Positions 1 through 50,106 of a stretch of 50,106 nt of DNA are shown one piece after another. A program made the position numbers and the translations under genes. The notes beneath the pieces are model-generated. The model worked only from the letters and a program-made list of their open reading frames with translations, was not told where the DNA came from and searched no databases. Location of the stretch: IMG/VR virus record IMGVR_UViG_3300005860_000041, positions 1 through 50,106 of that record. One strand, written 5' to 3'. Source of the stretch: a virus. Lineage: Duplodnaviria; Caudoviricetes. Numbering within the stretch: the first letter of the stretch is position 1; every line of letters starts with the position of its first letter.

Positions 1-64
1 TTTCTGGCGCTATTGGCGATAGAAGGTTTTCCCAGTCTCGCTGCATTATAAGCTCGTCCTTCAT
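1..64 (-). CDS. 5' part of a second copy of the 1635..2018 gene (MKDELIMQRDWENLLSPIAPE...), truncated by the window edge
   Basis: 1-136 equals 1955-2090 with 2 mismatches; RBS GGAGGGGAG. Confidence 0.8.
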   Translation of the reverse strand, partial: MKDELIMQRDWENLLSPIAPE

Positions 65-100
65 TTCACTCCCCTCCGTTGGTTTTGGTTTACAGTCCGT

Positions 101-197
101 CATACATAATACACGCTCATAAAAAACGATGCGGCTGAGGCGTGTAACGCGCCGTGAATGCGCCTCAGCCGCATCATTATGTGTCTATGTTATGTGC
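101..197 (-). repeat. Cassette boundary module U0 (motif 101-126, hairpin 128-175, TATGTG tract 176-196)
   Basis: 118-190 identical to 1544-1616; arms GATGCGGCTGAGGCG/CGCCTCAGCCGCATC. Confidence 0.9.
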
Positions 198-211
198 CGG
201 GTTCGTTCTAA

Positions 212-916
212 CTATGAATTGTCAACTTCATCTTCATCATAATCATACGAACATGGACCATCACACTTCCAATGTGATGCTACATCTTCTTCATACAATT
301 GTCCATCTTTGTAGTAAAAGCGAGTTGTCCGCCACCACTCTTGATGCCCCCAACATTGTGCCAACATTACGAATTTCTCCCCTGTCTCTGGATCTTCTAC
401 TAATATGTCATAACTGTGAGGCACGTTGGATGAACCAAACTCAGTGACTTCCCATTCTGCTTCATTAGCGTGGGGAGGTATGATGAGGTAATGAGAATAG
501 ACACTTGTACTTTGAGTGTGTGAAAACCAAGGTGCACGACTGATGAGGTGAGGAACGTTTTCAATTACATAGCAGTTACGGATGGGTTTAACTACGAAGC
601 TGGTTCGCTCACTGTAAGAGTAAAAGTCACTGCTCTGTGTGTTATACTTGAACACCTTGAAGCCCCGTTGAGTTAGCAGTTTTTCTATGTCGAAATTGAA
701 AACCTCGTGATGATGTTTGTAGTTGTCATAAACATACGAGTGTTCAAATGTGAAAGTCTGTCCGGGTAATGTTAACTGCCACGTTTCGCGATATTCATAA
801 AGCTCATGGCAGGGTGTAGAAGTGTGATTGCACTTGCCTGTGTGACAATCACAATCACAGGGAAGCGCGCTTTTAACTGATTTAACGCGTTCAAGTTTTG
901 CCGCCATGCTAACCAT
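212..916 (-). CDS. Hypothetical cassette protein with Cys/His-rich N-terminus and acidic C-terminus (234 aa)
   Basis: ORF track 212..1027; RBS AAGGAGG at 926-932 places the start at 916; CDCDCHTGKCNH motif. Confidence 0.8.
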   Translation of the reverse strand: MVSMAAKLERVKSVKSALPCDCDCHTGKCNHTSTPCHELYEYRETWQLTLPGQTFTFEHSYVYDNYKHHHEVFNFDIEKLLTQRGFKVFKYNTQSSDFYSYSERTSFVVKPIRNCYVIENVPHLISRAPWFSHTQSTSVYSHYLIIPPHANEAEWEVTEFGSSNVPHSYDILVEDPETGEKFVMLAQCWGHQEWWRTTRFYYKDGQLYEEDVASHWKCDGPCSYDYDEDEVDNS

Positions 917-969
917 GCTAACCCACCTCCTTGTGGTTTGTGTGTAGACTAACATACCCGCATCCTGCA

Positions 970-1008
970 GTTTCAATCCCACCAATCCCACAATGGTGCG
1001 ATTGCACC
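970..1008 (-). CRISPR. Solitary CRISPR-repeat-like sequence with an internal 9-bp duplication (not an array)
   Basis: Collapsing the CAATCCCAC duplication gives the 30-mer GGTGCAATCGCACCATTGTGGGATTGAAAC, which has the 3' ATTGAAAC end typical of class 1 repeats. Confidence 0.65.
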
Positions 1009-1087
1009 GGGGCTGGTGAGGGCTCAACCCCCACCAGCCCCGGGAACGACTGGCGTGGGCTCGCTATGTGACGAGTTCCCACGCCAG
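1007..1087 (-). terminator. Two tandem GC-rich hairpins (1007-1043, 1050-1087)
   Basis: CCGGGGCTGGTG/CACCAGCCCCGG and CTGGCGTGGG/CCCACGCCAG. The second is identical to the hairpin at 49843-49887 and carries CTATGTG in its loop. Confidence 0.65.
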
Positions 1088-1096
1088 CCTTTGTCT

Positions 1097-1489
1097 TTAC
1101 TCAACTTCTTGCACAAGCGGAATTTCTTCAACGTGTCCATCACTGTGTATCCTGTATCGCTCTATTTTGTATTCACACATCCGATTGCCCATCCACGCGT
1201 CCACTATCTTTTCGACAACCATTGTGCCTGGGAAGGAGCCAAGTAACGCTCGTATCCTCTTGTTCTCGTAAGGATGAGGAATGTCAAGTTGTTCTACCTT
1301 CACGTCTGTAGGATAAATGATACTATATCTCACACGTCTCTCGACTGTTGCATCTTCCGTTTCCTCTTCTATCAAGCAGACGGCAATGGCTCCGTTCTCC
1401 AACTCCACCAGCGCATTCTGATTTATTAACCTTGCCCGCAGCGCTTTTACAACTTCGTCCCACCCTGGCGCTTTGTAGCGCTTAAACAT
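1097..1489 (-). CDS. Hypothetical cassette protein, paralog of 49906..50106
   Basis: 130-aa ORF, RBS GGAGGTGA, shared C-terminus RYRxHSDxHxEEIPLVQEVE. Confidence 0.85.
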   Translation of the reverse strand: MFKRYKAPGWDEVVKALRARLINQNALVELENGAIAVCLIEEETEDATVERRVRYSIIYPTDVKVEQLDIPHPYENKRIRALLGSFPGTMVVEKIVDAWMGNRMCEYKIERYRIHSDGHVEEIPLVQEVE

Positions 1490-1526
1490 ACTCGCTCACC
1501 TCCGTGGGTTTTGGTTTACAGCTCGT

Positions 1527-1641
1527 CATACACAATACACGCCCATAAAAAACGATGCGGCTGAGGCGTGTAACGCGCCGTGAATGCGCCTCAGCCGCAT
1601 CATTATGTGTCTATGTGTCTATGTTATGTGTCTATTATGTG
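1527..1641 (-). repeat. Cassette boundary module U1 (motif 1527-1552, hairpin 1554-1601, TATGTG tract 1603-1641)
   Basis: Same tripartite layout as U0 and U2-U4. Confidence 0.9.
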
Positions 1642-2018
1642 CTGGGAACTGCAACATAAACTTTTCGTTTTATCCTCAGTTCCATACCAGTTCCGTCCCA
1701 TATCTCTACCGCTACCGCATCTCCTGCTGCCAGCGTTACCTCTGTTTGTATAAACCTACCTCCCGCCGTTCCCGCTTGCCAGCTTCTTACTCCTACCTGT
1801 CGTTCGCGTGGCTTTCCTGCCACAACCCACCACGTTGCCTTATACCATGCAATTGACGAAGACGATGACCCGGCACTAAGCTCCAGCTTCGTCCCTGCGC
1901 GAACAGCGCAGATGACGAAGCCGTCCGCCTCTAATTTTTTCAATTCTTTTACAGTTTCTGGCGCTATTGGCGATAGAAGTTTTTCCCAGTCTCGCTGCAT
2001 TATAAGCTCGTCCTTCAT
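1635..2018 (-). CDS. Hypothetical cassette protein (MKDELIMQRD..., 127 aa)
   Basis: RBS GGAGGTGA before ATG at 2018; the longer ORF-track start runs through the repeat; ends ACA-TAA. Confidence 0.85.
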   Translation of the reverse strand: MKDELIMQRDWEKLLSPIAPETVKELKKLEADGFVICAVRAGTKLELSAGSSSSSIAWYKATWWVVAGKPRERQVGVRSWQAGTAGGRFIQTEVTLAAGDAVAVEIWDGTGMELRIKRKVYVAVPST

Positions 2019-2054
2019 TTCACTCACCTCCGTTGGTTTTGGTTTACAGTCCGT

Positions 2055-2163
2055 CATACATAATACACGCTCATAAAAAACGATGCGGCTCAGCCGCATC
2101 CATGAACGTATTATGCGGCTGAGCCGCATCATTATGTGTCTCTATATGTGTTTATCTCTATGT
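2055..2163 (-). repeat. Cassette boundary module U2 (hairpin 2082-2130 with inverted loop)
   Basis: Motif 2055-2080; loop CCATGAACGTATT is the reverse complement of the U4 loop. Confidence 0.9.
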
Positions 2164-2204
2164 AGAAGGAGCGGTGGCGGTAGCACAATACCACCACCGC
2201 CACC
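2164..2204 (-). ncRNA. Candidate small RNA (gene-less cassette): hairpin followed by CUCCUUCU
   Basis: Lies between modules U3 and U2 with no RBS or credible ORF; stem GGTGGCGGT/ACCGCCACC is extendable by G-U pairs on the transcribed strand. Confidence 0.35.
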
Positions 2205-2296
2205 ATATACACGCCCATAAAACGATGCGGCTGAGGCGCATAACACGTTCATGGATGCGCCTCAGCCGTGCTATGTGTCTATGTGCTATGTTATGT
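2204..2296 (-). repeat. Cassette boundary module U3
   Basis: Motif variant TTTATGGGCGTGTATA, hairpin 2225-2270, TATGTG tract 2271-2296. Confidence 0.9.
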
Positions 2297-2641
2297 TTCT
2301 TCTTTAAGTGCTTCACATTCCTTCCCATCAAAATGCCAATCCACCCACGTCCAATCCCACACCATTGGATTTCCTTCCGCGAGCATCCTACCACATTGTT
2401 TACACCAAATTTCCTCCTTCAACTGCTCTCCATTCAGTAACTCGTAGACGTAGATTAATTCATTGTCATCCAGCAATTGCTCCTCCACCACCACCTCTCC
2501 GCCATTTCGAAGCTCCTTGTATACTTTTTCCCTACACCTATCACAGAGAGTGAGAGTTCTCTCTCCACCCTTTGCTACTATCTTCATACCCCACCGTGCT
2601 TCCTTATTGCACCTATCGCACCTATCGCACACCGCCATCAT
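2291..2641 (-). CDS. Zinc-finger-like cassette protein
   Basis: CDRCDRC, CDRC and CKQC motifs; RBS GGAGGTGA; ends ACA-TAA. Confidence 0.85.
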   Translation of the reverse strand: MMAVCDRCDRCNKEARWGMKIVAKGGERTLTLCDRCREKVYKELRNGGEVVVEEQLLDDNELIYVYELLNGEQLKEEIWCKQCGRMLAEGNPMVWDWTWVDWHFDGKECEALKEET

Positions 2642-2709
2642 ATTTCACCTCCACATGGTTTTGTTTTTGTGGGCATGTTAGCCCACAATCCCACACAGGT
2701 TGGGCTCGT

Positions 2710-2820
2710 CATACACAATACACGCCCATAAAAACTGACACGGTTGAGGCGCATAATACGTTCATGGATGCGCCTCAGCCGTGCTATGTGTCTATGTGCT
2801 ATGTGTCTACGTGCTATGTG
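2710..2820 (-). repeat. Cassette boundary module U4
   Basis: Motif 2710-2734, hairpin 2739-2783, TATGTG tract 2784-2820. Confidence 0.9.
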
Positions 2821-3917
2821 TCCATATACGTTGGCATCACCACATAACGCATTGATGCTACTATAAAGAGTGGCGAATGGTTATTCTCGTAATGAACGGT
2901 AACAACCTCACCGCCAAACAACTTAGCGATGTTGTGCAGGAATTTAGCATTCATGGCAAAAGTATCTTTCTCTATCCCAGAATGCACAACACTAATGTCC
3001 ACTACCGCACGTGAGGCAACTTGTTCATCCTCTGAGCGGTATTCAAGCATCATTTTTGAACCTTGGATGTCAAGTGTCACATAAATTCGTGGCATTCTTT
3101 CTTCTTTTGGGATAGGAAAACTATTCACAACGGCTAAATCGGAGGCATTCAAAGTAAAAACAACGGATGAATTTTCTCGCCTAATCCGGCGCCAGTCAGG
3201 GTAGTTATCTTTTTCGGTTAGCGAGACTATCCGAGTGGCATTGGTTCTCAGTTCGATATTATTATTACTGTATCCTGTAACAACAACGCTACCATCACGG
3301 ATAACTTTAGCCAGTCTTTTAGCTGTTGCATGTGACAAGACTAACGATTTTTTGTCTATTATGTGACCAGTGCCTGATAAACGCTGAACAAGCTGAACAA
3401 GTAGTTGGCGAGTATCCGTAGAAACTACAAATAGACCAAACTCGCATGGTTCTACTAAAATATGATGCAAAACTCCACATGTTTCATCTTCAGCAACACA
3501 CATCAGTGCTTTCGTCAGCGCATCAGCAAACTGCCTTGCATCAAATGTGTATTGCCAAACAACGTCACCTAAAGTAGAGAGAATTGGAAATTCACGAGGA
3601 TTAATTACGCTTAGTGTTGTTGTAATATTGCCAGTCTGGATGTCAATTTTATCGCCATGGAGGTTAAATACCACATCGTCAGTATACTCCAGCGCTTTCA
3701 AATCATTATAGGACACGCAAAAACTTTCCTCTGCATCAGCGACAGCGTCAATTTCAGTAACGAAGTAGTCCCTTATGTCCGTTGCGACAATCTCCAGTTT
3801 ACCTTCGTGTGTAGTAAATTTGACAGTGTATAGTGCAGGTAGTGGCGACTTACGAGGAATGAATTTCCCCGCATTTGACAGTGCTTTTTTGAGTTCACGT
3901 CCATTAACCTTAATCAT
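2814..3917 (-). CDS. dnaN: DNA polymerase III beta sliding clamp homolog (367 aa)
   Basis: Length and motifs: ELKKAL..KSPLPAL, LEIVATD, EFPIL, VSTDTRQL, NYPDWRRI, AMNAKFL, PLFI..YVVMP. Confidence 0.88.
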   Translation of the reverse strand: MIKVNGRELKKALSNAGKFIPRKSPLPALYTVKFTTHEGKLEIVATDIRDYFVTEIDAVADAEESFCVSYNDLKALEYTDDVVFNLHGDKIDIQTGNITTTLSVINPREFPILSTLGDVVWQYTFDARQFADALTKALMCVAEDETCGVLHHILVEPCEFGLFVVSTDTRQLLVQLVQRLSGTGHIIDKKSLVLSHATAKRLAKVIRDGSVVVTGYSNNNIELRTNATRIVSLTEKDNYPDWRRIRRENSSVVFTLNASDLAVVNSFPIPKEERMPRIYVTLDIQGSKMMLEYRSEDEQVASRAVVDISVVHSGIEKDTFAMNAKFLHNIAKLFGGEVVTVHYENNHSPLFIVASMRYVVMPTYMDT

Positions 3918-3953
3918 ATTCACCACCCCTTTTTTTAGTTTAGGATACCGCGC

Positions 3954-4044
3954 CATACTTAATACCCGCCCATAAAGTGTTGGGTGGCATGCGAATGCCT
4001 TTTCGCATGCCACCCAGCGGTGTTTATGTGTCTATGTGTTATGT
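3954..4044 (-). repeat. Cassette boundary module U5
   Basis: Motif TTTATGGGCGGGTATT, hairpin 3979-4018 of unrelated sequence, TATGTG tract. Confidence 0.85.
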
Positions 4045-4278
4045 TGTGTTACTTTCATCTTCCGTTCTTTCGGCAAGTATCCGACACCTCTCATCATCAT
4101 GGTCTACGTTGACGACACGCGTCAGCGTGTCGCCAATATACCACCGCACTCCTCCATACCAGCAAACCCTTTCAAGCTCAATTTCCTCCTCGTCCTCTCG
4201 CTTCGTCCACCACGGGTTTGCTGGACGTGCTTCAAGCCACTCTCCGCAGTGTGGGCATTTCTTTACCCACCATTTCAT
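4039..4278 (-). CDS. Small acidic zinc-ribbon-like cassette protein
   Basis: CPHC motif; RBS AGGAGGTGA; ends ACA-TAA. Confidence 0.85.
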   Translation of the reverse strand: MKWWVKKCPHCGEWLEARPANPWWTKREDEEEIELERVCWYGGVRWYIGDTLTRVVNVDHDDERCRILAERTEDESNTT

Positions 4279-4303
4279 GATACTTCACCTCCTTATAAAT
4301 GAT

Positions 4304-4362
4304 GCACGGTTGGGAGCGCACAATGAACTTCTGTGCGCTCTCAACCGTGTGCTATGTTATGT
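4304..4362 (-). repeat. Cassette boundary module U6 (hairpin plus TATGT tract, no promoter-like motif)
   Basis: GCACGGTTGGGAGCGCACA/TGTGCGCTCTCAACCGTGT; arm start CACGGTTG shared with U4. Confidence 0.8.
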
Positions 4363-4438
4363 TTCTTCTTTAAGTGCTTCACATTCCTTCCCATCAAATG
4401 GTTTTGTTTTTGTGGGCATGTTAGCCCACAATCCCACA
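4351..4438 (-). pseudogene. Internally deleted copy of the 2291..2641 cassette (3' end fused to its 5' leader)
   Basis: 4351-4398 matches about 2285-2332 and 4398-4438 matches about 2655-2695; junction at an ATG microhomology. Confidence 0.85.
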
Positions 4439-4459
4439 ATCCCACAATGGTGCGATTGC
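4437..4459 (-). CRISPR. Second, 3'-truncated CRISPR-repeat-like sequence
   Basis: CAATCCCACAATGGTGCGATTGC is identical to 983-1005 and adjoins hairpin 4463-4504. Confidence 0.55.
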
Positions 4460-4513
4460 GAAGGATGGCGCGAGCGCGACACAAAAGATGCGCTCGCGCC
4501 ATCCGTATGTGTT

Positions 4514-4930
4514 CTATTGGTCAATTTGTTCAAGATAAATGTAAAGCTCTCTTAGCGGATGAGTGTCAGACACATACTCTACCACCACGTCTGCGATTGC
4601 CATTATTTTCTCTTGTAACTGTCGCAGTTTACTAACAAGCTCCTGCCTGACATCCCACAATGCCCCGCAAGCAACAAACATTAAGACCGGATCCCTATCG
4701 AATTTGTCTTGTGCTTCGCCTAAAGCATTATAAACAATTGTTTCAGAATGTGAAAGTAAGTCTAACAAGCTCAGTATCTTGTCGCCCAACTCATCCCAGC
4801 TATCGTTGACCCAATCAAACTTGATACCAGCGAAAGCGGTCGTAAGCGTCTGCGGTCCCATAGCCATATATGTCCATCTGGCTCCCTTAATGATGGGATA
4901 CAGCAGTTCGCATCGTTCCTCTTTTGTCAT
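4514..4930 (-). CDS. Hypothetical helical cassette protein
   Basis: ORF track 4514..4939; RBS GGAGGTGA before ATG at 4930. Confidence 0.8.
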   Translation of the reverse strand: MTKEERCELLYPIIKGARWTYMAMGPQTLTTAFAGIKFDWVNDSWDELGDKILSLLDLLSHSETIVYNALGEAQDKFDRDPVLMFVACGALWDVRQELVSKLRQLQEKIMAIADVVVEYVSDTHPLRELYIYLEQIDQ

Positions 4931-4988
4931 TTTATTCACCTCCGTTTTTGTGCGGGCTTGTTATCCCGCACCTTACTTCAGTTGCCGT

Positions 4989-5081
4989 CATATGTAATAC
5001 TCGCTCATAAAACTTAAAGGGCGACACACAGTTGCAGGGTGTGTCGCCCTTTAAAGGTCGTATGCTATCTATGTGTCTATG
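4989..5081 (-). repeat. Cassette boundary module U8
   Basis: Motif TTTATGAGCGAGTATT, 16-bp perfect stem 5014-5054, TATGTG tract. Confidence 0.85.
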
Positions 5082-5278
5082 CGCTTACCTTGGACAAACA
5101 GGAACTCTATGTATGGTGGAACGCCCAAGTAGGCGTCCCAGTCACCAGTCCAGTGTTCGCATTTTTCCACTTCCTCTGCAGTTATACCATCATCGTCAAT
5201 GATGATGGTATACTGCATTCCGCAGAATGGGCAAATCACCTTCCCGTTGTTATTCACCTTAACCCATACTTCTTGCAT
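5069..5278 (-). CDS. Small acidic zinc-ribbon-like protein
   Basis: CPFC...CEH; RBS GGGGGTGA; ends ACA-TAG. Confidence 0.8.
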   Translation of the reverse strand: MQEVWVKVNNNGKVICPFCGMQYTIIIDDDGITAEEVEKCEHWTGDWDAYLGVPPYIEFLFVQGKRIDT

Positions 5279-5296
5279 CTTCATCACCCCCTGTTT

Positions 5297-5575
5297 TTAC
5301 ACGGAGTTTAAAAGGAACACGACTTGTTTGAATGCCTCTTGCAGTGTGTCATATGACATGAAGAAGCAATCTTCAGGACACACTACTTCATACCACCGTC
5401 TACGCTTCTTGCCGTAATACATCTCGTTGCGCACAAGGAAGACAATTTTGGCGGTGTCGGGGTTGATAATACGAAAATACAAGTTCAAGTTTTTGGGTGT
5501 GACAGTCACGATAAATCCGTGTTTTCTGCACAGTCTTTCCACTGTTTTTTGTGTCTTACTTCTCTCTTTGCTCAT
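5297..5575 (-). CDS. Small basic hypothetical protein
   Basis: RBS AAGGGGTGA before MSKERSK; coupled to the upstream gene. Confidence 0.75.
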   Translation of the reverse strand: MSKERSKTQKTVERLCRKHGFIVTVTPKNLNLYFRIINPDTAKIVFLVRNEMYYGKKRRRWYEVVCPEDCFFMSYDTLQEAFKQVVFLLNSV

Positions 5576-5789
5576 CCTCATCACCCCTTTGGAAGGAACA
5601 CTGTCCATTCCACAGACACACAGTGCATGCCTGTTCTTCGCACTTGAGCCCGCACACCATCTGTGAGCCCTTCCCGTTATCTCGTAAGATGAAGTTGCAC
5701 CATAGTGGTATAGCAACCTCAGCATCCACCAATCTACCGCACACGCAACATTTTACGATGTGTCTTGCGATGCTTTCTACCACTTTCAT
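5556..5789 (-). CDS. Cys-rich zinc-binding hypothetical protein
   Basis: CCVC, CGLKC and CTVC motifs; RBS GGGGTGA. Confidence 0.75.
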   Translation of the reverse strand: MKVVESIARHIVKCCVCGRLVDAEVAIPLWCNFILRDNGKGSQMVCGLKCEEQACTVCLWNGQCSFQRGDEDEQREK

Positions 5790-5979
5790 TCTTCATCACC
5801 CCCTTAAAGAATGTGACTTTAAATGGAATAAACAGCCAACCTGCCACCTTTTTGAGTTCTCTCTCAGCAACAACTATATGGTCACCACATAGATAAAACA
5901 CATCATCGCCATACCGTATCTTTCCCACCGCTCTTTTCTTACATTTGCTATACATGCATCGGCGCATTCCTTTTATCAT
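5734..5979 (-). CDS. Small basic zinc-finger-like protein
   Basis: CMYSKC...CGDH; RBS GGGGGGTGA. Confidence 0.7.
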   Translation of the reverse strand: MIKGMRRCMYSKCKKRAVGKIRYGDDVFYLCGDHIVVAERELKKVAGWLFIPFKVTFFKGVMKNESGRKHRKTHRKMLRVR

Positions 5980-6002
5980 TCACCCCCCTTTTGAGTTTTA
6001 CA

Positions 6003-6026
6003 GGGGACGGCTTTAAAGCCGTCCCC
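6003..6026. promoter_or_regulatory. 24-bp perfect palindrome (terminator or operator)
   Basis: GGGGACGGCTTTAAAGCCGTCCCC, downstream of the ATPase gene. Confidence 0.6.
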
Positions 6027-6071
6027 CTGTGCGGGTAGCGAGACAGGTTGAGACGGCGGAGAGGATGGCTC

Positions 6072-7115
6072 TTATGTGCCATTAGGCGATGCTTTCTTCT
6101 TTAGCTCCTCTAAGAATGGGCGGAGCTTCTGTTTATAGAACTCTTGTGCCTTCCAAGGCTTATTTGATGCCACAATCTCCGCCCATTCCCTTCCGAGGCG
6201 CTCCAGCTCTTGGCGCTCCGGATCTGATACTTCTGGTGAGCTATAAATTTTTGTCATCAGCTTTACGACTGCTGCGATTGCTTCATTCTTCTTCGCAACA
6301 TCAGCGAGCTTTCTTTGTAGGAACTGCGGGAATGGTTCTTCTTCAACTGGTGCGTCAAGCACTCCTTCAATCAGTGCAACTGCGTCAGTGCTTGTTACCA
6401 CCGTTGGTGCTTCGTCAACTTCAACTGGGAGTTCTTGTGGTCTCTCTGTTGTTGCTAAGTTTAGCCGTTTTAGCAGTTCTTCTGCTTCTGCCGGGAACAC
6501 TGTGTTGTGTAGTGTTGGGATGCGTGCTCCAACATTGCCTGCTGCGGGCGAGAATGAGACTTGGTAAACTAACCTACCTTCCACAACCTGCACACTAATG
6601 TTACCTATCGCATCGCACTCTGCCAGAACAGCTCGCCCAGTCTTACCCGGCAGGTCCACAGTTGATGCACCAGCTTCCAATCCTGGCTTTACATGGATGA
6701 GGAACACAACGAGCTGGAAGCACTTTCGTAGTGCCCTAATCCAGTCGACGATACTGATACGTGCCAGCGCGAAGCCCTTGCCATACGCCGCCTTCTCAAT
6801 GTCTGTTCCAATTTGTGCTTCGACATAGTTTGACAGCAAATCGTAGGCGGCGTCAAGGGTGTCGATGACAATGCACGGATACTTACCACCAAACTCACTC
6901 GGTATCGCTAACAATTCCTCCCAAGTCTCAGGCTGAATGCCATCGACGTGGAAGGGAAGGAAGTCCGTCCCCTTTTCAATGTCCACAACCAGCCCACCAA
7001 GGGCGCGGGCAACTTTTGCACCAAATGTCGTCTTCCCGCCCTTTGGTGGTCCATAGACGGCGATGGTCGCATGCTTGATTGGCTGTTTCCCGAGCTTCTT
7101 CACTTGCAGGCTCAT
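6072..7115 (-). CDS. Sak4-like/AAA_24 P-loop ATPase (phage recombination protein)
   Basis: Walker A YGPPKGGKTT, DIEKGT, Walker B IVIDTLD, FLIH, DAIG; ends ACA-TAA. Confidence 0.8.
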   Translation of the reverse strand: MSLQVKKLGKQPIKHATIAVYGPPKGGKTTFGAKVARALGGLVVDIEKGTDFLPFHVDGIQPETWEELLAIPSEFGGKYPCIVIDTLDAAYDLLSNYVEAQIGTDIEKAAYGKGFALARISIVDWIRALRKCFQLVVFLIHVKPGLEAGASTVDLPGKTGRAVLAECDAIGNISVQVVEGRLVYQVSFSPAAGNVGARIPTLHNTVFPAEAEELLKRLNLATTERPQELPVEVDEAPTVVTSTDAVALIEGVLDAPVEEEPFPQFLQRKLADVAKKNEAIAAVVKLMTKIYSSPEVSDPERQELERLGREWAEIVASNKPWKAQEFYKQKLRPFLEELKKKASPNGT

Positions 7116-7157
7116 ACACATCACCCCTCCTTGTGATGTAGGTTTGGGCGTTCACCC

Positions 7158-7181
7158 TATATATAATACCTGCTCATAAAA
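7158..7181 (-). promoter_or_regulatory. TTTATR-N5-GTATT promoter-like motif
   Basis: TTTTATGAGCAGGTATTATA upstream of the ATPase RBS. Confidence 0.7.
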
Positions 7182-7195
7182 GATTGGGCACCCGG

Positions 7196-7504
7196 TCACT
7201 CTGTGACTATGACATAGTATGAGCCAGTGTCCTCGTCATAGATTGGCTCTTTTGGTTGCGGTGCAGATGTAACGAGAGTGACAGTCCACTCAATTTCCCA
7301 TACACCGCACTTAGAGCAGTAGTTCTGTGTCTTTTGCACTTGCACGGCAATGATGACTGGCTTGTGCTTTTTCACATACAGTGCAACTTCGTTTAGCAAT
7401 ACCGAAAAAGCTTCATCTTGGTCTTCAACGAACGGCTTGCTCTTAATGCTGAATGTCTTGGTGATGCTAAGTGCCGCACCACGCGTTATCTTATGCGTCT
7501 TCAT
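7196..7504 (-). CDS. Hypothetical protein
   Basis: RBS GGGAGGGTGA before MKTHKI; CSKC motif. Confidence 0.7.
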   Translation of the reverse strand: MKTHKITRGAALSITKTFSIKSKPFVEDQDEAFSVLLNEVALYVKKHKPVIIAVQVQKTQNYCSKCGVWEIEWTVTLVTSAPQPKEPIYDEDTGSYYVIVTE

Positions 7505-7739
7505 TCCCATCACCCTCCCTATTAGGTATCCCAAGGAAATGAATGATGTTTTTAATCGCTTCCTCAAGCCTTGATGTTAATTTACCTTCACAATCTTTAT
7601 AGGCGAAATACAAATCCAATGCCAAAGCTTCCCATTCCATCACCTCTTCTTCGAGTGTTGCGTTTGCACTTGCGAGCGCTTCGAGGTGTTCTTCAAGCTC
7701 TTCAAGGCGCTTTTTAAGTGTGTGCTTCTTTTGCGTCAT
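7491..7739 (-). CDS. Coiled-coil hypothetical protein
   Basis: Heptad pattern LEELEEHLEAL; ATGA overlap with the upstream gene. Confidence 0.75.
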   Translation of the reverse strand: MTQKKHTLKKRLEELEEHLEALASANATLEEEVMEWEALALDLYFAYKDCEGKLTSRLEEAIKNIIHFLGIPNREGDGNEDA

Positions 7740-8821
7740 AGAGCATCACCCTCCTGTTGTAGTTTTTCCAGCCAGCACCGAGCTTCGATTTTACGAAGCT
7801 CAGTGAAGCACTGGTTGCACACTTTTTTGCCCATGTAAGCAATGCATTCTCGGTATGCCATTGGCGGGTTAGGTAGGGCATACCGAGAAAGCTCAAAGAC
7901 GCGACATATTTCAACGACACCACAGCGAGTGCATTGTTCCTTCCTTTGTGGCTCTGTCTTTTCCTCTAAGAGCTGTATCTTCTCACGCACCCTCTTAATT
8001 GTCTCCTTCAATGCCTCTTTGTCAGTCTTAGCCCTCTTTACCTTCTCCGTCCTAATTGCTTTTAGAGATGGCATGTTTTTAATTGCAAGTTTCGCACATG
8101 TTTTCATGACAGTTGTGGGTGTATTACGACAATTAGGTGACACTACATCAAGTGCTTGCTTGATGAAGTAGAAAATCTCTTCAGCATAGAAGCCCTTCTT
8201 TCGTAGCATTCTCCATATACCCCAGCAAATGGAAAATTCTTTGTGTGTCAGCTTTTTCCCTGCAATTTCTACCAACTCCCTGTAAAGAAGCCTCCTCTCG
8301 TCTAAAAGAATAAGACCTTCTTTGCGCGTGCTGTTCGCACGCACTCTGTTAGAGTTAGAACCTTCTTTATCATCTACAGAACTACTTCTATGGAACGGAT
8401 TAAACTTCTTACACAAAATATGTAGTGTCAGGGGGTGAACCCTGAAAAACTTGATGAGCTTTAGAAGGTCTGAGTAGGTCAAGGTCTGTCCTGACACAAG
8501 TGCCTCCGCTACTGCTTCTCCTAATTGGCTCAAAGTAACACCAATGGTGTTAGTCGCTCCATCATAAACATATTGCACCGTCAAATAGGCAAGCCTTGCC
8601 CTGTATCGTGGATTGCGCCCAAGAAGACGACGCACTGTCTCCATATGCAACCCAGTGCGCCTCGCTATCTCCCTAATTGATAAAGGAACACGCAAGTAAC
8701 CACCACCACATTCATATGTGCTTTCCCATAAAACCTTCAGTATCTTGACAACTCGCCCGTCTTTGAGATACCACTCAAGACGACGTGCACACCATTTTGG
8801 AAAATTAATCCACTTGCTCAC
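7736..8821 (-). CDS. HTH protein, putative replication initiator with C-terminal zinc finger
   Basis: LSIREIARRTGLHMETVRRLL HTH, polar central linker, CTRC/CNQC; next to recombination genes. Confidence 0.6.
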   Translation of the reverse strand: MSKWINFPKWCARRLEWYLKDGRVVKILKVLWESTYECGGGYLRVPLSIREIARRTGLHMETVRRLLGRNPRYRARLAYLTVQYVYDGATNTIGVTLSQLGEAVAEALVSGQTLTYSDLLKLIKFFRVHPLTLHILCKKFNPFHRSSSVDDKEGSNSNRVRANSTRKEGLILLDERRLLYRELVEIAGKKLTHKEFSICWGIWRMLRKKGFYAEEIFYFIKQALDVVSPNCRNTPTTVMKTCAKLAIKNMPSLKAIRTEKVKRAKTDKEALKETIKRVREKIQLLEEKTEPQRKEQCTRCGVVEICRVFELSRYALPNPPMAYRECIAYMGKKVCNQCFTELRKIEARCWLEKLQQEGDAL

Positions 8822-9089
8822 TTAACATCACACTCCTTTTACCGTGTTTGTCAAGATAGAATACCATCTTTCTCACACATCTTGGCGACACTACTTGTGA
8901 TAGCTCACGAGCCTTTCGCTTCTTGTCTTTCTTAGTGCAACATTGTATCAGAACAACTTCACTTTCATTAATGGCAACAATGTCAACGGGTGTATGGCTT
9001 CCTGAAGAACGAATAACAAAGTAGCCCTCCCTTTCAAGCAACTCCTTCACTCTATACTCCAGCCTTCGTCCCTTTTGATACCTTGTCAT
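8805..9089 (-). CDS. Hjc-type PD-(D/E)XK Holliday junction resolvase-like protein
   Basis: YQKGRRLE..V..LL...GYFVIRSSGS..PVDIVA......LIQC. Confidence 0.8.
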   Translation of the reverse strand: MTRYQKGRRLEYRVKELLEREGYFVIRSSGSHTPVDIVAINESEVVLIQCCTKKDKKRKARELSQVVSPRCVRKMVFYLDKHGKRSVMLSEQVD

Positions 9090-9507
9090 CGTCCTCACTC
9101 CCCTCATCTATAAGCTTCGTAAGGAAATCTAAACCCCATATGAGCGATGTTGTCCACATTGTTGAAAAACGGAGTATGTTCGTAACTTCATCTTGTGAAG
9201 TGTAAGGCGACAGTCGTTCTTTTGTGACCTTGCCAGCAAGCCTTGTTGCGGCGCATAAAATGTCGTTTATTGATATCAGCTCTATGGGCAGTTGCTTTTC
9301 TTTGGTTGTCTCTTCGATGCTTCGTGCAAGCCAAAACGCTATGTTGTAAATGGCAGCACTTAGCACAAGTATTAAATCGTCAGGGTCACTTAAGTCAAAC
9401 GGAAGCTCTGTGTTTTCGTCAGTCTTTTCCAATACCTTGTTGAGTAAGAACCCGACACGCATGATAATATCACGCGCCTTGGTCGTCTTTCTCTCGTTGT
9501 TGTTCAT
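9052..9507 (-). CDS. Hypothetical protein
   Basis: 151-aa ORF, RBS GAGGTGA, overlaps neighbours. Confidence 0.75.
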   Translation of the reverse strand: MNNNERKTTKARDIIMRVGFLLNKVLEKTDENTELPFDLSDPDDLILVLSAAIYNIAFWLARSIEETTKEKQLPIELISINDILCAATRLAGKVTKERLSPYTSQDEVTNILRFSTMWTTSLIWGLDFLTKLIDEGSEDDDKVSKGTKAGV

Positions 9508-9949
9508 CTTGCATCACCTCTCTTAGTATGTGTTCAATAACTTCTTTATCAAGTAAGCCAATAATTACTTTGGCAAGGTTCTTGGCTTGCTTGTTAGCTT
9601 CCACTTCTTCTTTTGCATTGCAAATGAAATTATACAGTGCTTGCATAACTAACAGCCTCATAGACACTGGTAACCTCTCAAGTGAATAGTAGCGTTGTTG
9701 CCCGTAAGTTGTATGGTAAACATACATGCTTAAGAACACATTTTTGTTCACACCACATAGGCAAAAGTCAATGTGAAGTTCAATATCGGGTGTGACTTGA
9801 ATTGTTATTTGGTAAGTGTCTTTGAGGCGCTTTTCAATTGAAGCGAGGATGCGCTCTTTTATCTCACTGATGCTCTTTACCCATTCATAATCATAGTCTG
9901 GGTAAAGCTTCTTCAGCATTGCATCGTAAACACTCTCAGGTGCGTTCAT
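9470..9949 (-). CDS. Hypothetical protein
   Basis: RBS GGGGGGTGA before MNAPES. Confidence 0.75.
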   Translation of the reverse strand: MNAPESVYDAMLKKLYPDYDYEWVKSISEIKERILASIEKRLKDTYQITIQVTPDIELHIDFCLCGVNKNVFLSMYVYHTTYGQQRYYSLERLPVSMRLLVMQALYNFICNAKEEVEANKQAKNLAKVIIGLLDKEVIEHILREVMQDEQQREKDDQGA

Positions 9950-9965
9950 GATTTCATCACCCCCC

Positions 9966-9990
9966 ATTATTAATACACTCTCATAAAAAA
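9966..9990 (-). promoter_or_regulatory. TTTATR-N5-GTATT promoter-like motif heading the replication/recombination operon
   Basis: TTTTTTATGAGAGTGTATTAATAAT. Confidence 0.7.
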
Positions 9991-10006
9991 TTGGTCGGCA
10001 AGCTGG

Positions 10007-10810
10007 TTAGCTTGCTACATCAATATCAAACTTGAATGTGGTGGCATGCCTTTCTGACACACCAAACAACCACCACTTATTTGACGATAATAAGCCAAGC
10101 GTCATCATCGGATATAAATCGTCCGTCACAAGCGTCCCGTTCAAAAATATGTCTATGCCATTTAACCGCGTGTATCCACAACTGTGAAAATGACCAAAAC
10201 ATGCCACACGCCAATCATCCCTTACACTTTGTGCCCACTTCAGCACTTTTGTGATTATCCCATACCAAGGAACTTGTGCATACATCCTAATATAATGCCC
10301 GTGATAAAGTAATAACCCATGCCCCTTTACCTTATGCACCATCAAAAAATCATCACGCTCATTTATCACAAACCTTGTCTTGGGCAACATAGCCTTCATG
10401 AGCTTGTATGTTGCAATGTCCCAGTTGGCTGCCTCATGTGCCCTTTTGCCAGCACGCCCGTGATTACCTGCTACACCAACAAAGGTAACATTCCTAAAAT
10501 GCCCATGGGCACGCTTTATCTGCGTGGCAATGATGTCAGCTGCAACTTCCGCTTGCAGAAGAACATTCGTGATGGCTTGATGATGTGGTTGCGTGGCGTA
10601 AATCTCTGTGCCATCATTAATATCTCCAAGCGACGCCACCACTAACTCATCAAAGATATAACCACTGCCAAGCAACTCCTTGATGCGCAATATTTTGTCC
10701 ATCCACCGCTCCATCATCTTGCGCGCTCTCTCAATGTTGAACGACAGCGTGAGTTTACCGATGTGCATGTCGCTGATTAATGCAACGAGTGTCTCTTTTG
10801 ACTTCTTCAC
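10007..10810 (-). CDS. Calcineurin-like metallophosphoesterase
   Basis: SDMHIG, GDINDG, GNHG, HGH and GHFH motifs. Confidence 0.9.
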   Translation of the reverse strand: MKKSKETLVALISDMHIGKLTLSFNIERARKMMERWMDKILRIKELLGSGYIFDELVVASLGDINDGTEIYATQPHHQAITNVLLQAEVAADIIATQIKRAHGHFRNVTFVGVAGNHGRAGKRAHEAANWDIATYKLMKAMLPKTRFVINERDDFLMVHKVKGHGLLLYHGHYIRMYAQVPWYGIITKVLKWAQSVRDDWRVACFGHFHSCGYTRLNGIDIFLNGTLVTDDLYPMMTLGLLSSNKWWLFGVSERHATTFKFDIDVAS

Positions 10811-11298
10811 TTGATGCCCTCCTCTCTACACACAACCTTAGCAAACATTTTCCAAAAACGTAAGTAGGGAAAATCAACGGGGTCTTGCTTGCCTGCAATG
10901 CTAATGTCTTTGTGTGCGGTGATTGTGGAAATCGGCGTTGGATTGTTCTTCATGATTTGCCATATGAGCCACGCAAGCGCTTCCAATTGTTTGTCTGGAT
11001 AATCACGCGCACCTTCGTAACTCTCAATCTCAATGCCAATTGAAATGTTGTTCACTTGATTGCATACACCAAGCCTGCTCTTACCCGCATGCCACGCCTT
11101 TCTTGTCGTGGGAACGAGCTTGTAAATTGTCCCATCTCGTGCAACTAAATAATGAGCACTAACTTTACTCTCGGGGTTCGTCAACCACGATAATGCGGAT
11201 TTTGCATTGCCTTCTGTAGTGTGAAGAACTATCACATTCGTAACACTACCAAGTAACCTTTCACTTTGATTTGGTGATGGCTTTTCAATCACTTTCAT
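10807..11298 (-). CDS. N-acetylmuramoyl-L-alanine amidase (Amidase_2) endolysin
   Basis: PSPN, VLHTT, SAHYLV, AWHAG, SIGIE, AHKD..KQDP. Confidence 0.92.
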   Translation of the reverse strand: MKVIEKPSPNQSERLLGSVTNVIVLHTTEGNAKSALSWLTNPESKVSAHYLVARDGTIYKLVPTTRKAWHAGKSRLGVCNQVNNISIGIEIESYEGARDYPDKQLEALAWLIWQIMKNNPTPISTITAHKDISIAGKQDPVDFPYLRFWKMFAKVVCREEGIK

Positions 11299-12742
11299 CA
11301 CTCTCACCCTCTTCATCTCCAAATGTTAACCTGTCCACTTTTATTATGCCACGTGATGTTCGCATTTGTCTAACCCCTTTCAAGTCTTTCTTTGTAGCCT
11401 CTTCGGGCTCCGGTTCTTCACTATACCCTGGTGCTGTAATTATACCACGCGATGCAAGGTTCGGTATGACTTTCTCTGCGCGCTCTGTTGCATCTTCTGC
11501 TCTGTAGTAAATATCACTATCACATTTTATCTTCTGTGCAACCTCAAGTGCTTTATCTCTTGCTTCAGCTATTGTTTCACCAAACGATGCCACTTCGCAA
11601 ATGATTGCATCTGTGCCTGCACAACGAAGCTCACCATTCTTGATGTAAACATCCATCGGAAAGATTTCTACATCCTCAGGTGTGTCTGGAAATTCAACAT
11701 ACACATCTTTGGCAAACACTTCATAGAGCTTCTCAACCTCTTGTGAAACCGCTTCACTACCCTCAAGTGGATACGGCGGTATGGACACTCTAATTGCAAA
11801 CCCATAACCCTTCCTTAAGTTCATCACAACTTCTTCTCCAGCTGCAGCTTTGTAAAGCACCTCACCAAATTCTTGTGTGCGCCCCATCAACATGAGTAAA
11901 CAAAAGATTGCATTGTAACCAAACCTACTACCACACCATTCAAGGAAGAACGGATTGCCACCCCTGTGGCTCACTATTGTGTTTGCATCCCACGCACCAC
12001 TTTCATTCGCAGCTGCAAGCATCGGCGCAATCTTCTTATGCGTCTCTTGAACAAGTAGGTCGTCTGGTCCTGCAGCAAACACAATTGAAGTTTGACAACC
12101 TGTGTTCGGTCCTAAATCACCAGGTGCAAACTTCTTCGTCTCAACTGTGTAGTTGATTGAACCAGGTATTGGCTTGCCATTTGAATACCACACTTCCGTG
12201 CTTATTTCGTGCCCCGGAACAAAGTCTTGCACAATGAATGACTTAGCATCAACCAAGTAACCCGCCTCTTGTTGCCTCATAAGCCATCGTGCTGCAGCCT
12301 CTGGATTTTGTGCCACATATGATGACGCACACGCAACCCTACCTGAAAGCTTAATGACAACCTTCCTGTTATGCTTGATGATGTAATCTACTGCCTCGTT
12401 CACATCTTTAAATACACGCGTGTATGGAACACGAATGCCCGACGCTAATGCCATCGCTAACCCAAAATGCCTATCCTCTTCCGCTCTATCACCAAGCGCT
12501 GTGCCGTTGAAAACCTTCTTCCCAGACTTACGAAGGTCTTCCATCACCTTGGATAAACCAGTCTCATCACTAAAATACACATCAAAGTCGTCAGGCACCT
12601 TGTCAAACTTCGGCACTAAACCATCATACAAATGCTTGCACGACCTTGACATTATGACAGCTGCAATTTGATGCCCCTCGTCCCTTAAGCGCAAAAGTAA
12701 TGGTAATCCTGGACCACTCTTTGTGATGAGACAAAACTTCAT
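11285..12742 (-). CDS. Divergent PurD (phosphoribosylamine-glycine ligase)-like ATP-grasp protein
   Basis: VVIKLSG, IVQDFVPGHEIS, GDLGPNTG, LEW..SRFG and a GARS-C-like tail (GETIAEARDKA..DIYYR); no GxGGREH motif. Confidence 0.8.
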   Translation of the reverse strand: MKFCLITKSGPGLPLLLRLRDEGHQIAAVIMSRSCKHLYDGLVPKFDKVPDDFDVYFSDETGLSKVMEDLRKSGKKVFNGTALGDRAEEDRHFGLAMALASGIRVPYTRVFKDVNEAVDYIIKHNRKVVIKLSGRVACASSYVAQNPEAAARWLMRQQEAGYLVDAKSFIVQDFVPGHEISTEVWYSNGKPIPGSINYTVETKKFAPGDLGPNTGCQTSIVFAAGPDDLLVQETHKKIAPMLAAANESGAWDANTIVSHRGGNPFFLEWCGSRFGYNAIFCLLMLMGRTQEFGEVLYKAAAGEEVVMNLRKGYGFAIRVSIPPYPLEGSEAVSQEVEKLYEVFAKDVYVEFPDTPEDVEIFPMDVYIKNGELRCAGTDAIICEVASFGETIAEARDKALEVAQKIKCDSDIYYRAEDATERAEKVIPNLASRGIITAPGYSEEPEPEEATKKDLKGVRQMRTSRGIIKVDRLTFGDEEGESDESD

Positions 12743-15700
12743 TCTTCTTCACCCCCCAGTCCATACTTTGCTGGGACTGGCTGTATTTGGGCTTCTGCCT
12801 TAGCCTTTTTGAGTATTTCTTTTTCTTCTTCATGGATTTCTTTTAACCTTTCAAGAGCCTTCAAGAGCATATCAAGCGAAACATATGTCTTTTTCTTCTC
12901 ACGAAGTGTTTCAGACTTGCGCGCATATTCTTCAAGTGTAGCAATAAGCGGTGAATTCCTATTCATTTCGCTCACCAAGAACCTACGCACATTGTAAAAG
13001 CGTATTCCAGAAAGTAATATGTCGCGCAAAATTGCAGTCGCTTGCTCTGGTGTAACTTTGTCAGGCTTTGGCATCCTTGAAAGTAATGCCTCACGCTTGA
13101 CTTCATCTGGCGCAGTCATGTGTATGATGTGAGCGTATGTTAGTGCTTCACCAGTAAATGGTGCGCCTCGCAAGACATAGAGGCTCTGTTGAATGCCATG
13201 TAGTGCCTTGCTTATCTTTGACATCGCCTCCATATCCTCTTTCGTGAACTTAGGCATAAGCGCCTGTATCTTTTCAAGTGAGAGTGCGCCTCGTCCTGCA
13301 CTTGCAACTGTCTCTGGTATCATCGGAGTAAGCCCACCACTTAAAACATGTAACACAATAGAAAAGCCCCACAGGTCTTTCATAATCCTGTCGCCAAATT
13401 CAAACGAGAATATTGGGTTGTCGTATATCATCTTGACAACATCTATTAAGCTTTGCGCTTCCTTCGGATAACGCTTCTTCATTTGCTCCCATTCCGCCCC
13501 TACTTCGCCTACTAACCTAACCGCATCATAAGTGTCGTCAAGTAAGCGCACAATAAAGTCAACTGGTGGCAATGGCAAGAAACCACCACCTGTAGTGCCA
13601 CGCCCATACTCCGCAGGAAGCTCACCAAGCATTGCTCGTAATGCTGTCACTCCACCTGCGATATATTCGCCAAGAAGCTCATCCCAAGTTTGCTTAGCAC
13701 CTTCAATTGCTTGTGCTGCATGCTTCATTTGAAGCTCTGCTCTAAACCTTCCAGTTGCCATGTAAGCCCTGTAAGCAGCGTCACCTGCAATCGGTGGCAC
13801 TACATCAATGAAGATAGAACGCACAAATAGCTTCTTCCAATCATCACTGTGCTCTGCAAGTAACCACGCTAATCCTGCAGCTGCTACCATGTCAACCGTG
13901 ATTGAAGTGATAAAGTTGGTCAATGCCCAAAGCCTCTCCTTTGGCGTCAGTTGCCTGTTCAGCGCCTTGCCAAGCGCATCTAACTGCAAGAATGCTTTGT
14001 TTATACCATATGACTGGAAGAATGTCAAAGCACGGTAAAAGTCTCGCATTGGGTCTTGTGCTAATGCTCGTGGCATGCCACCTGAGACAAGTGGAGCTTG
14101 TGTGATAAGTGATGCTATAGAGGCTCGTTCGCGTGCTATTACAGGGTCTACACCTCTGCCAATCCACTTTAGGTATTCGGCAATGTAGATGACAGCGCGT
14201 GGAACTGCATCGCATACTTTGAACATAAAGTCACCAAGAACGAATGGAAGTTCGTTGGTTGTCCTAATTGCCCTTATTGGGTCTTTGGCAAATTCGTGTA
14301 ATCTATCAATTACCCAGCGTGCCTTCTCGTTGTCGTTTAGCCCTTGTGGTGCAAGCCTTAGAAGGTTGTGATACAAGCCAAACAATGCTTCTGCGTCAAT
14401 TTCAGATATCGCAGGTTGTGAGCCTACAAACTTCTTCACTTCTGGGTCGGCAATGAACAACCACGCAGCTTTGGCTAACCGCTCAACCTTGTCAGGTAGT
14501 GGCTCTGTTGGCTCATAAGCGAAATAAGAACCCCACGACATGCTCAAGTTTTTGAGTAGCACCGTCGGTCTGAATGTGATGATGGTCTTACCAGTGAGGG
14601 CAAAGAGCGTATCTATCATCCTTTCCCAAACTCGTGCGCTTCTCCCTGCAAGGTCGTAGTATGGACGGTAGCCAACTTGTTGGAAGGCAACATTTTTAAT
14701 CTCGTCAGCAAGCTGTCTATATTGGTTTGCCAAGTTTATTGCATCTGGCGTCCCTTGTTGCTCAAGCTTAGTTGCACCTTTGTAAAGAGCCTTCATGAGC
14801 CTATCTTGTGAGTATGCGTGTGGCATTTCAAGTGCCATATGAACAATGCCACGCACAGCCCTATAAGCGGTGGTGAATGGGTCTTCCCAACCAAGAACAT
14901 TCTCAATGACACGGCGCGGTATGCCTGCTATTGGCACATGCTTTTGTGAAAGTAGCCTCAAAGCTTCTTCAACTGTTGTTGGCTCAAACTCTCGTTGCGG
15001 TATTATCGTCTTCATGAAGCGTCGTCCTTCAAGCATTGCCCTGTAAATGTCAGCGCTCGGAGAACCCATAGCGCGTGCAATCCATTCCAGCGCACCTGCC
15101 TTCAAAACACCACTAAACGAAGTGTCCCAATGATGCGGTGCCCAAAATGCCAAGTGTGCCATCGGCGGTCGTATGGTTTGGTAGAATGGGTAAGCACGAA
15201 CAACATCGTTGTATAACTTATAAGCCTTGTATGAGCCTACAAGGAAATAAACACTCGCTTTTTGAAACCTCTGTAATTCGTCAGCTGACAACTTAATATC
15301 AATAGGTTGTATAGTGCCAGCACCCATAAACGCATTGTAAGTAAACTGCGCATTCTTGCGCATAATACCCGCAAGTGTCGTATCTGGCACACCTATTTGC
15401 TGTATCAAGACATTGAGCACTTGTCCACGACGCACACCATGTAACCTTGCAAGTAAGTCTACAAGGTCGCTTTGTAAAACATTGTGTGCCGGGTCTTTTG
15501 AGCCAGCTGCCTCAGCTCGCTCAAACCTTAACACTAACTCCCGTATGAGCTTCTCGTTGAGCTGTGCTAAATCGTCAACAGTTAGGCGCCTGCCACTTAG
15601 CGATGCAATGCGCCTGTGAATGTCATCAAAGACATTACGCATGTTCTCATGCCATAATTGCCACCTCACCTTTAATAATGGGTGGGTGAGTTTCATTCCC

Positions 15701-18700
15701 CACCGTCGCAAAATATCACTCACTCTAACCCGCGCACTTTCTGGGTTTTTACCACCCTCTAAGACATGCTCTGCTGCTGCAAAGTAACCAAATAGCTTCG
15801 GTAGCAGCTCAGTGCGCATGCGCCTGCGTGCTTCAATACCACCACCAATAAGCGTCTGGTAAAGGAATGCTGCAACGGTATCTGCGTCGTAGCGCCCACC
15901 AGAGCGCATCGCAATCTGGTTGGCAATTGCTTTGAGCGCATCATAGGAGCGAAGAAGTGAGTTGCGGAACTTGGCAAGTGCCCTCGGTAGCTCAAATGTT
16001 ACTTGTCCTTCTTCAATTGCCTTCAGTAGGTCGTCAATCACTACATCAATCTCGTGCTGTGGAATGATTTCACCCTTCGATTTGCGGTCAATGATGTAAA
16101 GTAGGTCGCTGGCTGTCGGCGGTGTCCTCAAAACACCCCTCGATGGTTTCGGTGGCGCTGGCGCTGTAAAGCTTTGTTCTACTCTGTCGACAAAGTTCTT
16201 GTATGCAGGCACACGCTTCAACGCTTCATGAGCAAATGGCAAACTCCTAAGCGCAAGGTATAGCCCTGCTAAGCCTTGAAGGGCACTGGAAAACGCTTCA
16301 CCGTAGGCTACTTTAATACCCTCTTCTATAGCTAACGGACCGAGCGGGATAAAGCTCATCGCAGGTAGCTTGTTTATGTCTACAGTTCGTTCTTCTTTCA
16401 TGCCTTCTGGTGCTGGAGCCACAGGAGGCTTAAGCAATATCGGTTGCTCTGGTGCTAACTTGGCTACTTCATCCGCAATGCGCTTCACTTCAGGCAATGC
16501 TTCCCTTAGCTCCCTTATACGTTCAAGCTCCTTAAGTAACGCTTGCTCTTCTTGTTGTAGTTCATTATACTTTGCAATAACATCTGGTCTTGCCTTAGCT
16601 CCAGCTCTATTCAATATCTTTTCAAGCGTTGCAACTTTCCGATGCGTCCACGCAAGTTGTTGTCTAAGTGCCTCTTCTCGTTGCTTGAGACTTTCACCGT
16701 ATTTGTCGATGTTTTGTATGCGCTTTAGTATGTCAATTATCGTCTCATGCAGCGTCAGGTAGGATATAGGTCGTTGTTCAAGTTGTTTTTGTGCCCTTGC
16801 TATTTCATCTTCAAGGTGGTGTATCATACTCCACAGGTTTACAATTGATTTACTGATTACTCGAGAATGCTTTAGTTGCTTTTCAAGTTTCAAACGTTCC
16901 TCATGCAAGCGCTTAAGTTCGGTAGCTAATTCCTTGATGGCTGGCTTGTATTCCATTATTGGGTATGGTGCTGCTTCTTCAGCAGCAGTTAAGACATCTA
17001 TGTAATGGCTCAAAAATTCTATCCGTTGGTCAATCTGCTTTATTATTTCTGGTAACTTTTCAGGCATTGCTTTCTTTTCTGCCTGTAGCTCCTCTATAGC
17101 CTCCCTGAGTGTTTCAATCATCCCACGATGTAGTTTAATCATATCCTCAGGATGTGCGAATTGCTCAATGAAGTAAGCTGGTGCTTGAGTGGTAAGGATG
17201 AAGCTCCTAAATGGTATACTCTTAACATTCTCAACAAGCTTTTCTGTGATTTGGACGACTTGATGAAGTCGTTGCAATGTTTCAGCATCAGCATTTTCTC
17301 TTTCGGCAACAAAAAGCGCATAAGTGCTCGCAGTGTGAAGCGCTGTCACATATCTCTCTAATGCTTCTTTGGTCACAAGGATGCCTTTGTTGGCACTTAG
17401 CTTTGCTAAGTGGTCTGCAGTTATACTTTCAACAGGCTTGATTGAAGATACGTCAACCATCCTTGAAATATCTACAACAAAGCGTGGTGCTGCATAAGTG
17501 CCACCAACTACACGCACAGTTGGCACATATACTCCTTTTTGGGGCTTTTCCGTAACCACTTCAACTTCAGCCTTTGTAGGCTTTTCAAGAAACCTTTCTA
17601 CATCACGAATGTTCTTAAGGTTGCCAAATGCCTTCCCTAATTGTGACAGGTATAGTTGAAGTGCCGATAATTCGCTTAAGCTTTCTGCAAGTGTGAGCAA
17701 ATTCTTACGGTTACCTTCTTGCGCCATCTTCCTTATCTGGTTGTAAATGGTAGTGAGTTGGTCATAGAGCCTCTCTACATCTTTGGCTGGTGGCGCATAC
17801 ATGAGATGTTGCCATAACGAGAAGTAATTCAATACAGTCTCCACTTCTTCTTTAGTGAGCCCACCGGATGCTTCAACAATGGTGTCTTTAAGTGCATTTA
17901 GTGAGCCCCTTAAGGCTCTAAGGTGGGAACCACAGATTGTGTTGAAAACAAAGCGCCGTTGTTGTGCATCTCTGATAAACGGAAGGTTTAGGTGGTTTTC
18001 AAGCTCGTTCAAATAGGCTATAAACAACTCCAGTTTGTTTGCAGGTATACCTTGAGGTGATTGTTGTGCTTGCTGTAAAGCTCGTGAGAGGAACTCAACT
18101 AACGGTGAGGGTGCATGCTCGTCTATACCTATGCGCCGTAACTCATGAAGCATCTTGTTGATAATTTCAGCATTCCAAGGGTCAGTTTGTAAGAGAGTGC
18201 GTGTAACTGCACTTGCGATTGTAGGAACTGTATGAAATTCTTTTTCAACGATTGAGCCAATGTTTGCAACACTTAGCCCAGTTGTTTCATGTGTGTGACG
18301 CAAAAACGATGATGTGGGAATGTCTAAGATATAAATTTCTCTCCCTTTGGTATGCACTTGTGGTGCAAACATTTTGATGCCTACGCCAGTCACTTCGCCC
18401 GCTTCAGCGCGTGCCTCAAGCTCCATCCTGCCACGCATCGCCCGTGCAAGAATAACATCAAGCGCAGTAGCTTCGTGTCGTATCAAGTCAATAAGGTGGC
18501 TAAGGATGCGTGCTGTGCGCCTCGTCACATCAGGTGTTTGCGTAAGCTGTGGGAATTGCCTCCTAAAGAGGTAATTGAGCGTTAGGTTGATGTCCTCTGA
18601 AGATACTTCGTATAAGCTCCGTTGAGAAGTCAGCAAACTAAAGAGGTAATCCTTAAAGAAAGTCTTATCTGGCATTCCTTTGAGGCTCTCTGTAATTCTG

Positions 18701-21700
18701 TCCGAAATTGCCCGAGCAATATCACTCACAATTTGTTTGTTCTGCTCCAAGAACATTACATCACCACTCTCAGCTATCATATGAAGCACTGGTAGCTTGC
18801 TTGTAACAGCTTCGCTTTGTAGCTCTTGCACTATCCCTTTGAGTGCGCTGTTGAAGGTGTTGATACGCGGGAATGATACAAGAAGCTCTCGTGCAATCTC
18901 CCTTGTATGCTCCAAGCGCCATAGGGCGTTCCTAATCACATCCGCAAACTCTTTCTTGCTGACACCAGATGGGAGCTTGTCAGCAAATGCATCAATGTTT
19001 CGCTCAACATACCGTAGCGCTCCTATGAGTGTCCCCAAAGAAGCATAAATGTTTGATACCTTGAGCCAGCTAAATTCATCACTTGCAATGTCTGAGTATA
19101 TCTCAGCAACTTCCTTGAAGGCTTTGGCAAGCGTAGGTTGGTTTCTCTTTTCAAATTCAGTAGATAGCTCTCGCAGTGCCCTGACATAGTTTTGTGCAAC
19201 TTCAGGTCTACTCCACATTGCTTCAAGTAAACTTGGAGTGTAAAACCTCTTAATGCCCGTCCCCGGTATTGTCATCTCACCACTTTCGTGTGTCCCTATG
19301 ATTAACGCTGTCTTTATCACAGGAGATATGCTTGGTGCTGTCTTGTCAATAATTTCAAATACAGCTTCAGGACGACGAATTTTCCTTGACAAGTCGAAGA
19401 ATTCCTCAAAGCCTTTCTTTGGGTCAGACGCTGTAACACCACGAAGCTTCTCAATAGTTAAATTGGTTGTTAGCTCTGGTGGTAAGACTTCGTATTCTTC
19501 ACCTTCTTTGGTTTCTCGCCCTACAACTTCTTCAATTGGAGTAAACTCTACCCTTTCAGATGCTCTCATGCCAACATACTTGTCTCCAACTGTAGACTTG
19601 AACGCTCCTAAGGTAGCAAACATGGAAGCAGATATGAAATCTTCAGTTGTAGCGCCTTTGAAGACCATATTAGCAGTATCATGCCAGCGAGAAAGCCATA
19701 GAAAGTCTTTGTCACCTTCTCTAACTTCTCCGGTGGCATGCCTTGCAATGGTTATCCCCCAAGCTTGCATCGCACGCTCAAGCGTGTCTATCAAATCTTC
19801 CACATTTACAATTTCAATTGGCATTGTAGCTTTTTGTCTTTTTGCCCACGCCTTAGATGTTTTTTCTTCCTCCCTTGCTTCTATTAGTTCTTCAACAACA
19901 TCTGGCGTCATTTCCTCAATCTCTACCAAATGCACCCAGTCTATTTCGGATGCAACCAATGGTTCTCCTCCAACTACTTCTTCTAACTCTTCGGTAGTTT
20001 CTCTCCCAATTTCTTCTGGTGGAATTTCAGGCACACTAACAGGTTTTTTTCTTCGTCGTGTTATTGCTTCAACGACTTCGCTCCGCTCTGGCGCTGTTGG
20101 TTTTTCTTCGCCTCTTACTATGCGGTCAAGCATTCCTCGGTTAACTTTCACCGCAATGTTGAATAAATCGGTAAGTAGTCTGAGCGAGCCCAAAGTCTGG
20201 CTTTCAAGCGCATCAATAGCATCGGTGCGCTCTATACCTTTAGGATACCATAGCTTTTGCCATGCATCACGATGGTCTTCCTTTGGATATGGGAAAAGCG
20301 TGTGGAACAAAAGCATTTTGTAGATTGTCGTGCGCAACGCCGGCAATGCTTCATCTGTAACATGTGAGCTTAGTTCATCTGCAGTTTTAGTCGCAATACC
20401 ATATAGAGCGTTACTAAGTAATGATGCAACCTCTTCGCTGGTTAAAGGTTCACCTCTCTTTTTAGCAAGTTGGCGCGCCAATGTTTCAAGTGAAGACATT
20501 GTAGCCCTTAGAACCTCTTGTTGTGACATCCCCTTGTATTTCTCTATTTGTCGCAGTGCAAGGTCAAAAACTTCATACGGGCTCGGAATGTGCCCAATTA
20601 AAGTCTGCACTAACGGTGATGTGCGCACTTTGCCGTAGGCACTCGTGTATGCATACAGCAAGTGAGACATTGCATGCCCATGCTTAATTTCCCTTATAGT
20701 GGCTAACAAAGCCGTCGGGTCACTGGTCACCGCTAAGCCTCTTATTTCAAGCTCCCTTAGTGCCTCGCTGAATGGCAGGTTGAGGTGCGGATTTGTCCAT
20801 ATAGTGTCAATGGATAATCTTACCTGCTCTTTCAAGCCAGCTTGCTCTGCCGTCTTTATAAGCACATTGAAAGCATCTTGTTCTTTTTCGCCAAGCCATA
20901 ACATCGCCGTCGGTTGCTTCACACCTATTTGTGCTTGCTTCTTTTGCTCCCATGATAGTCTACCCGATGCAAGTCCTTCTTCTGCCTCTAAGGCACTAAA
21001 CAAATCCGCTGCAATGTTGCTCCAAACCTCTCTTCGTTGCTGGGCTTCCATTGCAGGCTCTTCAACTGGTGGTTTAGGTGCTTCTAACTCCTTTGGTGAC
21101 ACCTCTTTAGCCTCTTCACGCTTTGCCACTTTGAAATAACCCATGCTTCTTAGCACTTCTGGTGTTACAGAAGGACTGTATAGCTGTGTCTTAAACCCTT
21201 GTGGCATTTCTATTTGCGGAATAAGAGGCAGTAGTTTATCTCCAACAATGCATGCACGTAACTTTTGATACACTTCTTCCCCATACCTTTGACGAATTTC
21301 GTCACTATGCTTGGTGAAAGTTTCAAGCAAACTTTGAGCTGGTGATTTGAGTATACTCCATCCGGTTGCAACTGGCTCTTCAAACCTAATCCTTGTCCAT
21401 AGTTCTTGCATCGCCTTCATGAATGACGCTTCATTTGGAAATGCATCTTGCCATTGTCGATATAGGTGGCTAATTAACGTGTGTATGGCACCTCTATCCT
21501 CACTTGATAGCTTGTTCCACAAGTCTTGTGATGTAACTACCCTAAATAACATATGGACGCTACTGTCGTAAACTCCATGTGGTGTAGAAGTAGCCATGCC
21601 AATTGGAACATATTCAACAAATTCTGGAGCTCTAAAAATCCTATCCATACTTTCAACCATCTTCTTTACATCTTCAATGCCTATTCGTGGCTCGTCAAAC

Positions 21701-24700
21701 TTCACAGGGCGCAACTCAATTGGCACTGGCTTATCATCTATTAGCGCACTCATATTGGTGTCAACAACGTTAGGTGGCACTTCAACTTCCGGTGATGGTG
21801 TCTCTCTAAGTTGCTCTTCTGTCTCCACTACAAAATTGCGCTTTGGAGTTTCAGGCGGTAGCTCAAGTGTTGGCTTGTCAACAACTGCTACTTCGATGGA
21901 AGGTCTCTCAGTAGGTGTAGTTGGTGCTCTTTCAACTACAACGGGCACTGAGGGCTTAACTTCAACCGGTTCAATCTCGGGTGGCTTGCCAGCTTTGGCA
22001 TCATTGAAGCCTTTTCTTAGCGCTTCAACTGCATCTTTGTTCTCCCAATACTCCTTTGGTAATATACTCCTGTCAATGCCTTCTGGATGAAGGTAAAACA
22101 GCGCACGTCCTAAGAAGTAATCATCCATATACTCACGAGGAATACCTTTAACTTGCGCCTCCTGCAAGTGTTCAACAGTTTCAAGCTTGTTCCGTATAAT
22201 CTCAAGTAGGAGCATACCACGTTCCTCATTCGGCGGTAATACTTGGTGCATTACAGTAGGAAGCATCGTTTCATAAGACGGATATGTCGGTATTTTGGGC
22301 TCTTTAGTGGAAGAGATTGATGCGTCTACGACATCGGTAAAGTAGCGTAACATAGCCTCACGCGCTATAGTTGTTTCAGCAAGATGAAGCTGTTGTAGCC
22401 TTTCAAGCAAATGTAACGAAAGCATCGTAAAGGCATCGCCTTCAAATGGTCCTCCAATTCTTTCGTAGCTTTTGATTGCATCGGCAAGCGGATTTGAAGG
22501 TAATGGCTTACCTTCATGTAATGCAACCAAAGTGTCAATGAGCGCTTGTATGTTTTTGGCAACGACATTGTATTCCTCTCTTACCCTGTCATTTACCTTG
22601 CCACTCTTCACAAGCTCACCAAATTCTCTTAACTTGTCAAACGCTTCTTGAACTGGCTTGTCAAGACAGTCAAGAACTTCGGTTAGTGCATTCTCTGCCA
22701 TGACACCTCTAACGAGCCCAAGTAAGCGTGTTGTGTGGGCTTTGAACACGGGTATATCGCGATACTTTCTTATAGCCTGCGCTATCTCTTCAGAGACGAA
22801 TTGTTTCCATGCTTCAACATCTGTTGGTGTCTCGGTAAGCTTTTCAAGCGCTCTTACAGTTTCTTCAACAACAGGAATTTTCTTCTCACGCTTGAGCAAA
22901 GATAGTGCCTCAAGGTTCATTACATCTATAGCACCAAGCATGTTTCTAATCTCTTCGGTTGGTTGCCTACTAAGCCTTACAAGCTCTTGGACAATTGCAG
23001 GACGAAGCACTTCCATGAGCCTATTCTTGGCAACTTGCTCTCCAAACTTGGCTTTAACTGCATGATAGTATTCGGAAAGTGGTCTATACGGGAATAGCTC
23101 CGCACCTCTGTAGTTCTCTATTGTGTTGATGATGTCGTTAACCGCATAAATGGTCGTGGAACGCAATTCTGCTTCCGAAGGAACTCTGCCAAGTAGCCTG
23201 ACAATATCCAAAGCAATATTGGAAGCAATCTCTTGTTGTGCCATGTATTTTTCAAACTCCTCAGGCGTAAGCCTCACCCTGTCAGCCCTTTCTATAAGAA
23301 GCCTCGCCGCCTTTTGTGCTATAACTTCAACATCTTGTGGTGCAATTCTAAGCATTGGTGGCTTCATCACACTTAAGTAGGCGTGAATTTGGTTCTTGAT
23401 GGCTTGCGCAAGTAAATTGACATCATTGAAGGCAATCGCAATCGCAATGTCTGGGTTTTCTCTCACTATGGATGCTTTTTGTTCTGGCGTTGCTTTGGGT
23501 TGTGCTAACCTACCCCATATTGCATTCAAAGCATACGATGACGCCATCGTTATGTAATCGGCGTCCCCTGTAGGAGAAGCGTAGTGTAATATCTGCGCTA
23601 CTCTCCTAAGCGCTTCAGTTTGCTCTGGTGATAGCTTCAGCTCTTTAGCTTTTGCTTCAACTTGTTGAAGGACATCAGTTAACGTGCGTGCATAAACTGG
23701 TTCAACAGTAACACGACGCAATTTGCGCCACTCCGTCGGTGGATGGAATGTCACATTTACATCTTTTAGAACTTGTGTTGAGGATAACGCCTCGCATGCA
23801 AGTTGCCACATCGGATGTTGCATTAACACACTTAGGAACACATCGCTATTTCTAACTTGCCCTTCCTCGGTTACGCTCTCTTGTAAGGCTTGAAGTTTGT
23901 TGGCAATTTCAGTATACAAACGAACAACACGAGAACTGTGTTCCTTGCGTGCACTCTCATCTATTGGTTGCTCCTTGACAATTTCAGAAACTACCCTCAA
24001 AGGGTCTCTAAATACATGTTCAACATTAATGCCAACTTCTTTAGCTTTGTTGAGAACCTCAAGGGCAACCGCTTCATGTGCCATTTGCCGTGCCACATTT
24101 TCATCAATGCCAGCTGATGTGAGCGCTCTGGTTAGCTTGCCAACTGCATTTCTAAATTGTTCGCCAGTTTTCTCTACTACTGATGTAAGTTGGCGGGATA
24201 CTTCTTCGCCTTCTACTGGTATGCGCTTAACATCAGTTTGCAATAGTTGTTGAACAGCTTGTAATACATTAGCCGAAGCTTTTGAAGTTGGTGCAAAGCG
24301 CTCCCGTGAAAGCTCCTCAGTAAACCTTCTACTACTTTCACTCACATCAATATTGCGCCACTCAGTAGGCTGTATGCCAATATCAGGTGGCATAGGTGCT
24401 GGCGTAGGTATTGGCGCTCGTGGCGCAGGTGTTGTAGTAGGCGCTGGCGGAACTTGCGGTGCTTGTGGTGCTGGCGTTGGAGTTGGCGCTGGCGTTGGAG
24501 TTGGCGCTGTTGTCGGTGCCGGCGCTTGTGGCACTGGAACTGTTGTCGGCGCCGGTGCTTGCGGTGTAGGTGCTTGCGGAACTGTTGGTGACGGTGGTAA
24601 TGGGTGTGTGCGCCGTGACTTGGCTACTTCTTCTTGATATTCAAATGTCCATGCAGGCACATGGAACATTGCAAGAAGCGCACCTTTAAGAGCTTCTTCA

Positions 24701-26538
24701 GGGGCTCTTTTAATATTTTCCCAAACTACTTGAGGAATGTCCTCAAAACGCCGCTCTTTAACCGCCCCAAAGATATCGGCAACTGTCATTGCAAACGGTG
24801 CTCCCGTAGCCCACTCTGTCGCTGTTTTTGCAACATATGTAAGTGGATGTTCAATTTCCCTCACAATCGGCTGTGCAGTCCCTATTCCTGTAATTTTTAT
24901 TACCGATGGAAATTCTTTCTGTAGAACCTTTCCAACGAGGTTCGCCGCAGGTCTCCCACTCCATGCCATCATTGGTATGAATGACGCTGTAGACGCTACA
25001 CCAGATACAAACGCCTTTATTACCTTGTCAAGCTCTTTCGATAGATTTTCTACCTCTTGTGACTTTTGCCATGCTTGCTCTAACCCAACTACCGTGGCAA
25101 ACGGAATTGCCGACTTCATAATACCTAAAAATGTTTGTGCGCGCCTTGATGCAGTAAGAACACGCATTGCCTCAAGCGCTTCTTCGATAACCTTCGCACC
25201 TCGAAAACCTTTTGCTATAGTTCCAAACCCAGCCGTAAGTGCGCCTGCAACGGCACTTTCTACAAAGAGCCTTACAGCCTCACCACCTATGCGCGCTATT
25301 CGCTCTGTCCAACTGTAGTTTCTGCCTTCAATAACTGGCACATAAATGAGAGGGATGTCAATTTCACGCCATTCATTTGCCCCAGTCTTGACAATGCCTC
25401 GCATAAACCTAAGCCCTCGTGCTATAGACCCTGCAAAACCTTCGGTAAACGCCGCCATGCCACGCTCAACATCAGAGGTAACTGCGATTTCTTTCCTAAA
25501 CCAGTCACGGTATTGTGGTGGGAGAACTTTCTCATTTACAGTAATTCCGTGCACCTTAGCAAGCTGTAAGTTCTGAGGGTTATTCAAATCCCCGATAACT
25601 CTACTCCCTTTTCCCCTACCAACGGTCTTGAAAAGTGGCTCCCAGAAGTTTTTCATCAACATGCTGTTGTCTTTGAAGTTGTTGGTGTAAACTTTGTTCA
25701 AAGTTTGCATCGCAGCAGTTTTAAGAACATCCCAACTTGAGAATGTTTTTGGTTCAGTTGACATGACGATTTCGTGTATCTTGTTAACCATACCATAAAT
25801 TGCAAGCTCAATAGTGCCAGTAAGCGCAGTGCTCCGCTCCCTCTTGATAGCTTGATTGTGCGCGTTAAGCCGTTGACCTTCTTGTAACGCAATGTTGGAA
25901 GAATGCCTGAATATATTGCTTAGGTGAGGTAGTATAACCATGAGGGCTTGCCTTACTTGCGTTGGTGTCATATTTGCCCATGCGTCTGCGGTAACTAATT
26001 TCTGGTTAGCAGGCGCAGATATAAACGAACGCCAACTTGAAGCCTGCCCTTTTATGCTCTCATCTGGCACCATCGTGTAGTAGTAGTCAATCCACCGAGT
26101 GATAGAAGATAAAAGCTTAGCAACATCACTGCCATGTATGACACGCTCACCAAGTCTTGCGTAAGTGTTGCCAAACTTTTTTGCGCGCCGTCTTTCAGGT
26201 GACAACGCTTGCTCTTCAAGGGTTATTTGGTTGATGAACTCAGGAATTGTCGCCACAAGGCGTCCAATAGTCCACCTTTGTTCTCCTTTCTTTTTGCTCC
26301 TATCCTCGGGTAATACCTGCCCAAACCACACTTGAAACGCCAAAGGAATAGAATTCCTTCTAATTCGGTTGGCAGATTGAAGAATAGCTTGGTTAAGTGA
26401 GTGAACATCGCCATTATGAAACTTGTAAAGCCACCGCAGTATGTAAATTGCCGTGGCTTCTTTTTCTTGCTCAGAAGCATACGAAGCCCCAAATAGCGTC
26501 CTTGTCTCAAGCGACTTCAGTTTTTGAAGCTCTTCCAT
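12739..26538 (-). CDS. Giant (~4600 aa) putative internal virion/DNA-ejection polyvalent protein
   Basis: 13.8-kb ORF ending the virion module; helical E/K/R-rich sequence, Pro/Thr linker near 24390-24610, amphipathic C-terminal region. Confidence 0.8.
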   Translation of the reverse strand: MEELQKLKSLETRTLFGASYASEQEKEATAIYILRWLYKFHNGDVHSLNQAILQSANRIRRNSIPLAFQVWFGQVLPEDRSKKKGEQRWTIGRLVATIPEFINQITLEEQALSPERRRAKKFGNTYARLGERVIHGSDVAKLLSSITRWIDYYYTMVPDESIKGQASSWRSFISAPANQKLVTADAWANMTPTQVRQALMVILPHLSNIFRHSSNIALQEGQRLNAHNQAIKRERSTALTGTIELAIYGMVNKIHEIVMSTEPKTFSSWDVLKTAAMQTLNKVYTNNFKDNSMLMKNFWEPLFKTVGRGKGSRVIGDLNNPQNLQLAKVHGITVNEKVLPPQYRDWFRKEIAVTSDVERGMAAFTEGFAGSIARGLRFMRGIVKTGANEWREIDIPLIYVPVIEGRNYSWTERIARIGGEAVRLFVESAVAGALTAGFGTIAKGFRGAKVIEEALEAMRVLTASRRAQTFLGIMKSAIPFATVVGLEQAWQKSQEVENLSKELDKVIKAFVSGVASTASFIPMMAWSGRPAANLVGKVLQKEFPSVIKITGIGTAQPIVREIEHPLTYVAKTATEWATGAPFAMTVADIFGAVKERRFEDIPQVVWENIKRAPEEALKGALLAMFHVPAWTFEYQEEVAKSRRTHPLPPSPTVPQAPTPQAPAPTTVPVPQAPAPTTAPTPTPAPTPTPAPQAPQVPPAPTTTPAPRAPIPTPAPMPPDIGIQPTEWRNIDVSESSRRFTEELSRERFAPTSKASANVLQAVQQLLQTDVKRIPVEGEEVSRQLTSVVEKTGEQFRNAVGKLTRALTSAGIDENVARQMAHEAVALEVLNKAKEVGINVEHVFRDPLRVVSEIVKEQPIDESARKEHSSRVVRLYTEIANKLQALQESVTEEGQVRNSDVFLSVLMQHPMWQLACEALSSTQVLKDVNVTFHPPTEWRKLRRVTVEPVYARTLTDVLQQVEAKAKELKLSPEQTEALRRVAQILHYASPTGDADYITMASSYALNAIWGRLAQPKATPEQKASIVRENPDIAIAIAFNDVNLLAQAIKNQIHAYLSVMKPPMLRIAPQDVEVIAQKAARLLIERADRVRLTPEEFEKYMAQQEIASNIALDIVRLLGRVPSEAELRSTTIYAVNDIINTIENYRGAELFPYRPLSEYYHAVKAKFGEQVAKNRLMEVLRPAIVQELVRLSRQPTEEIRNMLGAIDVMNLEALSLLKREKKIPVVEETVRALEKLTETPTDVEAWKQFVSEEIAQAIRKYRDIPVFKAHTTRLLGLVRGVMAENALTEVLDCLDKPVQEAFDKLREFGELVKSGKVNDRVREEYNVVAKNIQALIDTLVALHEGKPLPSNPLADAIKSYERIGGPFEGDAFTMLSLHLLERLQQLHLAETTIAREAMLRYFTDVVDASISSTKEPKIPTYPSYETMLPTVMHQVLPPNEERGMLLLEIIRNKLETVEHLQEAQVKGIPREYMDDYFLGRALFYLHPEGIDRSILPKEYWENKDAVEALRKGFNDAKAGKPPEIEPVEVKPSVPVVVERAPTTPTERPSIEVAVVDKPTLELPPETPKRNFVVETEEQLRETPSPEVEVPPNVVDTNMSALIDDKPVPIELRPVKFDEPRIGIEDVKKMVESMDRIFRAPEFVEYVPIGMATSTPHGVYDSSVHMLFRVVTSQDLWNKLSSEDRGAIHTLISHLYRQWQDAFPNEASFMKAMQELWTRIRFEEPVATGWSILKSPAQSLLETFTKHSDEIRQRYGEEVYQKLRACIVGDKLLPLIPQIEMPQGFKTQLYSPSVTPEVLRSMGYFKVAKREEAKEVSPKELEAPKPPVEEPAMEAQQRREVWSNIAADLFSALEAEEGLASGRLSWEQKKQAQIGVKQPTAMLWLGEKEQDAFNVLIKTAEQAGLKEQVRLSIDTIWTNPHLNLPFSEALRELEIRGLAVTSDPTALLATIREIKHGHAMSHLLYAYTSAYGKVRTSPLVQTLIGHIPSPYEVFDLALRQIEKYKGMSQQEVLRATMSSLETLARQLAKKRGEPLTSEEVASLLSNALYGIATKTADELSSHVTDEALPALRTTIYKMLLFHTLFPYPKEDHRDAWQKLWYPKGIERTDAIDALESQTLGSLRLLTDLFNIAVKVNRGMLDRIVRGEEKPTAPERSEVVEAITRRRKKPVSVPEIPPEEIGRETTEELEEVVGGEPLVASEIDWVHLVEIEEMTPDVVEELIEAREEEKTSKAWAKRQKATMPIEIVNVEDLIDTLERAMQAWGITIARHATGEVREGDKDFLWLSRWHDTANMVFKGATTEDFISASMFATLGAFKSTVGDKYVGMRASERVEFTPIEEVVGRETKEGEEYEVLPPELTTNLTIEKLRGVTASDPKKGFEEFFDLSRKIRRPEAVFEIIDKTAPSISPVIKTALIIGTHESGEMTIPGTGIKRFYTPSLLEAMWSRPEVAQNYVRALRELSTEFEKRNQPTLAKAFKEVAEIYSDIASDEFSWLKVSNIYASLGTLIGALRYVERNIDAFADKLPSGVSKKEFADVIRNALWRLEHTREIARELLVSFPRINTFNSALKGIVQELQSEAVTSKLPVLHMIAESGDVMFLEQNKQIVSDIARAISDRITESLKGMPDKTFFKDYLFSLLTSQRSLYEVSSEDINLTLNYLFRRQFPQLTQTPDVTRRTARILSHLIDLIRHEATALDVILARAMRGRMELEARAEAGEVTGVGIKMFAPQVHTKGREIYILDIPTSSFLRHTHETTGLSVANIGSIVEKEFHTVPTIASAVTRTLLQTDPWNAEIINKMLHELRRIGIDEHAPSPLVEFLSRALQQAQQSPQGIPANKLELFIAYLNELENHLNLPFIRDAQQRRFVFNTICGSHLRALRGSLNALKDTIVEASGGLTKEEVETVLNYFSLWQHLMYAPPAKDVERLYDQLTTIYNQIRKMAQEGNRKNLLTLAESLSELSALQLYLSQLGKAFGNLKNIRDVERFLEKPTKAEVEVVTEKPQKGVYVPTVRVVGGTYAAPRFVVDISRMVDVSSIKPVESITADHLAKLSANKGILVTKEALERYVTALHTASTYALFVAERENADAETLQRLHQVVQITEKLVENVKSIPFRSFILTTQAPAYFIEQFAHPEDMIKLHRGMIETLREAIEELQAEKKAMPEKLPEIIKQIDQRIEFLSHYIDVLTAAEEAAPYPIMEYKPAIKELATELKRLHEERLKLEKQLKHSRVISKSIVNLWSMIHHLEDEIARAQKQLEQRPISYLTLHETIIDILKRIQNIDKYGESLKQREEALRQQLAWTHRKVATLEKILNRAGAKARPDVIAKYNELQQEEQALLKELERIRELREALPEVKRIADEVAKLAPEQPILLKPPVAPAPEGMKEERTVDINKLPAMSFIPLGPLAIEEGIKVAYGEAFSSALQGLAGLYLALRSLPFAHEALKRVPAYKNFVDRVEQSFTAPAPPKPSRGVLRTPPTASDLLYIIDRKSKGEIIPQHEIDVVIDDLLKAIEEGQVTFELPRALAKFRNSLLRSYDALKAIANQIAMRSGGRYDADTVAAFLYQTLIGGGIEARRRMRTELLPKLFGYFAAAEHVLEGGKNPESARVRVSDILRRWGMKLTHPLLKVRWQLWHENMRNVFDDIHRRIASLSGRRLTVDDLAQLNEKLIRELVLRFERAEAAGSKDPAHNVLQSDLVDLLARLHGVRRGQVLNVLIQQIGVPDTTLAGIMRKNAQFTYNAFMGAGTIQPIDIKLSADELQRFQKASVYFLVGSYKAYKLYNDVVRAYPFYQTIRPPMAHLAFWAPHHWDTSFSGVLKAGALEWIARAMGSPSADIYRAMLEGRRFMKTIIPQREFEPTTVEEALRLLSQKHVPIAGIPRRVIENVLGWEDPFTTAYRAVRGIVHMALEMPHAYSQDRLMKALYKGATKLEQQGTPDAINLANQYRQLADEIKNVAFQQVGYRPYYDLAGRSARVWERMIDTLFALTGKTIITFRPTVLLKNLSMSWGSYFAYEPTEPLPDKVERLAKAAWLFIADPEVKKFVGSQPAISEIDAEALFGLYHNLLRLAPQGLNDNEKARWVIDRLHEFAKDPIRAIRTTNELPFVLGDFMFKVCDAVPRAVIYIAEYLKWIGRGVDPVIARERASIASLITQAPLVSGGMPRALAQDPMRDFYRALTFFQSYGINKAFLQLDALGKALNRQLTPKERLWALTNFITSITVDMVAAAGLAWLLAEHSDDWKKLFVRSIFIDVVPPIAGDAAYRAYMATGRFRAELQMKHAAQAIEGAKQTWDELLGEYIAGGVTALRAMLGELPAEYGRGTTGGGFLPLPPVDFIVRLLDDTYDAVRLVGEVGAEWEQMKKRYPKEAQSLIDVVKMIYDNPIFSFEFGDRIMKDLWGFSIVLHVLSGGLTPMIPETVASAGRGALSLEKIQALMPKFTKEDMEAMSKISKALHGIQQSLYVLRGAPFTGEALTYAHIIHMTAPDEVKREALLSRMPKPDKVTPEQATAILRDILLSGIRFYNVRRFLVSEMNRNSPLIATLEEYARKSETLREKKKTYVSLDMLLKALERLKEIHEEEKEILKKAKAEAQIQPVPAKYGLGGEEE

Positions 26539-26556
26539 GCTCAACCCTCCTCTCTA

Positions 26557-28263
26557 TTAGAATGGCTCTAAGCCACCAGGATGAGGAGGTAAGTTTGGCG
26601 TTGATGGTGGCTCTGTCGGGAATGGTAGGTTAGGTATAGGCTCAAAGAAAAGTGGAGGTAGTTGCGATGACTGTGCCATCGGCGTGGGCGATGGAGACAC
26701 CGTAGGACGTGGCGTGTAACCATAAGTGCCACTACCTCCAGTTCCTACAATTAAGTTCATATGATTGGATATTTCGCTCATGTTTTGCAGAACCTGATAG
26801 ATAAACTGTGGGTTAATAGGTATCCCTTTGCTTTGTGCCTCTATAGCGTGTTTCAGTATACTCTCGTTCACTTTAGCGAGCTTGGACATACGGTCTATTA
26901 CTTGGTTCACTAAATATTCTCCGTATTTACCGCCTTCCATGCGCAGTTTCTCTAAGTCCATCATCAGTTTCTGGTTGTCAATATACATCTTGTGAAGGTC
27001 AAATTGCCTTCGGTGAAGGAACTGTTGCCATTCTAAAGCCATCTTTTGTGCGCTTTGCCATGCGCGCATAGCTGCTTCATACAATCTTACATCTTGTTGC
27101 ATCTTCTCTTTTAGCAAGCCATATTGACCTTGGATGACCTCTCTTTGTATTCCGCTGATAGCGCGCATTCTTTCTACTTCAAAGGCTTTTAGTGCATTTA
27201 GCATTGCTTCCCTATCCTTTTGCGAAAGTTCCATTTGCTTCATTCCCACATCTACTACTGCTCTTACAGAAGCACCAACAATGTCTGCCACCTTGTTAAT
27301 TTCCTCAATTGGCAACCCTATGCGCATAAGGTTGGCTATCATTTGTGAGTAGTGATACATTGCATTGTTGACATTGCCACGCCATAGCTCACTGCTAATC
27401 AAGTTTGTAGCATTCCCAATCACATCGCCTGCCATTCGCCTAATGTAATCACCAAAGGGCTTAAATGTAGCGTCCGTAAGGACACGATTGAGTAACTGTC
27501 GCACCGTTGGGTCTTGAGACGAATAGAGCACCTTAAGGGCTTCTTCGGGTTTGCCCTCGGCTAACCACTCTTTTGCTTCTAAAGTAAGCCTGACAATTTC
27601 ATTGGCTGTTTCTTGAGACGTTTGAGGTAAAGAGATGGCTTGTTGTAGCCTTGTAATTGCCTCATCTATTGTCATCGCAAGCTTCTCTTTCATTCCCACT
27701 CTCAAGCGAGCCATTTGAACAGCTTCTTCTTTTCTTGGCGCTTGCTCAACTTCTATCTCGGTCAAGAGTAGCTGTCTTAAGGGCTCAAAATGTAGCGCAA
27801 GTTGCTGACGAAAAACCTCTCTTTGCCTCTGTAACCAATCCTCAAGTTGCCTCATCTGTATCTCCTTTACTTGTGGCGGCGTTGTTGAAACAACACTAAC
27901 TAATGCCCTTAACGGTGACAATGATAACCTGCCCATTGCACCTAACGCCTCTCTCTGTAGTTTCAAATATTCTTCATAGTCCGTTGGTCCAAGATTTTGC
28001 CACCTATTGTAAATGTCAAGCGCCAAACTTGCTTCTTCTTGTAATCGCTTCCATTCACGCTCCTTTTGCCTTTGCTTCCTTCGTGAGCGTGAAAGGAGTA
28101 GAATTGGAACTAAGTCCATCACAACTTGATAAAGCCCTGAAGTGCCTGCTGGGTATTGCCTTGGCTGTGAATAATAGCGCAATACCTCAGATGCCGACAA
28201 ATTTTCAACATCATCTTGCAGTGGTTGCGCAAGTTGTAAAACTGTGCTTATAAGGTCAGGCAT
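26557..28263 (-). CDS. Helical Gln/Met-rich putative ejection protein
   Basis: 568-aa ORF before the giant gene; coiled-coil composition. Confidence 0.6.
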   Translation of the reverse strand: MPDLISTVLQLAQPLQDDVENLSASEVLRYYSQPRQYPAGTSGLYQVVMDLVPILLLSRSRRKQRQKEREWKRLQEEASLALDIYNRWQNLGPTDYEEYLKLQREALGAMGRLSLSPLRALVSVVSTTPPQVKEIQMRQLEDWLQRQREVFRQQLALHFEPLRQLLLTEIEVEQAPRKEEAVQMARLRVGMKEKLAMTIDEAITRLQQAISLPQTSQETANEIVRLTLEAKEWLAEGKPEEALKVLYSSQDPTVRQLLNRVLTDATFKPFGDYIRRMAGDVIGNATNLISSELWRGNVNNAMYHYSQMIANLMRIGLPIEEINKVADIVGASVRAVVDVGMKQMELSQKDREAMLNALKAFEVERMRAISGIQREVIQGQYGLLKEKMQQDVRLYEAAMRAWQSAQKMALEWQQFLHRRQFDLHKMYIDNQKLMMDLEKLRMEGGKYGEYLVNQVIDRMSKLAKVNESILKHAIEAQSKGIPINPQFIYQVLQNMSEISNHMNLIVGTGGSGTYGYTPRPTVSPSPTPMAQSSQLPPLFFEPIPNLPFPTEPPSTPNLPPHPGGLEPF

Positions 28264-28274
28264 TATAAATCACC

Positions 28275-30002
28275 TCACACAATGTCAAATGTGATAAAGC
28301 CTGCATACTCAAAACCACCCATGGAAGTTAAGTCATGGATGGCAATAGAATAAGTGTAGCCATAAATAAGAGAAACTGTCGCAAGTGGACTACCTTTGGC
28401 AAACTGAGATGATGTTACCCATTCCCAATAGCCATCGCTACGATAAATCCCAATCTCCGCATACCCCATGCCACTCACCGGAGAAACACTCGCAACATAG
28501 ATATACATTGTCTGGTTTGTAGATGGAGTGTAAGTCCATAGATACCCAATTGCACCCGCACTCGGCGATGTCCATTTGCCTGATACCGTAGGTAATGGAG
28601 TTCCACCACCACTACCGCCTCCTATGGCACTAATTGTCACATTGACTTTGTTGTTTGTTGCATCGTCAGTGGCTGAAATTGTAACATTAGTGCCTGCTAT
28701 TAGATTGATGCGCTTCCTTGTGCCAATTAATGTTCCATTGGCTTCAACTTCAACCTTTTGCACAGTTGTATCATTGACAACACTTAGCGTCCTATCAACA
28801 CTTAAATCACCACCACCAGTTAGTCCTGTGCCTGTATTAATGCACCTTGATGTCCTGACAATCGTCGCTGGAATGTCAGCATCTTGTATGCTTGACCATT
28901 GCACATCCGTGCCATCACTGCGTAAGTATTGACCTGCCGAACCTATTGCCATCTTTTGCCACTTAATTGTATTATCAGCTTGCAATCGTGCAACTATAAT
29001 GTCACCCCTACTTGGTATGCCTGCAACTGTGTCATTGTGAGATGCACCAAGTAAGGCGTGCGGTCCTGGTTCAGCACTTCCAGTTGCAGTTATTGTGATG
29101 TCTGTCTTGTCGTTTGTTGCATCGTCAGACACAGAAATGCTGATGCCTGTGCCCTCCATTAGGTTGATGCGCTTCCTCGTGGAAATAAGCGTGCCTGCTT
29201 TTGCAACCTCAACTTTTTGAACTGTAGTGTTTGGCACAACTTCAATGGTTCTATCAGCACTTAGGTCACCGCCACCTGTTAACCCTGTGCCTGTGTTAAT
29301 CCTTCGTGAAGTTCTAACGATAGTATTTGGGATGTCGCTATCTTGAATGTTTGCCCACTGAACATCAGTCCCATCGCTCCTCAAATACTGTCCCGCTGAG
29401 CCTATCGCTTTCTTCTGCCACTTGATTGTATTGTCTGCTTGTAGTTGTGCAACAATAATGTCACCACGGGCTGGCGTCCCTGCAACTGTGTCTGTATGCG
29501 TGGCACTAAGTAAGTTATGATTAGTTGTGCTACCACCTCCACCAGTAGCAGAGATGATAATCTTCTTTAGCGCATTGTCTTGTGTCAGTGTCACATTTTG
29601 ACCTGCTTCAAAATACACATTGCCATGAAGTAGCGCTTGAGAAGCTACAGCGATACCAGTCACAACATCAACTTGTGGTGTGGTCGGCTTTGAAATGAGA
29701 CATGAACGAAAATCAATCTCTGTAGTCCCGCTTGGCACTCTAAGGTAAAGCTTAAGGTCGCCTTCAACATATGGCACTGTCATCTCGTAATAGCTGTTAG
29801 GGTCATCGGTTTCTTCGTTTGGCACAAGGTAAACTTCAAAGTAGCCATTTGCACCAGTCTTTGAAACAATGCCAAGCCTGCTATAAAGGATGTTTGGTGG
29901 CGCTGTCACACCATGACACAGCCTGATAAGGATAATTGTGTTAGAGAGTGGCTCTCCTGCCTCGTTGTATAAGTATCCTGTAACCTTCCTTTTGTTTGGC
30001 AT
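28275..30002 (-). CDS. Tail fibre protein with a 153-aa tandem duplication
   Basis: Two copies of INTGTGLTGGGDLSxDRT and GSAGQYLRSDGTDVQW; Gly linkers; distinct C-terminal tip. Confidence 0.85.
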   Translation of the reverse strand: MPNKRKVTGYLYNEAGEPLSNTIILIRLCHGVTAPPNILYSRLGIVSKTGANGYFEVYLVPNEETDDPNSYYEMTVPYVEGDLKLYLRVPSGTTEIDFRSCLISKPTTPQVDVVTGIAVASQALLHGNVYFEAGQNVTLTQDNALKKIIISATGGGGSTTNHNLLSATHTDTVAGTPARGDIIVAQLQADNTIKWQKKAIGSAGQYLRSDGTDVQWANIQDSDIPNTIVRTSRRINTGTGLTGGGDLSADRTIEVVPNTTVQKVEVAKAGTLISTRKRINLMEGTGISISVSDDATNDKTDITITATGSAEPGPHALLGASHNDTVAGIPSRGDIIVARLQADNTIKWQKMAIGSAGQYLRSDGTDVQWSSIQDADIPATIVRTSRCINTGTGLTGGGDLSVDRTLSVVNDTTVQKVEVEANGTLIGTRKRINLIAGTNVTISATDDATNNKVNVTISAIGGGSGGGTPLPTVSGKWTSPSAGAIGYLWTYTPSTNQTMYIYVASVSPVSGMGYAEIGIYRSDGYWEWVTSSQFAKGSPLATVSLIYGYTYSIAIHDLTSMGGFEYAGFITFDIV

Positions 30003-31255
30003 TACAAACCACCTGCCAACGCTAATAGGATTAATGGTGCAATGGCAGTTTGAGCTTGTGTTGGTGGCGCAGCTGGCACACCATACACGGCTCTAACTCC
30101 AGTTAACCCAAGTAACGCCTGCAACGCAGGTTGCCACATAGTAGCCTGTGTTTGTTGTAGCCAATTCATTAAGTTGAGCAAGTTTTGTTGTTGTTGTGCA
30201 CGCCACGCTTGCTCAACTGCCATCGCATTCCTTAGATATTGCTGGTAGGCTTGCATCGCTTGTAAGCCAAGCCCAGCAAGCGCTTGCTGCTGTGCAAACT
30301 GTTGTTGTGCTAATGCCATCGGTAGTTGCGCTGCAAGTTGCATCCTTTGAAGTTCTTGCCCAAGTTGTTGTTGATATGCCTGCCAAGGCATAAGATAGGC
30401 TTGCATGCCAAGTTGCGCAGCAGTTGGCGCAAGCCCAGCCGCAGTTTGATATGCGCCCATTGCTGCTGCTCCAAGATTTTGCAATGTATTCCATGCCTGT
30501 AGCATCAAGTTCTCTCGTTGTCCTATACGCTGTGCAAGTAATTGTGCCAAAGTAGCATCAAGCTCTGTGCCACGCCTTCTTAGAAGCTCTTCTTCAAGCC
30601 TTCCAGTGCCACCATGCCTCTCTAAGCCACGCACAATTGCTGATTGCCTAAGTTGCTTCACAAGGTCTTGTGTAGTTTGCTCCCATTGCTCTCTTAGTGC
30701 CCTCACAAGTGGGTCTGTCTCTCGTAAACTCTCAATCGTTGGTGCTTCAGTTAGTGGTAATGCTCTTTGTGCAAGCACATCAGTGTATCTTCGTGCAATA
30801 TCTTGTAATGCCACCGAAATCCTGTTTAGATAGTCAGCATAACCAACTCCAATGTCCTTTAGCGCCTCATACTGTGGTGTCCTTATGCCCCTACCAAGTG
30901 CACTTATAACCTCAGGCACATAAGTTTGAAGTTGCGATAACTCTGGTGTAGTGGAAGCTTGTAAGTTCTGAAGCGCCCATGTCACAAGCTGTGTCTCCTC
31001 AGGACGCTCATACATCCACCTCGCTGTAGTAGCAAACTCTGGCGATGGTGCTTCAACTTGCCTTGTCCACCATTGGAACAACGGCACCGCTTGTTGCATT
31101 ATAGCCTGTGGCGATGGCGCAACTGCACCCAAATACGGTGCTTCACCTAAAACTTGTGCTAAACCTTGTGCAAGCCAATGGAAATACGGGCGTGCCTCAA
31201 AACTTATCGCTGGCGCTTCACTTTCATATGGCATTACTGTTTGCTCTCGTGGCAT
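30002..31255 (-). CDS. Gln/Ala-rich putative DNA-ejection (pilot) protein
   Basis: Helical Q/A-rich composition, hydrophobic C-terminus, position in the tail module. Confidence 0.55.
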   Translation of the reverse strand: MPREQTVMPYESEAPAISFEARPYFHWLAQGLAQVLGEAPYLGAVAPSPQAIMQQAVPLFQWWTRQVEAPSPEFATTARWMYERPEETQLVTWALQNLQASTTPELSQLQTYVPEVISALGRGIRTPQYEALKDIGVGYADYLNRISVALQDIARRYTDVLAQRALPLTEAPTIESLRETDPLVRALREQWEQTTQDLVKQLRQSAIVRGLERHGGTGRLEEELLRRRGTELDATLAQLLAQRIGQRENLMLQAWNTLQNLGAAAMGAYQTAAGLAPTAAQLGMQAYLMPWQAYQQQLGQELQRMQLAAQLPMALAQQQFAQQQALAGLGLQAMQAYQQYLRNAMAVEQAWRAQQQQNLLNLMNWLQQTQATMWQPALQALLGLTGVRAVYGVPAAPPTQAQTAIAPLILLALAGGL

Positions 31256-31261
31256 TCATAA

Positions 31262-31867
31262 TCACCTCACAAATGGATATTGGAACAAAAGAAGCGTGAC
31301 ATAAAATGTGTGATTGATGTCTGTTAACTTTGGTGTGTATTTAACCCACGAGCTAATACCAAGAGCTGTAGGCTCACCAAGATACCCCGAAATGTTTCTA
31401 AAAAGCAATACCCACACATTTGGTGGAATATCAATTATTTTTGTTGTGTTTGCAGGCAAAACGACATTTCGTAAATATGCATCTTTTGAATTGTTTCCAC
31501 TTCCTTTCCACTTGACAGTTAAGCAGTAATCTACAGTCAAATCTACATTGTTTGGATTGTGGGCTTGAATATACCCATAAAGTGGAATAAACCTGTCAAA
31601 AGGTATTTGTTCTGGAGGACTATCCCAACTCCTTTGCCCTATTATTGAAATCCACTTCGGAGCAGGGTATGTTTGGATATCACTCCACCTTTGTGGTATG
31701 TAAGTAACCATGCCATTGGTAAATATCCCTACATTCTCAGTCTTATGAGCAACTATCCTTAACTTCGTCACCAGATTTTGTGCCCATGATTGTAGTGTGC
31801 GCACTATGACACCTATATTTGCACCACCTTTGTGAACTTGTGGCAAAAGAAGGTCATCTATGCGCAT
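31262..31867 (-). CDS. Putative virion protein (beta-rich C-terminal domain)
   Basis: RBS AGGAGGTG before MRIDD; within the structural operon. Confidence 0.65.
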   Translation of the reverse strand: MRIDDLLLPQVHKGGANIGVIVRTLQSWAQNLVTKLRIVAHKTENVGIFTNGMVTYIPQRWSDIQTYPAPKWISIIGQRSWDSPPEQIPFDRFIPLYGYIQAHNPNNVDLTVDYCLTVKWKGSGNNSKDAYLRNVVLPANTTKIIDIPPNVWVLLFRNISGYLGEPTALGISSWVKYTPKLTDINHTFYVTLLLFQYPFVR

Positions 31868-31868
31868 G

Positions 31869-34586
31869 TTACACCCTTGCACCTCCTGCACCTGTTTGCC
31901 TTATTATCCAGTCCGAAATTACTCGGTAAACATCCAGCGGCTCACTTTGCAAGACGTAATTTAAATACCCAGCCAAAGCGTTGTAGGCATTGAACCTGTC
32001 AACTGGGTTAGGACTAAAGCCACCATATATCCTAAGCATGTTAGTGAGAGTTGATGCAAACTGTGTAGCCCTGTCAAATGGATAACCCATTTGTGTGAAA
32101 AGATTTGTCAATTGCGATTGTGCTTGGGTTGGAGTGAGTTGTGATACATTGTATGGAAGTGTATGTTGTGGTGGGTATGATAAGAGTGTTTGTGGCTGGT
32201 ATGCCCTTGTTAGCGACGCCTTAGCCAACTGCACAGGCACGCTTGTTCGTTGTGGTGGTAATACTCCCATTTGTGTTAAGAAGTAATCCCATACAGGACG
32301 ATGCCTCTCATCATACGGCACAGTGTGTGTTAAGTGTGAAATCAAATAGGAGTAAGCATTCCACCTTTGAGCTGGGTCTTCAGAAAACCCACCATATTGT
32401 GAAAGCAACCCAGTTAGCCCTGAGGCTAAGTTAATTGCTTGCTCTGGTGTATAACCTATACCATACAAAATCTGTGCCAATTGAGTGCGTGTTTGTAAGT
32501 ATTGGTCTAATGGCGACATCCCAACTCGTGGTGTTGGAACTGTAGGCTGTATTGGCGTAGGAGTTGGAGTTGTTCGTCTTGGTTGTGTTACAGCTGGTAG
32601 CTGTGTAGCAGGTGGTTGCCCACCACCTTCAATAACACCAACAGGAAAACCAAACTCATTGGTGGGAATAACTTGTGGCGTAGGTGTTGGTTGTTGCCAT
32701 TCTGGTGGAGAAGCAAGCCATGTTTGCACAAGATGCGCAATTTGGTCAGCTACCCTTTCAGTCCCTTGCATGTCTTGTGTCCATGCGCCCCATGCACCCG
32801 GTTCTAAAGTAGAACCTATAAGCCTTCCAATTAAGTCTCGTATTTCATTCTGCACCCATTGCGGAACTTCTTTGCCTACTGTTTCACCGATGATGCTGTA
32901 TATGCCAACCAAAGCATCGTCTGGAGTTCCACCAGTAGTTTGCACACCCCACAAATGCTGGTAAATTGCATCTTTAAGGCGTTGGTATAGCTCCTCTGGG
33001 CGCTGTTGTTGTCCAAATTGCGCACCAACTACAAACGGTTGTGTAGTGCCAGTTTCGGGAATACCAGGCGGAAGTAGTTGTGCACCTTGCATGCCCTCTG
33101 CTGGTATCCATCTTGTTTCGCCATTAGGAAGCCTTACTGAAACACTGCCGTCAGGTAAGAAGAAATAAGTCGTGCCATCTGGAGCTTTGTATGCCCACCC
33201 ATATTCCGGGTCTTCAATCCATTGTCCGCCTTCAGGTAGTGTCAAACCAGGTGGAAGTGTAATCGTGCGCCCATCTGGAGTGCGCACAACATTAGGCACA
33301 ACTGGCTTTGGTGTAGTATCAGGAGTTCTTGATGTTATTGTTGATGGTGGAACTATTTGTGTTCTACCGTCAGGATACTTTATGGCAACACTGCCATCAG
33401 GTAGGAAGAAGTAAGTTGTGCCATCGGGCGCTTTATACGCCTGTCCATATTCTGGGTCTTCTACCCATTGCCCACCAGGAGGCAATGTTACACCAAGTGG
33501 AAGCGTAATCGTGCGCCCATCTGGCGTTTGCACTTGTTGAGGTAGTTTGAATATATCTCCTGCAGTAGCTCGTGGAACTGGCTCTCCAATAAGCGGAGCA
33601 GTGCCATGTGGTGGATATGTCAATACTCTACCATCAGGCGTCCAAACTTCAATCCAGCCATTAGGAGCTGGACGAATTTCATAAGTTTGCCCATTAGGTA
33701 ATGTGTAAGTATACCCGCCAGTGTTCGGATTGTAACCCCAAGTTCCACCTTGGGGCAAAGTGTTGAGAAGGCTTTGTGGCAACTGTATCGGCGGTTGCCC
33801 ATAACCTTGTGGGTATGTTGGTTGTGCTGGTCCTGCACCTCCACCACCGCGTGACACTTCTTCAAAACCGAACGGTCCACCACCACGCGGTGGTTGCATC
33901 CCAGTCAGTGGTTGTCCGCCACTTGGCAGTTGAACTCCATATGGCGGTTGAACTCCCGTAGGTGGTTGTCCACCTGTCATTCCACCAAAAACCCTACTAA
34001 GAATGTCGCTATACATAGACATCATTTGCCTTGTAATTTCTCCGACTACGTCCCCTAACTGCTGTCCATACCCTGCCATTCCAAGTGCACTAAGAAGTTG
34101 TGGCAATAATGATGCAATATCTTGTCCTTGTTGCCCAAGCTTACTCCAATCAACCTGCGGTGGTGCAAAACGTGGTCCTGATAAGGCAGGTATCATTGGA
34201 ACTTCTGTAACACCAGTCAATGGAAGTTGTCCTGTGAACGGAGCTGGTTGTGCTTGTATCCATCTCGGTCCTTGGTAAGTTGGTGGAATAAGCTGTGGCA
34301 TGAACTGTTGTGGCTCTGTTAATGCAGGCAAATTAGGTATCGTTGGAGGTGCAACAATTGGCATTTGTAAATTAGGTTGTTGTGGTGTTGGTGCTTGTTC
34401 TGTTTGTTCTGCCTGTCCTGTTTGTCCTGGTCGCTGTTGTTGCAATTGAAGCAACACATTCACGGGCAACTGTAATGGCAATGCAATAGGAAATTGTGAT
34501 TGCACTTGTGACGGCAATTGAAATTGCAGTTGCCCCAAAAGCTTTGTAAGTTGGTCTTGTGTATTTTGAGTAGTTGCTTCAGGCAT
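31869..34586 (-). CDS. Pro/Gln/Gly/Thr-rich putative virion protein with internal repeats
   Basis: 82-aa-period repeat TPDGRTITLP...YFFLPDGSV twice; C-terminal pair YGGFS..P..R.NAY. Confidence 0.8.
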   Translation of the reverse strand: MPEATTQNTQDQLTKLLGQLQFQLPSQVQSQFPIALPLQLPVNVLLQLQQQRPGQTGQAEQTEQAPTPQQPNLQMPIVAPPTIPNLPALTEPQQFMPQLIPPTYQGPRWIQAQPAPFTGQLPLTGVTEVPMIPALSGPRFAPPQVDWSKLGQQGQDIASLLPQLLSALGMAGYGQQLGDVVGEITRQMMSMYSDILSRVFGGMTGGQPPTGVQPPYGVQLPSGGQPLTGMQPPRGGGPFGFEEVSRGGGGAGPAQPTYPQGYGQPPIQLPQSLLNTLPQGGTWGYNPNTGGYTYTLPNGQTYEIRPAPNGWIEVWTPDGRVLTYPPHGTAPLIGEPVPRATAGDIFKLPQQVQTPDGRTITLPLGVTLPPGGQWVEDPEYGQAYKAPDGTTYFFLPDGSVAIKYPDGRTQIVPPSTITSRTPDTTPKPVVPNVVRTPDGRTITLPPGLTLPEGGQWIEDPEYGWAYKAPDGTTYFFLPDGSVSVRLPNGETRWIPAEGMQGAQLLPPGIPETGTTQPFVVGAQFGQQQRPEELYQRLKDAIYQHLWGVQTTGGTPDDALVGIYSIIGETVGKEVPQWVQNEIRDLIGRLIGSTLEPGAWGAWTQDMQGTERVADQIAHLVQTWLASPPEWQQPTPTPQVIPTNEFGFPVGVIEGGGQPPATQLPAVTQPRRTTPTPTPIQPTVPTPRVGMSPLDQYLQTRTQLAQILYGIGYTPEQAINLASGLTGLLSQYGGFSEDPAQRWNAYSYLISHLTHTVPYDERHRPVWDYFLTQMGVLPPQRTSVPVQLAKASLTRAYQPQTLLSYPPQHTLPYNVSQLTPTQAQSQLTNLFTQMGYPFDRATQFASTLTNMLRIYGGFSPNPVDRFNAYNALAGYLNYVLQSEPLDVYRVISDWIIRQTGAGGARV

Positions 34587-34597
34587 TTAAAATCACC

Positions 34598-36385
34598 TCA
34601 CCTTATAGTTCTCGGTTTATAGTGTAACACGAGCGAGAATAACTCGCTATTTGAGACATTTTCGCCTTCAAGTGTGAACCTAAACCACCTCGCTGTAATG
34701 TCAACATCAACCTCCATCTTGTCTGGCGATACTTGGAACTCCTTTGTGACATAGCCTGCATCTGGATGCTCAACTGCATAGTCAATCACGAGCCTCAGCG
34801 GTCTATCACATTTTACATTACCATGAAATGCAACACGCATCAAACGCTTGTATGCAGTTGTGCCAAAGTGCCACCAACGCGATTGATACCGTATCCTATG
34901 GACCTGTCCATACTTTAGACGATACAAAGTTGGTGCAGGAACTTCGTCTGGGTTAACTTGCTTCATGTTCGCTACCCTATAAAGCCCATGATTGTCAATC
35001 ACAACCAAATCATGTTCAAGTGTTGGCACAGTAACACCGCCATAGAGCAAGCCATCACTTGGAAGCTCAAATGATGTGAGTTGTGGTTGTTGTGATGCCA
35101 TGTGAAATGCATAAAGCCTGTCTTTCTCTTCATATGGCAAATCAAGATGCACAAATAAGAAGCGTGGGTTCGTTGCACACCAGTGCGCTGGTGGATATTG
35201 CGGATTTGTATCAAGCTCGTTTGGTGACACTGGATGACGGTTTATTTCCATGTGCTGAATGATTGGGTTGAGCGCCTGTGAGAACGGTTGTGCAGAGCGC
35301 CCTGCAATTATGTAAATCCCTTCTTGGCACAACACAAACACTGTGTCCTCGTAAGATGCTACAGTCTTGATGCTTATCGGTGTTATGCCAGATGCAAGGA
35401 GTTGCGGAATGAACACATATGGCTCTTCAGCACTATCAAGCACATAGATGCCATCTGAAACAAGCACATAGAGCTGTGACCGTGATTGATAGAAGCCAAT
35501 GACCATGCCTTGAGTGTGTGGCAACATAAAACCTACATCGGCGCTATCCCATGACGCCGAGCCAAGCCTTGAGAACCATAGCCAGTTAAAATTTTCACCT
35601 TGCTTGACTTCAAGCATGCGCATACGTGAATACATATAGCGCAGTGTCGCCACAAAAGTTTCGGAAAACCTGTAAGGAAAGTAAAAAGGCGGTTGACCAG
35701 TATACGAAGCCTCATGCGCTAAATGATAACCCTTACCATCAATCCATCCACCAAATATACCAGAAAAGTCGTGCCATTCCATTGGATTTACCGGACTGCT
35801 ATCAAGCACAGTTGCCGACGACACAAATTGAATTGTTGGATAGATGACACGCGCTGACGGTATTGGGCACATTGGCGGAAAAGAGTAAACTCTGTTACCT
35901 ATGACATACACCCAAGGTGCTTCAAAATACCCCTCAGCACTATTGGCACATAGCCTCTGTGATACTCCTACATCGGAAATGAAGTAGTTGTAAAGGTTGA
36001 ACTTGCTACGGTATGCACCAATGTATTGCCCTGTGTTTGGGTCGTATGTAATGCCATCGCCAAACCTTGATGGTAATGGCACGACCATGAACGCAATTGC
36101 TTCTTTCCCAACGTGCGACTTTTCATTGTTATCATATGCTCGTGGCATGTAGCAAATCACATTGCCAATGACATTGAGCAAGTAAGCTGGTTGCTCTGGT
36201 GGGTTGCTTAAGTTCACAGTAGGCTTGTGTAGGTCACCAACCTTAACCCATCCCCACTGTGACTTCAAATGAGGCATAGGAACAAGGTTGACAAGGTCTG
36301 CGGGGTTTGATGGTGGCACACCAAGGTTGGGTAGGTTGTAATCCATGCCATATGTTAGTTGATGTGCTTCTATTTGCCATCTCAT
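34598..36385 (-). CDS. Tail nozzle / packaged-DNA stabilisation protein (P22 gp10/T7 gp12-like)
   Basis: Beta-propeller-like pattern (LWFSRLG..SW, LYVL..DGIY, VFVLCQEGIY), C-terminal ARWFRFTL; follows the adaptor gene. Confidence 0.7.
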   Translation of the reverse strand: MRWQIEAHQLTYGMDYNLPNLGVPPSNPADLVNLVPMPHLKSQWGWVKVGDLHKPTVNLSNPPEQPAYLLNVIGNVICYMPRAYDNNEKSHVGKEAIAFMVVPLPSRFGDGITYDPNTGQYIGAYRSKFNLYNYFISDVGVSQRLCANSAEGYFEAPWVYVIGNRVYSFPPMCPIPSARVIYPTIQFVSSATVLDSSPVNPMEWHDFSGIFGGWIDGKGYHLAHEASYTGQPPFYFPYRFSETFVATLRYMYSRMRMLEVKQGENFNWLWFSRLGSASWDSADVGFMLPHTQGMVIGFYQSRSQLYVLVSDGIYVLDSAEEPYVFIPQLLASGITPISIKTVASYEDTVFVLCQEGIYIIAGRSAQPFSQALNPIIQHMEINRHPVSPNELDTNPQYPPAHWCATNPRFLFVHLDLPYEEKDRLYAFHMASQQPQLTSFELPSDGLLYGGVTVPTLEHDLVVIDNHGLYRVANMKQVNPDEVPAPTLYRLKYGQVHRIRYQSRWWHFGTTAYKRLMRVAFHGNVKCDRPLRLVIDYAVEHPDAGYVTKEFQVSPDKMEVDVDITARWFRFTLEGENVSNSELFSLVLHYKPRTIR

Positions 36386-36397
36386 TTTATCCCCACC

Positions 36398-37090
36398 TTA
36401 TTCAAAAGTGACTTTCCAACGCTCAAGTGCACTTAACGACGGTTGTGGTGGCAATGGCTCAATGTATGCAGGTTGTGACACTCTAAGCATCTTGTCATGC
36501 CTAATTGCTTCATTCAGCTTGAGCGTCGCCTTTTGTTCCCATACCATTGCCTCTTGTGTTTCACCAAGTTGAAAGAGCACTTGAGCTGTGATGAATTCAA
36601 CAACCATGTCTGGATAGCTCTGTATGAGCGCATTGGTGTCTTGAAGCGATGTAAACTCAGGAAGCCACTTGTAGTAGTGCAAGAAGATGTCATAAACCTT
36701 GTCAGGCGTCGGCACAAGCTCAATATGGTCTGCCCTCAGAAGGAAACCTCGTGGTCGCCCTGGTTCTTTCTGGAATGATGGAGACGTTCGTGAAAGATAA
36801 AATTCATCACTCACATAGCTTGCAATAACGATGGGTGACTGTGGCTCTTCAATTGGATAGGTGATGTAGAGTAAGCGCTTGCAACCTGTAGGCAATGGCA
36901 AAATCTTAGTTGGATTACCTTGAGCATCTTGTGTCTTTGTCGCCTCAACAGTGTATTCAAAGCTCCAGTCAAACATACGCTCAATGCGCCTCATTACTGC
37001 ATTGGCTATAAAGAGTAAACTGTCTTCAACTTGTGGTGCTTCAAAGCTTATGTTGCGCTTGACTTGCTCTAAACATTCGCCAATTGTCAT
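36398..37090 (-). CDS. Head-tail adaptor protein
   Basis: PGRP..F....IELVPTPDKVY.I...YY, DTNAL...YPD pattern; position in module. Confidence 0.7.
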   Translation of the reverse strand: MTIGECLEQVKRNISFEAPQVEDSLLFIANAVMRRIERMFDWSFEYTVEATKTQDAQGNPTKILPLPTGCKRLLYITYPIEEPQSPIVIASYVSDEFYLSRTSPSFQKEPGRPRGFLLRADHIELVPTPDKVYDIFLHYYKWLPEFTSLQDTNALIQSYPDMVVEFITAQVLFQLGETQEAMVWEQKATLKLNEAIRHDKMLRVSQPAYIEPLPPQPSLSALERWKVTFE

Positions 37091-37467
37091 ACTTTAGCCC
37101 TCCTTTTCTTGCCTTCCTTTTGCTTACGCAGTAGCTCAATCGCCTTCTTTACAATTTCTTGGTGTATGCCCTCCTCTTCAATTAGCGAAAGGATAGTTTC
37201 TTCCAGCTCCTCTGGCGTGATAACCACACCAAACGCTTGCATGCTCTCTTGCGCATTGAGAGTGCAAATTAGTTTGTAATCTTCGTCGCTGATTAGGTCA
37301 AGTAGCCTATAAAGTAATGGCGCATCTATTGGCGAAATAATTTCTACAACCTTTTCCTTGGGTATCTCTTCGCCATTTTCAGCATACACTTTACCATCTT
37401 GGTAATACAGCATCGGTGTGTCCACACTTTTGAACATCATAAAAGGTTTAGTTGTGTCAAGCGCCAT
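37087..37467 (-). CDS. Hypothetical protein
   Basis: RBS GAGGTGG; motif YYQDGKVYAENGEEI. Confidence 0.75.
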   Translation of the reverse strand: MALDTTKPFMMFKSVDTPMLYYQDGKVYAENGEEIPKEKVVEIISPIDAPLLYRLLDLISDEDYKLICTLNAQESMQAFGVVITPEELEETILSLIEEEGIHQEIVKKAIELLRKQKEGKKRRAKV

Positions 37468-37469
37468 TT

Positions 37470-37688
37470 TTACCACCTCGTTCTTAGGATATGTGTGAGC
37501 TTGTGCTTCTTTGCAAGCTCCTCAGCCTTCTTACGCCAGTGTGAATGCACTTGAAGCATCTTGATGATTAGCTCTACATCATAAATCTCACTACCATCTG
37601 GATAGAAAAATCTGCCTCGTTGGTGGTAAATCCTACCAAATGGACGCGTCGTAATAATCTCATGCGGTTCTTTCCATTGTAGTGGCAT
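37470..37688 (-). CDS. Hypothetical protein related to its downstream neighbour
   Basis: Motif YHQRGRFFYPDGSEI; RBS GAGGTGG. Confidence 0.7.
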   Translation of the reverse strand: MPLQWKEPHEIITTRPFGRIYHQRGRFFYPDGSEIYDVELIIKMLQVHSHWRKKAEELAKKHKLTHILRTRW

Positions 37689-37711
37689 GATTTACCACCT
37701 CACATATACAA

Positions 37712-37753
37712 AGAGTGCCAGCCACGCCACTTATGGCGTTAGGCTGGCACTCT
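37712..37753 (-). terminator. Hairpin (terminator/attenuator) after the capsid and decoration genes
   Basis: AGAGTGCCAGCC/GGCTGGCACTCT plus inner ACGCCA/TGGCGT. Confidence 0.65.
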
Positions 37754-37775
37754 ATTTTCAAGCATCAGTAGTTAG

Positions 37776-38153
37776 TTATTTCCAGCCAGCCCACCCGTAG
37801 TCGCCTGTGAGCTGCTCTGGGTCAAAGTGGTCACGCCACCAGAGCCAACAGGTGACAGTGGGACCACCAGTTGTGCCACTGCCTTGAATTGTAAGCCTTT
37901 GCCCTGCCTTTACAACAACATTAAGGTTGGTGGCGAAAACACCATTGGCAGGGACATTGACAGTGGCAACTGTAGTCCCGTCAACCTGTATGACAATGCT
38001 GGCGTCCGCAGAGCCCGCAGTAGCAGCCACAGACTGTATACCCTTCAAAACGATGGGAGCTGGCATTACAGCATCAACAACTTTTGCCGTGCTTGCTGTG
38101 TTCACATTGAGATAGATAGTCTTGTGCACTTTATGTTGTTCGCTGTATGGCAT
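37776..38153 (-). CDS. Putative capsid decoration/cement protein
   Basis: 125-aa beta-rich ORF directly after the major capsid gene. Confidence 0.6.
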   Translation of the reverse strand: MPYSEQHKVHKTIYLNVNTASTAKVVDAVMPAPIVLKGIQSVAATAGSADASIVIQVDGTTVATVNVPANGVFATNLNVVVKAGQRLTIQGSGTTGGPTVTCWLWWRDHFDPEQLTGDYGWAGWK

Positions 38154-38173
38154 TACTTATCACCCCCTGTTGA

Positions 38174-39133
38174 TTATGCAGAGCCAACATGGATTACACG
38201 GCACTCACCAGGTTTGTTGCTATCCCAAGTGAGCGCCCAACCACCCATGTAAATCCAGCCAATGACCGTTTGACGACCTAAGTCACGCGTCTCTGACCTG
38301 ATTTCCTCAGGCAGAGCAACGCCTTCAACTAATGGGTCGTCCGCAAAGAATAAAGCCTCGCCAAGCACACCATTTTGCCCAACGGCGTTGTTCAAAGCGT
38401 CTGGGTTGTTGCAGTGCACAAACCTTGTGTTGTAAAGCAAGCCAATCTCATACCTGAACAGACGCTCTGGGTCACCATAGTGGGCAGCTTGCACGAAGTT
38501 ACTGTCGTCAATGATGCCTCGGCGTGCTTTGGTCGTCAGGACACAGACATAGTTCTCACCGTCATAGCCTGGCACATGCAAGTAACCTTGTAAGTAATCA
38601 ACGATGTCCTTGACATGTGCCGTCGTCAAGTTGCTCGTAGCTACGACGGGATTGCCATTGCTGTCCTTGAACTCACCGTTGGTAAGGAACACACCGCCAG
38701 TTGGTGATGTCGGAACATACTTTATCTTTGTCTTCTTGGCAACTGCAGCAATCTCCTTGTCCATCGTAGCCACAATATCGTCACGCAAAGCGTCAACGAT
38801 GTGTGGCTGGATGTCAATCTCAGCTAAGGTTGTCAACCTGAGTGTGCAGGCTGCTGCGTTGCCATACTCATCCACAAGCAAGGTTCCGTAGTCAATCGTG
38901 AACCCTGTCACTGGGATGAGTTCGGTTTCAGCCAGCCTGCGCCCTGACCCAGCCAGACCACTACGGCGTGGGAAACGAATTTCATCGCCCTTATTTTTGC
39001 CGTAGCCCTGAACTGGGCGGACAAATTGACGAAAGACAAATCGTGGTAGTGCTGCCTTGCGAACTTCAGCAGTTAATGATGGCAAGGCGAGCACTCCACC
39101 AAGTCTTGGCACACCGTAAACTTGCGCTGGCAT
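38174..39133 (-). CDS. Major capsid protein (HK97 fold, N4-gp56-like family)
   Basis: FRQFV....GKNKGDEI.FP, EYGNA, YVCVL, EIG..YNTRFV, DLGR...IGW; follows the scaffold gene. Confidence 0.85.
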   Translation of the reverse strand: MPAQVYGVPRLGGVLALPSLTAEVRKAALPRFVFRQFVRPVQGYGKNKGDEIRFPRRSGLAGSGRRLAETELIPVTGFTIDYGTLLVDEYGNAAACTLRLTTLAEIDIQPHIVDALRDDIVATMDKEIAAVAKKTKIKYVPTSPTGGVFLTNGEFKDSNGNPVVATSNLTTAHVKDIVDYLQGYLHVPGYDGENYVCVLTTKARRGIIDDSNFVQAAHYGDPERLFRYEIGLLYNTRFVHCNNPDALNNAVGQNGVLGEALFFADDPLVEGVALPEEIRSETRDLGRQTVIGWIYMGGWALTWDSNKPGECRVIHVGSA

Positions 39134-39218
39134 GCTCTATCACCCCTGCGTTATGCAGGAATTTCTTGGAGCACTCACCTCGCCATTGTCACACAACGAT
39201 GTGCTACCAGTGCGCCAA

Positions 39219-39998
39219 TCAGCGACGACGCGATGGCGTCACTGGAGGCGGAGGTGAACTCCTTTTTTGTCTGACTACCTTCTCAAGTTCTTCAACAAAT
39301 TGTCTGTTAAGGTTCTCCATCATCGCCTCCACAAACTCGGGTGAAGGCGTTGATGGTTGTGTCACAGCTGACGATGTTATTCCAGATTGAGCAGGCAAGC
39401 CTGCAGGTTGAAGCCTACTACGAGCTTCAACTCTGCCACCTGCCTTCTCCGCAATCTCCCTAATCATGCGCCGTGCTTCTTCAGCAACAGCTTGAAAGTA
39501 TTCTTGTGCATTCGTCCACGTTTTCTGCGGATACACTTTTTGTGCAGCAGCTTGCACAATCGTCTCAAAGCCAACAAGGTCTGGATAGGTAGCATAAAAC
39601 TGTTGTGCAAGCTGTTGCAACTGTAACTGTTGTCGCCATGCATTTAGCTCTGCCACTGTTCTATATACCATACCCAAGGTCTGTTGTAACTGATTTTGAA
39701 CCACTTGTGTGTATGCCTTCACGAACTCCTTTGGGTTCTCATGAAGGAGCTCGCTTAACTGCTCATACACACTTTCATCAATGCTTTGCTGTGGCTGTTG
39801 TGCCACAGGTGGTGTTGATTGAAATTGATAGTATGGTTGTTGCACCTGTGACTGTGATGGTTGCTGTTGCACACTTTGCAACAGCTGTCTTTGCCACTCA
39901 TTTAGTTGTTGCTGTATTTGCTCCAACTTCTCAGTCACCTCATTTTGTTGCTCTGGTTGTTCTGCTTCACGCTCTTCTTCATCGTCATACCAAGCCAT
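39219..39998 (-). CDS. Capsid scaffolding protein
   Basis: Acidic N-terminus, Q/E-rich coiled coil, FYATYPDL; directly upstream of the capsid gene. Confidence 0.7.
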   Translation of the reverse strand: MAWYDDEEEREAEQPEQQNEVTEKLEQIQQQLNEWQRQLLQSVQQQPSQSQVQQPYYQFQSTPPVAQQPQQSIDESVYEQLSELLHENPKEFVKAYTQVVQNQLQQTLGMVYRTVAELNAWRQQLQLQQLAQQFYATYPDLVGFETIVQAAAQKVYPQKTWTNAQEYFQAVAEEARRMIREIAEKAGGRVEARSRLQPAGLPAQSGITSSAVTQPSTPSPEFVEAMMENLNRQFVEELEKVVRQKRSSPPPPVTPSRRR

Positions 39999-40001
39999 GC
40001 T

Positions 40002-40223
40002 TTACACCTCCGATTTGAGAATTAACGCCAACGTTTGATGATACGACACAAGCGTCTCAAGTGCAATGCGCACTTCTTTTTCATCACGCTTACCAGAAAG
40101 CCAGTCATGAATATATTGTAACGCAACTCTCTTGAAATGGTCAAATAACCACGATGGTAGTGTCTCTTTCAGAAACTGATACTTTTGTTCATCAAACAGC
40201 GCCTCAATTAGATTGTTGCTCAT
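40002..40223 (-). CDS. Small head-module protein
   Basis: 73-aa helical ORF between portal region and scaffold; RBS AGGTGA. Confidence 0.65.
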   Translation of the reverse strand: MSNNLIEALFDEQKYQFLKETLPSWLFDHFKRVALQYIHDWLSGKRDEKEVRIALETLVSYHQTLALILKSEV

Positions 40224-40980
40224 CCTTATCACCTATCACATGTGCATACCCGACTTTGTGTAGCCACTTCCTTATGCGCTGGAACGGAATTGCAAAGTTG
40301 ATGTTACTTGCTTGTGCATCACCAAGTGTAATCATACCCACATAATAGAATTTACCATCACGCTGAACATAAATTCCACCGCCAGACGACCCAGGCACTG
40401 CAACAGTTGTCGTTTGAATGAATGGCTTTGACTTGTAAATGCGCCCAACTGCACTGATATGACCTGCAGTCAATGATGCCGTCAGTTCACCACGTAAATT
40501 GCCCACATGCCAGACTTGCTCTCCAAGTTGAAGTTGCAAGTCTGGTGGCGCAAATTGCGCACTAACCGCTTCAAATGGCATAGCATACACTTCAAGCAAC
40601 GCAAGGTCTTCGTCTTCAAACTTGCTATAGGCAACAACTTTAGCACGAAGCCTTACTGTGCCAACCTCAGTCTCAATGTCATCAACAATTGCTGTTACTT
40701 TTTGCACAATGTATGCATCTTCCCATTTCTCCTTTACAATCTCCTTTCCTTCAGGGTTGACTTCCTTTTGCTCAGAACGCAAGTCTTCAACACAATGCCC
40801 CGCAGTCAAGAAATACCATTTGCCATCCTTAGGTGACTTGAACAATGTGCCAGTGCCACGCGCTAATGTGCTCTCAAGTGACCACGTGCACTTTACAAGC
40901 TCATCAAGCGTGTTTGCATATGCCACAACCATAGCAATCACCATCCCTACAACGAAAGATAACACGACTTTATAACGCAT
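40204..40980 (-). CDS. Trypsin-like (S1) serine protease with N-terminal signal peptide
   Basis: Catalytic triad LTAGHC, DLALL, PGSSGGG; MRYK + hydrophobic stretch + AYA. Confidence 0.9.
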   Translation of the reverse strand: MRYKVVLSFVVGMVIAMVVAYANTLDELVKCTWSLESTLARGTGTLFKSPKDGKWYFLTAGHCVEDLRSEQKEVNPEGKEIVKEKWEDAYIVQKVTAIVDDIETEVGTVRLRAKVVAYSKFEDEDLALLEVYAMPFEAVSAQFAPPDLQLQLGEQVWHVGNLRGELTASLTAGHISAVGRIYKSKPFIQTTTVAVPGSSGGGIYVQRDGKFYYVGMITLGDAQASNINFAIPFQRIRKWLHKVGYAHVIGDKDEQQSN

Positions 40981-40996
40981 CACAATCACCCCCCTA

Positions 40997-41230
40997 TTAG
41001 GATGTTATGCGCGCAGTTATGCGCGTTGCTCGTCTAAACCCCTTTAGTTTAGGTAACCTTGTGCGTCCTCTCTTTTTAGTAGATAGGCGCACACCTCTAA
41101 TTGATGACTTTAACTTTGGCATACGTATTTTCTTTAGACGTGGCTTTTTTGGCTTGCGTGGCTTGCGTGCACGCGCCAACTTGGGCACTGCTAAGCCACG
41201 AGCAAGTAGCCTTGATGTGAGTGTCGGCAT
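40997..41230 (-). CDS. Arg/Lys-rich protamine-like protein
   Basis: 77 aa with no Asp or Glu; RBS GGTGA; in operon. Confidence 0.7.
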   Translation of the reverse strand: MPTLTSRLLARGLAVPKLARARKPRKPKKPRLKKIRMPKLKSSIRGVRLSTKKRGRTRLPKLKGFRRATRITARITS

Positions 41231-41236
41231 ATTTTA

Positions 41237-41554
41237 TCACCGCCTTCTTGTCCTTCTTGTTGTCCTTCTTGTTGTCCTTCTTCGTGTAGTAGCTTTCTTT
41301 CCCCTTCCTTCTGTAGTTTGTCTTCGTCTTGCACGCCTTGTTTTTGTTGCTGCATTTCTTTTTGTCGTCCTTGCACGCTTTGTAGCTCTACTACGCCTGC
41401 GCGCTGGCTCTCCAGCTTCTTCTGGTATTGCTGGTGGAAACATACCCGTAGGCACAATGCCACCAAGTATGTCTAACGGCAAACCACCAGATATGCTCAT
41501 AGGTGGTATTGGTGGCGTCGGTGGCACTTGTGTTTGCTTTCGTCGCGGTGGCAT
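41237..41554 (-). CDS. Pro-rich N-terminus plus Arg/Thr-rich protamine-like C-terminus
   Basis: RRTTRRTTRRTRRR tail; RBS AGGAGGTGA. Confidence 0.75.
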   Translation of the reverse strand: MPPRRKQTQVPPTPPIPPMSISGGLPLDILGGIVPTGMFPPAIPEEAGEPARRRSRATKRARTTKRNAATKTRRARRRQTTEGRGKKATTRRRTTRRTTRRTRRR

Positions 41555-41560
41555 TACAGT

Positions 41561-41815
41561 TCACCTCCTCTTACGCTTTTTGGACGCATTCTTTGCACGC
41601 TTCCTTGCACCTGCTCTGCCTAAACCATGCTTACCATATGCAATAGCAGCTGCAATCTTGCGTGCGTGTTCCAAATTACGAGGGCGATATGTTGCACGCG
41701 AGGTTGTCATTTTACCAGTCCTTTTATATTCACGAATGAGCTTTTGGATTTCCTTCGATGCCAGTGTAGCTTTTCTTTTTGCGCTACCTTCACGCCTTTT
41801 TGTCTTGCGAGGCAT
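41561..41815 (-). CDS. Small basic protein (DUF6496-like)
   Basis: IQKLIREYKRTGK...ARKIAAAIAY; RBS AAGGTGA before MPRK. Confidence 0.75.
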   Translation of the reverse strand: MPRKTKRREGSAKRKATLASKEIQKLIREYKRTGKMTTSRATYRPRNLEHARKIAAAIAYGKHGLGRAGARKRAKNASKKRKRR

Positions 41816-41816
41816 T

Positions 41817-42038
41817 TTAATCACCTTCCTTCGCACGCTTGGCTTTTATACGTGCACGATGCCTCTTCAGCCAAGGAGATGCAGGACGCAGTGGTTCATT
41901 GAACGCTGTGTTTTCTTTGACACGCGCCTTTTTCTCTTCCACATCGTCAATTGGTGGAAGCATATTCACAGTGACTTCGTAGCTGATACGCTTTACACCT
42001 TCTAACGGGTTCTCTTCAACGACTTCTTGCTTAGGCAT
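41817..42038 (-). CDS. Small hypothetical protein
   Basis: RBS AGGAGGTGA; acidic N-terminal half, basic C-terminal half. Confidence 0.7.
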   Translation of the reverse strand: MPKQEVVEENPLEGVKRISYEVTVNMLPPIDDVEEKKARVKENTAFNEPLRPASPWLKRHRARIKAKRAKEGD

Positions 42039-42063
42039 GCAGTATCACCTCCTGAATACATTA

Positions 42064-43908
42064 TTACTCAGTGCGTGGCATTTCGCCACCAATAGCTTCT
42101 GTCATTGTGCCAGGGCGCTCTTGTGCCCTTTTACTACCTCTCTTTTTACCCTTGCTTGCTTGTTGCAACATTGCCATCATTTGTTGCATCATCATCATTT
42201 GTTGCTTCTTTGCTTCAAATTCCTCTTCAGGTATGAGCACTTCATCAGGTTGCCACTGTAGCGACTTAATCATTTCCACAAGTAGATTATACCACTTGAT
42301 GGCAAGCGTCGCATCCGGGAACGCTTGTATGAGTTGCAAGAAGCTTGCAAGCTTGTTAATCTGCGCAGCACGTTGCATTATCGTCGTTATACCACGCGCC
42401 CTAAACTTGTAAGGTCGTGTCCATACTTCACTTGGGTCTTCAAGTTCTTGTGCATACTCTTCAATCTTGTCAAGCAGTTCTTTCAACTCTTCATCAGTGA
42501 CTTGGTCTCTAAAGCGTGTGAGGATAACCCAAATGCGCTGAAGTAGTGGTTCAAGCAATTGGTCTTCAATGTTTCGTCCAATAACTTCAACAAGCGCTGT
42601 AGCTTGCTCTCTACCAGTCACAATTTCAGTTGCAGTTGGACGCCCACGCGCACTCTGTGTGCCCATCAAAAGCTCTGTAATTCCAGTCGCATTTTGTATC
42701 TCACGCTCAAGTATGGCATAGATGTTCACAATCTCTTGCGTGATGCCACCAACATTGACTGCCGTCACTGGAGATGCGTTAGGTGGTATTGCACCACTTA
42801 AGAGCACAGTCTTGCCTGGCATGATGCCTTCTAAGATGTCTTCGGGTCTTGCAAGCATATCAAGTTGCACAACAAAGATTGGTAATGCATGGTAGCGTGA
42901 TGCATCAATCATGAAGTTCATGAACTCATTTAGGGCACGCTGTAGCTCTATCGCATCATGCACTAAGCCCTTATGATAGACAAGGAATGGTCTATAAAAT
43001 GGCGCTGCAATGATGAATGGATGCCTGAATGGCGCATAAGGGTTAGGTATCGGTCCTCTTAGAAGCTTATCTTCATCAGCAATCACCATGTAGGCGTTTG
43101 GATGAATGATATTACCATCCTCATCTGTCACCGTGCCCCAAAATTCCCAAATCTTCACATGCTTCTTGTATGGCGATGTTGGAATGAATGTGCCTTTTGT
43201 CTTTGCCCAATCTTCAACCCCTGAACCTTTTAGCTCCTTTACTTTGTCTGGGTCAAAGTAGCCAACCTCTGCAAGCGCTTTCACTGTTGAAAGTTCAAGA
43301 TAGAATTCGTGGATGGCAAATGTATCTTTGCCAGTCCAGTCAAGATAAAGGTCTAATGGGTCAACTAAGTCAATTCTTACACCTGCAACATTTTTTACAC
43401 TTGGCATCAAGCCAAGCGCCGATAACTGCCACTCGATGTTCTGCTCTGTGTGCCAGTATACTTTATATGCAAGCATGCCTGTAACTAAGCCAACAATGAG
43501 CGCTTCATAGAAGCTCTCCACAAATCTATTTTCTTCAAGCACATGCCATAGCACACGTTCAATAGATTTTGCAATGTCAAGGTCTACTGGAGTGTTCCTT
43601 ATTGGGTCAACGCTAAAAAAGGCTCGTGATTGCACCGTGAGAACTTTTAAGATAGCAGCTGCGACTTCAACAGCCTTCGTGAGCTTAGGAATGTATGTCT
43701 TTGCCTGCCAAGGGCGCTTTGCACTAAAGTCATACTCCTGTCTATAAACGCGCCATGCTTCTTTTGCTCTATTCTCCCAGTTCAGGCGGTAGTTCTTTGA
43801 GCACCTTTGTAAGTCTTGGACAAACTTCACATAGAAGCTTTCAGGTAATATGCGCCCTTCGTCAAACTCAACTTCGGGCATACTTTTGTCAAGCCATTCC
43901 TGTGGCAC
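42064..43908 (-). CDS. Portal protein
   Basis: 614 aa directly after terminase; VDPLDLYLD, IWEFWG, GPIPNPY, ELQRALN, ATGI..L.G...TATE. Confidence 0.9.
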   Translation of the reverse strand: MPQEWLDKSMPEVEFDEGRILPESFYVKFVQDLQRCSKNYRLNWENRAKEAWRVYRQEYDFSAKRPWQAKTYIPKLTKAVEVAAAILKVLTVQSRAFFSVDPIRNTPVDLDIAKSIERVLWHVLEENRFVESFYEALIVGLVTGMLAYKVYWHTEQNIEWQLSALGLMPSVKNVAGVRIDLVDPLDLYLDWTGKDTFAIHEFYLELSTVKALAEVGYFDPDKVKELKGSGVEDWAKTKGTFIPTSPYKKHVKIWEFWGTVTDEDGNIIHPNAYMVIADEDKLLRGPIPNPYAPFRHPFIIAAPFYRPFLVYHKGLVHDAIELQRALNEFMNFMIDASRYHALPIFVVQLDMLARPEDILEGIMPGKTVLLSGAIPPNASPVTAVNVGGITQEIVNIYAILEREIQNATGITELLMGTQSARGRPTATEIVTGREQATALVEVIGRNIEDQLLEPLLQRIWVILTRFRDQVTDEELKELLDKIEEYAQELEDPSEVWTRPYKFRARGITTIMQRAAQINKLASFLQLIQAFPDATLAIKWYNLLVEMIKSLQWQPDEVLIPEEEFEAKKQQMMMMQQMMAMLQQASKGKKRGSKRAQERPGTMTEAIGGEMPRTE

Positions 43909-45288
43909 TTAAATCACCCCGTATGTTGGCGATGGCACATCAATCAATGGCACTGATGATTGTGTGCCACGCAATGTCCAAGGCATCGCCTTAAGAATGA
44001 TAAAGCCTAACGCATCCATGGCGTGAACGCTAATATGCCTTGTGTCAACTTTCAATTCTCCAGTATCGGTGGGCTTCCAAGAATACCCACCACGGAAGCC
44101 ATCGTCAATTATTTTAGCGCGCTCAACATCAACTTGCAACATTGCTCCACCTTCTCTTGAGCGCTTGCTTAGAAGTTCATGCATTGCTCGCACTCTATCA
44201 AGCATGTTGGAATACACCGTATGAAGTGTTATACCATGCTCCCGAAAGATTTCAATGACACTTTTGTCTGAAGTTGGATAATGAGCTTTTGCATCATGCC
44301 CTGCAACATCAATGATTGAAAAGCGTGCACCCCATACTACCGAGGTTGGGTCTGTATTAGCTAATGCTTCGCTCATTAGGACATGCGTCACAGTCTCAAC
44401 ATACTTAAGGAAGTCGCCCATCCACATACCTGATTGCACCTCAGCCCACAACACATTGAACTTTTGTGCCACAGGAAGCCATTGTGCAATTACACACGCG
44501 GGGTGTGCATGCCCAATATCCCAACCTCGGTAAAGTGGCACTGCAAGGCTCACTTTCAAGTTGTGTGCACGGTGCTCCTCATTGTATTCGGGGAAGATGG
44601 GCTCATAGCCTTCAAGTTCAACCCAGTCACCTTCTAAGTATCTTTGACGCCACTTAAGTGGCATCTGTTTCAGTTGCAGTTCAACATAGGCAGGGTCTAT
44701 GAACGGGTTTTCAACAGTGCGTGAGCGACAAAAGAATAGCTCCTCATCTTCATACACATCCCTGCCACCAGCCTTGCTTACAAAGCGCTCATAAAGCCAA
44801 TGTGTTGGTGATGCAGGGTTGGCAGTGAGCCATATTTGTGGTGGGTAGCCACGCTGGCTCAACCTACCCACGAGGAAATTGAAAATGCTATCGTCTTTAA
44901 ACTCAGTAGCTTCGTCAATATAACACGCTGCAAGCTCAAGGGAGCCAAACTTTTGAAACTCATCCAGTGCCCTAAAAAGCACAATTGAAGGTGGGTCATC
45001 ACGGCTTGGCTGTATCACCGCTTTATCTTCTGAGTGCTTATACATCTTGAGCCAGTCAGGCGGTAAGATTTGCATGAATGTTGCACGCGTCGTATCATAT
45101 AGCTCCCTGTATGTCTTCCTGCCTACTAAGACGCACGCACCTGGATTTTGCAAGATGTAATGGAGCACCTTGCAACAGCCTGCGAATGTCTTTCCAGCAC
45201 GCCAGCCACCAATGTAGATACACACAGGCTGGCGTGCCTGCACAAACATTGCTTGTTTTGGCGTTAGCTCAATCTCTTTTTGCATCAT
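43909..45288 (-). CDS. terL: Terminase large subunit
   Basis: Walker A GGWRAGKT, GRKTY.EL, Walker B YIDEA, LTANP, ENPF, RYLEGDW; nuclease GWDIG and HAMDAL. Confidence 0.95.
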   Translation of the reverse strand: MMQKEIELTPKQAMFVQARQPVCIYIGGWRAGKTFAGCCKVLHYILQNPGACVLVGRKTYRELYDTTRATFMQILPPDWLKMYKHSEDKAVIQPSRDDPPSIVLFRALDEFQKFGSLELAACYIDEATEFKDDSIFNFLVGRLSQRGYPPQIWLTANPASPTHWLYERFVSKAGGRDVYEDEELFFCRSRTVENPFIDPAYVELQLKQMPLKWRQRYLEGDWVELEGYEPIFPEYNEEHRAHNLKVSLAVPLYRGWDIGHAHPACVIAQWLPVAQKFNVLWAEVQSGMWMGDFLKYVETVTHVLMSEALANTDPTSVVWGARFSIIDVAGHDAKAHYPTSDKSVIEIFREHGITLHTVYSNMLDRVRAMHELLSKRSREGGAMLQVDVERAKIIDDGFRGGYSWKPTDTGELKVDTRHISVHAMDALGFIILKAMPWTLRGTQSSVPLIDVPSPTYGVI

Positions 45289-46060
45289 CTTGTGCATACA
45301 CCTCCAATGGCTTACCATCGAATGTGCTCAATTTCCTTTCAGCGGTTGCCTCTATTATCGCCTCAATGTCATCCCAGATGCTATCATCGATTTCGATTTT
45401 CACACCAACCAAGTTCACCTTCTCAATCAAGATGCGCCTTGTAATGAGCACCCAAAGTTGTGTTGCTGTTATTGTGCTATACCCACATTCACGTAGTTTG
45501 TCACGCATTTTGAACACAACATAGGCGATAAAAGAAGCAAACGAAAGTGGTGTGTTAAATGAAGTGACAATAAGGTCGGCAAGGTGTTGTCTTGAGATTG
45601 TTACGCTCCTTGTCGTCTTCACAAAGCCATCTAAAGTTGCTTCAATGTCATTGATAGTGAGCTTCTGCTTAGCAGTGCACCGATATTGCCTATAGAGCTT
45701 CGTCCAGTGTGCCGAAGTTTTCATGTAAGCGTATGGCACGAGCTTTTCAGGTGGCTCGTCAGGACATAACATGTGCAAGCAAAAGAGTGATGTCATTGGT
45801 GCACTGTAGCTCTCTGGAATTGCACCAAAGACTTTGTAGACAACACGCAATTGATAGAGCTTGTAGCGTGACCCAATCTCACTAAGCAACTTTTTTCTCT
45901 GCTCATCGTCAATATCATCACGGTTATCAATCGCATCAACAAGTAGCGCATGGACAATCCATTGATGCATCTTCGTCTGTTTTACAAGTTGCTGTAGTTG
46001 CGCTATACTTGCATTCATGAGGAAGTGCTTTAGGCTGTCAATGTCAGTGAGCATAAGCAT
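45269..46060 (-). CDS. Hypothetical protein
   Basis: RBS AAGGGTGA before MLMLTD; overlaps the terL start. Confidence 0.7.
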   Translation of the reverse strand: MLMLTDIDSLKHFLMNASIAQLQQLVKQTKMHQWIVHALLVDAIDNRDDIDDEQRKKLLSEIGSRYKLYQLRVVYKVFGAIPESYSAPMTSLFCLHMLCPDEPPEKLVPYAYMKTSAHWTKLYRQYRCTAKQKLTINDIEATLDGFVKTTRSVTISRQHLADLIVTSFNTPLSFASFIAYVVFKMRDKLRECGYSTITATQLWVLITRRILIEKVNLVGVKIEIDDSIWDDIEAIIEATAERKLSTFDGKPLEVYAQDDAKRD

Positions 46061-46105
46061 TGTTTCATCACCCTTAATTAAGTGTAGCGCAAAAGGAGGG
46101 AGAGC

Positions 46106-46633
46106 ATGCATGCCAAAGAAGAAATCACCAAAGGAGAAGAAGGTCGTCTCGAAGGGCGGGAAGGGTCCAAACAGGCTCCTTCCGAAGAAGCACGTCCGTG
46201 TGTAAGTAAGATTGAAGTTGGGCTGGCACTCGCCAATACAAAATGCGCATTAACGAAAGAAGAGGCGCGTGATGTCATCGTAGGTGGGCTAAGGAAAGGC
46301 TTCTTCCTCGATGACATCATGCAAGAATATGGTATATCTAAATCGGACATAGATGAGCTTGTGCAAGTCTACCCTGAGGTTGCACAAGCCATAAGGAACT
46401 ACTTTGACTTTTGGGCACTCAGGATAGAGCGCAAGCTCATTGAGCGTGCATTGCAAGACGACACCACTGCAATGGTAAAATTCTTGCAAGCACGCCACCC
46501 ATGCTATCAAGGCACAACAGATTTGCAACAGACGGTGCTTCGTTTCAAGATACTACAATCGGGTGGCGCACGAGAGAAGAAAAAGGAAGGTGTCATTGAT
46601 GTCGCTGTTGAAGAGAATATGGAACGAGATTAA
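46106..46633 (+). CDS. Putative terminase small subunit / HTH protein
   Basis: HTH-like DDIMQEYGISKSDI, YPEVAQAI, IERKLIERALQDDTTAMVKFLQAR; RBS AGGAGG. Confidence 0.6.
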   Translation: MHAKEEITKGEEGRLEGREGSKQAPSEEARPCVSKIEVGLALANTKCALTKEEARDVIVGGLRKGFFLDDIMQEYGISKSDIDELVQVYPEVAQAIRNYFDFWALRIERKLIERALQDDTTAMVKFLQARHPCYQGTTDLQQTVLRFKILQSGGAREKKKEGVIDVAVEENMERD

Positions 46634-46847
46634 ATTCACATGGGACTTGTTCATCGCATACATTGTTGACGAAATTGTTGATTGGGTTAGAGTGCAATTT
46701 TACGGCACAATATTCGTATATGCCGCTAAATTGACAATGCACTCGGCTAAAAAACTTGGCTTCATCAAGGAGCATGAATTTATGATTGTGACGCCAGATG
46801 AGATAATCATACCATTGCCATCAGGAGGCGATGAAAATGATACTTAA
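46599..46847 (+). CDS. Small hydrophobic hypothetical protein
   Basis: RBS GGAAGGTG before MSLLKRIW; coupled to neighbours. Confidence 0.6.
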   Translation: MSLLKRIWNEIKFTWDLFIAYIVDEIVDWVRVQFYGTIFVYAAKLTMHSAKKLGFIKEHEFMIVTPDEIIIPLPSGGDENDT

Positions 46848-47124
46848 GAAGGTGTTCAAGACAATCGAAAAATACTTCCTTAGGCGCTACATGGAAAAAT
46901 CACTTGAATACTTGGTCGGTGACCTGAAAGATGTGCTACTTGTGATTGTAGAGCAACTTGACAAGAAGCCGTATACAAATACTCAAAAGTTTGAAGAAGC
47001 AAAGAAAGCGCTTGAAGCATTGCTTAAAGAGAAGGGTAGGCAACTTACGAAGCGCCAAATCAACCTTGCTGTTGAGTTGGCGGTGAACATTTTCCATGAA
47101 GCTTTGGAAAGAATTACTAAATGA
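46831..47124 (+). CDS. Holin LL-H-like protein
   Basis: VEQL...QKFEEAKKALEALLKEKG.QLT..QINLAVELAV. Confidence 0.55.
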   Translation: MKMILKKVFKTIEKYFLRRYMEKSLEYLVGDLKDVLLVIVEQLDKKPYTNTQKFEEAKKALEALLKEKGRQLTKRQINLAVELAVNIFHEALERITK

Positions 47125-47380
47125 GACACTCATCACACTGCTGGTGCACATAAATAGTGAGATGGGGTGGAAAGAAAGTAAGCTCTTTACACGGAAAATA
47201 ATTACAGCGGCTTTATGGGCATTGTATAAGACACGGTGCTTTGAACATGAACACGCACTTGCAAAATACAATATCTCGTTACTACTGCACAGAAAAGGGA
47301 TAACGCTAAAGGAGCGCCAACTCAACCTGTTGGTGGCTCTTGCAATGTGCCGAGCCTTAGATTGGCTCATCATCTATTAG
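47096..47380 (+). CDS. Diverged paralog of the preceding holin-like gene
   Basis: LLHRKGITLKERQLNLLVALA aligns with LLKEKGRQLTKRQINLAVELA. Confidence 0.5.
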   Translation: MKLWKELLNETLITLLVHINSEMGWKESKLFTRKIITAALWALYKTRCFEHEHALAKYNISLLLHRKGITLKERQLNLLVALAMCRALDWLIIY

Positions 47381-47396
47381 GCAACGGTGATGTGGT

Positions 47397-47684
47397 ATGT
47401 TACATGCATTGCTCGCAAACAAGACGGTCATCTTCGCACTCGCTGGTGCTGCTGGCGCAATTGCAAGAGCTTGTATCAGTGGCTTCATCGAACTGCCAAA
47501 AAGAAAAGGACATAAAATCGCTCTTGGCTTTCTAAGTGACTTGATGCTCGGTATCATACTCGGTATCATCGTCGACCAATCCCCTATCATTGCATTTAGC
47601 GCCGCATTCGCCGGTAGACAAGCAGTTGAAGACATTGTTAAGCAATTTTCAGGTAAGAAGGCTGAAGGAAATGAGCAGGAATAA
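47397..47684 (+). CDS. Membrane protein, holin-like (2-3 transmembrane segments)
   Basis: FALAGAAGAIA, IELPKR, LGFLSDLMLGIILGIIVD, AFSAAFAG. Confidence 0.7.
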   Translation: MLHALLANKTVIFALAGAAGAIARACISGFIELPKRKGHKIALGFLSDLMLGIILGIIVDQSPIIAFSAAFAGRQAVEDIVKQFSGKKAEGNEQE

Positions 47685-48180
47685 TTACGTGAGAATAAAA
47701 CGCAAAGTTGTCTTGTTTTGTATTTGCCTTGCTTTGTCAACTTCTTTCACTTTAATCGTGGATTACCATTACGTCCCAGTCCTAACACACGGACTTTCAA
47801 TGTATAAGACACTCGGCACACTCAGTATCGCACTTTTGAAACGATATCACTTCGAAAACTACAAGGACATCGAAGACATCAAAATCGGTGACTTGGTCGA
47901 CGTAAGAATTACCGACGACAATAAAATCTTACACATCGTCAAAAGAGTAGTCGCTAAACAAAACGACAAAATCTGGGTGCTCGGCGAACACCCATTCTCA
48001 TACGATAGCCGATACTACGGCTGGGTCCCAGTGTTCCAAGTGTATGGAAAAATCATACACTACATCGTGCTAAAAAAACCATCAGAAGAAGAACTCCATA
48101 ACATAAAACTCGACACAATTAGAGCAAACCAAATAAAGTTTCCATACCCCAACTTGCCACAAAACATGGATGAAGAATAA
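47671..48180 (+). CDS. S26 family (signal peptidase I-like) peptidase
   Basis: N-terminal TM; catalytic Ser GLSMY, GDLV, catalytic Lys IVKRV, box E SYDSRYYGWVP...GK. Confidence 0.85.
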   Translation: MSRNNYVRIKRKVVLFCICLALSTSFTLIVDYHYVPVLTHGLSMYKTLGTLSIALLKRYHFENYKDIEDIKIGDLVDVRITDDNKILHIVKRVVAKQNDKIWVLGEHPFSYDSRYYGWVPVFQVYGKIIHYIVLKKPSEEELHNIKLDTIRANQIKFPYPNLPQNMDEE

Positions 48181-48318
48181 AAGTGCATGTAATACATGCA
48201 CGTGCCCCACAAATTTTCCTCATAATGACCTCATTTTGGGTGATTGAGTTGACAAAAAGAGTGGGAAGAGTGTAAAATGAAAGGAAATGATGTGTGAGGT
48301 AGCTTCCTACTGGGTGAC

Positions 48319-48335
48319 TGCCCCCTTCGGGGGCA
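48319..48335. promoter_or_regulatory. 7-bp stem hairpin with a 3-nt loop (C-GAA-G on the minus strand)
   Basis: TGCCCCC-TTC-GGGGGCA immediately before the GC array. Confidence 0.5.
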
Positions 48336-48356
48336 ACTGGCGCGCCGTCTGGTGAC

Positions 48357-48805
48357 GGCGCCGGACGGCGCAGGAGGGCGCCGGCTGGCGCCGGCTGGCG
48401 CCGGACAGGCGCCGGACTGCGTAGGACGGCGCCGGCTGGCGTGGCGCCGGCTGGCGCCGGACGGCGTAGGAGGGCGCAGTCCGGCAGGCGCAGGAGGGCG
48501 TAGGACTGCGCCGGCTGGCAGGCGCAGTCCTGCACAGGATGGGCACAGGATGGGCGTAGGATGGACGTAGGATGGGCGCAGGAGGGCACTGGCGTGGCGC
48601 AGGACGGCGCAGGAGGGCACAGGACAGCACAGGATGGGCGCGGGACAGCACAGGATGGGCGCGGGATGGGCGTAGGACGGCGCTGGCGTGGCGTAGGACG
48701 GCGCAGGTGTTGTTGGCGCAGGAGGGCGCAGGCAGGCGTTGTTGACAGGCGCAGGCGCTGGTGGCGATGGGCGGCTGGACTGAGGACTGTTGGACTGGAC
48801 GGCGG
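48357..48805 (+). repeat. GC-rich degenerate 10-11-bp tandem array (GGCGCCGGCT / GGCGYAGGAS / GGCACAGGATG), roughly 35-40 units
   Basis: Read directly; G-rich plus strand; lies where transcription from both strands converges. Confidence 0.9.
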
Positions 48806-48823
48806 TAGTTGCGCAAGCGAACA

Positions 48824-48866
48824 TAAAAAAAAGAAGCGCAGGCACTTTTGTAGTGCCTGCGCTTTT
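48824..48866. terminator. Bidirectional intrinsic terminator
   Basis: A-run, 13-bp stem AAGCGCAGGCACT/AGTGCCTGCGCTT, T-run. Confidence 0.75.
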
Positions 48867-48896
48867 GGTAGCTTAGTAGCTACTGTATGGCAGTTC

Positions 48897-49094
48897 TTAT
48901 GAGGAAGATGGATAGTTTTCTTTTTCGGCTTTAGCGCTTGCAAGAAGCAAGCGCCGAGTGCTTTCAAGTTGTTGTAGTAATTCAAGTTGACGCAATGATT
49001 GAAGGAGCTCTTCAGTTAACAACCTTGCTGCCGTCCACGCACCGGCAGAAGCGAGGACGGCAATCATGCGCGCAAGGTTTATTATTCTTTCCAT
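48897..49094 (-). CDS. Small hypothetical protein with hydrophobic N-terminus
   Basis: RBS GAGGAGGTG before MERIINL. Confidence 0.65.
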   Translation of the reverse strand: MERIINLARMIAVLASAGAWTAARLLTEELLQSLRQLELLQQLESTRRLLLASAKAEKENYPSSS

Positions 49095-49234
49095 CTTGCA
49101 CACCTCCTCTTGAGTTTTGGAGCTCTACTTGAGTTTGGACGCTTCAGCAATTTGAGCTTGCCACATTGTGCGGCAAGCCCAATGATAATTAGCCTACGCA
49201 ACTCCTTCTCCGCCTTTTCAAGCTTCGTTTTCAT
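49082..49234 (-). CDS. Small basic protein (50 aa)
   Basis: RBS GGAGGTGG before MKTKLEK. Confidence 0.6.
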   Translation of the reverse strand: MKTKLEKAEKELRRLIIIGLAAQCGKLKLLKRPNSSRAPKLKRRCARWKE

Positions 49235-49247
49235 TATGCACCACCTC

Positions 49248-49350
49248 CATACTAATACGCACATATAAAAAAAGCGAGGACGCAAGAGCGAGCGCTCTAA
49301 CTCTCTCGCGTTCTTTTCTTTGCGAGCTCTATATGCGTCCTCGCTCTCTT
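49248..49350 (-). repeat. Cassette boundary module (motif TTTATATGTGCGTATT, hairpin AGCGAGGACGCA/TGCGTCCTCGCT, TATGTG)
   Basis: Same layout as left-end modules; arms shared with 49751-49776. Confidence 0.75.
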
Positions 49351-49374
49351 TTTTTATGTGCACTTTATCTCTCG

Positions 49375-49686
49375 CTATTCTTGTTCTATTCTCGCTCGAA
49401 AGCTCGCAATATCAAGAAGCGAGCGCACAAACCACGCTGGCGCAAAAATCTTGCGCCAGCGCTTCCACGCCCTATCCCCAACTCGGACGTCACGCCCACG
49501 CTTGAGCTTGAGTATGTTCTCAAGCTCAAGCCGCACATGCCTTTCTACTGCTTTCTCGTCCAAGCTGTTTAATAGCTTCACGTCAGACATAGTTTCAACC
49601 CATTCTCGCGTGCGTTCCTGGACAACATCAACTATCTTCAAGAAAGTGTTGAAGCTCATCTTGACACCAGCAACAGTTACTATCAT
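49375..49686 (-). CDS. Hypothetical cassette protein (103 aa)
   Basis: RBS GGAGGTGG before MIVTVAG. Confidence 0.75.
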   Translation of the reverse strand: MIVTVAGVKMSFNTFLKIVDVVQERTREWVETMSDVKLLNSLDEKAVERHVRLELENILKLKRGRDVRVGDRAWKRWRKIFAPAWFVRSLLDIASFRARIEQE

Positions 49687-49723
49687 ATGCACCACCTCCA
49701 TATTTGTTTTTTGCGCCACATTC

Positions 49724-49810
49724 AATACATGCGCATAAAAACGAAGACGCCGAGGACGCAAATCCATGCGTCCTCGCATGTGCTATGTGACTGTGCTATG
49801 TGACTATGTG
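49724..49810 (-). repeat. Cassette boundary module (motif TTTATGCGCATGTATT, hairpin 49751-49776, TATGTG tract)
   Basis: Same layout as left-end modules. Confidence 0.8.
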
Positions 49811-49835
49811 CGCTCAAATGGCTTCATGCAACATT

Positions 49836-49891
49836 AAAAAAAGACTGGCGTGGGCTCGCTATGTGACGAGTTCCCACGCCAGCCTTTTTTT
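49836..49891. terminator. Bidirectional terminator identical in stem-loop to 1048-1092
   Basis: A7, stem-loop, T7. Confidence 0.75.
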
Positions 49892-49905
49892 GTCTTTACT
49901 CAACT

Positions 49906-50106
49906 TCACTCAACTTCCTGGACAAGCGGAATTTCTTCGATGTGTGTGTCGGAATGAACCCTGTATCGCTTTACTGTATACCAACGCATCCGGTCGTCCA
50001 CCCACTCTTCCTCCTCTTTTTCGACAACTAAGTGGGAAGTAAGAGGAAACAGTAGCGCACTTATCTTCTTCCCGGCATAAGAAGGAATATCAATCTTTTC
50101 AGGATG
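49906..50106 (-). CDS. 3' part of a paralog of 1097..1489, truncated by the window edge
   Basis: Hand translation ...VVEKEEEEWVDDRMRWYTVKRYRVHSDTHIEEIPLVQEVE*; not in the ORF track. Confidence 0.85.
   Translation of the reverse strand, partial: HPEKIDIPSYAGKKISALLFPLTSHLVVEKEEEEWVDDRMRWYTVKRYRVHSDTHIEEIPLVQEVE

What the first reader, a model, noticed from the sequence alone, without database searches (positions are those of the whole stretch)
1..197. Window start reads as the junction of an excised cassette circle reinserted elsewhere
Seen: 1-136 matches 1955-2090 (gene start plus U2 motif, 2 mismatches) and 118-190 matches 1544-1616 (U1 hairpin and tract). The switch lies in the shared CATAAAAAACGATGCGGCT. 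This is the junction expected if U1 and U2 recombine and loop out 1563-2090. Identity then ends in the TATGTG tract, where a different gene (212..916) is attached. Inference: excision through the motif/hairpin base and reinsertion through the ACATAR tract.
Basis: partly seen in the sequence, partly recalled or inferred. Interest (0 to 1): 0.75.

Follow-up and report, generated by a model that had tools for sequence, protein, structure and literature searches.

The report
Hybrid terminator-promoter cassette at contig end
The first 200 bases of this hot-spring phage contig are a hybrid of the two regulatory cassettes that flank a nearby small gene, followed by the start of a second copy of that gene, which fits the known habit of phages to shuffle small genes by recombining repeated terminator-promoter cassettes rather than anything new in kind.

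Summary
Positions 1-136 match 1955-2090 at 134 of 136, and 118-190 match 1544-1616 at 73 of 73, with the switch inside a shared 19-mer.

The window is a whole 50,106-base linear phage record, so position 1 is a contig end. All genes in this region lie on the minus strand. Read on that strand, 65-211 is an intergenic cassette: a stop-rich ACATAR tract, an 18-bp hairpin with a U run, a conserved box, an AAACC leader and a GGAGG site. It sits between ORFan gene C (212-916) and the first 21 codons of A', a second copy of gene A (1635-2018).

The cassette is a clean chimera. Its terminator half comes from the cassette downstream of A, and its promoter half from the cassette upstream of A.

The other contig end carries the 3' part of B', a 59%-identical paralogue of gene B. 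Relatives show that the two contig ends are neighbours, inside a hyperplastic region where cassette-bounded genes come and go (L009, L010, L011).

This is a close analogue of PeSL-mediated shuffling in T4-type phages. The proposed route, a free circle reinserted through the tract, is possible but not shown. Gene conversion or unequal crossover fit equally well, and the missing approximately 0.6 kb could not be fetched.

The parts
1..64 (-). First 21 codons of A', a second copy of gene A. It runs off the contig end. It differs from A at one base (26, K13N).
65..117 (-). Promoter half of the chimeric cassette c1: conserved box, AAACC leader repeats, GGAGG site (one change at 72). It is of the type found upstream of gene A (U2).
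   Evidence: 6 of 6 informative sites are U2 type
118..136 (.). 19-mer shared by c1, U1 and U2 (U run plus base of the hairpin). This is the interval in which the crossover must lie.
121..178 (-). Terminator-like hairpin (18-bp stem) followed by a U run. Its interior is identical to the hairpin downstream of gene A (U1).
   Evidence: -40.4 kcal/mol, z -5.1; 0 of 200 shuffles as stable
179..197 (-). Stop-rich ACATAR tract of U1 type, lacking one 8-nt unit.
198..211 (-). C-specific 3' untranslated stretch. Likeness to U1 ends here.
212..916 (-). Gene C, 234 aa, no family match. Absent from relative L009. A 98%-identical variant (P0005) exists on another contig.
917..1044 (-). Region upstream of C that L009 lacks. 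It holds a GC hairpin (1010-1042) and a copy of a host CRISPR repeat (970-1006).
1045..1096 (-). Terminator stem T after gene B, repeated at 49840-49907 (92.6%).
1097..1489 (-). Gene B (130 aa).
1490..1634 (-). Cassette U1 (A to B), parent of the terminator half of c1.
1635..2018 (-). Gene A (127 aa).
2019..2165 (-). Cassette U2 (upstream of A), parent of the promoter half of c1.
49840..49905 (-). Terminator T' after B', with an intact U run.
49906..50106 (-). Last 66 codons of B', which runs off the other contig end. The full-length form is P0009 (128 aa), 59.4% identical to B.

Best explanation
Positions 1-211 are not a special element. They are one of at least six copies of a roughly 145-nt terminator-promoter cassette that separates small ORFan genes in the hyperplastic region of an uncultured hot-spring phage.

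This copy is a recombinant. Its tract, hairpin and U run come from the cassette downstream of gene A. Its conserved box, leader and ribosome site, together with the start of the gene that follows, come from the cassette upstream of gene A.

It was made by ordinary homologous recombination between dispersed cassette copies, resolved in the shared 19-mer at 118-136. It places a second copy of A (A') downstream of gene C.

The contig broke inside A'. On the circular map A' is followed, after about 0.6 kb of missing sequence, by B', so the genome carries two A-B modules.

Shown here: the chimera, the cassette anatomy, the adjacency of the two contig ends in relatives, and cassette-bounded gene gain and loss between strains.

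Inferred: that A' is followed by B', and the route of the event. I favour a recent patch transfer (gene conversion or crossover) from U2-A into an older second module, at about 0.4. A free circle that reinserted is about 0.2. The enzyme is probably the phage's Sak4-type annealing protein or the host's RecA, not a site-specific recombinase.
For: - Chimera: 134 of 136 and 73 of 73 identities. 6 of 6 informative sites left of 118 are U2 type and all informative sites from 137 are U1 type.
- Cassette family: the 24-nt box occurs 6 times, against 0.00 expected in 100 shuffles. The box core is conserved in 11 of 11 aligned cassettes, including two from L010.
- Hairpins: all six folded cassettes have hairpins with a U run, z from -3.2 to -6.2. 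L010 keeps the hairpin through a change on both sides of one pair.
- Distant relative: L011 has the same cassette grammar.
- Position 1 is a contig end.
- The other end carries B', 59.4% identical to B, with a 92.6%-identical terminator.
- The ends are adjacent in relatives: L009 runs from B straight into the gene next to the window's far end. In L011 the matching region is internal to a 52,193-nt contig.
- Gene flux at cassettes: L010 has clamp-cassette-A with no gene Z, with the breakpoint after the conserved box. L009 lacks 1044 through 49846, with the breakpoint at the foot of terminator T.
- Other traces of flux in the window: a gene-less cassette at 2166-2290 and an internally deleted copy of Z at 4348-4438.
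- Recombination inside the box: its three variable sites occur in four combinations among five cassettes.
- One Logan contig of run X1 joins the 5' end of A (up to 2046) through extra GGTTTT units to the U1-type promoter (from 1507). This is a second, different A-start/U1 junction (table 5c).
- The junction needs a 21-mer (117-137) that neither parent has, so a de Bruijn assembler cannot have made it without reads that carry it (reasoning).
- Enzymes: no Phage_integrase or Resolvase match in six frames. An AAA_24 protein lies at 6072-7124, and that family is listed as Sak4 annealing proteins in PMC8093625 (passages read).
Against: - The sequence left of position 1 is unknown, so A' may be a short remnant, like the decayed copy of Z.
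- No A-like protein other than P0001, P0007 and P0008 was found. None carries the K13N change, among 20 candidates of 69-223 aa and 1 candidate of 30-68 aa.
- The link A' to B' rests on synteny in relatives, not on sequence.
- The contig could combine two co-occurring strains. L009 is identical to the window over 2753-1158 yet only 78% identical beyond terminator T.
- The conserved box is not a sigma-70 consensus match, so its promoter function is inferred from position and conservation only.
Confidence: 0.68

Rival explanations
1. U1 and U2 recombined and looped out 1563-2090 as a 528-bp circle carrying gene A and one chimeric cassette. The circle then reinserted by recombination in the ACATAR tract downstream of gene C.
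For: - The chimeric cassette has exactly the composition of the circle junction, and the spacing of the repeats is 528.
- A' and its upstream region are 98.5% identical to A, whereas B' is 59% identical to B. This fits a recent arrival of A alone.
- The tract 179-197 is specifically U1-like, not merely family-like.
- Mini-circles made by recombination between flanking promoter/stem-loop cassettes were detected by inverse PCR in T4-type phages, and reinsertion was proposed (PMC2839356; sections 16-20 read as passages).
Against: - No circle, tandem copy or reciprocal junction is seen.
- It needs two events, as the alternatives do.
- The tract offers only about 19 nt of homology.
- Landing directly upstream of a B paralogue, which recreates the A-then-B order seen in L009, L010 and the window, would be a coincidence for a circle that could enter any of ten or so cassettes.
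- No site-specific recombinase is encoded.
Confidence: 0.2
2. Assembly or strain-mixture artefact. The last 100-200 bases of the contig are a tip built from a few chimeric or minority-strain reads, and no single genome carries C-c1-A'.
For: - The feature sits at a contig end inside repeats.
- The community holds several strains that differ exactly here (L009, L010, a 98% variant of C).
- The far end of the contig also stops inside a gene.
Against: - The junction needs reads that carry a 21-mer absent from both parents.
- The two private differences (26, 72) show that 1-117 is not simply the resident U2-A locus.
- An independent contig in X1 shows another junction of the A start with a U1-type promoter.
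Confidence: 0.15
3. Large unequal crossover. Cassette U2 paired with the cassette downstream of C in a sister genome or concatemer and duplicated the whole A-B-T-C block. The assembler collapsed the two copies and stopped inside the repeat.
For: - A single crossover in the shared 19-mer gives C-c1-A.
- It would explain a contig end inside a near-identical repeat.
- 50,106 bases at 96% completeness implies about 52.2 kb. That figure equals the length of relative L011's contig, so it probably rests on that relative.
Against: - It requires the cassette after C to have already been a U1 copy.
- The two private mismatches in 136 nt argue against a fresh identical duplication.
- It does not explain why B' is reached from the other end.
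Confidence: 0.1

Closest known systems
PeSL (promoter-early stem-loop) cassettes of T4-type phages (Arbiol et al. 2010, PMC2839356; Comeau et al. 2014, PMC4122927, abstract only)
   Same: - Short composite terminator/promoter motifs repeated in a hyperplastic region next to ORFans.
- Insertions and deletions between close relatives are bounded by the motifs.
- Recombination between two flanking motifs leaves one chimeric motif.
- No dedicated recombinase.
   Different: - The phage is unrelated: 50 kb, SU10-type portal, no DNA match among 50,697 phage records.
- The order of parts is fixed: stop-rich tract, long hairpin with U run, box, AAACC leader.
- The box is not a sigma-70 consensus.
- Promoter and terminator activity and circles are untested here.
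Morons of lambdoid and other phages (a gene with its own promoter and terminator inserted between two genes; recalled, no paper read)
   Same: A, Z and C are each single small genes preceded by a promoter-like box and followed by a terminator hairpin. Each is present in some relatives and absent in others.
   Different: Here the flanking signals are copies of one repeat family, which supplies the homology for movement. Classical morons have unrelated signals.
Integron gene cassettes
   Same: Small promoter-served gene units that can in principle leave as circles and re-enter at a repeated site.
   Different: No tyrosine recombinase in the contig, no attC-type site tested, and the repeats are transcription signals.

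Membership tests
PeSL-type regulatory cassette | Stable stem-loop able to terminate transcription, in intergenic space | tested here: met
   18-bp stem plus U run, -40.4 kcal/mol, z -5.1, 0 of 200 shuffles as stable. One stem pair in L010 is changed on both sides and still pairs. Termination itself was not assayed.
PeSL-type regulatory cassette | Strong sigma-70-like early promoter within the motif | tested here: inconclusive
   A conserved box follows the U run in 11 of 11 aligned cassettes. The sigma-70 consensus scan did not pick it up, and promoter-like hits were no more frequent than in shuffles (9 found, 10.7 expected). The host is probably an Armatimonadota member whose promoters are not known to me.
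PeSL-type regulatory cassette | Many copies concentrated in a hyperplastic region next to ORFans | tested here: met
   6 box matches, all within 101-5012, with 0 expected. The neighbouring genes have no Pfam family above the curated cut-off and no PHROG family. The region is replaced by other genes in relative L011, while the flanking blocks are 84-98% identical in protein.
PeSL-type regulatory cassette | Insertions and deletions between close relatives bounded by the motifs | tested here: met
   L010 lacks gene Z, with the breakpoint after the box. L009 lacks the C/A'/B' block, with the breakpoint at terminator T.
PeSL-type regulatory cassette | Mini-circles with one chimeric motif physically present | not testable with these tools
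   Only Logan contigs of one run were available. There were no raw reads and no culture.
PeSL-type regulatory cassette | Carried by a T4-type myovirus | tested here: not met
   50-kb genome, SU10-type portal, no DNA match to any deposited phage. It works like a PeSL but is not a member by descent.
Integron-like cassette system | Site-specific tyrosine (or serine) recombinase encoded nearby | tested here: not met
   No six-frame match to PF00589 or PF00239 in the contig. The controls matched in 14 of 14 and 12 of 14 genomes. About 4% of the genome may be missing.

The most novel reading that the evidence does not exclude
The cassettes form a self-contained gene-shuffling system of a hot-spring Armatimonadota phage. 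Single genes leave as small circles by cassette-cassette recombination and re-enter at the stop-rich ACATAR tract, which serves as a frame-proof docking site. The window start would then be a captured reinsertion. The same traffic would have delivered gene C together with a mimic of the host's CRISPR repeat.
Probability: 0.15. Interest if true: 0.6.

Novelty: new member of a known kind. Interest (0 to 1): 0.38.

Why it matters
It extends cassette-mediated modular shuffling, so far documented for T4-type phages, to an unrelated, uncultured thermophilic phage. It also gives a concrete recombinant junction with both parents on the same contig. In practice it marks the contig ends as an unresolved repeat region and not as genome termini, and it shows where strain-variable cargo sits, including a possible anti-CRISPR RNA.

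Tried and rejected
**Relatives and gap sequence**
- No DNA relative among deposited phages.
- No IMG/VR relative was found with proteins C, A, clamp, B or B', or with the box motif. Only the more distant A-like protein P0008 led to a locus, L011.

**Sequencing run X1**
- This was the only run found.
- Word depth was about 1 over 1-268, 6-14 over 269-938 and about 30 elsewhere. Over gene A it was 29-34, against 33-35 for the clamp gene.
- The tool states that contig depth cannot rank parts of a stretch and that uncovered parts prove nothing. X1 also carries a different variant of C. I draw nothing from these figures.

**Other checks**
- Rfam: no family at gathering score in the whole window, and only chance-level microRNA hits on the U2 hairpin.
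- The sigma-70 scan did not find the conserved box.
- The idea that the tract always gives stops in all three frames fails: 5 of 11 tracts do, and 6 of 11 give stops in two frames.
- A direct join of position 1 to 50106 is out of frame and reaches a stop after two codons (my reading), so the contig is not simply circular.
- Supplementary files of the PeSL papers were not seen.

Full report
**What the window is**

The 50,106-base window is a complete IMG/VR virus record, classed as linear and 96% complete. It is a tailed phage with the following genes:
- large terminase at 43909-45318
- SU10-type portal at 42064-43908
- capsid at 38174-39133
- a 4,601-aa ORF with no Pfam domain at 12739-26544
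- an AAA_24 protein at 6072-7124
- a sliding clamp at 2814-4013

Nearly all genes lie on the minus strand, so the finding must be read on that strand. I use these names:
- A = 1635-2018
- B = 1097-1489
- C = 212-916
- Z = 2291-2641
- U1 = the A-to-B spacer, 1490-1634
- U2 = the spacer upstream of A, 2019-2165
- c1 = the spacer 65-211
- A' = the open frame at 64 down to 1

Positions 1-136 equal 1955-2090 at 134 of 136 positions, with mismatches at 26 and 72. Positions 118-190 equal 1544-1616 at 73 of 73. Self-BLAST E-values are 2.9e-67 and 1.8e-49.

In a three-way alignment, 6 of 6 sites between 66 and 117 that distinguish U1 from U2 carry the U2 state in c1. Every distinguishing site from 137 onward carries the U1 state.

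The tract 179-197 matches U1's tract with one 8-nt unit missing. C-specific sequence begins at 198.

**What the cassette is**

On the minus strand each spacer has the same order of parts:
- a stop-rich run of ACATAG/ACATAA units, which often contains the stop codon of the upstream gene
- a GC-rich hairpin of 10-20 bp followed by a U run
- a conserved box
- AAACC-type leader repeats
- a GGAGGTGA site and the start codon

All six folded cassettes give hairpins more stable than shuffled sequence, with z from -3.2 to -6.2. The 24-nt box occurs six times, all between 101 and 5012, against none expected. Its core is conserved in 11 of 11 aligned cassettes.

In L010 one pair of the U1-type stem is changed on both sides and still pairs. 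The distant relative L011 uses the same grammar with different sequences.

The hairpin with its U run is a textbook intrinsic-terminator form. The promoter role of the box is inferred, because the sigma-70 scan did not find it.

**Position 1 is a contig end inside a hyperplastic region**

The other contig end (49906-50106) encodes the last 66 residues of a B-like protein. The full-length form, P0009 (128 aa), exists on a separate 1,097-nt contig. It is 59.4% identical to B. Its terminator region is 92.6% identical to that of B.

Metagenome contig L009 compares with the window as follows:
- It is identical to the window from 2753 down to 1158.
- It differs at 11 sites in 1157-1124.
- It shares terminator T.
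- At 1044 it runs straight into the gene that lies next to the window's far end, at 78% identity.

In relative L011, the blocks that flank both window ends are 84-98% identical in protein to the window's and lie either side of a 7.2-kb variable stretch inside a 52,193-nt contig.

The two window ends are therefore neighbours on the map. The minus-strand order is clamp, Z, A, B, C, c1, A', a gap, B', then the next gene.

A direct join is out of frame, so sequence is missing. If A' is full length and is followed by one cassette, the gap is about 0.6 kb.

**Gene flux at the cassettes**

- L010 has clamp, cassette, an 83% variant of A, cassette, a variant of B, and no Z. The breakpoint lies just after the conserved box.
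- L009 lacks everything from 1044 through the gap to 49846.
- The window itself holds a gene-less cassette at 2166-2290.
- The window also holds a copy of Z reduced to its leader and last 14 codons at 4348-4438. The matching joint 2331 to 2655 was seen in a contig of run X1.
- The three variable sites of the box occur in four combinations among five cassettes, which indicates exchange within the box.
- One X1 contig joins the A start to a U1-type promoter through extra GGTTTT units. This is a second, different junction of the same kind (table 5c).

**How it most likely arose**

The contig has no tyrosine or serine recombinase. It does have an AAA_24 protein, a family treated as Sak4 single-strand annealing proteins (PMC8093625, passages read). 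Homologous recombination or annealing between cassette copies is therefore the likely chemistry.

Any route needs two joints: one in 118-136 and one at 197/198.

It is formally consistent and has a precedent: recombination between flanking PeSLs gives mini-circles with one chimeric PeSL, and re-entry was proposed (PMC2839356; abstract, section 13 and passages of sections 16-21 read).

Against a lone circle stands the fact that A' sits where an A gene is expected, upstream of a B paralogue. This is the order seen in L009, L010 and in the window's first module.

The contrast between 98.5% identity for the A' start and 59% for B' shows that the A' end of the second module is young. I think a recent patch transfer from U2-A into an older second module is somewhat more likely than circle insertion. 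Only the missing sequence can decide.

**Artefact risk**

The junction requires a 21-mer (117-137) that neither parent contains, and 1-117 has two private differences. A graph artefact is therefore unlikely. A tip built from minority-strain or chimeric reads cannot be excluded, because no raw reads were available.

**Comparison with known systems, and verdict**

This is a functional analogue of PeSL cassettes and of morons whose signals form one repeat family. It is not a PeSL by descent.

It is a new example of a known process in a new phage lineage.

**Limits**
- Supplements of the papers were not seen.
- Depth figures from X1 are not used as evidence.

Noticed in passing
window 970-1006 and 4437-4461 (minus strand is the transcribed one): The phage carries copies of a host-type CRISPR repeat. 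4437-4461 is 25 of 25 identical to the 30-nt repeat of arrays in a Candidatus Thermosaccharophagus yellowstonensis MAG (L015). 970-1006 is the whole repeat with a 9-nt internal duplication and altered last bases; on the transcribed strand it ends in ATTGAAAC. The first copy lies in the block that L009 lacks, just upstream of gene C. It is a candidate solitary repeat unit or RNA anti-CRISPR, as described in PMC10651486 (abstract seen)..
   Followed up: partly
window 4551-4585; L064 (G001:C44:179-213): A CRISPR spacer in the Ca. Thermosaccharophagus yellowstonensis MAG (Armatimonadota) matches the phage at 32 of 35 bases. It is flanked by a second 30-nt repeat type. Contigs of run X1 show both repeat types next to phage-matching stretches (before 1468 and 2328, around 2696-2727, and the joint 1006 to 3549). 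The likely host is this Armatimonadota lineage. The same repeat also occurs in bins labelled Chloroflexota, Fervidibacterota and Dadabacteria..
   Followed up: partly
window 4348-4438: An internally deleted second copy of gene Z. Its leader (98% to 2652-2695) is fused to its last 14 codons plus the start of the tract (100% to 2282-2332). The same joint appears in a contig of X1..
   Followed up: partly
window 2166-2290: A cassette with no gene behind it: tract, hairpin, U run and box, then a short GC hairpin (2172-2203), then directly the tract of U2. It looks like the footprint of a lost gene..
   Followed up: no
window 1124-1157 versus L009: 11 mismatches packed into 34 bases at the 3' end of gene B, within 1.7 kb that is otherwise identical between the window and L009. 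The patch matches neither B nor B' fully, so it is a third allele..
   Followed up: partly
window 12739-26544: A single 4,601-aa open frame with no Pfam domain at E 0.001..
   Followed up: partly
window 48350-48780: A GC-rich stretch of degenerate short tandem repeats (self-similarity 73-76%) between the plus-strand gene block and the minus-strand small genes. The long ORFs listed there on both strands are probably not genes..
   Followed up: no
window 28648-29514 and 33141-33524: Internal direct repeats inside two large structural-region ORFs: 408 nt at 73% and 138 nt at 82%..
   Followed up: no
proteins P0001 and P0006 (genes A and Z): The exact A and Z proteins are also recorded on an 80,811-nt contig, which is longer than this genome. 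It may be a concatemer-like assembly or a larger relative, and it might span the gap..
   Followed up: no

Follow-up and report, generated by a model that had tools for sequence, protein, structure and literature searches.

The closest described counterparts of the locus analysed here are the PeSLs of T4-type phages, along with the morons of lambdoid phages. For PeSLs, the recombination mechanism that we propose below has already been described (Arbiol et al., 2010, PMC2839356; Comeau et al., 2014, PMC4122927). The PeSL is, like the element found here, a composite intergenic motif in which an upstream stop codon is followed by a stem-loop terminator, a promoter, and a Shine-Dalgarno (SD) sequence with start codon; both cluster in a hyperplastic region, ahead of genes that lack known homologues, and repeated copies recombine to give chimeric cassettes, insertions or deletions. 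Relative to PeSLs as so described, the present elements belong to a phage of unrelated lineage (SU10-type portal, hot-spring, probable Armatimonadota host), their putative promoter box does not match the sigma-70 consensus, the predicted terminator hairpin lies ahead of the box in every case and has its T tract in common with it, and there is an additional (ACATAR)n stop tract. Morons, reportedly known from the work of Juhala and Hendrix, are similar in that each is a single extra gene, flanked by a promoter and a terminator of its own and inserted among other genes. They are usually scattered and have unrelated flanks, whereas about ten units stand in tandem here with near-identical flanks.

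The window, the whole 50106-base record analysed, is the nearly complete genome (estimated completeness 96%) of a tailed hot-spring phage with a probable Armatimonadota host. Genes for terminase, an SU10-type portal, major head protein, amidase, holin, exonuclease, Sak4 and Hjc were detected. The array occupies the last 7–8 kb in transcription sense, from 5967 down to 1 and then from 50106 down to 48880, with all genes on the minus strand, and, as the first-pass annotation had stated, Sak4-like ATPase and Hjc-like nuclease genes adjoin it. Nine of the ten array genes searched lack a PHROGs family, and the "early/anti-host" label previously given to them was an assumption, although early expression may be supposed; gG encodes a DnaN-type sliding clamp. 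The contig begins inside gI′ and ends inside gJ′, and the gI′ copy at the contig end may come from a variant strain and have been attached during assembly. Iteron-like repeats come after the last array terminator.

In transcription sense, the junctions read (ACATAR)n, a GC-rich hairpin, a T run fused to the core TTTTATGRGCGNGTATT, a leader, GGAGGTGA, and a start codon (Table 1). The recurring module reported by the first-pass annotation is real, its full order being present on the minus strand at 101, 1527, 2055, 2710, 3954, 4989, 49248, and 49724. At 2204 the listed hairpin and tract are present, but the core is truncated (GTATA for GTATT) and leads to no SD or gene; the partial module at 4304 retains hairpin and SD but has no core, and the one proposed at 4463 is really a CRISPR-repeat copy preceded by a hairpin that lacks a T run. 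Nor do all hairpins differ in sequence, as had been claimed: six (101, 1527, 2055, 2204, 2710, and 4304) are homologous, and those at 49248 and 49724 have GCGAGGACGCAT in common. Duplicated (1–196 and 1955–2150, 90% match), deleted (the gH ghost), and empty units were all found.

Table 1. Features of the array junctions, in order of transcription, and of the two cores outside the array.
Feature	Position	Strand	Description
Junction gD>gE (module 4989)	4931..5068	minus	gD stop within ACATAG; hairpin arms 5014-5029 and 5039-5054; T run plus core 4996-5011; leader with 5′UTR hairpin and SD GGAGGTGA
GC hairpin 3′ of gE	4463..4504	minus	No T run; directly upstream of CRISPR-repeat copy 2
CRISPR-repeat copy 2 (SRU2)	4420..4462	minus	25/25 bases identical to G001 array repeat; 3′ arm TGGGATTG reiterated; AAAC end absent
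gH ghost	4348..4438	minus	gH leader (4395-4438, 98% to 2652-2695) joined to final 51 bases of gH region (4348-4398, 100% to 2282-2332)
Partial module 4304	4279..4352	minus	ACATAACATAG, hairpin with 18-bp arms, weak T tract, gF SD GGAGGTGA, no core
Junction gF>gG (module 3954)	3918..4038	minus	ACATAR x3, first is gF stop; hairpin ~3978-4019; core 3961-3976; SD GGGGTGGTGA
Junction gG>gH (module 2710)	2642..2813	minus	ACATAG x4, first is gG stop; hairpin, T5, core 2717-2732; leader with GTGGGATTG fragment and 5′UTR hairpin
Module 2204, 3′ of gH	2204..2290	minus	ACATAR x4, chimeric hairpin, T4, truncated core
Empty unit	2139..2203	minus	13-bp hairpin (2168-2200 region), CT-rich tail, ACATA-like units
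Module 2055, 5′ of gI	2019..2138	minus	Hairpin 2082-2133, T6, core 2062-2077, SD
Junction gI>gJ (module 1527)	1490..1634	minus	ACATAR x5, first is gI stop; hairpin 1551-1604, T6, core 1534-1549, SD
Two GC hairpins 3′ of gJ	1007..1096	minus	1045-1090 and 1007-1043, both without T run
CRISPR-repeat copy 1 (SRU1)	967..1006	minus	GCAATCGCACCATTGTGGGATTG, 9-base reiteration, then AAAC; transcribed strand, upstream of gK
Junction gK>gI′ (module 101)	65..211	minus	Chimera of modules 1527 and 2055
gI′ (second gI 5′ end)	1..64	minus	63/64 identical; interrupted by contig end
Junction gJ′>gL	49691..49907	minus	Terminator hairpin flanked by A7 and T7, CACATAG x3, second hairpin, core 49724-49739, SD
Junction gL>gM (module 49248)	49233..49374	minus	Long hairpin, T7, core 49254-49269, SD
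Final array terminator	48834..48864	minus	13-bp stem, T8, then ATG
Core without hairpin or ACATAR	7165..7180	minus	41 bases ahead of Sak4-like gene
Core without hairpin	9972..9987	minus	Directly ahead of SD and next gene

The motif TTTAT-N6-GTATT matches ten times in the 50106 bases, against 0.11 expected from shuffles (0/100 of which reached ten); every match is on the minus strand and intergenic, and the consensus is TTTTATG.GCGtGTATTa..TATG. Two of the ten lie outside the span given by the first-pass annotation, before non-array genes and without hairpins; the core can thus occur independently of the hairpin, at a promoter-like position, in the manner of a general promoter box. None of the ten was among the 20 + 10 sites listed by a simple sigma-70 scan, no match occurs in five candidate host genomes (13.2 Mb), and a search of RNA runs found none containing the stretch. 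gK has no promoter-like box of its own, since 1007..1096 holds no core. The empty unit, in which no ORF with an SD was found, could be a small RNA.

At least four T within six bases on the transcribed strand accompany 10 of the 16 array hairpins, while two have only three T and four have no T run. Whole-junction folds range from −27 to −123 kcal/mol; the sole hairpin folded alone, that of partial module 4304, gave −30.5 kcal/mol (z −6.1). Given near-perfect stems and T runs confined to the transcribed strand, the hairpins are better regarded as RNA terminators, predicted to be intrinsic, than as folded recombination sites. ACATAR is not enriched genome-wide (42 minus-strand copies versus 34.7 ± 5.5 expected); 34 of the 42 are clustered within 1–5112 or 49359–49864. 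The tract may act as a supplier of stops: ACA-TAR forms the stop in five of the seven genes preceding a tract, and among 49 long minus-strand frames this ending is confined to four, all in the array region.

Relatives comprised one diverged sister phage (L002) and two near-identical fragments (L001 and L003). Matched blocks of the conserved region are 85–91% identical in L002 at the DNA level, and its junctions are alike in order (CATAG repeats, hairpin, T run, a box ending TTATGAG, SD), with hairpin and box sequences that differ from those of the window; terminator and box are 30–50 bases apart there, which indicates that they are separate components. In one L002 module, the tract stands ~25 bases from the stem. 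Gene content is almost wholly different: among eleven genes validly compared (four right-end queries were out of frame), only gA, gC, gD, and gI have a relative in L002, at 27–71% identity. gI, a single-gene unit in the window, is within a four-gene operon in L002, and the gA–gD operon of L002 shows gene gain and loss without modules. In L001, a 19-base gI-type SD/start block stands ahead of gE.

Within the window, the hairpin half of module 101 is identical to module 1527 at 69/73 positions and to module 2055 at 56/74, while its promoter/leader half matches module 2055 at 59/60 and module 1527 at 52/60. The 5′ arm and loop of module 2204 are 48/49 identical to module 2710, and its end resembles 1527. 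The crossovers are located in the common CATCGTTTTTTATG stretch and in the loop or 3′ arm, positions that match homologous exchange, from which we infer homologous recombination. The coding body of the gH ghost was deleted at a short CAT(T) microhomology, with the junction inside the gene and not at a module boundary. Chimeric modules, ghost, empty unit, and sister-array divergence fit recombination between modules. The earlier interpretation of the array as a shuffling system thus holds in part. No clean alternative junction was seen, and with one diverged relative and two near-identical fragments, the statement that breakpoints fall in modules rests on few events.

The first-pass annotation saw integron-like, site-specific shuffling, in which the hairpins fold as single-stranded attC-like sites and a phage or host enzyme moves the cassettes. 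Co-oriented, mostly single-gene units, imperfect palindromes at a conserved position between them, duplicated, empty, and ghost units, and a content that differs among relatives are common ground with integrons, but this explanation is extremely unlikely: neither integrase nor any other tyrosine or serine recombinase was found in the 96%-complete genome, the RYYYAAC...GTTRRRY core-site pair was found (45–150 bases apart, either strand) in 0/11 junctions, the near-perfect stems lack the bulged bases of attC and carry U tracts encoded on the transcribed strand only, most units have their own promoter-like core while integron cassettes are promoterless, and the crossovers look like homologous exchange. 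What stands of that interpretation is a hypervariable, PeSL-like array of mostly single-gene units with common boundary signals. It is also improbable that hairpin and 16–25-base core together form promoters for a phage-encoded RNA polymerase, perhaps within the 4601-residue protein, in the manner of the N4 virion polymerase, which recognises promoters of hairpin form. The core is long, highly conserved, not sigma-70-like, and absent from the candidate host genomes, and the 4601-residue ORF of the structural block has no family match; however, hairpins are missing from the cores at 7165 and 9972, those of the array are long and carry U tracts, in contrast to short promoter hairpins, and three of four L002 boxes, read by eye, have TTGGRT-N17-TATGAG, which resembles a host-type promoter. 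Searches for a single-subunit RNA polymerase or sigma factor gave no match, a weak blank given that the control of one search matched nowhere.

The hairpins might also be regulated attenuators, with the (C)AUAG repeats as sites for an oligomeric RNA-binding protein, which would hinder or promote hairpin formation, much as HutP and TRAP recognise UAG or GAG triplets set at intervals; the array could thereby alternate between separate units and read-through, an addition to the preferred explanation rather than a replacement. UAG/UAA units 7–8 bases apart stop 0–12 bases short of the stem in the window and most L002 modules, the tract is kept in both phages while hairpins and boxes differ, and clusters of at least three CATAR at 1–6-base spacing number four in the window and two in L002, the only other matches in ~480 kb of bacterial loci being two that overlap CRISPR repeats in one locus. 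We nonetheless hold this reading doubtful, since the units are unevenly spaced (7, 8, and 10 bases), one tract in L002 has ACATAT/ACATAA units without UAG, no HutP family match or other candidate protein was found in a phage whose array genes are mostly family-less, and frame-independent stop function accounts for the tract without any protein. Strains joined across repeats during assembly are an unlikely source of the duplications, ghost, and chimeric module. The contig ends lie inside gI′ and gJ′, the L001 and L003 assemblies stop inside modules (at 4497 and 4960), and contigs of run X1 carry variant letters in gK and gJ. Against this, L001 and L003 reproduce the modules at 99.4–99.8% identity over 4497–11353, contigs of an independent run cover 30/30 bins of 1–7200, gI′ and gI differ at 1/64 bases and their leaders at 1/60, gJ′ is a diverged paralogue of gJ and not a copy, and ghost, empty unit, and module 2204 are far from the contig ends, so that at most the end copy would be explained.

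Two junctions, the 4463 "partial module" and ~1000, carry near-copies of a CRISPR repeat from a candidate host, an Armatimonadota MAG, both on the transcribed strand. Viral solitary repeat units are described as RNA anti-CRISPRs, or Racrs (Camara-Wilpert et al., 2023, PMC10651486), and SRU1 and SRU2 resemble them in being intergenic, cas-less, single repeat copies that keep the repeat hairpin, in a phage targeted by arrays with that repeat and with a candidate host that has such arrays and Cas6. They differ in their 8–9-base reiterations of the 3′ arm and in coming after a hairpin, not a predicted promoter. We consider them new candidate RNA anti-CRISPRs, probably co-transcribed with gE or gJ, whose likeliest role would be that of RNA decoys or Cas6 substrates.

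The anatomy, strand bias, statistics, chimeric modules, ghost, and sister-phage divergence can be read directly from the DNA, and we judge it probable that together they reflect an array of terminator-promoter cassettes recombining as in PeSLs. Each cassette would consist of an (ACAYATAR)n tract with a 7–8-base period that offers TAG/TAA in shifting frames and usually the stop of the upstream gene, an intrinsic terminator (14–18-bp GC stem and U tract), a promoter-like core fused to the T tract, and a leader with a strong Shine-Dalgarno sequence. Given about ten direct repeats of this 60–150-base cassette, general homologous recombination, with occasional illegitimate events, would swap, duplicate, and delete genes between cassettes, a process that the Sak4-like annealase, exonuclease, and Hjc-like resolvase of the phage could serve. 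The array is a hyperplastic run of small genes, nearly all of them family-less, that form mostly independent expression units.

The record, 50106 bases classed as linear and estimated to be 96% complete, encodes a large terminase, an SU10-type portal, a major head protein, tail proteins, an Amidase_2 lysin and a holin, together with an exonuclease, a Sak4-like protein and a Hjc-like nuclease; its gene content is therefore that of a tailed phage whose bacterial host has peptidoglycan. The minus strand carries nearly all genes, including every gene in 1–6100, and because the array genes lie on that strand their intergenic module must be read as the reverse complement. The contig begins and finishes within the array, since gI' and gJ' are cut by its two ends; gI', a second copy of gI, may reflect a join made in assembly. 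The sliding clamp gG is the sole array gene with a Pfam or PHROGs family match, no PHROGs family being found for nine of the ten array genes searched, and the protein atlas held no match at or above 0.9 for gK or gE. Nor was any match given by blastn of 1–6300 against the phage database, by a whole-window Rfam search at gathering score or by a tRNA search.

Positions of array genes, CRISPR-repeat copies (SRU1, SRU2) and flanking features
Feature	Position	Strand	Remark
Sak4	7124-6072	minus	gene call
gA-gD	5967-5069	minus	gene call; tight operon
gE	4930-4514	minus	gene call
SRU2	4462-4420	minus	CRISPR-repeat copy
gF	4278-4039	minus	gene call
gG	3917-2814	minus	gene call
gH	2641-2291	minus	gene call
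gI	2018-1635	minus	gene call
gJ	1489-1097	minus	gene call
SRU1	1006-967	minus	between gJ and gK; 23 bases, 9-base reiteration, then AAAC
gK	916-212	minus	gene call
gI'	64-1	minus	gene call; cut at contig end
gJ'	50106-49906	minus	gene call; cut at contig end; then gL, gM, gN
Last array terminator	48864-48834	minus	iteron-like repeats beyond

Outside the array, the structural block contains a 4601-codon open frame (12739–26544, minus strand) that occupies 27% of the genome; its 4601-residue product has no relative in Pfam, PHROGs or PDB sequences, and at least short stretches of the frame are common to L002, a diverged sister phage contig. Tandem duplications are present inside two structural genes (28648–29514, 73% identity; 33141–33524, 82% identity). 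Between the last array terminator and the plus-strand genes, degenerate tandem repeats with units like GCACAGGATGGGCG (48357–48736) look like iterons or an origin, and a protein encoded beside them (47590–48180, plus strand) gives a Peptidase_S26-type match (E 1.4e-9).

On the minus strand, a full junction runs from the upstream stop codon through ACATAR units, a GC-rich hairpin and a T run fused with TTTATG-N5-GTATT to a leader, an GGAGGTGA-like SD and the start codon. The recurring module described in the first-pass annotation is complete at 101, 1527, 2055, 2710, 3954, 4989, 49248 and 49724. That at 2204 is present with its core truncated and no gene behind it, the partial copy at 4304 retains a hairpin and an SD and nothing else of the module, and the supposed partial module at 4463 proved to be the CRISPR-repeat copy SRU2. 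For the core pattern TTTAT-N6-GTATT, 0.11 occurrences were expected and ten are present, each of them minus-strand, and alignment gives the consensus TTTTATG.GCGtGTATTa..TATG. Eight of the ten cores lie directly ahead of array genes; the two ahead of non-array genes (7165–7180, before Sak4, and 9972–9987, before the next gene) have neither a hairpin nor an ACATAR tract and sit 40–60 bases or less upstream of a start codon, so that the core acts like a promoter-type element, separable and in use outside the array as well.

We infer from their sequence and placement that the cores would serve as promoters, in which either the T tract with TATGRG or TATTRT could supply the -10 element. In L002, three of four boxes fit TTGGRT-N17-TATGAG by eye, which suggests that the T tract with TATGRG is the -10-like part common to both phages; TATTRT, which lies inside the core, is a possible alternative -10. 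A simple sigma-70 scan listed no core among its sites, and the 16-base core has no match in five candidate host genomes. RNA polymerase and sigma families gave no match in the phage, in searches of which one also lacked a match for its positive control. Interpretation of the core as a mini-ORF (ATG...TGA, 4–6 codons) was rejected, since it would lack an SD and its variable sites do not cluster at third codon positions. Some leaders (4951–4975 and 2655–2690, minus strand) have in common a small 5'UTR hairpin (GTGCGGG..CCCGCAC, GTGGGC..GCCCAC) with AAAAAC after it, others have CTGTAAACCAAAACC in common, and leader families do not track hairpin families. An "empty" unit (2139–2203, minus strand) extends from the truncated core to the next terminator. 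Within it are a 13-bp hairpin and a CT-rich stretch whose sequence, CCGCTCCTTCT, is the complement of an SD; the unit may correspond to a small RNA about 100 bases long.

The anatomy of the array hairpins is that of predicted intrinsic (Rho-independent) terminators, with a GC-rich stem and a U tract. Their stems comprise 14–18 near-perfect pairs, and a T run within 6 bases on the transcribed strand has 4–8 T at 10 of the 16 hairpins, 3 T at two and none at four; a terminator tool that allows loops of at most 8 recovers only some of them. Hairpin sequences had been described as differing between modules, which holds in part, six of them being mutually homologous.

The ACATAR motif is not over-represented on the minus strand genome-wide (42 copies versus 34.7 ± 5.5 expected), and 34 of the 42 copies lie in the array. 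The stop codon is the first tract unit (ACA-TAA or ACA-TAG) in five of seven preceding genes (gD, gF, gG, gH and gI), and the last three residues of gD are encoded by the tract; an ACA-TAR ending is found in 4 of 49 long minus-strand frames, all four in the array. Two of the five L002 genes ahead of a tract end likewise, after reading through part of it. Successive TAR triplets shift frame with the 7–8-base period, so that an ORF in any frame would stop within a few codons, as ...Thr-stop, and the tract can therefore be read as a putative frame-independent stop buffer just ahead of the terminator. A second reading, compatible with the stop buffer, takes the tract as a binding array for a terminator-modulating protein, although a search of the phage for the HutP family gave no match. 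An (AN)n Hfq-type tract was also considered and rejected, because the phase is broken by 7-base units. In about 480 kb of bacterial loci, the only tract-like clusters were two that overlap CRISPR repeats in one locus.

The first-pass annotation likened this arrangement to an integron-like, integrase-free cassette array, a comparison that did not survive analysis. No tyrosine recombinase (PF00589, E≤1, with the control positive in 14 of 14 genomes) or serine recombinase (PF00239) match was obtained in the whole record, and the attC core-site pair RYYYAAC ... GTTRRRY is present at 0 of 11 junctions on either strand, the attC calls, like those of solitary-repeat membership, having been made by hand. 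Integron cassettes are promoterless and are read from a common Pc, whereas each unit here has its own promoter-like box, and attC stems are bulged, in contrast to the near-perfect stems of the array. The array is not assignable to integrons, nor is it a new class of mobile-gene system. The closer likeness is to the promoter-early stem-loop (PeSL) elements of T4-type phages, for which two papers describe a stop codon, stem-loop terminator, promoter, SD and start as one repeated intergenic cassette in hyperplastic regions, ORFans moved by recombination between cassettes, and express-and-shuffle promoter-terminator cassettes (PMC2839356; PMC4122927). The resemblance is borne out at the level of sequence, in that a stop-hairpin-box-SD-start composite precedes genes without known homologues in a hyperplastic region. 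Two further papers, on a cyanophage and on haloarchaeal tailed viruses, also mention PeSLs. The present array differs from PeSL in belonging to an unrelated phage lineage, in its non-consensus box fused to the terminator, in the added stop-codon repeat, and in the presence of CRISPR-repeat copies. Each array unit is also a moron in the lambdoid sense.

Exchange between cassettes of the PeSL type is supported by a few events, including chimeras and indels. The hairpin half of module 101 is identical to module 1527 at 69/73 positions and to module 2055 at 56/74, and its promoter/leader half is identical to 2055 at 59/60 and to 1527 at 52/60; on these alignments module 101 is a chimera, with a putative crossover in the shared CATCGTTTTTTATG. 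Module 2204 matches module 2710 at 48/49 positions in the 5' arm and loop, but has a 1527-like end. Between gE and gF lies a gH ghost, in which a gH leader (98%) is joined to the last 51 bases of the gene (100%), the body having been lost at CAT(T) microhomology; by its sequence this is a likely product of duplication followed by illegitimate deletion within the gene. In L001, a near-identical fragment (99.4% over 4497–11353), the 19-base SD/start block before gE is that found before gI in the window. L001 stops at 4497 and L003, another such fragment, at 4960, both within junctions. The Sak4-like and Hjc-like genes, suggested earlier as possible drivers of shuffling, and the exonuclease gene are ordinary general-recombination functions, and as a set could drive homologous exchange.

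L002 (= L004), a 52-kb IMG/VR contig with 84–91% DNA identity over matched blocks of conserved genes, differs almost wholly in its array content. The 8.4-kb L002 array has relatives of gA, gC, gD and gI only (27–71% identity), among 11 array genes validly tested, four right-end queries being out of frame. Its junctions follow the same order as those of the window with different sequences (CATAG repeats, hairpin, T run, TTATGAG-ending box, SD), and the box lies 30–50 bases past the T run, whereas in the window the terminator T tract is merged with the promoter-like box. gI is a single-gene unit in the window and lies inside a four-gene operon in L002. The prediction that breakpoints fall at modules agrees with the chimeric modules and not with the module-less extra genes inside the L002 gA-gD operon. 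A gene absent from the window stands just upstream of Sak4 in L002 (9130–9930, plus strand); its product contains a DPPY motif and is probably a DNA methyltransferase. Few independent exchange events are available because no further relatives were found. The strict core pattern matched only L001 in IMG/VR; Sak4 found two near-identical fragments and L002 only, in IMG/VR and metagenome contigs; the gI alignment search recovered the L002 contig alone, and searches with gG and gK found no relatives. The ACATAG x3 pattern matched at least 120 IMG/VR stretches; of those listed, tblastn shows only L155, which belongs to the L002 contig, to be related.

The stretch is represented by one DNA sequencing run (X1, kept as contigs) and no RNA run. 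Among the assembled X1 contigs, aligned to the window at 90% likeness, there was no clean alternative cassette order and there were no circles. Of five joints, four have 22–23-base sides and terminate on one side at a copy of the CRISPR repeat (1005/1006 or 4461); cassette rearrangement was rejected for these, which are read instead as contigs from the CRISPR arrays of another organism or as alignments between repeat copies. The fifth joint, from 4678 to 4752, skips a short piece of gE. A backward join from 2046 to 1507 (depth 6.1), which would place a 1527-type box before gI, is ambiguous, lying within the shared GGTTTTGGTTTACAG repeat. Contig depth is 7.6–9.5 for gK, below most other bins, and cannot rank genes.

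Loose X1 contig ends abutting phage-matching pieces read AATCGCACCATAGTGGGATTGAAAC at 1468, 2328, 5267 and 7006, and a second repeat-like sequence flanks 4551–4585, which indicates that CRISPR arrays in the X1 sample carry spacers against this region. The core of AATCGCACCATAGTGGGATTGAAAC is the CRISPR repeat in 75 stretches of hot-spring MAGs from several phyla, and the phage minus strand contains two exact 18-mers of this repeat, against 0.06 expected. The best-matching variant is the repeat GTCGCAATCGCACCATTGTGGGATTGAAAC (25/25 bases in SRU2, 23/23 in SRU1) of G001, a MAG titled Candidatus Thermosaccharophagus yellowstonensis (phylum Armatimonadota). G001 carries arrays with this repeat and Cas6 (86 bits), and a spacer in its second array matches gE at 32/35 bases. 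No cas genes were found beside three fetched arrays, Csm1 gave no match in G001, and none of the 77 fetched repeat-core loci (L005–L081) yielded spacers against the phage.

Many viral solitary repeat units act as RNA anti-CRISPRs (PMC10651486). SRU1 and SRU2 are intergenic and single, with neither cas genes nor an array, as solitary CRISPR repeat units are; each can fold as a repeat-like hairpin, and the partner of the 5' arm in the minimum-energy fold of SRU1 is the reiterated 3' arm. They lie directly after hairpins without a T run and so are probably co-transcribed with gJ or gE. Since both qualify by definition as viral solitary repeat units, we nominate them as candidate RNA anti-CRISPRs; they may already be among the viral units listed with the Racr study. 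L002 has no copy of the repeat. In L081, a 63-kb IMG/VR virus contig, a terminator hairpin with its T run is twice followed by a copy of the repeat (10800–11040, minus strand); the two units lie about 180 bases apart, and their repeat copies lack the AAAC end. Many single copies of the same repeat are also scattered outside arrays across large contigs of two MAG sets, one Fervidibacterota MAG (L005, L014, L017, L021, L022, L024, L028, L031, L037, L050, L056, L060, L066, L071, L073, L074) and an Armatimonadota bin (L011, L015, L034, L069, L075, L077), and behind several of them the 3' end (GGGATTGAAAS) is briefly repeated, in a manner close to the reiteration of the phage copies.

A more far-reaching model, which we regard as rather unlikely, is that each junction is a gene-capture socket and the array a fast-evolving counter-defence locus in a phage of an uncultured Armatimonadota host. 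An any-frame translation stop, terminator, promoter and strong SD would be combined in one junction, such that DNA dropped between two sockets would gain immediate expression and be shielded from its neighbors; cargo would be exchanged as small circles via the phage Sak4, exonuclease and Hjc proteins, and the sockets would also bear CRISPR-repeat decoys.

The occurrence of the same logic as PeSL in an unrelated hot-spring phage suggests a convergent, general way to keep a plug-and-play accessory region, and the stop tract offers a testable idea for how incoming foreign ORFs become expressible. The CRISPR-repeat copies and the spacer match link the phage with a candidate Armatimonadota host. 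The array is of interest to studies of how phage genomes evolve and to the search for anti-CRISPRs in an uncultured lineage, where genes neighboring the SRU copies are possible protein anti-CRISPRs.

What the first reader, a model, noticed from the sequence alone, without database searches (positions are those of the whole stretch)
970..1008. Solitary CRISPR-repeat mimic in a cassette leader (candidate RNA anti-CRISPR or Cas6 processing site)
Seen: the transcribed strand reads GGTGCAATCGCACCATTGTGGGATTG-GTGGGATTGAAAC. Without the 9-nt duplication it is a 30-mer ending in ATTGAAAC, matching 22/30 positions of the Archaeoglobus fulgidus repeat as I recall it (GTTGAAATCAGACCAAAATGGGATTGAAAG). It sits right after a hairpin, where other cassettes have the promoter-like motif, about 40 nt before an RBS. 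Known: Cas6 leaves an 8-nt AUUGAAAC handle, and phage solitary repeat units can act as RNA anti-CRISPRs (Racrs). Inference: a Cas6/Cas7 decoy, a regulatory mini-guide, or an mRNA whose expression depends on host Cas6 cleavage.
Basis: partly seen in the sequence, partly recalled or inferred. Interest (0 to 1): 0.8.

Follow-up and report, generated by a model that had tools for sequence, protein, structure and literature searches.

The report
Phage copy of host CRISPR repeat
A hot-spring phage carries, just upstream of one of its genes, a near-exact single copy of the CRISPR repeat used by the bacteria whose CRISPR arrays target this phage, most likely as an RNA decoy or cutting site for the host enzyme Cas6.

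Summary
The window is a whole 50-kb virus record. On the transcribed strand, 1005..983 is identical over 23 letters to positions 4-26 of a genuine 30-nt CRISPR repeat. That repeat fills very large arrays in hot-spring metagenomes and in thermophilic Armatimonadota genomes. With the 9-letter duplicate left out, site A matches the commonest repeat at 28 of 30 positions.

Nineteen of 2960 spacers from these arrays hit the window. Fifteen are perfect, they fall on both strands, and most have a 5' CCN motif. The host lineage encodes type I-B with Cas6, a I-A-like module and III-B.

The site is not strictly solitary. A truncated copy lies at 4459..4437 and a remnant near 2690. The same core recurs in at least five unrelated contigs. 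These mobile-element copies never keep the last four letters of the crRNA tag (0 of 17). Solitary copies in host chromosomes always do (35 of 35).

My best reading is a solitary repeat unit (Racr-like) read by Cas6 as RNA. Function is untested. The kind is known, so this is a new member. Earlier scan notes concern this window only, not other DNA.

The parts
970..1008 (-). Site A: the 39-nt repeat-like unit of the finding. The first two G (1008-1007) also close the upstream hairpin.
983..1005 (-). 23-nt core GCAATCGCACCATTGTGGGATTG, identical to positions 4-26 of the host CRISPR repeat. It spans the whole predicted repeat hairpin and the expected Cas6 cut site.
974..991 (-). Two tandem 9-nt units GTGGGATTG. 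The second is the inserted duplicate.
970..977 (-). ATTGAAAC, identical to the last 8 nt of the repeat. That this is the crRNA 5' tag left by Cas6 is textbook knowledge, not tested here.
1007..1043 (-). 17-bp GC-rich hairpin directly upstream. It has no T-run after it and is not called as a terminator.
1049..1089 (-). First hairpin after the stop of the upstream ORF, also without a T-run. Coordinates are approximate, read by eye.
1097..1489 (-). Upstream ORF (130 aa, no family). Inferred to be co-transcribed with site A.
1534..1549 (-). Nearest upstream copy of the promoter-like motif TTTATR-N5-GTATW (11 copies in the window, none at sites A or B).
212..916 (-). Downstream ORF, 234 aa, Cys/His-rich, with no Pfam or PHROG family and four metagenomic homologues. 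RBS at 930-924.
4421..4462 (-). Site B: the same 23-nt core (4459-4437), then two more TGGGATTG units running into GTGGGCTAAC, with no AAAC. It lies after a hairpin without a T-run, in a cassette that is cassette C with a 319-nt deletion.
2678..2696 (-). Site C: remnant TGTGGGATTGTGGGCTAAC in the leader of ORF 2291-2641, downstream of a promoter-like motif.
3032..3068 (+). Example protospacer, hit perfectly by two array spacers. It is one of 18 distinct protospacers spread over 1196-49283.

Best explanation
Shown: site A is a phage-borne solitary copy of the 30-nt CRISPR repeat of the phage's own host lineage. These are thermophilic Armatimonadota with type I-B including Cas6, a I-A-like module and III-B. 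The copy keeps the repeat hairpin and the cut site. Inferred: this cassette boundary lacks both the T-run terminator and the promoter-like motif found at the other boundaries. The unit is therefore probably transcribed inside a two-gene mRNA (ORF 1489-1097, hairpins, unit, ORF 916-212). In that RNA, host Cas6 would bind the hairpin and cut before A986 and/or A977. The likely consequence is a Racr-type effect: Cas6, and possibly Cas7, are tied up on a non-guide RNA while the phage is under heavy CRISPR pressure. The same cut would also separate the two cistrons. Binding, cleavage and any effect on immunity are untested.
For: 1. Identity. The 23-mer is exact, and 28 of 30 positions match the commonest repeat (2525 copies) once the duplicate is left out.
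2. Same system, same phage. 19 of 2960 unique spacers from arrays with this repeat hit the window; 15 are perfect; 11 lie on the + strand and 8 on the - strand. A 5' CCN stands before 13 of the 16 protospacers aligned from spacer position 1.
3. Host cas genes. There is a full I-B locus ending in cas6 and Cmr1/Cmr2 beside an array leader. Cas6 is present in G001, G002, G013 and G017 and absent from the window.
4. Structure. The canonical repeat folds as 5-9/22-26 plus 11-13/18-20 at -9.5 kcal/mol, so the conserved core is the whole hairpin. Site A keeps the same basal stem and the same AAAC flank by using its second copy.
5. Selection. The same core stands alone in five other contigs that share nothing else with the window (17 copies in all). 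Positions 6-15 are invariant, and positions 19-24 vary in only one copy. Loop variants in these copies (ATAG, ACAG) match the repeat variants of related host genomes.
6. Tag loss. 0 of 17 mobile-element copies keep AAAN right after the core, against 35 of 35 host solitary copies. In RacrIF1 the active RNA is the part upstream of the Cas6f cut and lacks a 5' handle (PMC10651486, passages read).
7. Transcription context. No terminator-like site is called upstream of sites A or B, whereas the ordinary cassette terminators are called. None of the 11 promoter-like motifs lies at A or B.
8. Accessory trait. The closest complete relative (portal 99% identical) has no copy with up to 3 mismatches.
Against: There are no RNA data, and transcription of the unit rests on the missing T-run and missing promoter motif.

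8 of 17 mobile-element copies follow a T-run of 5 or more, like real intrinsic terminators. In phage G006, two copies are followed 27 nt later by a TACAAT box, one of them TGcTACAAT. Those copies may lie upstream of a promoter and outside the mRNA.

Host chromosomes carry the same unit beside housekeeping genes, so a solitary repeat need not be anti-CRISPR.

The 9-nt duplicate changes the upper stem and loop and could spoil Cas6 recognition. A close relative lives without the unit.

The copies were found with patterns containing the core, so part of its conservation is built into the search.
Confidence: 0.5

Rival explanations
1. Host-style RNA processing signal rather than an anti-CRISPR. In this lineage the repeat and Cas6 serve as a general intercistronic cut site, and the phage copies the signal to mature or stabilise its own polycistronic mRNAs. 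T7 does something similar with host RNase III sites (recalled, no call).
For: G013 holds 23 solitary full repeats and G017 at least 12, in short intergenic gaps beside housekeeping genes. Between co-directional genes, 9 of 10 are in sense orientation. One copy is absent from the orthologous spacer region in two relatives. Sites A and B sit where a terminator plus promoter would otherwise be. Many copies are followed by a hairpin that could protect a new 5' end.
Against: There is no RNA evidence in host or phage. Phage copies drop the tag that host copies keep, so the two sets are not under the same constraint. The phage would depend on a defence gene that hosts often lose. A close relative lacks the unit.
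Confidence: 0.2
2. A DNA-level element: part of a promoter or operator, or a short shared linker on which phages of this host recombine and shuffle gene cassettes.
For: The unit occupies the slot of the promoter-like motif. 8 of 17 copies come right after T-run terminators. In G006 a TACAAT box follows two copies at the same 27-nt distance. The core is a near palindrome (5 mismatches to its own reverse complement). It is the only sequence shared among otherwise unrelated contigs, and Logan contigs branch at its edges.
Against: This reading does not explain why the element should equal the CRISPR repeat and track its loop variants between host strains. The sigma-70 scan sees no promoter there. 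The two G006 copies with the same spacing are paralogous. All copies with an assignable downstream gene share its orientation, which a symmetric operator would not need.
Confidence: 0.15
3. An inert relic left when a virus-borne mini-array, or a recombinant with a host array, collapsed to a single repeat.
For: A distantly related phage fragment (L002) carries a host-like leader plus three repeats. Site B lies in a decayed, deleted cassette. The unit is missing from the closest relative.
Against: The exact 23-nt core is kept in six sequence contexts while its flanks differ. The same ends are lost in 17 of 17 copies. Copies recur several times per contig in the same slot and orientation.
Confidence: 0.1
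4. A crRNA-like mini-guide. The intact tag ATTGAAAC plus the following leader is loaded into Cascade or Cmr and redirects them, for example to a cas promoter.
For: Site A alone among the 17 copies regains a perfect 8-nt tag. Viral crRNA-like regulators exist (10.1101/2024.10.29.618823, abstract and outline only).
Against: The 22 letters after the tag have no match with up to 3 mismatches in host genomes G001 and G002, though both are incomplete. No second repeat or terminator bounds a guide. The 'spacer' would be the gene's own RBS region.
Confidence: 0.05

Closest known systems
Solitary repeat units (SRUs) and RNA anti-CRISPRs (Racrs). Camara-Wilpert et al. 2023, PMC10651486, passages read; Faure et al. 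2019, known only as cited there.
   Same: A single intergenic copy of the host's CRISPR repeat in a virus without cas genes. The host carries the matching system. The part upstream of the Cas6 cut is what is kept. A Racr can share a transcript with a protein gene (RacrIC1 with AcrIC5).
   Different: No promoter of its own is seen; the unit sits between two genes after hairpins. It carries an internal 9-nt duplicate. The host phylum (Armatimonadota) and the I-B/III-B context differ from the tested Racrs (I-F, I-C, I-E, V-A in the passages read). Activity is untested.
Virus-borne mini-CRISPR arrays (recalled from Medvedeva et al. 2019; also summarised in PMC8616872, passage read).
   Same: Host-type repeats on a virus. 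L002, a distant relative, has a host-like leader and three repeats.
   Different: The window has no spacer flanked by two repeats, so it cannot guide interference by itself.
Viral crRNA-like regulators ('Cracr', bioRxiv 10.1101/2024.10.29.618823; abstract and outline read).
   Same: Repeat mimicry by phages. Site A has an intact tag.
   Different: These need a spacer-like part matching a host promoter, and none was found.
Host RNase III sites between phage T7 early genes, and mobile promoter/stem-loop cassettes of T4-type phages (both recalled, no call).
   Same: Intercistronic position at cassette boundaries, with possible processing by a host nuclease and a possible role in cassette shuffling.
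   Different: Here the signal is a copy of an immune-system repeat.

Membership tests
SRU / Racr | Sequence close to a CRISPR repeat of the cognate host | tested here: met
   23 of 23 exact and 28 of 30 without the duplicate. The repeat is present in Armatimonadota genomes and metagenome arrays.
SRU / Racr | Solitary: no further repeat at spacer distance | tested here: met
   The only other copy with up to 5 mismatches is 3.4 kb away. An internal 9-nt duplicate is present.
SRU / Racr | Intergenic, on a mobile element without cas genes | tested here: met
   The unit lies between ORFs 1097-1489 and 212-916. The record is a virus with clamp, tail and virion genes. A Cas6 model search of the whole record was negative. 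Other cas families were not searched across the whole window.
SRU / Racr | Host carries the matching CRISPR-Cas type | tested here: met
   I-B with Cas6, a I-A-like module and III-B in the host lineage. Spacers against the window link phage and system.
SRU / Racr | Repeat-like RNA secondary structure | tested here: met
   The basal stem CAAUC/GAUUG and the AAAC flank are kept; the upper stem is altered by the duplicate.
SRU / Racr | Expressed as RNA, often from a promoter just upstream | tested here: inconclusive
   No sigma-70-like site or window-specific promoter motif lies upstream. Read-through from the upstream gene is inferred. No RNA run is listed.
SRU / Racr | Binds Cas proteins and lowers CRISPR interference | not testable with these tools
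   Needs biochemistry or a reconstituted system.
Virus-borne mini-CRISPR array | At least one spacer flanked by two repeats | tested here: not met
Viral crRNA-like regulator (Cracr) | Spacer-like part partly matching a host promoter | tested here: inconclusive
   No match with up to 3 mismatches in two incomplete host genomes.
Rfam CRISPR direct-repeat families | Match to a curated CRISPR-DR model | tested here: not met
   No CRISPR-DR family among the matches up to E = 1 in 1-6200.

The most novel reading that the evidence does not exclude
In this thermophilic Armatimonadota lineage, the CRISPR repeat has escaped the arrays and serves with Cas6 as a dispersed intercistronic RNA signal in housekeeping operons. 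There are dozens of precise solitary 30-nt copies, biased to the sense strand and polymorphic between species. The phages of these hosts have copied a tag-less version of it to the starts of their accessory gene cassettes. They would use it either to have Cas6 mature their mRNAs or to soak Cas6 up. The unit at 970-1008 would then be one visible end of a host-and-phage 'Cas6 regulon'.
Probability: 0.2. Interest if true: 0.85.

Novelty: new member of a known kind. Interest (0 to 1): 0.62.

Why it matters
Phage, host lineage, CRISPR type, motif and spacers are all tied together here from sequence alone. That gives a concrete, testable Racr candidate for type I-B/III-B systems in an uncultured thermophilic phylum. 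There is also a sharp contrast: mobile-element copies always lack the last four letters of the crRNA tag, while solitary copies in host chromosomes always keep them. This points to which half of the repeat matters to the phage, namely the Cas6 side and not the effector side. The many solitary repeats next to housekeeping genes in host genomes raise the separate question of whether Cas6 has a role in ordinary gene expression.

Tried and rejected
RBS sequestration relieved by Cas6. In a 146-nt fold, the 5' half of site A pairs with the RBS and start region. That pairing is absent from the 109-nt fold and is not reproduced in four other copies. I dropped the idea.

Mini-guide. The 22 letters after the tag have no match in G001 or G002.

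Rfam. Nothing relevant in 1-6200 at E up to 1.

Sigma-70 scan. 9 sites found against 10.0 expected, so it is uninformative.

RNA evidence. No RNA holder is listed. One DNA run (X1), kept as contigs, was found. When laid, its short contigs cover 949-1005 and 976-1021 without differences. The run may be the source sample, so this is not independent support and says nothing about expression.

Conservation of the unit upstream of homologues of the downstream gene. Scans of viral contigs with the protein and with the alignment found no relative. None of my fetched loci encodes one, and neither do 41 host-lineage genomes (an empty answer without a positive control).

Phage identity of L039, L050, L065 and L079. 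0 of 10 ORFs hit PHROGs. L065 and L079 are spacer targets. L039, L050 and L037 remain unclassified contigs.

Single hits of the 20-mer in an Anabaena record and an Acidobacteriaceae record (L005, L008) share only the 3' part (4 mismatches in the 23-mer). Three viral contigs (L129-L131) likewise share only the 3' part (5 mismatches). I did not follow either set.

Supplementary files of PMC10651486 were closed, so I cannot say whether this record's unit is already in their SRU list.

Full report
WHAT IS THERE

The window is a complete or nearly complete virus record: 50,106 bases, 96% complete by CheckV, linear. Nearly all its genes lie on the minus strand. It encodes a sliding clamp, an AAA_24 ATPase, tail-like and virion proteins, and a 4601-aa ORF.

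On the minus strand, 1008..970 reads GGTGCAATCGCACCATTGTGGGATTG GTGGGATTGAAAC. GTGGGATTG stands twice in tandem, at 991-983 and 982-974. It occurs 6 times in the window, always on the minus strand, against 0.41 expected; 0 of 100 shuffles reached 6.

The unit starts inside the 3' arm of a 17-bp GC hairpin at 1043-1007. It ends 39 nt before the RBS GGAGGTG at 930-924 of a 234-aa ORF whose ATG is at 916.

IT IS A COPY OF A REAL CRISPR REPEAT

A scan of viral contigs with the 23-mer 1005..983 found one other record, L002, with three copies spaced 66 and 68 nt. L002 is a phage fragment. It has a terminase and an SU10-type portal, 28-37% identical at protein level to window 42-45 kb. It ends in a host-like leader plus three 30-nt repeats.

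A genome scan with a 20-mer found arrays in two Armatimonadota MAGs:
- Candidatus Thermosaccharophagus yellowstonensis (L003, L007), with repeat GTCGCAATCGCACCATTGTGGGATTGAAAC.
- 'Armatimonadota bacterium Bin S17' (L006), with repeat GCAGCAATCGCACCATTGTGGGATTGAAAC.

In those loci the form GCAGCAATCGCACCATTGTGGGATTGAAAC occurs 2525 times, and I extracted 3084 spacers, 2960 of them unique.

Site A without its 9-nt duplicate differs from that form only at positions 2 and 3 (28 of 30). The 8 letters at 977-970 equal the repeat's last 8. Leader position and the degenerate last repeat fix the orientation of the arrays. Site A is in the crRNA sense, on the strand of the phage genes.

THE SAME SYSTEM TARGETS THIS PHAGE

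Nineteen of the 2960 unique spacers match the window: 5 from L046, 13 from L089 and 1 from L106. Fifteen are perfect over their whole length. They define 18 distinct protospacers between 1196 and 49283, with 11 hits on the + strand and 8 on the - strand.

Of the 16 protospacers aligned from spacer position 1, 13 are preceded by CCN. Targeting of both strands together with a 5' motif indicates DNA targeting of the type I kind. That reading rests on established knowledge, not on a test here.

Bin S17 (G002) has a full I-B locus: a TM1812-family gene, an unassigned 507-aa gene in the cas8 position, then cas7, cas5, cas3, cas4, cas1b, cas2 and cas6. It also has a I-A-like cas7/cas3 module. In metagenome loci L083 and L018, the array leader adjoins a Csx14/Csa3-like gene, cmr1 and cas10/cmr2. 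The window itself has no Cas6.

NOT QUITE SOLITARY, AND NOT UNIQUE TO THIS PHAGE

The same 23-mer stands at 4459..4437 (site B). It again follows a hairpin, but it is followed by two more TGGGATTG units and GTGGGCTAAC instead of AAAC. Site B's cassette is the cassette of ORF 2291-2641 with 319 nt deleted. That cassette's own leader keeps only TGTGGGATTGTGGGCTAAC, which is site C.

Outside the window, the core occurs alone in L039 (3 copies), L050 (3), L065 (2), L079 (2), L037 (2) and the complete 63-kb phage G006 (3). Apart from the core, these contigs share nothing with the window: no blastn hit beyond the core and no tblastx hit at 1e-8. L065 and L079 are themselves hit by array spacers.

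Of the 17 mobile-element copies:
- An RBS-like site and a start codon follow within 27-98 nt in about 12.
- Eight are preceded by a T-run of 5 or more.
- Wherever a downstream gene can be assigned, the copy shares its orientation.

The closest complete relative of the window is G003 (portal 99% identical, 52 kb, direct terminal repeats). It has no copy with up to 3 mismatches, and only two patches of 72-73% identity to window 1-6000. The unit is thus an accessory, variable trait.

WHICH PART IS KEPT

The canonical repeat folds into one hairpin: pairs 5-9 with 22-26 and 11-13 with 18-20, at -9.5 kcal/mol with 95% of the ensemble. The core kept in mobile elements (positions 4-26) is exactly that hairpin plus the expected cut site 8 nt from the repeat's 3' end.

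Within the 17 copies, positions 6-15 never vary and positions 19-24 vary in only one copy (G006c). Variation sits in the first two letters, the loop and the last two letters.

None of the 17 copies has AAAN right after the core. Site A regains AAAC only after its duplicate. In the fold of site A, the first CAAUC pairs with the second GAUUG. The basal stem and the AAAC flank are thus restored around a longer upper stem, at -14.5 kcal/mol.

Loop variants seen in mobile-element copies are ATAG in L079 and ACAG in L050. These are the repeat variants of related host genomes: ATAG in G013, and ACAG in G012 and G015. In all, 14 of 41 relatives of G002 carry the family.

One caveat applies. The first copy in each contig was found with a pattern containing positions 7-26, and further copies with up to 3-5 mismatches. 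Conservation of the core is therefore partly built into the search. The contrast at the flanks is not.

TRANSCRIPTION CONTEXT IN THE WINDOW

Ordinary cassette boundaries carry a hairpin with a T-run, called as a terminator. They also carry the motif TTTATR-N5-GTATW (11 copies against 0.10 expected). Sites A and B have hairpins without a T-run, no terminator call and no motif. I infer that ORF 1489-1097, the hairpins, site A and ORF 916-212 form one transcript, so that site A is present in RNA.

This does not hold everywhere. The copies in L039, L079 and G006 follow T-runs. In G006, two paralogous copies are followed 27 nt later by TACAAT, so they may lie upstream of a promoter.

SOLITARY REPEATS IN HOST CHROMOSOMES

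In host genome G013, 39 core matches comprise 16 in small arrays and 23 solitary copies. In G017, most of 15 matches are solitary. All 35 fetched solitary copies are full 30-nt units ending in AAAC, AAAG or AAAT.

In G013 they lie in short gaps next to housekeeping genes such as hemB, trpC and mutS, a CO-dehydrogenase flavoprotein gene and a 2-hydroxyacid dehydrogenase gene. Between co-directional gene pairs, 9 of 10 are in sense orientation (binomial p about 0.01 by my arithmetic).

One copy is absent from the orthologous intergenic region in G017 and G015. Several copies carry a second partial 3' end a few letters downstream, as does the last repeat of L003 and, in its own way, site A. G013 and G017 both encode Cas6.

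INTERPRETATION

That the site derives from the host repeat is, in my judgement, beyond reasonable doubt.

The kept part (hairpin plus cut site) and the lost part (the effector-binding end of the tag) point to Cas6 rather than Cascade or Cmr as the partner. Sense orientation, tracking of host loop variants and heavy targeting of the phage fit the same reading. It is also the logic of RacrIF1: there the RNA upstream of the Cas6f cut holds Cas6f and a Cas7f filament, and because the RNA lacks a 5' handle it does not recruit Cas5f and Cas8f (PMC10651486, passages read). The same paper reports 2103 viral SRUs and a Racr that shares a transcript with an acr gene.

I therefore file site A as a solitary repeat unit and a Racr candidate, with confidence 0.5 for the full mechanism. 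The host chromosomal copies keep alive a second RNA-level reading, Cas6-dependent processing used by host and phage alike (0.2). The copies that follow terminators, and the palindromic core, keep alive a DNA-level reading as a promoter, operator or recombination linker (0.15). An inert relic (0.1) and a mini-guide (0.05) are less likely.

NOVELTY

SRUs and Racrs are known, so this is a new member. It has some unusual traits:
- an intercistronic slot in place of a terminator plus promoter;
- an internal duplicate that rebuilds the hairpin;
- several tag-less copies in unrelated elements of one host lineage;
- a host lineage whose chromosomes are themselves sprinkled with full solitary repeats.

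My literature searches listed nothing on Armatimonadota phage SRUs or on dispersed chromosomal solitary repeats processed by Cas6. That covers only the held library, and I saw listings and passages only.

The earlier notes of this scan all concern this same window. One of them describes site B and agrees with what I found.

Noticed in passing
L164-L195 (host genomes G013, G017): Dozens of precise solitary 30-nt CRISPR repeats lie in short intergenic gaps beside housekeeping genes. Between co-directional genes 9 of 10 are in sense, and all 35 fetched copies keep the full 3' end. One copy is absent from the orthologous site in two relatives and is flanked by a 15-nt direct duplication.
   Followed up: partly
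L002:4593-4780: A phage fragment (terminase, SU10-type portal) ends in a host-like CRISPR leader plus three repeats and two spacers, a virus-borne mini-array. The targets of its spacers were not sought beyond my own loci.
   Followed up: partly
L004:6405-6494 (same in L072): A two-repeat, one-spacer mini-array, with the second repeat truncated, sits in the Bin S17 chromosome away from any array, apparently inside or between coding sequence.
   Followed up: no
G002:C95:28910-28999 (L139 about 10911-11000): Two degenerate repeats 67 nt apart lie between cas3 and the next gene of the I-A-like module. This looks like a cas-locus regulatory mini-array (crRNA-like RNA).
   Followed up: no
L163 (G002:C34:2240-2262): A solitary tag-bearing copy with the loop variant of phage G006 lies 11 nt after what reads like a tRNA 3' end. 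It may mark the edge of an integrated element.
   Followed up: no
L029, L098, L120, L126, L124: An array leader is followed by a single perfect repeat and then non-array sequence. In L124 a second repeat lies 277 nt on.
   Followed up: no
L145:1560-1680 (minus strand; phage G006): After one repeat copy come four to five tandem 13-nt units, each containing TACAAT, then a terminator and no ORF. This may be a small RNA gene or iterons.
   Followed up: no
window 4280-4510 vs 2230-2760: The cassette at site B is the cassette of ORF 2291-2641 with 319 nt deleted. Its leader (44 nt, 98%) is joined to the gene's last codons and terminator (51 nt, 100%).
   Followed up: yes
window 1468-1500: A Logan contig joins an ATAG-variant repeat to window sequence starting at 1468. 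This is probably a further array spacer against this phage, from a host with the variant repeat.
   Followed up: no
window 12739-26544: A single 4601-aa ORF on the minus strand, followed by an ATP-grasp (PurD-like) gene. It was not examined.
   Followed up: no
L003:3600-3650: The last repeat of the Thermosaccharophagus array carries a tandem 15-nt duplicate of its 3' end.
   Followed up: no
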